Part shown: positions 1 through 24,000 of the stretch, in pieces
How the letters are laid out: every line of letters starts with the position of its first letter
How positions within the stretch are numbered: position 1 is the stretch's first letter
Assembly: GCA_963662265.2 (NCBI GenBank)
Contig: CAXXHA010000036.1
Coordinates: 14,247-38,246, forward strand
Length of the DNA: 24,000 nt
Reading direction: 5' to 3'
Source: Spirochaetia bacterium
GTDB lineage: Bacteria > Spirochaetota > Spirochaetia > CADAEX01
Made by a program: the position numbers and the translations under genes
Notes under the pieces: generated by a model
What the model was told of the DNA's origin: nothing
The model's input: the letters and a program-made list of their open reading frames with translations, nothing else
Database searches by the model: none

Positions 1-1
1 G

Positions 2-334
2 GTAAGGGGAGAGGTTAAGGAAAGTACTCTGAACCCCTCAATATTCCCCTCTGTATATTCAACTGATATGGAGGAGATTGTTTCAGCCGAAATGGTCAGC
101 CCTGATGTGCTTGTGAAATGGGGAACTGCGGCTTTTACAGATATTGATGATGACCCTGTGATCACCGAGAGAGCAGGGGACAACCCCCTTTATACAATGG
201 CAGAAGAAATATACGGAAGGAACAGGACAGATGTCATTATTCCTTCCGATGCGGCCGACCTTCTTTTCTACAAAAAACTCAATCAAGACCTGATCAGGGA
301 AGGCCGGTTTGTGATTATTACAGACCTGCCATAA
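2..334 (+). CDS. 3' end of an unidentified protein-coding gene (5' end lies upstream of the window)
   Basis: The frame is open from the first full codon of the window, with no stop between 2 and 67. The ATG at 68 used by the ORF track is therefore probably internal. Stop TAA at 332-334. I recognise no motif. The 3' end overlaps the convergent peptidase gene by 17 nt. Confidence 0.5.
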   Translation, partial: VRGEVKESTLNPSIFPSVYSTDMEEIVSAEMVSPDVLVKWGTAAFTDIDDDPVITERAGDNPLYTMAEEIYGRNRTDVIIPSDAADLLFYKKLNQDLIREGRFVIITDLP

Positions 335-1544
335 TAAGAGCCATTATTACAGCATCCCCGGTAAGATTCTCCATTTTGCAGTATTCATTCGGCATATGGG
401 CAGTTTCATCTATTCTTGCCCAGACTGCAGCATCAATACCCGCATTTCTCAGGTAAGCTGCAACAGTCCCCCCCCCGATACCAATAAGCTGAGGTTCTGT
501 TTTGTAGACTTCCTTTATTTTTTCCTCAAGTTTTTTAACAAGCAGGCATTCTGCAGGTGTTGCTTTTGATTCTGTTCTCTGAACATGTTCATACCTGACT
601 TTTACTTTATATTTATGCTCTATTTCAGAAATAATTTTGTCTATTTCCGGGTATATCCTGTTCAGTCCTGTCGAAGGCAGTACTCTGCAGTCAAGGTAGA
701 AAACATCCTCTCCAGGCAGTGTGTTTATATTGGGGACATTTGCCTCTTTCTGTGTCGGGGTAATTGTGGAATAGGGGGGATCAAATATTGGATCATGATC
801 GTTGAGTATTTTTTCTATTTCCGAGAGCCTCACAACCATGTCGGATGCTGCTGTGAATGCATTGTTTCCCAGGTCAGGACGGGATGCATGGCACTGACGT
901 CCGGTTGTTGTGAATTTCAGCCATGCAATACTCTTTTCCGCTATTTCTATTGTTTTCCCATCAGGATCCCCGGAATCCGGAACAAGCACAAAATCCTCTT
1001 TATTGAAAAGATTGTGGTTTTCAAGAAGATATGTGATCCCATAGTCAGATCCCACCTCTTCGTCTGCTACAAAAAGCAGTTTAACTGTATGTTCAGGTAT
1101 AATATTATTTTTCATCAGTGAGAGAGCTGCAAAAACAGATGATGTGAGGCCCTGCTGGTTGTCTTCAACACCTCTTCCGTAAAGCTTTCCATCCTTATAT
1201 TCAACCTTGTAGGGATCAGTTTCCCAGAGTGAAATTTCCCCGGGAGGAACAACATCAAGATGAGCCATTATCCAGAAAGTTCTTTCAGATTTCTCACCGG
1301 GAATTGTCACTACAATATTCGGCCTTTCCCCGGATGTTACCCTCCTGTCAGGGGCATTGAAGCATTCGATATTTTCAAAACCCATTGATTTGAGCTGTTT
1401 AATCAGGGCTTCTGCTTTTAGAGATTCCCCGTCCCCTTCAGAATCAGGTGAAATTGCAGGGAAAGATGTAAGAAGTGTCTGGAATTCAACAATCTCATTT
1501 TCCCTTTCCTTTATATAAGATTCAATTATTTCTTTTTTATCCAT
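318..1544 (-). CDS. M20-family metallopeptidase/deacylase (ArgE/DapE-like); substrate not assignable
   Basis: 408-aa ORF. M20 signatures present: MAHLDVVP (His-x-Asp metal ligands), FVADEEVGSDYG (Asp/Glu-Glu), and a C-terminal AHMPNE His. Strong SD AAGGAG (complement of 1553-1558) lies 8 nt upstream of the ATG. Confidence 0.85.
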   Translation of the reverse strand: MDKKEIIESYIKERENEIVEFQTLLTSFPAISPDSEGDGESLKAEALIKQLKSMGFENIECFNAPDRRVTSGERPNIVVTIPGEKSERTFWIMAHLDVVPPGEISLWETDPYKVEYKDGKLYGRGVEDNQQGLTSSVFAALSLMKNNIIPEHTVKLLFVADEEVGSDYGITYLLENHNLFNKEDFVLVPDSGDPDGKTIEIAEKSIAWLKFTTTGRQCHASRPDLGNNAFTAASDMVVRLSEIEKILNDHDPIFDPPYSTITPTQKEANVPNINTLPGEDVFYLDCRVLPSTGLNRIYPEIDKIISEIEHKYKVKVRYEHVQRTESKATPAECLLVKKLEEKIKEVYKTEPQLIGIGGGTVAAYLRNAGIDAAVWARIDETAHMPNEYCKMENLTGDAVIMALIMAGL

Positions 1545-1805
1545 TATTAAAACTCCTTAATTTAGCTTTCGGAAAACTCCATGATTATCAGGTAAAACCT
1601 TGTTTCCTTCCGATTTCACTGCTGTCCCGTGGACATTCATTGTAATCTAAGTTTTCACAGAATCAGGCCAATAACGTAAAGTTTTTGTTTTCCATTTCTG
1701 AAAAATACCCGGTGCATAAAAATAGGTTTTTTAAGATGCCCTGTAATCATTGATTTATAACTTCTTTTTGTGCAATATTATACACATAATTCCCGGAGGT
1801 TTAAA

Positions 1806-3221
1806 TTGAAATCAAGGTTCAAACTGATATTACTGATATTATTTATTGTTATTTTAGCTGTTTCCTGTTCCGGAAAACGGAAAGGGTATGTTGTTATGCT
1901 CTGGCCTCCGGAAGATGTAAAAGCTGAGACAGCTGAAGTTGTCAGAGTTATTTCACTTTCAGATATACGTGATGTCTATGTTATAGAGAAAAAAGAAGAT
2001 AAATACCGGGCAGAAATTCCCAAGTCATCAGGACGTTTTTTCAGGAAGAAAAAAGAAGCTGAAAATTTTGCCGCTGAATTTGAGGAATTTAAAAATACAT
2101 TCGGCTATTCGGAGAAGAGTATCCCGGTAAGGGCTGAACCTGATACTTCATCTGCAAGGGTTTATAAACTCAGGCCCAGCCAGATGATTAAAATCATTGA
2201 AAAAGGTGAAAAGGCGGTAGCTGTCGGCAATCTTACAGGATTCTGGTACAGGGTCCTGACTGATGATGGTTATGAAGGTTACTGCTTTGACAAGTATCTT
2301 AAATTCTTCGAAATGGACAGCGAAAACCTTGCCAGAAACAGCGAAAAGGACTGGCTCAACGATCTTTTCAACAATAAATGGTATCCTGCCAGGTTCAGGG
2401 AAATTATTGACAGCGGAAGAATAATTATCAGTCAGATAAAGACAGGCGAGGGACTTTTTACAGATCCTGAAAAGAAACAGTTTGTTATCCAGACTGAAGA
2501 TGACAGAATAGAGTTTTACTACGAGGAAATTACCAGGATAGATGAGAGGAGATATTTCTTTGAAGGTACACCTGTTGAGATCAATTTTTATCCCAACAAT
2601 TCTGTAAATGTTAAATTTGTATATAACGGAATTGATTACAGCAGTTTTTATACACTCCTTGATTTATCTATTGATGAATATGTGAATACTGAAATTGCAA
2701 GAAGAGATAGTGTTTACAGCGAACTTTATGAAAAGGGCGGGTATCTTTCGAGTGATCTTTACGGATCTATTGCACTTAAAGATAACAGGAAATTCATCTG
2801 GACAGGGTATGTTAACCTTGTTCCTGATATCATCCCTTTCGGATACGGTATTACAGGGCATGTGGAAAATCATTATTATCTCTCAGGCCGCCTTGCCAGA
2901 AGCTACAACGGGATACTCAGTTTCGTGTTTGACAGGAATTCCGAAGAGGTTAATTTTGTTTACTACATGACTGATGAAGAGGGACTCGAGCTTATATACC
3001 TTCCAAAGTCGTTTATTGAAGATGATCTTGTGGATGAGCTTCCGGAAGCCAAGGAAATCTATTATTTCAGGCAGGGGATGACTCTTGAGGAGAGTCAGGG
3101 AATAGAGAAGTTTGATGAAGCTGCAGGAGAGGATGCGGGGATGGATGATGAAATTGAAATACAGCCGGTTCTGCCTGGGACTTCCTCATCTGAGACTTCT
3201 GGTTCGGGAACGGAGTTTTAA
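1806..3221 (+). CDS. SH3b-domain lipoprotein of unknown function
   Basis: The ORF track starts at GTG 1770. TTG 1806 is preceded by GGAGG (1795-1799, 6-nt spacer) and gives a textbook lipoprotein signal, MKSRFKLILLILFIVILAVS|C (lipobox LAVSC). A bacterial SH3-like segment is present: VRAEPDTSSARVYKLRPSQMIKIIEKGE...GFWYRVLTDDGYEGYCFDKYLKF. The C-terminal tail is acidic and Ser/Glu/Asp-rich. Confidence 0.75.
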   Translation: MKSRFKLILLILFIVILAVSCSGKRKGYVVMLWPPEDVKAETAEVVRVISLSDIRDVYVIEKKEDKYRAEIPKSSGRFFRKKKEAENFAAEFEEFKNTFGYSEKSIPVRAEPDTSSARVYKLRPSQMIKIIEKGEKAVAVGNLTGFWYRVLTDDGYEGYCFDKYLKFFEMDSENLARNSEKDWLNDLFNNKWYPARFREIIDSGRIIISQIKTGEGLFTDPEKKQFVIQTEDDRIEFYYEEITRIDERRYFFEGTPVEINFYPNNSVNVKFVYNGIDYSSFYTLLDLSIDEYVNTEIARRDSVYSELYEKGGYLSSDLYGSIALKDNRKFIWTGYVNLVPDIIPFGYGITGHVENHYYLSGRLARSYNGILSFVFDRNSEEVNFVYYMTDEEGLELIYLPKSFIEDDLVDELPEAKEIYYFRQGMTLEESQGIEKFDEAAGEDAGMDDEIEIQPVLPGTSSSETSGSGTEF

Positions 3222-5164
3222 TGGCTTTTCTTCATCTTGCAGGCGTTTCAACCGCTTTCGGCGACAGGGATATTCTTAAAAATATAAATCTCAACATATC
3301 AGACAGTTCCAGAATTGCTCTTTCAGGGGCAAACGGCAGCGGGAAATCAACGCTGCTTAAAATTGCCGCAGGCATAACAAAACCGGATTCAGGTACAGTA
3401 TCTCAGCAGCGTGGGAGCCGTGTTTCATACCTTCCCCAGTCGGGGCTGACATATTCCGGCGCTTCTCTTTACGCGGAAGCTGAAAAAGCGTTTTCAATAT
3501 TTGATTCAGTACTTGAAAGGATATCAGCGCTTGAAAAAGAGCTTGCTTCTGTGACTGATGATTCTGAGAATACACGCAGCAGTATTGAGGAGCACCATCA
3601 TCTCCAGGAGAAACTCCTTTCAAGCGGATATTATGAGAGGGACAGGGAGATATACAAGATTCTTAACGGTCTGGGTTTTTCCGAAAATGATTTAACCCGA
3701 ATGACTGATGAGTTTTCCGGCGGATGGCAGATGAGGATTGCACTTGCCAGGGTTCTGCTTGAAAAACCTGATATCCTGTTTCTTGATGAGCCTACAAACT
3801 ACCTCGATATTGAGGCCAGGTACTGGCTTGAGGATTTTATTTCCAGCTACCCCGGCGGTGTTGTTATAGTCTCTCATGACCGGTTTTTTCTCGATTCAAC
3901 AGTAAATGAAATTATTGAGCTGTTTAACGGAGATCTCAAGAAATACAGAGGTAATTATTCAGATTATGAAAAACTGCGCTCCCAGGAACTTGAAGAGCTT
4001 GTAAAGAGGTACAGGCAGCAGGAAGAGGAAATTGCCAAAGTTGAATACTTTATCCGCAAATTCCGTTTCAATGCATCAAAAGCATCTCTTGTCCAGAGCA
4101 GGGTCAAGTATCTTGAGACAATAGACAGGATTGAAATTCCTGAAAGCCTTAAAAAAATACATTTTACTTTTCCATCGCCTCCCCATTCAGGTAAAGAGGT
4201 CCTCATGATTGATGATCTTTCAAAGTCTTACGGGGAACTTAAAGTTCTTGATAGAGTAAGCCTTAATATCAGGAAGGGGGAAAAGGTAGTTTTTGCAGGT
4301 AAAAACGGCGCAGGAAAGACTACACTTCTGAAAATAGTTTCAGCTCATGATGATGATTATGAAGGTGATGTAAGGACAGGAACAGATGTAAGGCGGGGAT
4401 ATTTTTCCCAGGATTTTGAATCAACCCTGTCTGATGAGAACAATGTTCTTGAAGAGATAGAATCCTCTTCTCCAACAGAAATGATTCCCCAGCTCCGGAA
4501 CCTTCTTGGGGCTTTTCTCTTCAGGGGGGATGATATATTCAAGAAAGTCTCTGTTCTTTCAGGGGGGGAGAAAAACAGGGTGGCTCTTCTTAAGCTTCTT
4601 CTGAAGCCTGTGAACCTCCTGATTCTTGATGAGCCGACAAACCATCTTGATATCAATTCAAAGGATATCCTTCTCGAAGCTCTTCAGAGTTATTCAGGAA
4701 CACTCCTGTTTGTTTCTCATGACAGATATTTCATTGAGAACCTTGCAACCCGGGTCATAGAGATTTCAGACGGCGGAATCAGGGATTTTCCCGGTGATTA
4801 TGAATATTACCTGTGGCGAAAGGCTGAAGGTGAAAAAACTGATTCTGCTTCAGGTGATTCAGAGCAGGGCATACAGATGGAAGAAAAGGTTGTATCTTCT
4901 GTTAAACTGGACCGTGAGCAGTCAAAGGCGCTCAAGAGGGAAAGAAAAAAACTGGAGAAAAAATCAGAACAACTGCTTCATCAGCTTGAAGAACTTGAAA
5001 CAGAAGCATCAGAACTGGAACATGATATGAGCCAGAGGGAAAATTATTCAGACGGGGAAAAAATCAGGAAAATCAAGGAAAAACTCGACAGGAATAAGGA
5101 AAAGCAGCATGAAATCTCTCTTGAGTGGGAAGAAACCGAAACCGCCCTTTCTGAACTGGATTAA
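3221..5164 (+). CDS. ABC-F family ATPase (two ABC cassettes, no membrane domain; Uup/YheS-like size)
   Basis: 647 aa. Cassette 1: Walker A GANGSGKST, signature FSGGWQMRIALA, Walker B ILFLDEPTNYLD. Cassette 2: GKNGAGKTT, LSGGEKNRVALL, LLILDEPTNHLD. Lys/Glu-rich coiled-coil C-terminal extension. ATG 3221 overlaps the upstream TAA (TAATG). Confidence 0.9.
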   Translation: MAFLHLAGVSTAFGDRDILKNINLNISDSSRIALSGANGSGKSTLLKIAAGITKPDSGTVSQQRGSRVSYLPQSGLTYSGASLYAEAEKAFSIFDSVLERISALEKELASVTDDSENTRSSIEEHHHLQEKLLSSGYYERDREIYKILNGLGFSENDLTRMTDEFSGGWQMRIALARVLLEKPDILFLDEPTNYLDIEARYWLEDFISSYPGGVVIVSHDRFFLDSTVNEIIELFNGDLKKYRGNYSDYEKLRSQELEELVKRYRQQEEEIAKVEYFIRKFRFNASKASLVQSRVKYLETIDRIEIPESLKKIHFTFPSPPHSGKEVLMIDDLSKSYGELKVLDRVSLNIRKGEKVVFAGKNGAGKTTLLKIVSAHDDDYEGDVRTGTDVRRGYFSQDFESTLSDENNVLEEIESSSPTEMIPQLRNLLGAFLFRGDDIFKKVSVLSGGEKNRVALLKLLLKPVNLLILDEPTNHLDINSKDILLEALQSYSGTLLFVSHDRYFIENLATRVIEISDGGIRDFPGDYEYYLWRKAEGEKTDSASGDSEQGIQMEEKVVSSVKLDREQSKALKRERKKLEKKSEQLLHQLEELETEASELEHDMSQRENYSDGEKIRKIKEKLDRNKEKQHEISLEWEETETALSELD

Positions 5165-5331
5165 AATTTTCTGCAATTTCAGGCAGGCATATTAAATAAT
5201 GAAGGTGGGGATTGGACCTTCAGCACTTGAGCGGGATAGATCCTGATATTATTGCATGCAGCTTAAAATATCCTGCTGAAGCTTTATATAAAAATATTTA
5301 TTTTCTGAACTGTATTAAAAAAGGGAAAACT

Positions 5332-5925
5332 ATGAAGTTGAAAATCAAGTACAATGCACCTGTTACACTCTCTTTTGCTCTGCTTTCCGCTCTTGTTCTG
5401 TTTATTGATCCTGTATTCGGCAGGAAGATAACAATGCTGTGGTTTTCTGTTCCCGGCTGGGGAGCAATGAATTTCTCAGATCCTTTTCAGTATATAAGGC
5501 TTTTTACCCATGCGGCAGGCCATGCAAACTGGAATCATCTGGTGAGCAACTTTACCTTTATCCTTCTGCTCGGTCCCATACTTGAAGAAAAATACAGAAA
5601 ATTCCCGTTTCTGATGATGATACTTATTACTGCTGCTGTTACAGGTCTTGTTAACCTGTTTCTTTCTCCATATCCGCTTCTCGGAGCCAGCGGTGTTGTA
5701 TTCATGATGATAATACTTATCTCAATTACAAATATAAAAGAGGGTGAAATACCCCTCACCTTTATTCTGATTGTTGTGCTGTTTCTCCTCAAGGAATTTG
5801 TTTATTCGCCTGAAGACGGCATATCCCAGGCTGCCCACATAGCAGGGGGAATATGCGGGAGTTTTTTCGGATTTTTCAGCAGGAAGAATAACGGGAAAGA
5901 AAATCTCTCTCCTGATAATGAATAA
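5332..5925 (+). CDS. Rhomboid-family intramembrane serine protease
   Basis: Rhomboid signatures present: H-x4-H-x3-N (HANWNHLVSN), catalytic GxSG (GASGVVF) and a distal His (AAHIAGG), within a multi-TM protein. I prefer ATG 5332 (MKLKIKYN..., purine-rich AAAAAGGGAAAA upstream). The TTG 5212 of the ORF track adds 40 non-hydrophobic residues and has only a 3-nt SD spacer. The start remains uncertain. Confidence 0.75.
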   Translation: MKLKIKYNAPVTLSFALLSALVLFIDPVFGRKITMLWFSVPGWGAMNFSDPFQYIRLFTHAAGHANWNHLVSNFTFILLLGPILEEKYRKFPFLMMILITAAVTGLVNLFLSPYPLLGASGVVFMMIILISITNIKEGEIPLTFILIVVLFLLKEFVYSPEDGISQAAHIAGGICGSFFGFFSRKNNGKENLSPDNE

Positions 5926-6373
5926 GTTATTATTTATTAAAAAATATTAAGTCTTTATTTATTTTTGCACTATATCATACATAAATTAACAGTAAAATAC
6001 GTAAATTATGTGTTATTATACAAAAATATATATAAAAATGTATCAAAATTATTCAAAAGTGTTGGATTGAAATATTCTTGATAAGAAAATGTATTGTATT
6101 TATTAAAAAATAAGCAGTTGTTTTGTATAAGTATATAAAAATGTATTAAAACCATAGAAAAATCAAAAGGTGTATGAAAAAAAACATTGAAAAAAGCTCT
6201 TTTTTGATCTTTTCCTCTATAAATTATATTTATTTAAATTATTTTTCTGATAAAATGTGCTCATTCTTGGACAATAAAAGCTGAAAACAGGCTTGTTTAT
6301 GTTGTCTGTAAGGCATAATCAATACGAAAGAGTATAAAATCGGCCTTACGGCTTCAGCTGCAGGAGAATTTAC

Positions 6374-9300
6374 ATGGCAATCAGAAAAATTAACAAAATC
6401 ATGTCTGCTAACAGGGGAGAAATAGCAATCAGGACCTTCAGGGCCTGTATGGAACTGGGGATAAAAACTGTGGCTATTTATTCGAAAGAAGACAGACTTT
6501 CGCTGTACAGAACGAAAGCTGATGAAGCATATAGAGTAGGTAAGGGCAAAAGCCCGATAGATGCATATCTCGGAATTGATGAGATTATTGATCTTGCAAA
6601 GAGAAAAGGGGTTGATGCGATTCATCCGGGTTACGGATTTTTATCTGAAAACCCTGAGTTTTCTGAAAAATGTGAAAAAGAAGGTATTATTTTTATCGGC
6701 CCGACTGCAGTGCAGCAGAGAACTCTCGGGGATAAGGTTTCGGCAAGGGCAGCAGCAATTGCTGCAGGAGTACCTGTAGTGCCGGGAACAGACGATCCTG
6801 TGAAATCAGAGGAAGAAGCTTTTAAGTTTGCAAAGGAAGCAGGATACCCCATTATAATAAAGGCAGCTGCAGGCGGCGGCGGCCGGGGAATGAGGGTTGC
6901 CAACAACCACAAGGAACTTGTTGAAGGGCTTCACAGCGCTGCAAGCGAGGCAAAGGCTGCTTTCGGCGATGATACAGTATTCCTTGAAAAATACCTTAAA
7001 AATCCTAAACATATAGAGATACAGATAATCGGTGATACACACGGAAATATTGTCCATTTCTTTGAAAGGGACTGTTCCATACAGAGAAGACACCAGAAGG
7101 TTGTCGAATTTGCGCCTTCACTTGCTATTTCTGATGAACTCAGGCAGGAACTCTGTGATAATGCAATCAAGATTGCAAAGCAGGTTAACTACAGAAATGC
7201 GGGAACTGTAGAGTTTCTCGTAGACCAGAACGGCGGATACTATTTCATTGAAATGAATCCAAGGCTCCAGGTTGAACATACAGTTACTGAGCTTATTACT
7301 GGACGGGACCTTGTCCAGACTCAGATCAGGGTTGCTGAAGGGTATAAACTTTCCGATCCTGAAATAAATATACCTGACCAGAAAAGTATCAAGAAGAGCG
7401 GTTACGCTATCCAGTGCAGAATTACAACTGAGGATCCCCAGAATAATTTTGCCCCTGACTTCGGAACACTCAAGGCATACAGGTCGCCTGCTGGTTTCGG
7501 CGTAAGACTTGATGCGGGAAATGCTTTTACAGGCGCAAGAATAACATCTTCATATGACTCACTCCTCGTGAAGCTGAGCGGATGGGGGCTTTCTTTCGAG
7601 CATGCTGCCATGGTAATGAAGAGATCGCTTGTAGAGTTCAGGATCAGGGGTGTAAAAACCAATATCCCTTTCCTCCAGAATGTAGTTTCACATCCTGTTT
7701 TTCTTGCAGGGCAGTGTGATACCTCATTTATAGGTGATAATCCCGAACTTATGGAATTCAGGGAAAACAAGGACAGGGCTACAAAGATTCTCGATTATAT
7801 AGGCGACAGGGTAATAAACGGGACTGAAGGGATTGAAAAACCCAGGGGATCACTTATCTTCCCTGAAGCTGATGTTCCTGAAATCAGGCTCAGCGCGGAA
7901 AGAAAAGAGGGAACCCGGGATATATTCAAAAAGCTAGGCCCTGAAAAATTCTCGGATTGGATACTGGATCAGAAAAAACTTCTTGTTACAGATACAACAA
8001 TGCGGGATGCTCACCAGTCTCTCCTTGCAACAAGAATTAGAACATATGATATTCTCCAGATTGCAGAAGCTACATCTCATCTTGCATCAGACATGTTTTC
8101 ATTTGAAATGTGGGGCGGTGCTACATTTGATGTATCAATGAGATTCCTTAAAGAGTGCCCGTGGCAGAGACTTCACAAACTCAGGGAAAATATTCCCAAT
8201 GTCCTATTCCAGATGCTGCTCAGGGCTTCAAATGCTGTAGGCTATACAAACTACCCTGACAATGTTGTTCAGGAATTTGTCAGGGAAGCTGCTGATTCAG
8301 GCATAGACCTCTTCAGAATCTTCGACTCCCTCAACTGGACAAAGGGAATGGCTGTTGCAATGGATGCTGTCAGAAGCAACGGCAAGCTCTGCGAAGCTTC
8401 TATCTGCTATACAGGTGACATAACAGACCCTAAAAGGGATAAGTACCCGCTTGAATACTATGTAAACCTCGGCAGGGAGCTTGAAAACATGGGCGCCAAT
8501 ATACTTGCAATCAAGGATATGGCAGGTCTCCTGAAGCCTTTTGCCGCAACAAAACTTATCAGGGCGCTAAAGGATGAGGTTGGTATTCCTGTACATCTCC
8601 ATACTCATGATACATCAAGCAACGGAGGGGCAACCCTGTTGAGAGCAGCGGAGGCAGGTGTTGATATTGTCGATGCATCACTCTCATCAATCTCAGGTCT
8701 TACCGCGCAGCCCAACCTTAATGCGCTGAATGCGGCTCTTGAAGGTACAGATAGGGATCCTCATCTTGATTCTGTCGGAATACAGAAGCTTGCAAACTAC
8801 TGGGAAACAGTAAGAAGCTACTACAAACCTTTTGAAACAGATTTAAAGAGCGGAACTGCTGAAGTTTACTATCATGAGATTCCTGGCGGGCAGTATTCAA
8901 ACTACAAGCCGCGTGTTGCAGGTGTCGGCCTTCTCGATAAGTGGGAAGAGTGCAAGAAAATGTATCATGATGTAAACGAGGCATTCGGCGATATAATCAA
9001 GGTCACACCTTCTTCAAAGATAGTTGCAGACCTTGCAATATTCCTTGTTCAGAATGAAGTTGCGATTGAGGATTTAATTGAAAAAGCACCTGATCTTGCA
9101 TTTCCGCAGTCAGTTGTAGATTTCTTCAAAGGTATGATAGGTCAGCCTTACCTGGGATTTCCTGCAGAACTTCAGAAAGCAATTCTGAAAGGTGAGGAAG
9201 CAATCACCTGCAGGCCCGGAGAGCTGCTTGAGCCTTTTGATTTTGAAAAGGAAAGAAAGGATCTTGAGGAAAAACTGGGACATGAAGTGGATGACAAGGA

Positions 9301-9820
9301 GCTTCTTTCCTATGCTCTCTATCCGAATGTGTATCTTGATTATGATAAACACAGGACACAGTATTCAGATACTTCTGTTATTCCTACACCTACATACTTT
9401 TACGGTCTTGAACCGGGAGATGAGGTTTCTGTTGATATAGATACCGGAAAGACTCTTATTATCAAGCTTGTTGCTGTGGGAAGTGTTCACCATGACGGAA
9501 CACGGCATCTCTACTTCGAACTCAATGGTCTTTCAAGGCAGGTTACTGTAAGGGACAATACTGTTGAAGGTGATTTTGCAGTAAGGGAAAAAGCTGACAA
9601 GTTTAACAAACACCATGTAGGGGCACCAATGCCGGGCAAGGTATTTAAAGTGCTTGTCAAACCGGGCGATGATGTTGATTCAGGCGATGTGCTTGTTGTA
9701 ACAGAAGCAATGAAGATGGAAACAAATATCAAGGCTTCGATTGCCGGAAAGGTTAAGGAAGTTCTGTTTGATATTGGAGACCAGGTGGAAAAAGATGACC
9801 TCCTTTTGGAGCTTGAATAG
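6374..9820 (+). CDS. pyc: Pyruvate carboxylase, single-chain (biotin carboxylase + carboxyltransferase + biotinyl domain)
   Basis: 1148 aa. The N-terminal biotin carboxylase/ATP-grasp has ANRGEIAIR, GGGGRGMR and EMNPRLQVEHTVTE. The central carboxyltransferase has TTMRDAHQSLLATR and HLHTHDTSS. The C-terminal biotinyl domain has EAMKMET. SD AGGAG at 6362-6366 with a 7-nt spacer. Confidence 0.95.
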   Translation: MAIRKINKIMSANRGEIAIRTFRACMELGIKTVAIYSKEDRLSLYRTKADEAYRVGKGKSPIDAYLGIDEIIDLAKRKGVDAIHPGYGFLSENPEFSEKCEKEGIIFIGPTAVQQRTLGDKVSARAAAIAAGVPVVPGTDDPVKSEEEAFKFAKEAGYPIIIKAAAGGGGRGMRVANNHKELVEGLHSAASEAKAAFGDDTVFLEKYLKNPKHIEIQIIGDTHGNIVHFFERDCSIQRRHQKVVEFAPSLAISDELRQELCDNAIKIAKQVNYRNAGTVEFLVDQNGGYYFIEMNPRLQVEHTVTELITGRDLVQTQIRVAEGYKLSDPEINIPDQKSIKKSGYAIQCRITTEDPQNNFAPDFGTLKAYRSPAGFGVRLDAGNAFTGARITSSYDSLLVKLSGWGLSFEHAAMVMKRSLVEFRIRGVKTNIPFLQNVVSHPVFLAGQCDTSFIGDNPELMEFRENKDRATKILDYIGDRVINGTEGIEKPRGSLIFPEADVPEIRLSAERKEGTRDIFKKLGPEKFSDWILDQKKLLVTDTTMRDAHQSLLATRIRTYDILQIAEATSHLASDMFSFEMWGGATFDVSMRFLKECPWQRLHKLRENIPNVLFQMLLRASNAVGYTNYPDNVVQEFVREAADSGIDLFRIFDSLNWTKGMAVAMDAVRSNGKLCEASICYTGDITDPKRDKYPLEYYVNLGRELENMGANILAIKDMAGLLKPFAATKLIRALKDEVGIPVHLHTHDTSSNGGATLLRAAEAGVDIVDASLSSISGLTAQPNLNALNAALEGTDRDPHLDSVGIQKLANYWETVRSYYKPFETDLKSGTAEVYYHEIPGGQYSNYKPRVAGVGLLDKWEECKKMYHDVNEAFGDIIKVTPSSKIVADLAIFLVQNEVAIEDLIEKAPDLAFPQSVVDFFKGMIGQPYLGFPAELQKAILKGEEAITCRPGELLEPFDFEKERKDLEEKLGHEVDDKELLSYALYPNVYLDYDKHRTQYSDTSVIPTPTYFYGLEPGDEVSVDIDTGKTLIIKLVAVGSVHHDGTRHLYFELNGLSRQVTVRDNTVEGDFAVREKADKFNKHHVGAPMPGKVFKVLVKPGDDVDSGDVLVVTEAMKMETNIKASIAGKVKEVLFDIGDQVEKDDLLLELE

Positions 9821-9847
9821 GCTTTTCTGAATATTTTCAATTTTGCT

Positions 9848-9894
9848 GGCAGAACAGACAGTGTGGGGATAATGTCTGTTCTGCCTCTTTTTTT
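9848..9894 (+). terminator. Rho-independent terminator of pyc
   Basis: Perfect 13-bp stem: GGCAGAACAGACA (9848-9860) pairs with TGTCTGTTCTGCC (9873-9885). The loop is 12 nt, followed by TC and a T7 run (9888-9894). It sits between the convergent pyc and hybrid-kinase genes. On the minus strand the hairpin is followed by AGCAAAATTG, so it is at best a weak terminator in that direction. Confidence 0.85.
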
Positions 9895-9962
9895 ATCAAG
9901 GCGTATTCGCAGAAAATCAGCCAGCCTTGCTTTGAGTCTTAGCTGTATCAGATGCTTAATAT

Positions 9963-12680
9963 TCAGACTCTTGCTTCCAGGGTATTTTCAATTTTTTCGA
10001 GCAGAATTTCGGCATCTTTATACCTGTAGTTTTTTATCATCCTGAACAGGGTTAGTGTATTTTTCCTGGTAGAGTCAGGAAGAATAAAATTCTCGATTTC
10101 TTCCATAATTTCCATACAGCATTTTGGATTATGTTTTTTCACCTTCTGTTTCAGCAGCTCCAGCTGTTTTATCAGCTCTTCAGTTCTTATCTCTGATTTT
10201 CCGTTCTGTTCTTTTTTATTCTGTCCATTCAATATTTCAAAACCTGCTGAAATTGAGTGTATGAGACTCCTGAGTTCTTTGTTGAAATCAATAAACAGCT
10301 GACATTCGGTTTCAGATCCTTTTACCTTTAACTCGCTGTTAAGGAGTTCCGCTTTTTTCATCAGTTCGCAGGCTCCGAGATTTCCTGATGCTCCTTTAAT
10401 TGTGTGAACTGTTCTTGTAACTGCATCCCAGTCATTCCGGATCATTAAATCTGTAATATCATCATCTGCTGTTTTGAAATCTTCATAAAATTTGAGAACA
10501 AGATTTTTAAACAGCTTTTTATTGTTTCCTACCCGTTTCAATCCCTCTTCACAGCTGATTCCGTCTATTTCCGGAATATCACATTCAAACAAACTTTCAT
10601 CTTTAGTATTTGCATTTGTTTCTCTTTCGGCAGGAGCAATCCATTTTACAAGTACGTTCCACAGCTCTCCCGGGTTAAAAGGTTTTGTGACATAGTCATT
10701 CATCCCAATATCAAGGACTTTTTCCTTTACTCCTACCATGGCATCAGCTGTCATAGCTATAATCGGAATATCCTGAAACCGGCTGTCTTTTCTTATCTCT
10801 TTAGTGGCACAGTACCCATCCATTTCAGGCATCTGAAGATCCATCAATACACAGTCATGACTGGTGGATATTTTTGACAGTGCGTCAATCCCGTTCTTTG
10901 CTATATCAACAAAAAACCCTTCATGTTCAAGAAATTCACCTGCAACCTGCTGATTTATTTCATTATCCTCAACAAGAAGTATTTTTGCCCCGATTATCCT
11001 GTTGAAATCTTCCGGTTTTTCTTCGGCATTCTTTCTGATCTTCCCGGCTTTCTGTTGTGACAGTTTTCCGAATACAGATATTATTGTATCCAGCAGCATG
11101 GAAGGATTGACCGGTTTTATAAGGAAGCCGTCCAGGTTATCCCTGTCTGCTTGGCTGATAATATCTTCTCTTCCAATGCTTGTTATCATTATGATTTTAG
11201 GCTGATGTATATTTTCAAGCTTTCTGATTTTTCTAATCAATTCAAAACCATCCATTTCCGGCATCTTGTAGTCAATAAGAGCAAGGTCGTAATTTTTATC
11301 TCCCGAAGCCTGGTTCTGGATAAAATTACGTAAAGCAAGATTTCCATCAGGAAGCGCGGTTGCATCAAAGTTGAAATCATTTAAATAGGAGAGCAGGACT
11401 TCCCTTGCTGTTTCATTATCATCAACAACCATGACTTTTAATCCTGTTAATTCTTCTGCCGCTGTTTTTTTCTTTTCCTCATTCCCTTTCTCCAGTTCAG
11501 CTGTAAAGTAAAAACAGCTTCCTCTGCCGAACCTGCTTTCAACACCTATTTCACCGCCCATTAATTCAGACAGTTTTTTACTGATTGCGAGTCCGAGACC
11601 TGTTCCTCCGTATTTACGTGTTGTAGATGTATCAGCCTGGGAAAATGATTTGAACAGCTTCGCCTTCTGATCATCTGTTAGACCAATGCCTGTATCGGAA
11701 ACTTCAAATCTGATAATGACAGAATTGTCTTTTATTTCCTGGAGACTGACAGTGACGACTATTTCCCCTTCAGAGGTGAATTTAATTGCATTATTTGTCA
11801 GGTTCAGAAGTATCTGCCCGAGCCGGAGTGGGTCGCCTACCAGGTTGTTCGGAATATTGAGGTCCTGGCTGAAAATCAGTTCAAGCTCCTTGTTATTGAC
11901 TTTCTCTCCGATAATGCTTGCCAGGTTATCAAGCACTTCATTAAGCAGGAATCCTGTTTTTTCGATATCCATTTTGCCAGCTTCAATTTTTGAGAAATCA
12001 AGTATATCGTTGATAATTCCGAGCAGGTTGTTGGATGACCGGCTGATTTTATACACATAGTCCTGCTGTCTTTCTGTTAAATCTGTTTTGGTAAGCAGGT
12101 TGCTGAGTCCTATTATTGCATTCATCGGGGTTCTTATTTCATGGCTCATATTTGCCAGAAAGTCGCCTTTTGCTTTTGTTGCTGATTCAGCCTCCTGTTT
12201 TGCCGCAGTAAGCTCATCCATCATTGTCTGAAGTTCAGTGTTTTTCATTTTAATATTATGAAAAAGCGATTCTCTGGTAGGCTGAATAATAAGTTCCCTG
12301 CACTGCTGAAACAAATCTTCTGATAATGTGTTTTTATCCAGTGGTATTTTCAGAAAAACACTTATTGAATCTTTTCTGTTGTCTGATTTATTTATTATGC
12401 AGTTATTAAAAAAGCTTTTCAGTTCAGTTTCTGAAATATCGGAATTGAATGGTGTAATATCAAGTATGAGTTTTTCAGGTTTTTCATTGTTGACACTTAT
12501 AACCAGTTCTGAACATATGATGTTGTTTCCATCCAGGCATACCAGCTCAGAGAGTATTGTTGCGTTTCGGGTTGATTTAATTTCAGAAAAACCCAGAAGC
12601 AGAGATAATTGAAATATCTTTTTCCTGAACATTATCAGGTTAAGATATGTTTCTTCAGTTATTGCCCCTAAATTTATCAT
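9963..12680 (-). CDS. Soluble hybrid sensor histidine kinase (unassigned N-domain, coiled coil, HisKA, HATPase, REC, REC, HPt)
   Basis: 905 aa with no obvious TM segment.
- H-box: [11 protein letters not shown] (His180)
- N/G boxes: [30 protein letters not shown]
- REC1: VVDDNE...[11 protein letters not shown]...LIKP
- REC2: LVEDNE...[11 protein letters not shown]...AMTA...VTKP
- HPt: [12 protein letters not shown]
The ATG overlaps the upstream stop (ATGA at 12677-12680). Confidence 0.9.
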
Positions 12681-13261
12681 TTTACGTTCCTTATAATTAT
12701 ACAGGAAGCATCATCATTTTTACGGAAATTCTTGAACAGCTTTCCTGCAATATCTTCTGATGAGCCTGAAAGCAATCCGGGGAAGTTATCAAGCGGAAGA
12801 TTATCCTTTATACCGTCAGAGCAGAGGATAAGGATATCACCTCTTAAAAGCCTGTCATTTATCATACACGGGTTCGGCATGGAATAACCCAGTACCCCGT
12901 TCCTGGAGATTAAGGATCTCTTTTCAATTCCGTAAATTACCGCGCTTATATTGCCTATTCCGGAAAAAAGAATAGAGTTGTCTTCAGAGCTGATGCAGCA
13001 GGCAGCAGCTACGGCGCCCCTTGTCCCTTTTAGAAATTCATCAAGCCTTGTAATTATTTTTACAGGATCCGGCTCCAGTTTATCCTGCAAAAATATTTCT
13101 ATTTCCTCGGCAAGACCGGCTGCTTCATCCCCATGTCCGAGAACATCAATCAGGACAGCATAGAGATAATCCTCTTTTTCCTGAATTATGGCAGTATCTC
13201 CGCACCCTTTTTCACCGTAAATCGCATCTTTATATATTTTAATATCAAGCAGATTTTCCAC
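12677..13261 (-). CDS. rsbX: Small PP2C/SpoIIE-type phosphatase, RsbX-like
   Basis: 194 aa. PP2C-type motifs: [26 protein letters not shown] and NDDAS. Size and position (directly after the RsbT-like kinase) match RsbX. The GTG start at 13259-13261 abuts the TAG of the upstream gene. GGAGA lies 6 nt upstream. Confidence 0.7.
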
Positions 13262-13687
13262 CTATATTCTCCATTTTGTCACTGTAATCCTGGTTCCCCG
13301 GCCTGTCCCTGATTCTATTTCCAGGGAATCCATTATTTCCTTAACACTGGAAAGTCCGAGTCCAAGGCTGTCCCCTGTTGAATATTCCGGAGCAACAGCT
13401 GCACTGATATCATCAATACCGGGCCCGTCGTCCTGTACAACGATCAGTATGCCGGTTCTTCTGCCGTCTGTTATCTTATGGTAAAATACATGTCCTGAGT
13501 CTGCATAGCGGACAATATTTGTAGTCAGTTCAGATACAGCTGTTGCTATAAGTGACTGCTCGTTTCTGTCGAAATTAAGTTTTTCACAGAATTCCCTTGT
13601 CATTATTACTGAATAGGCAATATCTGCAGAATGCTCAATTTTGATGCTTAACTGTGATTCACTTTTTTTATATTTCAATTCACACAT
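13262..13687 (-). CDS. rsbT: GHKL-type Ser/Thr protein kinase, RsbT-like
   Basis: The ORF track extends to 13756. ATG 13687 gives 141 aa (MCELKYKK...) and overlaps the upstream STAS gene stop by 8 nt (ATGTGTGA). Motifs: N-box AVSELTTNIVRYA, G1 VVQDDGPGI, G2 SLGLGLSSVKE. There is no HisKA domain, i.e. the RsbT/RsbW/SpoIIAB class. Confidence 0.75.
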   Translation of the reverse strand: MCELKYKKSESQLSIKIEHSADIAYSVIMTREFCEKLNFDRNEQSLIATAVSELTTNIVRYADSGHVFYHKITDGRRTGILIVVQDDGPGIDDISAAVAPEYSTGDSLGLGLSSVKEIMDSLEIESGTGRGTRITVTKWRI

Positions 13688-14078
13688 CTGTATATTCCAA
13701 TCCGATTTTTTCCTGGTCAGGGGAGGTGTTTTCCAGCATTTTGATCCCCTCTTCAAGGTCTGATGCTATATTGAGAGAATCAAAATCAACGCTGAGATCA
13801 ACAAGTGTGGATGCAACTCCCGGCTTGAAACCGGTGAAAACAGTCTGTCCTCCCATCAGGCAGATCATTTTCCCTGTCTGGACAAGGGCTGTAAATGTTT
13901 TTCTGTCCATGACATTTATAGCAGAAACATCAACTAGGACTTTTTTCACTGAATGTCTGTTTATTCTTCCAAGTATGTTTTTCTGAAACAGGAGAAGTGT
14001 ATCCAGACTGAAATCTTCCGGAAGCGGAATTATGAGGCAGTCACTTATAATATGGGCATTTAAACTGTTTTCTGCCAT
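13680..14078 (-). CDS. rsbS: Single-domain STAS protein, RsbS-like
   Basis: 132 aa, STAS fold only: LIIPLPEDF...VLVDVSAINVMD...LMGGQTVFTGFKPGVASTL. It lies between the PAS-STAS gene and the RsbT-like kinase, with a 1-nt gap to the upstream stop. The residue after the conserved Asp is Arg rather than Ser/Thr (see findings). Confidence 0.75.
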   Translation of the reverse strand: MAENSLNAHIISDCLIIPLPEDFSLDTLLLFQKNILGRINRHSVKKVLVDVSAINVMDRKTFTALVQTGKMICLMGGQTVFTGFKPGVASTLVDLSVDFDSLNIASDLEEGIKMLENTSPDQEKIGLEYTDV

Positions 14079-14079
14079 T

Positions 14080-14880
14080 TTAAATGCTCTTTTTATTATC
14101 GCTTACTTCAAGGTCGAGTATGCTGAAGGCGCCTCCCAGCGCTTCCTGTAAATTTGAATGAGTCAGAATTGTCCCAAGTTCTACACCAAGGGTGACAAGA
14201 GTCTGTGCAACAGATGGCGATATGCCGGAAATGATGCATTTGCACCCCATAAGGCGGGTTGCTTTTGCAATTTTTATAAGATGGTTTGCTACAGCTGTAT
14301 CAACAGTAGCAACCCCCTGAATATCCAGGATAATTATCTTGGAGGAAGTTTCTTTTAATTTGTTCAGCATAGTATCCATCATCTGCTGGGCCCTGTATGA
14401 ATCCACAACACCTACTATAGGCAGAACGAGGATCCTGTCCCACAGCTGAATAACCGGTGTTGATATTTCGAGAATTGTTCTGCTCTGCTCTTTGAGTTTT
14501 TCCTCTTTTTTTACAACTTCCGAGATATCAATTATATATTCGAGGCCTCCGATTATTTCACCGTCTTTATTCCGAAGGACATCAGCCGTATACTCGATAG
14601 GTACAGGTTTATTGTCAAGGTAAACAATGTTTCTCACAGTTGCAACAGATTCACCATTCATGACATGTTTCATCCTGCAGTTGCCGTTTTTACAGTGATC
14701 CGAATCAAACAGGGTGAAGCAGAAATTTGAATCAATATCCTCCCATTTTGAATTTGTCATTTCCAGACCAGCCTTGTTCATGAATATGATTTTAAAATCT
14801 TTATCAATTGCCATTACAGGAGTGGGGAGCTGGTTGAGGATATCTTCACTGAATGAATTGTTTTTTTCACTTTTATTCAT
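14080..14880 (-). CDS. rsbR: PAS-STAS sensor protein, RsbR-like (stressosome input subunit)
   Basis: 266 aa. The N-terminal PAS-like domain (LPTPVMAIDKDFKIIFMNKAG...DGEIIGGLEYIIDISE) carries a Cys/His cluster. A helical linker follows. The C-terminal STAS domain (ILVLPIVGVVD...ILDIQGVATVDTAVANH...ISGISPSVAQTLVTLG) has both RsbR-type Thr motifs (VDT and AQT). Confidence 0.75.
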   Translation of the reverse strand: MNKSEKNNSFSEDILNQLPTPVMAIDKDFKIIFMNKAGLEMTNSKWEDIDSNFCFTLFDSDHCKNGNCRMKHVMNGESVATVRNIVYLDNKPVPIEYTADVLRNKDGEIIGGLEYIIDISEVVKKEEKLKEQSRTILEISTPVIQLWDRILVLPIVGVVDSYRAQQMMDTMLNKLKETSSKIIILDIQGVATVDTAVANHLIKIAKATRLMGCKCIISGISPSVAQTLVTLGVELGTILTHSNLQEALGGAFSILDLEVSDNKKSI

Positions 14881-15314
14881 ATGGAATTCCGCCTTTTTTA
14901 AAATATTTACTAATTAATTATAGTAAAATAAAATTCAATTCTCCAATTATTCATTAAAAAAACAGGAAATATTATTATTAAAAAAACGGAATAGATAAAA
15001 AATATGTTAATACGCAGACAGGCTGAATCTGTTTCAATAGTTAATGCCGGTTTTAATTAAAAAAAGTAAAATGACATTGTAATCAGCTTTCCAATAAATT
15101 ATATTATTATAATGAATAAAATTATATTTTAAACTAAGGAAGTATTATTCAGAAATAGTGATAATAAAAAGTTGTATAAGAAATTGTTTTTATTTCTAAT
15201 TTATAGCGTAAAGAACCCCTCATCAAATGATTCCTCCATGCAGAATTGCCAGAAGAAATAAATAATCAATTCCTCTGATAATACAAAACAGTTATTTAAT
15301 GAAGGAATTCCGTT

Positions 15315-16424
15315 ATGAAAAATATTTTAAGCAGATCAACACTGCTGCTGGTTGATGATACTCCTCACAATATTGATTTCCTTATCAATACAATTGGAAA
15401 TACTTACAATCTTATAATTGCCACTAATGGTGAAGATGCTCTTGCAGCTGCTGATGAGTCAGTTCCCGATCTTATTCTGCTTGATATTCTGATGCCGGGA
15501 ATGGACGGGTTTGAGGTTTGTACCAGGCTGAAACAGAATAAAAAGACCTGTGAAATACCGGTGATTTTTTTATCTGCGGTTACTGAAGTAGACCAGAAAA
15601 CAAGGGGATTTTCGCTTGGTGCTGCTGATTACATAACAAAGCCTTTTAATGTGCAGGAAGTTTCAGCACGTGTTGAAACTCACCTGGCTGCAAAATTTGC
15701 AAGGGACTGCCTGATGAATCAGAATAATATACTGGAAAATATAGTAAGGGAAAGAACCAGTGAGATCATGGCTACACAGGATATAACAATAAGAATGGCT
15801 GCATCCCTTGCAGAAACCAGGGATAATGATACAGGGAATCATATTATAAGAACACAGATGTATGTGAAGAAACTCGCGGAAAAACTTTCGATGGAGAGTA
15901 AATACCGCAGTCAGCTGGATGATAAAACTATCGATTTGCTTGTTAAATCATCCCCTCTCCATGATATCGGCAAGATTGGTGTAACAGACAGGGTTCTTCT
16001 TAAACCGGGCAGGCTTGATGATAATGAATTTACAGAGATGAAAATGCATACTGTATTTGGCTATAATGCCCTGCTTAAAGCGGAAAAGGAGATGAAGAGT
16101 GATTCTTTTTTGACAATATCAAGAGAAATTGCATATACACATCATGAAAAATGGAATGGAACAGGTTACCCGCAGGGGTTGAAAGGGGAAGATATTCCTC
16201 TTTCAGGAAGAATCATGGCTGTTGCTGATGTTTATGATGCGCTTGTTACAAGAAGAATATATAAGCCTCCTGTAAGCCATGATGAGGCTGTTTCAATCAT
16301 GTGCGAGGGGAGGGGAACTCATTTTGATCCGGTTCTCACTGATTGTTTCCTGCAGATCAACGGGGAATTCAGAACGATAGCTGTAGCTCTTTCTGAAGCG
16401 GATGATATAAAAAATGACTTGTAA
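15315..16424 (+). CDS. Response regulator with HD-GYP domain (RpfG-type putative c-di-GMP phosphodiesterase), copy 1
   Basis: 369 aa. REC: LLVDDTPHNID...LLDILMPGMDG...ITKP. HD-GYP: TGNHIIRT, PLHDIGKIGV, HHEKWNGTGYPQG, ADVYDAL. SD AAGGA lies 8 nt upstream of the ATG. Confidence 0.9.
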   Translation: MKNILSRSTLLLVDDTPHNIDFLINTIGNTYNLIIATNGEDALAAADESVPDLILLDILMPGMDGFEVCTRLKQNKKTCEIPVIFLSAVTEVDQKTRGFSLGAADYITKPFNVQEVSARVETHLAAKFARDCLMNQNNILENIVRERTSEIMATQDITIRMAASLAETRDNDTGNHIIRTQMYVKKLAEKLSMESKYRSQLDDKTIDLLVKSSPLHDIGKIGVTDRVLLKPGRLDDNEFTEMKMHTVFGYNALLKAEKEMKSDSFLTISREIAYTHHEKWNGTGYPQGLKGEDIPLSGRIMAVADVYDALVTRRIYKPPVSHDEAVSIMCEGRGTHFDPVLTDCFLQINGEFRTIAVALSEADDIKNDL

Positions 16425-16485
16425 ACAGTAATAAATAATAATTTACGGGTGAAAATAATAAGTAGCCTTATCAGGGGAGAAAATT

Positions 16486-17601
16486 ATGTCAGATTTTATC
16501 AGTGATGCTGTTGTACTGATTGTTGATGATACTCCGCAGAATATTGATATATTACTTGAATCTCTGGGAGATTTGTATTCTATCCAGGTTGCAGTCAACG
16601 GTAAAGAGGCTCTTGAAGCAGTAGCGGAAGATCCTCCCGATTTAATACTTCTGGATGTTCTGATGCCGGAAATTAACGGTTATGAAGTATGCCGTAGGCT
16701 GAAGAATGATTTCCCGGCTGCTGATATCCCGGTGATTTTTCTCACAGCTCTTTCTGAAATGGATCAGAAAACAAAGGGGTTTGAACTGGGCGCTGTTGAT
16801 TTCATTACAAAACCATTTGATATCCGTGAAGTTAAAGCCCGAGTAAAGACACATCTTGTAAATAAATTCGCAGGTGATTTCCTTAAAAATCAGAACAGTT
16901 TTCTTGAAACAATGGTGAAAAAAAGAACCTTTCAGATAGAAAATATCCAGAATGTCACAATACGGATGGCTGCTTCTCTGGCGGAAACACGCGACAATGA
17001 AACAGGTGATCATATCAAGCGTACTCAAAAGTATGTTGCCGCATTTTTAAATATGCTGTCAGAAGAAAACTTATACCCGGAATATATAAATGAAGAAAGC
17101 ATTGATCTGATGATCAAGTCGGCCCCTCTTCATGATATAGGGAAAATCGGGGTTGCTGACAAAATACTTCTGAAACCGGGAAAACTCACCAATGAAGAGT
17201 TTGATGAGATGAAAAAACATACAATTTACGGGAATGAATCTCTGCTCAGGGCTGAAGAGGAGATTAAAGATGAATCATTTCTCCGCTTTGCCAGGGAAAT
17301 AGCTTATACACATCATGAGAAGTGGGACGGGTCGGGATACCCTGAAGGGGTATCTGGTGACGAAATACCTCTTTCGGGACGAATAATGGCAATTGCAGAT
17401 GTTTATGATGCTTTGATTTCAAAACGGGTGTATAAACCGCCTTTTACACACAGCAAAGCTGTTTCTATTATAAATGAAGGGAAGGGGCATCATTTTGATC
17501 CCGTTCTTATTGAATGTTTTGGCAAAATTGAAGAATCATTCAGGCAGATTGCTCTTGAGTATGTAGAGAGTGATGATGAACGGGAAGCATTATTAAGATA
17601 A
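16486..17601 (+). CDS. Response regulator with HD-GYP domain, copy 2 (tandem paralogue)
   Basis: 371 aa, colinear with copy 1 and roughly 55-65% identical by eye. REC: IVDDTPQNID...LLDVLMPEINGYEV...ITKP. HD-GYP: PLHDIGKIGV, HHEKWDGSGYPEG, ADVYDAL. SD GGGGAG has a 6-nt spacer. Confidence 0.9.
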   Translation: MSDFISDAVVLIVDDTPQNIDILLESLGDLYSIQVAVNGKEALEAVAEDPPDLILLDVLMPEINGYEVCRRLKNDFPAADIPVIFLTALSEMDQKTKGFELGAVDFITKPFDIREVKARVKTHLVNKFAGDFLKNQNSFLETMVKKRTFQIENIQNVTIRMAASLAETRDNETGDHIKRTQKYVAAFLNMLSEENLYPEYINEESIDLMIKSAPLHDIGKIGVADKILLKPGKLTNEEFDEMKKHTIYGNESLLRAEEEIKDESFLRFAREIAYTHHEKWDGSGYPEGVSGDEIPLSGRIMAIADVYDALISKRVYKPPFTHSKAVSIINEGKGHHFDPVLIECFGKIEESFRQIALEYVESDDEREALLR

Positions 17602-17618
17602 AAACACAAAGGTAAAAT

Positions 17619-20600
17619 ATGTATTTATATGATATGAAAAAAACAACTCTTCATGTGATAATGCTTTTTGTCATATTTGGTACAGGAACTGTTTTTCCGC
17701 AGGAAAAGTCCATTTCCAGCTGCAGCGGAGGAATGATTCAGGCAGGGGAGGAAAGGCAATGGGTAAAAGCAGGATTTTCCGGAAATGCTGCAGATGAAGT
17801 ACCTGATTATGAGAACAGATCAATACAGGAAAAATGGTTATCAGTATTTGAATTAAAAGATATTTATGCGGGGGAAAGCAGTGGTAATAAACCTGTTATA
17901 TTCAGGGTGTTTATCCTGGTAACACTGTTTCTTCTGGCAATATTCCTGTTCCAGGGATTTCTTAAAAAGAAAAGCAGCGAAAGTGTTAAATTCGATATAA
18001 GGCGGATGAGAATTACTACTCTTGTGATACTGGCTTTCTGTATGACATGTATTCTTACAATAACAATATATTCAGTCAGAAATATCAGAAATAATGCTGT
18101 AGAAAAAGTGCATGATAATCTTGATGTTGTTCTGTCTACTGTAACTGAAGTTCTTACAAGCTGGATTGACAAAAATCTTACCCAGGTCCGGATGGAAACC
18201 CAGAAAGAAGATTTTGTCTCTCGTGTAAGTAATATAACTGCTGTCCCGTCTGACAGGGAAACATTACTGAAAAGTGAAGAACTCAGGAATTTCCGGGATT
18301 ATTTTTCACGGGAAAATCCGTATTCCTTTTCCGAAGGTTTTTTTATAATATCGGATGACGGGATTAATATTGCGTCACACGATGATGAAAGCATAGGCAG
18401 GGCCAATTTTGTATTTAAAAACCGTCCTGAACTTCTGGAACTCGCATTTCTCGGAAAAAGCATGTTTATTCCCCCTGTTCTCAGAGAAGCAGATGGCTGG
18501 TCTCCCGGTTCATGCAGTCAATCCTGCCTGTTCTATGCTGTTCCTGTTTTAAATTCGGAAAACAATGTTATTGCTGTAATGATACAAAGAGAAGATCCTG
18601 AAAAGGATTTCGGAAGATTCTGCAGGATGGGAAGAATTGGAGAAAGCGGTGAAACCTATGCATTTGACAGAAATGGTTTTATGCTTACAAACAGCCGTTT
18701 TGATGATCAGCTTCTTTCAATAGGTTTGCTGAAAGAGGGATCAGTCAGCGCTCTGAATATACAGCTCAGGGATCCTGGTGTTAATCTGCTTGAGGGGGAA
18801 AACAGCCCTTTAAACAGAGATGATCAGCCGTTTACCTTAATGTTCAGACATGCTTCAAGCAGCGAATTCGGTTATAACATCGAGGGGTACCGCGATTACC
18901 GGGGAGTTGATGTTTTCGGTGCCTGGCGATGGTTTGATGAATATAATTTCGGTATTGCATCGGAAATAGATATTACAGATGCTTTGAGTTCCTATTCCAC
19001 GATACAGACTGCAATTTATATTATCATTGCAATAGCCTTTTTCCTTGCTTCGGGAACAACACTTTTCAGTATTCATACAGGCGAAAGGGCGAATAAGTCG
19101 CTCTCAGAGGCAAATGAAAATCTTGAAAAGAGAGTTGCTATGCGGACTGCAGAACTTTCAGAAGCAAGAAACAAGACAGAGGCAATTCTTGAGGCTTCAA
19201 CAAACGGAATAATCACTATTGACGAAAAAGGGATTATTGAAACTTTCAATCCGGCAGCAGAACATATTTTCGGCTACAGTAAAGATGAAGTTATAGGGCA
19301 GAATGTGAAAATCCTGATGCCTTTGGAGTATTCCGAAAAACATGACGGGTATCTCGGTAATTATATTGATACAGGAATAAAGATGGCTATAGGGCGAAGG
19401 TTTGAAAAAGAGGGACTGCGGAAATCCGGACAGCTGATACCTCTTGAAATAGGCATTAATGAAGTACATCTTAAAGACAGGCGTCTTTTTACTGCAATTA
19501 TGAATGATATTTCCGAGAGGAAAGCTTCTGAAGAAGCTCTTATAACGGCTAAAAGAAACAATGAATTTGCAGCAGAGACAGCAGGTCTTGCCTACTGGGA
19601 ACAGGATTTAACAGAAAAAACATTTACTGTTAATGACAGTTTTTTCAAGCTTGCTGATACAAGTTATGTTAGGGAAGGCTGTTATGTTTATCCTGTCAAT
19701 GAATTCCTTGACCAGTTTGTATATCATGGAGACCTTGACAAGGTTGTTGAAAAATTTTTAGAAGCTGAAAAAACAACATCAGACATTGCAGATCAGTTTG
19801 AATACCGGCTGGTCCTCCGGAGCGGAGGATTCAGGTACGGGTATATGAAATATTTTGTGATTCATGACAGCCATGGAAATGCTGTTAAAATTACAGGAAT
19901 ACATCTTGATATTACAGAAAGAAAAAAAATAGAAATGGAGCTTGCAGAGGCAAAAGAAGCAGCTGAAGCAGCGGCAAAGATAAAGTCTGATTTTCTCGCA
20001 AATATGAGCCATGAAATAAGGACTCCTATGAATGCTATCATCGGGCTGTCCCATCTTATAAGCAAAACAAGGCTTACGAAAAAGCAGGAAGATTATATCC
20101 ATAAAATATTCGGCTCTGCCCACAATCTGCTTGGCATTATAAATGATATTCTGGATTTTTCAAAAATAGAAGCTGGAAAGCTTGCTATGGAATCAGTTGA
20201 TTTTGATCTTAATGAAGTTTTTGATAATCTTGGCAACATGATAGCGGGAAAGGCATATGATAAGAAACTGGAGCTTGTATTTCATGTAAATACAGATGTT
20301 CCTGTGAAACTTGTCGGTGATCCTCTCCGCCTGGGGCAGGTGCTGCTGAACCTTGCAAATAATGCTGTCAAATTCACCGAAGCAGGTGAAATTGCTGTAT
20401 CTGCTGAACTTGTGAATCTTGAAAACAATGAAGCTGAAATAAAATTCATAGTCCGTGATACAGGGATCGGACTCACAGAAGATCAGATGAACACCCTTTT
20501 TCAGGCTTTTTCCCAGGCAGATACTTCAACAACCAGAAAATACGGAGGGACCGGACTGGGGCTTTCGATCAGTAAGAAGCTTTCTGAAATGATGGGCGGC

Positions 20601-22163
20601 CGTATCTGGGTTGAGAGTATATTCGGCGAAGGTTCAACATTTTATTTTACCGGAAAATATAAAGTCAGGCATGTTGAAACACATAAGATTTTTCCGGCAG
20701 GACTCCGCGGTCTTGATGTTCTGATTGCTGATGATAATTCCACCAGCCAGAAAGTTCTACTTGAATATTTGAAGGATTTTGAATTGAATCCTGTTGCGGT
20801 GGATAATGGCACAGAAGCTGTTCAGATAATCAGGAAGAGACTGGAAGATGGAGTTAAGGGGTTTGATCTTGTGCTTCTGGATTTCAGCATGCCTGGTCTT
20901 AATGGATTTCAGACAGCTGAAAAAATAAATGAAATACTGGGTAAGAATGAAAGGCCGAGATATATACTTGTAACAGGATTTGGCCGTGATGAAGTTATCA
21001 ATGGTATTGAAAGATACGGGTTTGAAGGATTCCTTCTGAAACCGGTCAATCAGTCGCTCCTGTTCAATACAATTATGCAGGCTTTCGGCCGTGAAAGAAA
21101 AGATACAGGAAAAACAATAACAGAAAAATTTCCGAACGGCTTTGACAGCATCAGGGGCGCTGAAATACTTCTTGTAGAGGATAATGAAATCAATCAGCAG
21201 GTAGCAAGGGAGGTGCTTGAAAGGGAAGGTTTCTCTGTTGATGTTGCTGATAATGGGGAGATTTCTCTTGAGATGCTGTCTGAAAAAAAATATGACCTGG
21301 TATTGATGGATCTGCAGATGCCTGTAATGGGGGGAGTCGAGGCAACAGGAGAGATCAGGAAGAATGATGAATTTAAAGAACTCCCTGTTATTGCAATGAC
21401 TGCAGATGCAATGTCAGGGGTCAGGGAAATGGTCCTTGAAAAAGGGATGAATGACTATATTACAAAACCTATTGAGCCGTATTTTCTATGGAAAACAATG
21501 GTTAAATGGATTGTGCCGGGAGAAGGGAAATTTTCTGATATCAACAGAATGGAGAGACCTTCTGAGGAAGCAGGGGAAATTCCTGAAATTGATGGGCTTG
21601 ATATCAATTCCGGATTAAACCGGATGTCCGGTAATTTCGAGCTTTATAAAAATCTTCTGATAAAGTTTTTCAGGGAATATACAGATTTAAGCATGATAAT
21701 TTCTGAAGATGCGGAAAACGGCCGAACAGATGATGCTGTAAGGACTGCCCATTCTGTTAAGGGGGTGTCTGGTAATCTTGGCGCGACAAAGATCCAGGTT
21801 AAAATGGCTGATATCGAGAACAAGCTTAAAAACAGTAAAGATTACAGAGACGATCTTTCTGAGGCTGAATCAATGATTCGTAATCTCGCTGAAAAGGCTG
21901 AAAAAGCAGGGCTTCTTGAAAACCAGGAGGAGCCTTCAGATAAAAGTATGGAGATTTCCAGGGAAGAGCTTACTGCCAGGCTGACAATAGCTGTCGACTC
22001 TCTTTCAAGGAGAAAGCCCAGGACTGCTATTACTGTGCTTGAAGAGCTGGGAAAGTGTGATTTTGACAAAGAAACCGGGGAAAAACTATCTGAAGCAAGG
22101 ACTCTTCTTGCAAGATACAGGATGAAAGAGGCTTCAGAGCTGCTCAGGGGTATAATAGGCTAG
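17619..22163 (+). CDS. Membrane hybrid sensor histidine kinase (Cache-like periplasmic domain, 2 PAS, HisKA, HATPase, REC, REC, HPt)
   Basis: 1514 aa with four hydrophobic segments (about aa 11-27, 93-115, 132-153 and the AIYIIIAIAFFLASGTTLFSI helix).
- The ~310-aa segment between TM3 and TM4 is Cache-like: GETYAFDRNGFMLTNSRF, YRDYRGVDVFGAW
- PAS: ILEASTNGIITIDEKGIIETFNPAAEHIFGYSKDEVIGQNVKILMP
- H-box: [11 protein letters not shown]
- HATPase: DTGIGL, GGTGLGLSISK
- REC1: LLDFSMPGLNG
- REC2: LMDLQMPVMGG
- HPt: HSVKGVSGNLGA. Confidence 0.9.
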   Translation: MYLYDMKKTTLHVIMLFVIFGTGTVFPQEKSISSCSGGMIQAGEERQWVKAGFSGNAADEVPDYENRSIQEKWLSVFELKDIYAGESSGNKPVIFRVFILVTLFLLAIFLFQGFLKKKSSESVKFDIRRMRITTLVILAFCMTCILTITIYSVRNIRNNAVEKVHDNLDVVLSTVTEVLTSWIDKNLTQVRMETQKEDFVSRVSNITAVPSDRETLLKSEELRNFRDYFSRENPYSFSEGFFIISDDGINIASHDDESIGRANFVFKNRPELLELAFLGKSMFIPPVLREADGWSPGSCSQSCLFYAVPVLNSENNVIAVMIQREDPEKDFGRFCRMGRIGESGETYAFDRNGFMLTNSRFDDQLLSIGLLKEGSVSALNIQLRDPGVNLLEGENSPLNRDDQPFTLMFRHASSSEFGYNIEGYRDYRGVDVFGAWRWFDEYNFGIASEIDITDALSSYSTIQTAIYIIIAIAFFLASGTTLFSIHTGERANKSLSEANENLEKRVAMRTAELSEARNKTEAILEASTNGIITIDEKGIIETFNPAAEHIFGYSKDEVIGQNVKILMPLEYSEKHDGYLGNYIDTGIKMAIGRRFEKEGLRKSGQLIPLEIGINEVHLKDRRLFTAIMNDISERKASEEALITAKRNNEFAAETAGLAYWEQDLTEKTFTVNDSFFKLADTSYVREGCYVYPVNEFLDQFVYHGDLDKVVEKFLEAEKTTSDIADQFEYRLVLRSGGFRYGYMKYFVIHDSHGNAVKITGIHLDITERKKIEMELAEAKEAAEAAAKIKSDFLANMSHEIRTPMNAIIGLSHLISKTRLTKKQEDYIHKIFGSAHNLLGIINDILDFSKIEAGKLAMESVDFDLNEVFDNLGNMIAGKAYDKKLELVFHVNTDVPVKLVGDPLRLGQVLLNLANNAVKFTEAGEIAVSAELVNLENNEAEIKFIVRDTGIGLTEDQMNTLFQAFSQADTSTTRKYGGTGLGLSISKKLSEMMGGRIWVESIFGEGSTFYFTGKYKVRHVETHKIFPAGLRGLDVLIADDNSTSQKVLLEYLKDFELNPVAVDNGTEAVQIIRKRLEDGVKGFDLVLLDFSMPGLNGFQTAEKINEILGKNERPRYILVTGFGRDEVINGIERYGFEGFLLKPVNQSLLFNTIMQAFGRERKDTGKTITEKFPNGFDSIRGAEILLVEDNEINQQVAREVLEREGFSVDVADNGEISLEMLSEKKYDLVLMDLQMPVMGGVEATGEIRKNDEFKELPVIAMTADAMSGVREMVLEKGMNDYITKPIEPYFLWKTMVKWIVPGEGKFSDINRMERPSEEAGEIPEIDGLDINSGLNRMSGNFELYKNLLIKFFREYTDLSMIISEDAENGRTDDAVRTAHSVKGVSGNLGATKIQVKMADIENKLKNSKDYRDDLSEAESMIRNLAEKAEKAGLLENQEEPSDKSMEISREELTARLTIAVDSLSRRKPRTAITVLEELGKCDFDKETGEKLSEARTLLARYRMKEASELLRGIIG

Positions 22164-22224
22164 AGAAACTGGTATTAAAATACAATAAAAATCGGGGAAG
22201 CAGTTGATCCAGAAAGGATGAATT

Positions 22225-22575
22225 ATGATTTTAATAGTAGATGATACACCTTCTAATATTGATATTGTCATGGAAATAATAGGTGAAATTGATGATGTTG
22301 CTGTTGCTCTTGACGGAGAAGAAGCACTAGAAATTATCAAAGAGGATATTCCCGATATTGTTCTTCTTGATATTGTAATGCCTGGAATAGATGGTTTTGA
22401 AGTATGCAGAAGAATTAAGGGAAATCCTGATACGGAAAAAATAGCTGTAATATTTCTTTCGGGAGATGGGGCTGAAGAGGAGAAGTCAAAAGCCGGAGAA
22501 ATTGGAGCCTCCGGTTTTCTTGAAAAGCCGATTGATCCTGAAAAACTGCTTGCAGCAGTAAAAGCTTTTATATGA
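22225..22575 (+). CDS. Stand-alone receiver (single-domain response regulator)
   Basis: 116 aa, REC only: LIVDDTPSNID...LLDIVMPGIDGFEV...VIFLSG...LEKP. SD AAAGGA has a 6-nt spacer. It lies 61 nt downstream of the large kinase. Confidence 0.85.
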   Translation: MILIVDDTPSNIDIVMEIIGEIDDVAVALDGEEALEIIKEDIPDIVLLDIVMPGIDGFEVCRRIKGNPDTEKIAVIFLSGDGAEEEKSKAGEIGASGFLEKPIDPEKLLAAVKAFI

Positions 22576-22650
22576 AAAGAATATTGAGAAGAGATGCCTG
22601 ATATGTTTTCCAGCTGAGAGTGGAATTCATATATAATTACCATATCATTC

Positions 22651-22679
22651 TTGACTTCTGAAAATCATAATCCTATCCT
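22651..22679 (+). promoter_or_regulatory. Candidate sigma70-type promoter for the binding-protein/sensor pair
   Basis: TTGACT (22651-22656), a 17-nt spacer, then TATCCT (22674-22679), about 39 nt upstream of ATG 22718. This is a pattern match only, in a 142-nt spacer. Confidence 0.3.
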
Positions 22680-22717
22680 TAAATTTAACTGTAAAATAAT
22701 TAAAAAAGGGTTGTTGA

Positions 22718-23677
22718 ATGCCGGTTCTGTTTAAATCTAAATACTGCATTATTTGTCTTCTAGTAATTCTCACCTGTACTGTGCTGCTTTCAGGATGTTT
22801 TTCAGAATCCGGAAAAAAAGAAGCGGAAAAAGATGCCGGGTTAAACAGCCCGGTTTATTCTGATTCCGTAAGCGGCAAAAAACTTGTGATAGGTGATGTT
22901 TCAGATGAGCCTACTAAAAAAATAAGAAGGTATCAGCCTTTTGCTGAATATATTGTTTCAGAAGACAGAATTCCCGGATACGGCATCGGAGAAGTATATG
23001 TAACAGATTCACTGGAAAAAATGACAGAGGAATTTGAAAAAGGCAATGTCCACATAATTATTGAGGGAGCTTACAATGCCCTGAAAATAGCTGATAAGGC
23101 AGGGGCCTGCCGGATACTTCTGAACAACAAGGAGGGGCTGATATTTTTCAAAAGTTATTTTATAGCACTCAAAGATTCTCCCTGCAGCAGCCTTGAAGAT
23201 CTGGGCGGTAAAACACTGGCTCTTGAAGATACCGAGTCCACATCAGGTTATTTCCTGCCGATTCTTGAACTTCAGAAAAACAATTTCAATGTTTCCGGTT
23301 TGAACGGAAATAATGAATATCTCAAGACAGTACTATCAGGCGAGGATGAAATAATTATTCAGGATCTTTTTGACATGAGGGCGGATGCCGGGGTGTATTC
23401 TGAATATGATTTCGAAGAACTTAATAAAAATGTCAGGGAAAAGCTTAAAGTCATACATGTTACAGAAGCGCTTCCGCGGAGTCTTCTTATTCTTTCCCCT
23501 GCATTGAGTAAATCCGACTGTGAAAGGATTTCTGATACCTTACTTGAGTTGAGTAATTCTGAACAGGGAAAATCCATGCTTGAACATATCAACTCTGATG
23601 GTTTTTATTCTGTCAGGGATTTCAGCATTGCGGAAAATAATCTTGATTTATTAATGGAAAAAGCCGGTGAAATATGA
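22718..23677 (+). CDS. PhnD-like (phosphonate/phosphite-type) periplasmic substrate-binding lipoprotein
   Basis: 319 aa. Lipoprotein signal ...ILTCTVLLSG|C. PhnD-family-like motif EDTESTSGYFLP. No ABC permease or ATPase gene is adjacent. The stop overlaps the likely start of the next gene. Confidence 0.7.
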   Translation: MPVLFKSKYCIICLLVILTCTVLLSGCFSESGKKEAEKDAGLNSPVYSDSVSGKKLVIGDVSDEPTKKIRRYQPFAEYIVSEDRIPGYGIGEVYVTDSLEKMTEEFEKGNVHIIIEGAYNALKIADKAGACRILLNNKEGLIFFKSYFIALKDSPCSSLEDLGGKTLALEDTESTSGYFLPILELQKNNFNVSGLNGNNEYLKTVLSGEDEIIIQDLFDMRADAGVYSEYDFEELNKNVREKLKVIHVTEALPRSLLILSPALSKSDCERISDTLLELSNSEQGKSMLEHINSDGFYSVRDFSIAENNLDLLMEKAGEI

Positions 23678-24000
23678 ATTAAGAAAATGGATAAGCAATA
23701 AATACAACTCATTCCAGTACAGGGTACTGATGATCTTTTTTTCTGTACTGATGCCTGTCATGATGGTGATATTTATAATTACTGCCGCAAACGAGGTGAG
23801 TTTTTACAACAATTATATCAATGAGACAGGGCATTTTTTTGCAGATGTAATAGAAAACAGTATCAGCGACAGCCTCTATTTCAAGGAATATTTCAGGATA
23901 GGGGATATTTTTGACAAAACAGTTATGAATTCGGACTACACATCCTGCAGAATTTACGACAGAAGAGGTATTCTTATTGCCAACAGCAATAATGATATTT
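23667..24000 (+). CDS. Membrane sensor protein, N-terminal fragment (output domains lie beyond the window)
   Basis: An open frame runs to the window end and is not in the ORF track because it is unterminated. GTG 23667 gives MKYELRKWISNKYNSFQYRV, a positive-inside N-terminus, followed by the TM helix LMIFFSVLMPVMMVIFIITAA and then a non-hydrophobic (presumably periplasmic) segment. It overlaps the upstream gene by 11 nt. ATG 23730 (AGGG 5 nt upstream) is the alternative start. Confidence 0.55.
   Translation, partial: MKYELRKWISNKYNSFQYRVLMIFFSVLMPVMMVIFIITAANEVSFYNNYINETGHFFADVIENSISDSLYFKEYFRIGDIFDKTVMNSDYTSCRIYDRRGILIANSNNDI

What the first reader, a model, noticed from the sequence alone, without database searches (positions are those of the whole stretch)
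9963..14880. Stressosome-type RsbR-RsbS-RsbT-RsbX cassette chained to a hybrid histidine kinase instead of a sigma-factor output
Seen in sequence: five minus-strand genes are joined almost without spacers.
- 1-nt gap (TAA a ATG at 14079)
- 8-nt overlap (ATGTGTGA, 13680-13687)
- 0-nt gap (TAG|GTG at 13261/13262)
- 4-nt overlap (ATGA, 12677-12680)
They encode a PAS-STAS protein (266 aa), a STAS-only protein (132 aa), a GHKL Ser/Thr kinase (141 aa), a small PP2C phosphatase (194 aa) and a 905-aa soluble hybrid kinase.

Established knowledge: this order and these sizes are those of RsbR-RsbS-RsbT-RsbX of the Bacillus stressosome. There, released RsbT activates the RsbU phosphatase of the sigma-B partner-switch. 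Comparative genomics has reported RsbRST modules next to two-component genes in other phyla (the Vibrio module is of this kind). To my knowledge the step from RsbT to a kinase output is not mechanistically resolved.

Inference: no rsbU, rsbV, rsbW or sigma-factor gene is present anywhere in the window. The co-translated hybrid kinase is therefore the most plausible target of the RsbT-like protein.
Basis: partly seen in the sequence, partly recalled or inferred. Interest (0 to 1): 0.7.

Follow-up and report, generated by a model that had tools for sequence, protein, structure and literature searches.

The report
Stressosome cassette wired to a kinase
This is a Vibrio-type "stressosome" sensing cassette whose output is a histidine-kinase phosphorelay rather than a sigma factor. 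The layout is already known, but the kinase turns out to carry a previously unnoticed, dead copy of the stressosome's own RsbT kinase at its tip, which suggests how the two parts connect.

Summary
**Observation.** Confirmed exactly. Five tightly joined minus-strand genes encode:
- PAS-STAS RsbR
- STAS-only RsbS
- GHKL kinase RsbT
- PP2C phosphatase RsbX
- a soluble 905-aa hybrid kinase

**Known or new.** The arrangement is not new. It is the published "Vibrio-type" RSTX module followed by a D1 sensor kinase and a D2 HD-GYP response regulator. The same block recurs in at least 20 other genomes from five phyla.

**What I add.**
1. The kinase's unannotated first ~135 residues are a conserved domain with no Pfam family. 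It is homologous to RsbT:
   - profile-profile probability 94.8%, E 5.5e-8, with clean controls
   - AF2 pLDDT 89.7
   - best coherent structural matches are SpoIIAB and RsbW
   - it lacks the ATP-binding Asn and the ATP lid, so it is a pseudokinase
   - it is found only on kinases that directly follow RsbX, including a close orthologue of the V. vulnificus locus
   - Rhodobacterales versions still have intact motifs and bridge the two families
2. The canonical RsbS phospho-serine is an arginine here.
3. The RsbR PAS domain has an invariant Cys/His/Cys/Cys signature resembling the OrpR Fe-S redox sensor.

**Most likely mechanism (inferred).** The pseudo-RsbT domain docks on the STAS core and reads its RsbT/RsbX-set phosphorylation state. 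It gates a His-Asp-His-Asp relay to HD-GYP c-di-GMP phosphodiesterases.

The parts
14080..14880 (-). RsbR-like co-antagonist (266 aa): N-terminal PAS sensor (aa 12-123) + linker helix + C-terminal STAS (aa 147-247)
   Evidence: Pfam PAS_4/PAS_9/STAS. The STAS half matches V. vulnificus RsbR 7o0i_B at E 1e-45 and Listeria RsbR at about 1e-26. It is 57-82% identical to orthologues in L001-L003.
14677..14721 (-). Invariant C54 ... H62-C63 ... C68 signature ('C..(D/E)...HCxTxxCRM') inside the RsbR PAS domain; candidate metal / Fe-S site
   Evidence: Invariant in alignment A2 and in every intact PAS-type RsbR I aligned, including Firmicute L018 and the outlier L016. Position and spacing resemble the C52/C61/C65 [4Fe-4S] ligands of the OrpR PAS domain (PMC8359166). 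This is a lead, not a test.
14296..14400 (-). RsbR phospho-acceptor positions S161 ('VVDSYRAQ') and T195 ('TVDTAVANH'), equivalent to Listeria T175/T209
   Evidence: They align with Listeria/Vibrio RsbR and are invariant across all PAS-type cassettes.
13680..14078 (-). RsbS-like STAS-only antagonist (132 aa)
   Evidence: Pfam STAS. Best PDB sequence matches are RsbS of Listeria, B. subtilis, Moorella and V. vulnificus at E 1e-14 to 6e-11. SpoIIAA scores only 0.02.
13902..13904 (-). RsbS residue 59 = Arg in the column of the canonical phospho-acceptor Ser (Listeria 'FIDSFIA' vs window 'VMDRKTF'); a Thr lies at +2
   Evidence: Alignment. Across 19 orthologues the column is Ser/Thr in 12, Arg in 4, Gly in 2 and Ala in 1.
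13262..13687 (-). RsbT-like GHKL Ser/Thr kinase (141 aa) with intact N box (SELTTNIVRYA), G1 (DDGPGI) and G2 (SLGLGLS)
   Evidence: Pfam HATPase_c / HATPase_c_2. Best PDB match is SpoIIAB at 3e-6. Motifs are conserved in 21 orthologues. It always lies between rsbS and rsbX.
12677..13261 (-). RsbX-like single-domain PP2C phosphatase (194 aa); metal-binding motifs CGDT, DVLGHG, SDG and DDAS present
   Evidence: Pfam SpoIIE. Best PDB matches are the Moorella stressosome phosphatase MtX 3zt9 (E 1e-18) and B. subtilis RsbX 3w40 (1e-6). Motifs are visible.
12276..12680 (-). N-terminal RsbT-like pseudokinase domain ('psiT', aa 1-135) of the hybrid kinase: beta1-alpha1-alpha2-beta2-beta3-alpha3-beta4-beta5-alpha4. 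It lacks the N-box Asn and the G1/G2 ATP lid.
   Evidence: - No Pfam or PDB sequence match.
- 21-sequence family alignment A1.
- AF2 pLDDT 89.7, pTM 0.81.
- Foldseek hits with probability 0.99-1.00 are SpoIIAB and RsbW, TM 0.42-0.55.
- hhalign against the RsbT profile: 94.8%, E 5.5e-8, 104 columns. Controls are 0.8% or less.
- Shuffle nulls reach at most 28.5, against a real score of 50.4.
12174..12275 (-). Conserved helical linker (aa 136-169, family motif 'PSRxELLxDLxxKNxEL') joining psiT to the DHp helix
   Evidence: Predicted helix 136-150 continues to the end of the model. The motif is conserved in A1. HisKA starts at aa 170.
9963..12173 (-). Hybrid kinase core: HisKA (H180), HATPase_c (aa 282-397), REC1 (about aa 415-533, D470), REC2 (about aa 566-680, D614), Hpt (aa 733-809, H759)
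   Evidence: Pfam. Best NCBIfam matches are BarA and TorS, both below their cutoffs. Key residues located. 99% identical to P0001 on a 1.14-Mb ENA metagenome contig.
14917..15133 (-). Promoter-like hexamer pairs upstream of rsbR, in the 434-bp divergent intergenic region
   Evidence: Consensus scan: TTTAAA-16-TATAAT and TGGAGA-17-TATAAT, each 10 of 12 matches. Consensus matches only.
15315..16424 (+). REC + HD-GYP response regulator 1 (369 aa; HD at 'LHDIGK', 'GTGYP' intact): predicted c-di-GMP phosphodiesterase and likely terminal acceptor of the relay
   Evidence: Pfam Response_reg + HD_5 + HD. Motifs located. An orthologous REC-HD_5 gene lies directly downstream of the kinase in L002, L003, L008, L009, L011-L013, L018, L019, L021 and L022.
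16486..17601 (+). REC + HD-GYP response regulator 2 (371 aa), tandem paralogue
   Evidence: Pfam Response_reg + HD_5 + HD.

Best explanation
The block is a Vibrio-type stressosome signalling pathway whose output is a phosphorelay, not a sigma factor.

**Proposed pathway**
1. RsbR (PAS sensor + STAS) and RsbS (STAS) build the stressosome core.
2. RsbT (active GHKL Ser/Thr kinase) writes phosphates on the STAS proteins, and RsbX (PP2C) erases them.
3. The next gene is a soluble hybrid histidine kinase. Its first ~135 residues are a catalytically dead copy of RsbT (psiT), joined by a conserved helical linker to the DHp domain.
4. I propose that psiT docks the kinase dimer onto STAS domains of the core, in competition with or alongside RsbT.
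5. In that way psiT reads the phosphorylation and conformational state set by RsbT and RsbX.
6. Binding or release is passed down the linker helix and switches autophosphorylation.
7. Phosphate then flows His180 -> Asp (REC) -> His759 (Hpt) -> Asp of REC-HD-GYP regulators, changing c-di-GMP hydrolysis.

**Shown here**
- Identities and intact motifs of all parts.
- Strict, multi-phylum co-occurrence of psiT-bearing kinases with RSTX.
- Homology of psiT to RsbT, and loss of its ATP-binding elements.
- Adjacency of HD-GYP regulators.

**Inferred**
- That a stressosome particle forms.
- That psiT binds STAS (rather than RsbT).
- The direction of regulation.
- Which HD-GYP regulator receives phosphate.

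**How likely**
- Stressosome-to-kinase-to-HD-GYP wiring: about 0.8.
- psiT is the coupling device: about 0.7.
- psiT's partner is the STAS core: about 0.45.
For: **Module identity**
- Pfam and PDB matches place R, S and X with RsbR, RsbS and RsbX/MtX.
- RsbT motifs are intact in 21 orthologues.

**Coupling to the kinase**
- 18 of 18 loci with sequence beyond rsbX have a psiT-bearing kinase as the next gene.
- 6 of 6 kinases chosen only by full-length similarity have STAS/HATPase_c_2/SpoIIE genes directly upstream, despite unrelated flanks. They come from Spirochaetota, Desulfobacterota and a Firmicute.
- 6 other hybrid kinases in the same loci lack psiT.
- Genes overlap or abut, and no internal terminator-like site was found.

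**psiT is RsbT-like**
- hhalign 94.8%, E 5.5e-8. Comparisons with RsbS, RsbX, RsbR and the kinase's own CA domain give 0.8% or less.
- Shuffled nulls reach at most 28.5, against 50.4 for the real alignment.
- The AF2 model is confident. SpoIIAB and RsbW are its only coherent high-probability fold matches.
- The Salipiger kinase N-terminus matches both the RsbT profile (99.2%) and the psiT profile (86.8%) and keeps its N, G1 and G2 boxes. Pfam calls it HATPase_c_2.

**Why STAS docking**
- The known partner of RsbT/RsbW/SpoIIAB-type domains is a STAS domain (established knowledge).
- In L025-L027 an RsbT-like domain is also fused to RsbX, an enzyme whose substrate is phospho-STAS.
- A two-hybrid test failed to detect VvRsbT-VvD1 binding (PMC9237108).
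- A close orthologue of the V. vulnificus locus (L021; RsbR E 3e-172 to 7o0i_B) has a D1-like kinase whose N-terminus matches psiT at 92.9%, E 3.8e-7.

**Output**
- REC-HD-GYP lies directly after the kinase in 11 loci and nearby in others.
- HD and GYP motifs are intact in the window.
- In V. vulnificus, deleting D1 phenocopies deleting RSTX, with motility and c-di-GMP-linked effects (PMC10014275).
Against: - No binding or activity data exist for this system.
- psiT has lost the ATP lid. To my recollection the lid forms part of the STAS contact surface in SpoIIAB-SpoIIAA complexes, so canonical docking may be impaired.
- The RsbS acceptor Ser is Arg here and is absent in 7 of 19 orthologues. 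The canonical 'phosphorylate RsbS, release RsbT' switch therefore cannot operate unchanged.
- In this window the HD-GYP genes sit in a divergent operon with a second hybrid kinase. They may primarily serve that kinase.
- I could not run an RsbT versus RsbW phylogeny, because no RsbT reference sequence was reachable.
- Formation of a large particle is inferred from 55-65% STAS identity to a protein of known cryo-EM structure. It was not tested.
Confidence: 0.45

Rival explanations
1. Released RsbT is the direct ligand of the kinase. RsbT, freed from the stressosome on stimulation, pairs with its dead paralogue psiT as a pseudo-homodimer (to my recollection SpoIIAB and RsbW are homodimers), and/or clamps the helical linker. 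This switches the kinase by the same logic as RsbT acting on RsbU_N plus its coiled-coil linker.
For: - psiT is an RsbT homologue.
- It is followed by a conserved helical linker into DHp. This parallels the RsbT/RsbU_N/coiled-coil mechanism and its proposed transfer to histidine kinases (PMC12143880).
- The N-terminal strand 'MIELG' is nearly invariant. That fits an edge-strand or dimer interface.
Against: - The two-hybrid assay found no VvRsbT-VvD1 interaction (PMC9237108). That is a weak negative.
- RsbT-like domains are also fused to RsbX. RsbX needs the STAS substrate, not RsbT.
- Nothing here shows that RsbT itself dimerises.
Confidence: 0.25
2. RsbT acts enzymatically on the kinase. It phosphorylates a Ser/Thr of the hybrid kinase in a transient kinase-substrate encounter, and RsbX reverses this. 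psiT would then be a decoy or substrate-presentation domain.
For: - Heinz et al. proposed this for V. vulnificus to explain the negative two-hybrid result (PMC9237108).
- RsbT catalytic motifs are strictly conserved even where the RsbS acceptor is lost. RsbT must therefore have some substrate.
Against: - The RsbR acceptor sites S161 and T195 are invariant. They suffice to explain retention of the RsbT and RsbX activities.
- Known substrates of this kinase family are STAS domains, and the kinase has none.
- I did not identify a conserved Ser/Thr in psiT as a candidate site. The nearly invariant positions are M1, L4, G5, L71, F91 and L139.
Confidence: 0.1
3. There is no functional link. The cassette is a generic partner-switching or anti-sigma system whose sigma factor or other target is encoded elsewhere. 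The kinase is merely a neighbour, and psiT is an unrelated sensor or dimerisation domain.
For: - Only 24 kb is visible, so a distal sigma factor cannot be excluded.
- RsbT's best PDB match is SpoIIAB, an anti-sigma factor.
Against: - Synteny is conserved across five phyla with unrelated flanks.
- Start and stop codons overlap between rsbX and the kinase.
- psiT occurs only on kinases next to RSTX.
- The STAS proteins are RsbR/RsbS-type rather than RsbV/SpoIIAA-type.
- The V. vulnificus D1 and RSTX mutants share phenotypes and transcription kinetics (PMC10014275, PMC9237108).
Confidence: 0.05

Closest known systems
Vibrio vulnificus stressosome locus: VvRsbR-RsbS-RsbT-RsbX + VvD1 (sensor kinase) + VvD2 (predicted c-di-GMP phosphodiesterase) (PMC9237108, PMC10014275; cryo-EM 7O0I)
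   Same: - Same contiguous R-S-T-X order.
- A hybrid kinase (HisKA-HATPase-REC-REC-Hpt) directly after rsbX.
- A REC-HD-GYP partner, and no RsbU_N.
- All six proteins are homologous to those of the close V. vulnificus-type locus L021: RsbR STAS 55%, RsbT 43%, RsbX 32%, kinase core 43%, HD-GYP regulator 51% identity.
- The L021 D1-like kinase carries the same psiT domain.
   Different: - The sensor is a Cys/His-bearing PAS domain, not a haem protoglobin.
- The kinase has no PAS between psiT and DHp. L021 has one at aa 165-278.
- The RsbS acceptor is Arg.
- The HD-GYP genes are duplicated and moved to a divergent operon shared with a dCache hybrid kinase.
- The host is a Spirochaetota-like metagenome genome, judged from its nearest relatives.
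Bacillus subtilis / Listeria monocytogenes stressosome (RsbR-RsbS-RsbT -> RsbU -> RsbV/RsbW -> sigma-B; RsbX feedback)
   Same: - RsbR-type and RsbS-type STAS proteins, an RsbT-type kinase and an RsbX-type PP2C.
- RsbR acceptor positions are conserved.
   Different: - No rsbU, rsbV, rsbW or sigB in the window.
- rsbX lies directly after rsbT.
- The output is a phosphorelay.
- The RsbS Ser59 equivalent is Arg.
- The docking domain is RsbT-like rather than the RsbU_N four-helix bundle.
Moorella thermoacetica stressosome with RsbU_N-GAF-GGDEF output (MtR/MtS/MtT/MtX/MtG; Quin et al. 2012, cited in PMC4976288 and PMC12143880)
   Same: - A stressosome module coupled to c-di-GMP metabolism.
- The phosphatase is most similar to MtX (3zt9, E 1e-18).
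- RsbS is similar to MtS (2vy9/3zxn, E about 2e-11).
   Different: - There the output enzyme is a diguanylate cyclase that carries an RsbU_N domain bound by the RsbT homologue.
- Here the route is kinase -> HD-GYP phosphodiesterase, and the N-terminal domain is an RsbT-like pseudokinase.
SpoIIAB / RsbW / RsbT anti-sigma-type GHKL Ser kinases (Pfam HATPase_c_2)
   Same: - psiT shares the fold order, and its best structural matches are SpoIIAB and RsbW.
- It has profile-level homology to RsbT.
- Intact intermediate forms exist on Rhodobacterales kinases.
   Different: - psiT lacks the N-box Asn ('SELVCL' versus 'SELTTN').
- It lacks the DxGxG and G2 motifs and about 20 lid residues.
- It is fused to a histidine kinase, and it falls below Pfam detection.
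SypE of Vibrio fischeri (RsbW-like kinase + REC + PP2C acting on the STAS protein SypA; as summarised in PMC12826045)
   Same: It is a precedent for RsbW/RsbT-like domains being fused to other signalling enzymes that act on a STAS protein. This resembles the RsbT-like-RsbX fusions in L025-L027.
   Different: - SypE's kinase domain is active and there is no histidine kinase.
- It is not linked to an RsbR/RsbS core.
OrpR PAS domain of Desulfovibrio vulgaris ([4Fe-4S] redox sensor; PMC8359166)
   Same: - Three conserved Cys at nearly the same PAS positions and spacing: OrpR C52/C61/C65 with D/E54, against RsbR C54/C63/C68. Most RsbR orthologues have D/E at +2.
- The hosts are largely anaerobes.
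   Different: - The spacing differs by one residue.
- An invariant His precedes the second Cys.
- The window itself has Thr at +2.
- No sequence or structure comparison with OrpR was possible here.

Membership tests
Stressosome RsbR/RsbS/RsbT(/RsbX) module | RsbR: variable N-terminal sensor + C-terminal STAS that groups with RsbR, with the two conserved Thr/Ser acceptors | tested here: met
   PAS + STAS. E 1e-45 to V. vulnificus RsbR and about 1e-26 to Listeria RsbR. S161 and T195 align with the acceptors and are invariant in the PAS-type cassettes.
Stressosome RsbR/RsbS/RsbT(/RsbX) module | RsbS: single STAS protein closer to RsbS than to RsbV/SpoIIAA | tested here: met
   Best PDB matches are RsbS of four species (E 1e-14 to 6e-11). 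SpoIIAA scores 0.02-0.7.
Stressosome RsbR/RsbS/RsbT(/RsbX) module | RsbS phospho-acceptor Ser (B. subtilis S59 / Listeria S56) | tested here: not met
   The column holds Arg59 in the window ('VMDRKTF'), with Thr at +2. A hydroxyl residue is also absent in 6 other orthologues of 19. The protein is otherwise RsbS-like, so I file it as a variant.
Stressosome RsbR/RsbS/RsbT(/RsbX) module | RsbT: small GHKL Ser/Thr kinase with intact ATP-binding boxes, encoded directly after rsbS | tested here: met
   HATPase_c_2. N, G1 and G2 boxes are intact in 21 orthologues. Its position is fixed.
Stressosome RsbR/RsbS/RsbT(/RsbX) module | RsbT distinguishable from RsbW/SpoIIAB by phylogeny | tested here: inconclusive
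   The best PDB match is SpoIIAB (3e-6), and no RsbT chain matched. NCBIfam gives SpoIIAB 65 bits and RsbW 21 bits, both below cutoff. No reference RsbT sequences were obtainable, so assignment rests on gene context.
Stressosome RsbR/RsbS/RsbT(/RsbX) module | RsbX: single-domain PP2C closest to RsbX/MtX | tested here: met
   3zt9 (Moorella MtX) E 1e-18. 3w40 (B. subtilis RsbX) E 1e-6. The next hit is 0.04.
Stressosome RsbR/RsbS/RsbT(/RsbX) module | Assembly of a megadalton pseudo-icosahedral RsbR/RsbS core that sequesters RsbT | not testable with these tools
   Needs SEC, cryo-EM or multimer modelling. It is inferred only from STAS similarity to 7O0I and 6QCM chains.
Vibrio-type RSTX + D1/D2 two-component output | Contiguous rsbR-S-T-X followed immediately by a sensor/hybrid histidine kinase | tested here: met
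   Junctions. Conserved in 18 loci plus L021, L022 and L027.
Vibrio-type RSTX + D1/D2 two-component output | Partner response regulator with a c-di-GMP-turnover domain (HD-GYP) next to the kinase | tested here: met
   Two REC-HD_5 genes lie 434 bp upstream, divergent, with intact HD and GYP motifs. In 11 related loci the gene is directly downstream of the kinase. Caveat: in this window they share an operon with another kinase.
Vibrio-type RSTX + D1/D2 two-component output | Haem-binding globin-coupled sensor on RsbR | tested here: not met
   The window RsbR has PAS, not protoglobin. L021 has protoglobin. This is a variant sensor.
RsbU_N-type RsbT-docking domain on the output protein | N-terminal four-helix-bundle RsbU_N domain (Pfam RsbU_N) | tested here: not met
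   No RsbU_N hit at E <= 0.01 for the kinase, or at E <= 1 for 21 N-termini. The AF2 model is alpha/beta with five strands.
Anti-sigma-type GHKL domain (RsbT/RsbW/SpoIIAB; HATPase_c_2), applied to the kinase N-terminus | Shared fold and detectable homology | tested here: met
   Foldseek probability 0.99-1.00 to SpoIIAB and RsbW, TM 0.42-0.55. hhalign 94.8%, E 5.5e-8, with clean controls and nulls. A bridging Salipiger domain links the two.
Anti-sigma-type GHKL domain (RsbT/RsbW/SpoIIAB; HATPase_c_2), applied to the kinase N-terminus | ATP-binding N box Asn, G1 DxGxG, G2 and ATP lid (needed for kinase activity) | tested here: not met
   'SELVCLDG' replaces 'SELTTNIVRYA'. There is no DxGxG, and the lid segment is deleted in the profile alignment. 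It is therefore a pseudokinase, and it falls below Pfam thresholds.
RsbV-RsbW-sigma partner switch | Adjacent anti-sigma factor, antagonist and cognate sigma factor genes | tested here: not met
   None in the 24-kb window, nor in the flanks of 20 related loci annotated here. Only the Flammeovirga globin-type locus has a PP2C + antagonist output. The rest of the genome is not visible.
OrpR-like Fe-S PAS sensor | Three conserved Cys in the PAS core that ligate a [4Fe-4S] cluster | tested here: inconclusive
   C54/C63/C68 (+H62) are invariant, and their spacing is similar to OrpR C52/C61/C65. No OrpR sequence or structure comparison was possible. The RsbR model was unusable.

The most novel reading that the evidence does not exclude
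The RsbT-like pseudokinase domain is a general 'stressosome reader'. It would let a histidine kinase occupy RsbT-type docking sites on the RsbR/RsbS STAS core, so that the stressosome directly scaffolds and gates a two-component phosphorelay.

RsbT and RsbX would then act as writer and eraser of the docking signal.

The intact RsbT-like domains fused to RsbX and to HWE-type kinases in Rhodobacterales and Bacteroidota would be earlier stages of the same invention.

If so, this answers how stressosomes lacking RsbU_N outputs, including the V. vulnificus one, transmit their signal.
Probability: 0.4. Interest if true: 0.75.

Novelty: new variant of a known kind. Interest (0 to 1): 0.58.

Why it matters
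**The open question.** How a stressosome talks to anything other than RsbU is an acknowledged gap. For the V. vulnificus system the authors found no RsbU_N domain and no RsbT-D1 interaction, and could only speculate (PMC9237108).

**What this adds.** Stressosome-linked kinases from Spirochaetota, Desulfobacterota, Firmicutes, Bacteroidota and Vibrio share an N-terminal dead RsbT domain. A close orthologue of the V. vulnificus locus is among them. That gives a concrete, cheap experiment in a genetically tractable organism: does this domain bind the STAS core or RsbT?

**Wider use.**
- It offers a sequence marker for recognising stressosome outputs in genomes.
- The frequent loss of the RsbS phospho-serine bears on the debate about phosphorylation-independent stressosome signalling (the subject of PMC3944199, by its title).
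- The Cys/His PAS sensor may define a redox or Fe-S input class for stressosomes in anaerobes. It would parallel the haem O2 sensor of Vibrio.

**If psiT proves irrelevant.** The locus is then simply another member of a described family.

Tried and rejected
**Searches that gave little or nothing**
- Word-indexed homologue search with the kinase N-terminus found nothing. With the A1 profile it found only 3 fragments.
- Exhaustive phmmer against 1.8 billion representatives gave only 5 hits. The domain evolves fast, so I recovered the family by taking the N-termini of full-length orthologues.
- The search for related loci with A1 failed because no stretch was conserved enough. I used RsbR instead.
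- Pfam and PDB sequence searches of the N-terminal domain gave no credible hit.
- Rfam found no RNA family in the window.
- An exact-sequence look-up of the window kinase was not on record. The 99% relative P0001 gave the source contig.

- In that search the rank-1 hit (SycH) superposes poorly (TM 0.27, rmsd 14.6), and I discounted it.
The single-sequence model was unusable (pLDDT 45.6), so no fold search of the PAS sensor was run.

**Ideas rejected**
- RsbU_N as the docking domain: rejected.
- RsbR as a YtvA-like LOV photoreceptor:
  - NCBIfam YtvA_fam scores 100 bits against a cutoff of 250, driven mostly by the STAS half.
  - By my own hand alignment to the LOV motif recalled from memory, the flavin-binding 'NCRFLQ' motif is 'NFCFTLF' here.
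  - Rejected.
- psiT as a degenerate copy of the kinase's own catalytic domain: rejected. hhalign gives 0.8%, against 94.8% to RsbT.
- Generic RsbV/RsbW anti-sigma system: rejected on the STAS affinities and synteny.

**Not attempted or unresolved**
- RsbT versus RsbW/SpoIIAB phylogeny: no trustworthy reference RsbT sequences were reachable, and I did not want to use sequences recalled from memory.
- V. vulnificus D1 itself could not be retrieved. I used the close orthologous locus L021.
- L016 has RsbR-S-T-T-X and its contig ends 1.1 kb after rsbX. It could not be resolved.

Full report
**1. Observation**

| Protein | Coordinates (minus strand) | Length |
|---|---|---|
| RsbR-like | 14880..14080 | 266 aa |
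| RsbS-like | 14078..13680 | 132 aa |
| RsbT-like | 13687..13262 | 141 aa |
| RsbX-like | 13261..12677 | 194 aa, GTG start |
| Hybrid kinase | 12680..9963 | 905 aa |

- The four junctions read TAA-a-ATG, ATGTGTGA, TAG|GTG and ATGA, as described.
- Pfam gives PAS+STAS, STAS, HATPase_c/HATPase_c_2, SpoIIE, and HisKA-HATPase_c-REC-REC-Hpt.
- No terminator-like site lies on the minus strand inside the block. Promoter-like hexamers lie upstream of rsbR.

The rest of the window encodes:
- an M20 peptidase, an SH3 protein, an ABC-F ATPase, a rhomboid and pyruvate carboxylase on one side;
- two REC-HD-GYP regulators, a 1514-aa dCache-PAS hybrid kinase, a REC-only protein and a phosphonate-type binding protein on the other.

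The window holds no sigma factor, rsbU, rsbV or rsbW. A 99% identical kinase with the same neighbours lies on a 1.14-Mb ENA metagenome contig. The nearest named relatives are Oceanispirochaeta and Spirochaetaceae genomes from metagenomes.

**2. Stressosome or generic partner switch?**

- **RsbR.** Its STAS half matches the cryo-EM V. vulnificus RsbR (7o0i_B) at E 1e-45, and Listeria RsbR at about 1e-26.
- **RsbS.** The 132-aa STAS protein matches RsbS of Listeria, B. subtilis, Moorella and V. vulnificus at E 1e-14 to 6e-11. It matches SpoIIAA only at 0.02.
- **RsbX.** The phosphatase is closest to the Moorella stressosome phosphatase MtX (3zt9, 1e-18), then to B. subtilis RsbX (1e-6).
- **RsbT.** The small kinase has intact N, G1 and G2 boxes, as do 20 orthologues. 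Its best PDB match is SpoIIAB (3e-6), and no RsbT reference was reachable. Calling it RsbT rather than RsbW therefore rests on its fixed position between rsbS and rsbX.
- **RsbR acceptors.** The two positions are S161 and T195. They are invariant in the PAS-type cassettes.

One defining feature fails. The RsbS acceptor serine column holds Arg59 here ('VMDRKTF', with Thr at +2). Across 19 orthologues the column is Ser/Thr in 12, Arg in 4, Gly in 2 and Ala in 1.

**3. Is the kinase really coupled?**

- I looked up the genomic context of six kinases chosen only because they aligned over their full length:
  - They were P0002, P0011, P0048 (Desulfobacula phenolica), P0102 (Marinisporobacter, a Firmicute), P0114 (Oleidesulfovibrio) and P0109.
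  - Five had PAS-STAS / STAS / HATPase_c_2 / SpoIIE genes directly upstream, in unrelated surroundings.
  - In the sixth (P0109), the gene in the rsbR position is cut by the contig end, but it scores as RsbR in my HMM annotation.
- A scan of species-representative genomes with an RsbR alignment returned 14 loci.
- I annotated all loci with HMMs built from the window and its orthologues. Every locus with sequence beyond rsbX has the kinase as the next gene: 18 of 18.
- A REC-HD-GYP regulator follows the kinase directly in 11 loci. In the window and L001 it is divergent and upstream.

The literature shows that this is the published 'Vibrio-type' design:
- It consists of an RSTX module plus D1 (sensor kinase) and D2 (predicted c-di-GMP phosphodiesterase), which are co-transcribed (PMC9237108).
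- Deleting D1 and deleting RSTX give similar phenotypes (PMC10014275).
- The same authors found no RsbU_N domain in D1 and no RsbT-D1 two-hybrid interaction. They could only suggest that RsbT might phosphorylate the kinase.

**4. The unassigned N-terminus of the kinase**

Residues 1 to about 150 hit nothing in Pfam, NCBIfam or PDB sequences and have almost no detectable relatives. Yet the N-termini of full-length orthologues clearly align (alignment A1, 21 sequences). The consensus reads:

`MIELGxL...ARxKIxxLxxxLGFxxIxxxRLxTxFSELxR...FFD...LPdP...PSRxELLxDLxxKNxEL`

Evidence on what this domain is:
- **Predicted structure.** AlphaFold2 with this alignment gives a confident model (pLDDT 89.7, pTM 0.81). 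The order is beta-alpha-alpha-beta-beta-alpha-beta-beta, followed by two helices that run on toward the DHp domain.
- **Fold search.** In Foldseek against the PDB, the only coherent set of matches with probability 0.99-1.00 is SpoIIAB (1l0o, 1th8, 1tid, 1til) and RsbW (6m37). TM is 0.42-0.55. E-values are weak, at about 1e-2.
- **Profile-profile comparison**:

| Comparison | Probability | Detail |
|---|---|---|
| N-terminus vs RsbT profile | 94.8% | E 5.5e-8, 104 columns, positions 20-142 of 146, gap where the ATP lid sits |
| N-terminus vs RsbS, RsbX, RsbR | 0.2% or less | negative controls |
| N-terminus vs the kinase's own catalytic domain | 0.8% | negative control |
| RsbT vs that catalytic domain | 98% | positive control |

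- **Null scores**. The real score is 50.4.

| Null | Score |
|---|---|
| Column-shuffled | 11.8 ± 1.7 |
| Block-shuffled | 20.2 ± 3.1 (max 28.5) |
| Reversed | 10.1 |

- **Lost motifs.** The domain has no N-box Asn ('SELVCL' against 'SELTTN') and no G1 or G2 motif.

It is therefore an RsbT-like pseudokinase, which I call psiT.

**5. Distribution and intermediates**

- psiT is found on all 18 cassette-linked kinases and on none of 6 other hybrid kinases in the same loci.
- Searching the plasmid collection with RsbR reached other cassette types:
  - **V. aquimaris.** The kinase after RSTX carries psiT (hhalign 98.2%, E 4e-14).
  - **Vibrio sp. THAF191d (L021).**
    - Its RsbR is a protoglobin-STAS protein matching V. 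vulnificus RsbR at E 3e-172 over its full length.
    - Its kinase has the D1 design: an unassigned N-terminus, then PAS-HisKA-HATPase-REC-REC-Hpt, followed by REC-HD-GYP.
    - Its N-terminus matches psiT at 92.9%, E 3.8e-7 over 126 columns.
  - **Chondrinema (Bacteroidota).** A plain kinase also carries psiT (94.5%).
  - **Salipiger and Phaeobacter.**
    - The kinase after the cassette is an HWE/HisKA_2 kinase.
    - Its N-terminus is an intact RsbT-like domain: 99% to the RsbT profile, Pfam HATPase_c_2, with N, G1 and G2 present.
    - The Salipiger domain also matches psiT at 86.8%, which bridges the two families.
  - In these genomes and in Chondrinema, RsbX also carries an N-terminal RsbT-like domain.
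- I found no paper describing this domain on stressosome-linked kinases.

**6. Mechanism**

Shown here:
- a complete writer/eraser pair (RsbT, RsbX) with conserved RsbR acceptor sites;
- a kinase whose N-terminus is a dead RsbT joined to DHp by a conserved helix;
- intact H180, the REC aspartates and H759;
- intact HD-GYP regulators.

Inferred: psiT docks on the STAS core and reports its phosphorylation or conformational state to the kinase. My reasons are:
- STAS domains are the known partners of this domain family.
- A pseudo-enzyme most often keeps its ancestor's binding partner.
- The same domain is fused to RsbX, which needs phospho-STAS.
- The one published RsbT-D1 interaction test was negative.

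Rivals:
- **RsbT binds psiT or the linker.** This is the main rival. Released RsbT would pair with psiT or clamp the linker, by analogy with RsbT acting on RsbU_N and its coiled-coil linker (PMC12143880).
- **RsbT phosphorylates the kinase.** This is less likely, because the invariant RsbR sites already explain why RsbT and RsbX are kept.

Whichever is right, loss of the RsbS serine means the textbook release step cannot apply unchanged here.

**7. Input**

- The RsbR PAS domain has invariant C54, H62, C63 and C68 in every intact PAS-type orthologue.
- The OrpR PAS domain of D. vulgaris binds a redox-sensitive [4Fe-4S] cluster through C52, C61 and C65 (PMC8359166). Position and spacing are close.
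- Most hosts are anaerobes.
- A redox or Fe-S input is therefore a reasonable lead, but it is untested. The RsbR model was unusable.

**8. Verdict**

- The architecture is already described, so as stated the finding is a new member of a known kind.
- It rises to a new variant for three reasons: the PAS/Cys sensor, the lost RsbS acceptor, and above all the RsbT-like pseudokinase domain.
- That domain appears undescribed. It extends to the V. vulnificus-type system and turns the open coupling question into a direct experiment.

Noticed in passing
window 13902-13904 (RsbS residue 59): The canonical RsbS phospho-acceptor Ser is Arg here, with Thr at +2. Across 19 orthologues the column is Ser/Thr in 12, Arg in 4, Gly in 2 and Ala in 1. 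RsbT and RsbX stay catalytically intact throughout.
   Followed up: partly
window 14677-14721 (RsbR aa 54-68): There is an invariant C54 / H62-C63 / C68 signature in the RsbR PAS domain. Position and spacing resemble the [4Fe-4S]-binding Cys triad of the OrpR PAS domain. This may be a redox or Fe-S stressosome input.
   Followed up: partly
window 15315-22575 (+ strand): A divergent operon holds two tandem REC-HD-GYP regulators, a 1514-aa membrane dCache-PAS-PAS hybrid kinase and a 116-aa REC-only protein.
- The large kinase's core is about 47% identical to that of the 905-aa kinase.
- Two kinases with Hpt domains may converge on the same HD-GYP regulators.
- L001 has the same layout plus an Hpt-only protein.
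   Followed up: partly
L025 10169-11176, L026 10152-11165, L027 10166-11167: In Salipiger, Phaeobacter and Chondrinema the RsbX phosphatase is fused to an N-terminal RsbT-like domain with apparently intact kinase motifs (hhalign at least 99% to RsbT; Pfam HATPase_c_2 + SpoIIE). This kinase-phosphatase fusion recalls SypE.
   Followed up: partly
L025 11176-12312 and L026 11170-12321: The Rhodobacterales cassette outputs are HWE/HisKA_2-type kinases with an intact RsbT-like N-terminal domain. They look like an evolutionary intermediate to the degenerate domain in the window.
   Followed up: partly
L016 9713-10620: A SEEP-SRB2 genome from a metagenome has two tandem free-standing RsbT paralogues (R-S-T-T-X), both with intact motifs. 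The contig ends 1.1 kb after rsbX, so its output is unknown.
   Followed up: no
L023 8509-10735 + L024 1-1968 (Flammeovirga plasmid, across the record origin): A protoglobin-RsbR/S/T/X cassette is followed by a 540-aa SpoIIE-family phosphatase and an anti-sigma-factor antagonist. This is a partner-switch output type with no psiT kinase.
   Followed up: no
L004, L005, L007, L021 kinases: Some orthologous kinases (about 1060-1120 aa) have a PAS domain inserted between the pseudokinase domain and DHp, as published for V. vulnificus D1. The window kinase lacks it.
   Followed up: partly
L020 4907-7403: In one metagenome contig an AAA_14/DUF4143 gene and a PhdYeFM/PIN toxin-antitoxin pair lie between the kinase and its two REC-HD-GYP genes.
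   Followed up: no
window 9821-9962: The kinase gene and the pyruvate carboxylase gene converge with only 142 nt between their stop codons. The consensus scan reported no terminator-like hairpin in that gap.
   Followed up: no

Follow-up and report, generated by a model that had tools for sequence, protein, structure and literature searches.

The 266-aa RsbR-type protein encoded in the window (the whole 24,000-nucleotide stretch of Spirochaetia bacterium DNA analyzed here) carries an N-terminal PAS domain with three invariant cysteines, and we propose that this domain is an iron-sulfur sensor, probably with a [4Fe-4S] cluster, through which a stressosome whose output is a c-di-GMP phosphodiesterase would respond to redox state or O2. 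We put the probability of this reading, which is drawn from sequence comparisons, at roughly 0.6. An iron-sulfur cluster is favored over other metal, redox or thiol options because the closest characterized relative of the domain is the [4Fe-4S] PAS domain of OrpR, and confidence was held at this level because the window protein has Thr (T56), not an acidic residue, two positions past the first cysteine.

The RsbR-type sensor and its conserved cysteine site

The rsbR-like gene (14080..14880, minus strand) was defined as an open reading frame with Pfam PAS_4/PAS_9 and STAS matches, and its product consists of a PAS domain, a linker helix and a STAS domain. A first-pass annotation made from the sequence had read the N-terminal part as a PAS fold, and this reading held up: residues 15-123 (14512..14838, minus strand) matched PAS_4 (E 3.7e-9) and PAS_9 (E 7e-9) in Pfam, and an AF2 model of the N-domain and Foldseek gave the same assignment. 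DSSP on the full-length model placed the linker helix between PAS and STAS at residues 120-137 (14470..14523, minus strand), and the Pfam STAS domain spans residues 147-247 (E 1.4e-16; 14140..14442, minus strand). By the sequence of this STAS half the protein is unmistakably of the RsbR type; its best PDB match was Vibrio vulnificus RsbR (7o0i, E 1.3e-45), and Listeria RsbR matched it at E values of about 1e-26 to 2e-26. In a HMMER alignment to Listeria RsbR, S161 (codon 14398-14400, minus strand) fell opposite the T of 'DTERA' and T195 (codon 14296-14298, minus strand) opposite the T of 'VDT'. We take these positions to be those of the RsbT-phosphorylated threonines of RsbRA, T171 and T205. 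The first RsbT target position is therefore a Ser in the window protein, in contrast to the Thr of Bacillus and Listeria RsbR; among the RsbR-type homologs described below, S161 is kept in 121/121 and T195 in 120/121.

A word-indexed search with residues 1-130 as the query yielded 17 PAS-STAS homologs (aligned as A1), and a profile search yielded more than 120 full-length RsbR-type matches with E below 1e-129. We scored 121 full-length homologs, whose N-domains are 41-72% identical (median 48%) to that of the window protein. The first-pass annotation had pointed to a cluster of three cysteines and two histidines, C54, H62, C63, C68 and H72 (codons 14665-14721), in an otherwise cysteine-poor protein. 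The residue numbers and codons were correct, and the description as cysteine-poor was fair, the sole further cysteines being 213 and 215, both in the STAS domain; the histidines of the protein are at positions 62, 72, 200 and 241. Co-conservation of all five residues was found only in part. C54, H62, C63 and C68 are present in every one of the 121 homologs, but position 72 (codon 14665..14667, minus strand) is His in 5/121 and mostly Q (62), K (23) or N (10). Because it is kept in just five homologs, H72 was excluded, and the conserved site as read from the alignment is C54-x7-H62-C63-x4-C68 (14677..14721, minus strand); from this alignment and the comparison with OrpR-type proteins, the segment holds the putative iron-sulfur ligands.

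Eight further residues are invariant among the 121 RsbR-type sequences: N35, M70, R83, E96, Y97, G111, G112 and E114. By the alignments, the invariant H62, M70, R83, E96 and Y97 are confined to the RsbR and chemoreceptor branch; they could adjust the cluster or form a pocket for a small ligand. That M70, R83, E96 and Y97 are invariant here and are not common to OrpR-type activators counts against an iron-sulfur site, as does the adjacency of H62 and C63, since neighboring residues are awkwardly placed to bind the same center.

The AF2 model of the N-domain, built from 12 sequences, reached a pLDDT of 89.2 and a pTM of 0.79, and the full-length model had a pLDDT of 78 with YtvA (2mwg, E 2.7e-16) as its best Foldseek match. 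With the N-domain model, Foldseek retrieved LOV, DosP heme-PAS and NifL FAD-PAS domains at TM 0.72-0.80 and 12-19% identity; searching PDB sequences with just the N-domain gave one insignificant match (E 0.69). In the model C54 starts Eα, H62 and C63 lie in the next short helix or loop, and C68 sits directly ahead of Fα (residues 69-74). The Eα-loop-Fα segment closes the PAS cofactor pocket. Inside the fold, pLDDT dips at the triad segment alone (87 and 80 for residues 51-60 and 61-70, versus 92-96 elsewhere). The modeled positions support the view that the conserved cysteine cluster belongs to the part of the PAS domain that binds cofactors.

Homology to OrpR and a wider family of cysteine-triad PAS domains

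OrpR (DVU2106) is a sigma-54 activator of Desulfovibrio vulgaris Hildenborough whose PAS domain is a [4Fe-4S] redox sensor (PMC8359166). Sensing requires C52, C61 and C65; mild oxidants convert the [4Fe-4S]2+ cluster to [3Fe-4S]1+, the cluster is lost in air, and the activator is off once the potential of the medium climbs ~140 mV (PMC8359166). The three cysteines lie 5-8 Å apart in a model of OrpR, and the conserved D/E54 was put forward as a candidate for the fourth ligand (PMC8359166).

We linked the window protein to D. vulgaris OrpR via P0272, an OrpR-type relative from a Desulfonatronovibrio MAG that was defined by synteny: it adjoins three Nitro_FeMo-Co and two CbiA-Fer4 genes. Such a neighborhood of Nitro_FeMo-Co and CbiA-ferredoxin genes is, we assume, the make-up of the orp cluster, which Fievet and colleagues reportedly described in 2011. 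The motif of P0272, C-x-E-x6-C-x3-C, has the exact spacing of OrpR C52/E54/C61/C65. BLASTP aligned the RsbR N-domain with P0272 at E 5e-12 (29% identity over 116 residues), pairing all three cysteines with a single-residue gap ahead of the third, and hhalign of the RsbR alignment A1 against 28 OrpR-type activators (A4) scored 98.8% (E 5e-17) over 141 columns. Judged by these alignments, the window N-domain is homologous to OrpR-type PAS domains, with the three cysteines aligned. It counts against iron-sulfur that the assignment is one of 29% identity to a family with one studied protein.

The genome to which the window belongs has a PAS-AAA+-HTH sigma-54 activator of its own (L012:6528-7925), with the motif CSDVFRSSICEGSC of the form C-x-D-x6-C-x3-C. 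It matched the RsbR N-domain at E 9.5e-12, and its family comprised 6987 matches, including Desulfovibrionales members at 71% identity. A sigma-54 promoter upstream of rsbR was considered as a link to this OrpR-like activator and rejected; loose matches numbered 49 in the window versus 55 expected, and the match in the rsbR intergenic region lacks the -12 GC.

OrpR and the window RsbR are alike in their PAS fold, in three cysteines that align with one another and in their anaerobic hosts. The spacing differs, being C-x8-C-x3-C in OrpR and C-x8-C-x4-C in the window protein, so that the second gap is three residues in the one and four in the other with all three cysteines still aligning; written with the acidic position, C-x-[DE]-x6-C-x3-C of OrpR faces C-x-[DE/T]-x6-C-x4-C of the RsbR branch, one residue having been inserted. 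The acidic residue two positions after the first cysteine is shared by OrpR and 99 of the 121 RsbR-type homologs (82%, D/E), whereas the window protein has Thr. The residue ahead of the second cysteine is an invariant His in the RsbR branch and I, M, V or L, never His, in OrpR-type proteins (183 triad copies, 120 activators). Finally, OrpR acts through an AAA+ transcription activator, whereas the window RsbR has a stressosome STAS domain as its output.

The N-domain was also run as a HMMER query against all of 1.84 billion representatives, and this exhaustive search returned 3608 matches below 1e-3 and 629 below 1e-10. Most of the best 150 of the 3608 matches were long and carried the domain two to five times (range 1-5), and a Pfam scan of 85 among the best matches found the MCP signaling domain in 47, HAMP in 44 and STAS in 4. 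The cysteine-triad PAS arrays of these soluble chemoreceptors and kinases of anaerobes are the nearest sequence relatives of the window N-domain and have the C-x8-C-x4-C spacing in common with it; they differ in output, which is MCP, HAMP or a kinase in the arrays, as opposed to STAS in the window protein. Every named family member came from an anaerobe (Desulfobacterales, Desulfamplus, Desulfobacter, Desulfobacula phenolica, Oleidesulfovibrio, Desulfovibrionaceae and Spirochaetales). The impression recorded in the first-pass annotation, that similar cysteine-bearing PAS variants occur in sensors of anaerobes, was thus confirmed by the homolog searches of the N-domain family, in which they are common.

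Conservation was scored over 322 related PAS copies in 167 proteins. C54 was present in 298 copies and C63 and C68 in 299 each (~93%), near the top of family conservation, with higher scores for N35 and G111 alone. The triad spacing was 8/4 in 272 copies, 8/3 in 12 and 7/4 in 9 (n=293). Position 65 was Thr in 256 of the 322 copies and position 56 was Asp or Glu in 211. Position 62 was His in 182 (57%, compared with 100% in the RsbR branch), Asp in 55 (17%) and otherwise hydrophobic. When mutual substitution of D/E56 and H/D/E62 was examined across the 293 triad copies as a test for a fourth ligand, the two did not complement each other significantly (Fisher p 0.34), and at least one of the two was present in 95% of these copies.

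Alternative cofactors and known PAS sensors

A Zn(II) ion held by C54, C63, C68 and H62, whether as a structural brace of the helical segment of the PAS domain or as a zinc-releasing thiolate switch responding to redox or electrophiles, would account well for the RsbR branch, where all four residues are found in 121/121 homologs and make up the standard Cys3His zinc set; that an invariant Cys3 plus His is also the classic zinc set counts against iron-sulfur. Nevertheless, we consider zinc unlikely. The fourth position varies in the wider family (H 57%, D 17%, else hydrophobic) and is I, M, V or L in OrpR-type activators, and because of this variability only three ligands would be universal, as in the OrpR iron-sulfur site. 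WalK has a zinc-regulated cytoplasmic PAS domain (10.1101/405365), but its ligands are His, Asp and Glu and lie elsewhere in the domain. The homologous OrpR domain was shown with an iron-sulfur cluster and not with zinc (PMC8359166). Zinc would, moreover, leave the restriction of the family to anaerobes unaccounted for. A metal-free switch that reports oxidants through a reversible disulfide (e.g. C63-C68) or another thiol modification would suit three clustered cysteines in the cytoplasmic sensor of an anaerobe, and thiol switches are known in PAS-bearing kinases such as ArcB. We give this little weight, since a two-cysteine switch has no need of three invariant cysteines and an invariant histidine, and since the homologous OrpR domain bears its cluster on the equivalent cysteines.

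Heme b in the PAS pocket, with an axial Cys, His or Met (H62, M70 or a cysteine) as in the RcoM and DosP types, is hardly to be expected. H62 and M70 are invariant and the DosP heme PAS was the top Foldseek match of the N-domain model (TM 0.75), but this fold match is generic, with LOV and FAD PAS domains scoring alike, and three invariant cysteines are needless for heme ligation. Ferrochelatase and ALAD were not found in the 90.6%-complete genome, and the 266-aa protein has no CXXCH, which also agrees with the earlier remark that the cluster is not a c-type heme motif. A c-type heme PAS of the Geobacter GSU0582/0935 type was rejected on similar grounds, there being no C..CH anywhere in the 266 residues. 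None of these options displaces an iron-sulfur cluster as the preferred reading of the site.

Two further types of sensor were compared with the window protein. YtvA of Bacillus subtilis (LOV-STAS, 2mwg) has the same PAS-linker helix-STAS architecture and matched the window RsbR at HMMER E 1.8e-17. The LOV signature around the photoactive cysteine is of the NCRFLQ type. A LOV or flavin PAS was rejected, as the context of C54, SNFCFTLFDS, is without such a signature and the likeness is at the level of the fold alone; YtvA has one cysteine where the window RsbR has three invariant ones. The PAS domain of Staphylococcus carnosus NreB is a [4Fe-4S] O2 sensor, and Bacillus licheniformis NreB is a [2Fe-2S] sulfide sensor with three cysteines and a labile exogenous fourth ligand (PMC13478379). 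NreB resembles the proposed sensor as a cytoplasmic iron-sulfur PAS, and the B. licheniformis protein is a precedent for a three-cysteine sensing cluster. However, a site of the NreB type was rejected, its spacing being C-x2-C-x11-C(-x2-C) (PMC13478379) versus C-x8-C-x4-C in the window RsbR. Searching the PDB with the window N-domain did not retrieve NreB by sequence, and the output of NreB is a histidine kinase rather than STAS.

The stressosome operon, its proposed output and its host

Downstream of rsbR, on one strand (minus) and with stops and starts overlapping or abutting, lie four genes. These are an rsbS-like STAS scaffold gene (13680..14078; Pfam STAS, with Listeria and B. subtilis RsbS at E 1e-14 and 2e-13), an rsbT-like GHKL serine kinase gene (13262..13756; Pfam HATPase_c_2 / HATPase_c) whose true start is likely the ATG at 13687, overlapping rsbS, an rsbX-like PP2C phosphatase gene of the SpoIIE family (12677..13261; Pfam SpoIIE, E 1.7e-9) and a gene for a hybrid histidine kinase of 905 aa (9963..12680; HisKA-HATPase-REC-REC-Hpt in Pfam). 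A degenerate RsbT copy in the N-terminal part of this kinase was considered and rejected, since BLASTP of its residues 1-160 against RsbT gave nothing significant (E 3.5). Divergent from this operon are two genes for REC-HD-GYP response regulators (15315-16424 and 16486-17601, plus strand; Pfam Response_reg and HD_5) with intact HHE..GYP motifs, and a second hybrid kinase of 1514 aa comes after the pair. We presume that the 905-aa hybrid kinase is the target of RsbT and that the REC-HD-GYP regulators provide a c-di-GMP phosphodiesterase output. The order RsbR-RsbS-RsbT-PP2C-hybrid kinase is kept in four relatives, namely one metagenome contig, Desulfobacula phenolica, an Oleidesulfovibrio sp. 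and a Spirochaetales MAG. The hybrid kinase of the metagenome contig is HisKA-HATPase-REC-Hpt, and in Desulfobacula, Oleidesulfovibrio and the Spirochaetales MAG the operon continues past the hybrid kinase with a REC-HD_5 (HD-GYP) gene.

We hypothesize that C54, C63 and C68 ligate an iron-sulfur cluster inside the PAS pocket, with H62 as a fourth ligand or a second-sphere residue. The cluster would be intact at the low potential of the anaerobic cell, and a rise in redox potential or the entry of O2 would oxidize or degrade it. The linker helix may relay the resulting change in the PAS domain to the STAS core, and the altered core would in turn change the capture of RsbT and phosphorylation at S161 and T195. 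Freed RsbT might then activate the adjacent hybrid histidine kinase, whose Hpt domain would feed the REC-HD-GYP phosphodiesterases and so lower c-di-GMP. Because the window RsbS has no phospho-acceptor Ser (the residues are D58-R59, with Arg at the acceptor position), Bacillus-style release may not hold unchanged.

The stressosomes of V. vulnificus and V. brasiliensis comprise a heme-globin RsbR, RsbS, RsbT and RsbX with a two-component module downstream (PMC9237108, PMC4976288). The window operon is similar in its rsbRSTX order, in having a histidine kinase and a response regulator downstream in place of RsbU or sigma-B, and in an O2 or redox input, which is presumed in both systems. It differs in that a cysteine-triad PAS replaces the heme globin as sensor, the host is an anaerobe, and RsbS has Arg at the phospho-acceptor position. 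By analogy, the window stressosome may combine Vibrio-like wiring with a cofactor suited to strict anaerobes.

What stressosomes sense is a long-standing gap. To our knowledge, light (YtvA) and O2 via heme (Vibrio) are the only defined inputs. The first-pass annotation had suggested that a Cys/His-cluster PAS would be a different class of stressosome input, and in agreement with this our literature search turned up no paper on a stressosome with an iron-sulfur or cysteine-triad PAS input; it likewise turned up none on chemoreceptors with a cysteine-triad PAS domain, and a 2023 census of PAS domains mentions iron-sulfur for NreB alone. We see an even chance that this is the first iron-sulfur-sensing stressosome and that dozens of PAS domains with three cysteines (plus the histidine) set c-di-GMP by redox, O2 or a small ligand. 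If so, c-di-GMP in anaerobes (sulfate reducers and spirochaetes) would be controlled by a megadalton hub, a small ligand, for instance sulfide or NO, might bind at a non-cysteinyl iron, and in the x4-spaced branch with its His the cofactor would sit in an environment different from that in OrpR, one common to many soluble chemoreceptors. OrpR, the one studied iron-sulfur PAS of its type, would gain a second signaling architecture, and the far larger chemoreceptor branch with the same motif would come into view. The more than 120 RsbR proteins of cultivable sulfate reducers and spirochaetes, for which a cofactor site is clearly predicted and the c-di-GMP output is conserved, would offer a directly testable signal-to-output system in anaerobes.

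The host genome is 3.77 Mb in size and 90.6% complete. Its three FlaA periplasmic-flagellum genes, of which 14 control genomes have 0, mark the host as a spirochaete. Four genes of the [FeFe]-hydrogenase type are also present, and searches of this 90.6%-complete genome for heme-copper oxidase (COX1), cytochrome bd, ferrochelatase and ALAD found none. The presence of hydrogenases together with the oxidase and heme-synthesis genes not being found fits a fermentative anaerobe without heme synthesis. Among 40 relatives, the RsbR N-domain was found in 0 at E 1e-15, two congeners included, and the RsbR STAS in 1 at 1e-10. DNA synteny with the congeners ends at window position ~9894, just past the pyruvate carboxylase gene. 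This break and the missing N-domain in relatives suggest that the signaling cluster, from ~9.9 kb to at least 24 kb and with no GC anomaly detected, is an accessory island.

Arginine at the RsbS phospho-acceptor position

Comparison of the RsbS-like protein of the stressosome operon with Listeria and Bacillus RsbS placed an arginine (residues D58-R59; 13902-13907, minus strand) at the site of the serine that RsbT phosphorylates in those proteins. The same D-R-K-T motif was found in the RsbS of a Spirochaetales MAG (L020), and D-S is retained in the RsbS of four other relatives (L014, L015, L018 and L019). The arginine of the window protein, together with its recurrence in L020, suggests that a spirochaete sub-lineage may have a stressosome that dispenses with RsbS phosphorylation.

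Signalling genes around the operon

In a DNA comparison with two congeners (73-81% identity), synteny breaks off at approximately position 9894 of the window, just past the pyruvate carboxylase gene. Neither congeneric genome has a syntenic counterpart of the stressosome operon, of the two REC-HD-GYP genes (15315-16424 and 16486-17601, plus strand) or of a 1514-aa hybrid kinase, and there is no GC shift across the region from about 9900 to 24000. This region looks like an accessory signalling island.

The 1514-aa kinase (17619-22163, plus strand) is encoded 3' of the REC-HD-GYP genes and comprises a weak dCache match, PAS, HisKA, HATPase, two REC domains and Hpt; it may feed an extracellular signal into the same output as the stressosome. 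Its PAS domain was not matched when we searched the organism's own genome with the RsbR N-terminal domain, and we therefore consider it to lack the Cys triad. The 905-aa hybrid kinase of the operon begins with 160 residues (12201-12680, minus strand) that have no Pfam match and no BLASTP similarity to the operon RsbT; this segment is a candidate RsbT-receiving module.

Just upstream of rsbR, three relatives encode a large protein of multi-PAS or kinase type that contains SBP_bac_3; its gene directly adjoins rsbR in two of them (L014:1-2438 and L018:1908-5957) and is separated from it by three small genes in the third (L020:1-4152). This protein is a possible conserved partner, and is absent in that form from the window.

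Cys triads in other PAS proteins

The organism's own genome also encodes an OrpR-type PAS-sigma54-HTH activator with the motif C-x-D-x6-C-x3-C (L012:6528-7925, contig C35). No orp genes adjoin it at that locus, where it is flanked by a metallophosphoesterase gene and genes for large OmpA, cadherin-like and LamG surface proteins.

When the PAS-STAS homologues of the window RsbR were aligned, one record (P0013) diverged totally over about 30 linker residues (columns about 136-165) and then returned to register, a pattern that suggests either a compensated frameshift or a misassembly behind this record. Remote PAS relatives (25-30% identity) occur in Planctomycetota/Brocadiaceae MAGs (L001-L007; for example, L001:5989-6390) and carry a third triad variant, C-x10-C-x2-C ('...KCY..LW...SPC..C...'), so that the second cysteine is displaced.
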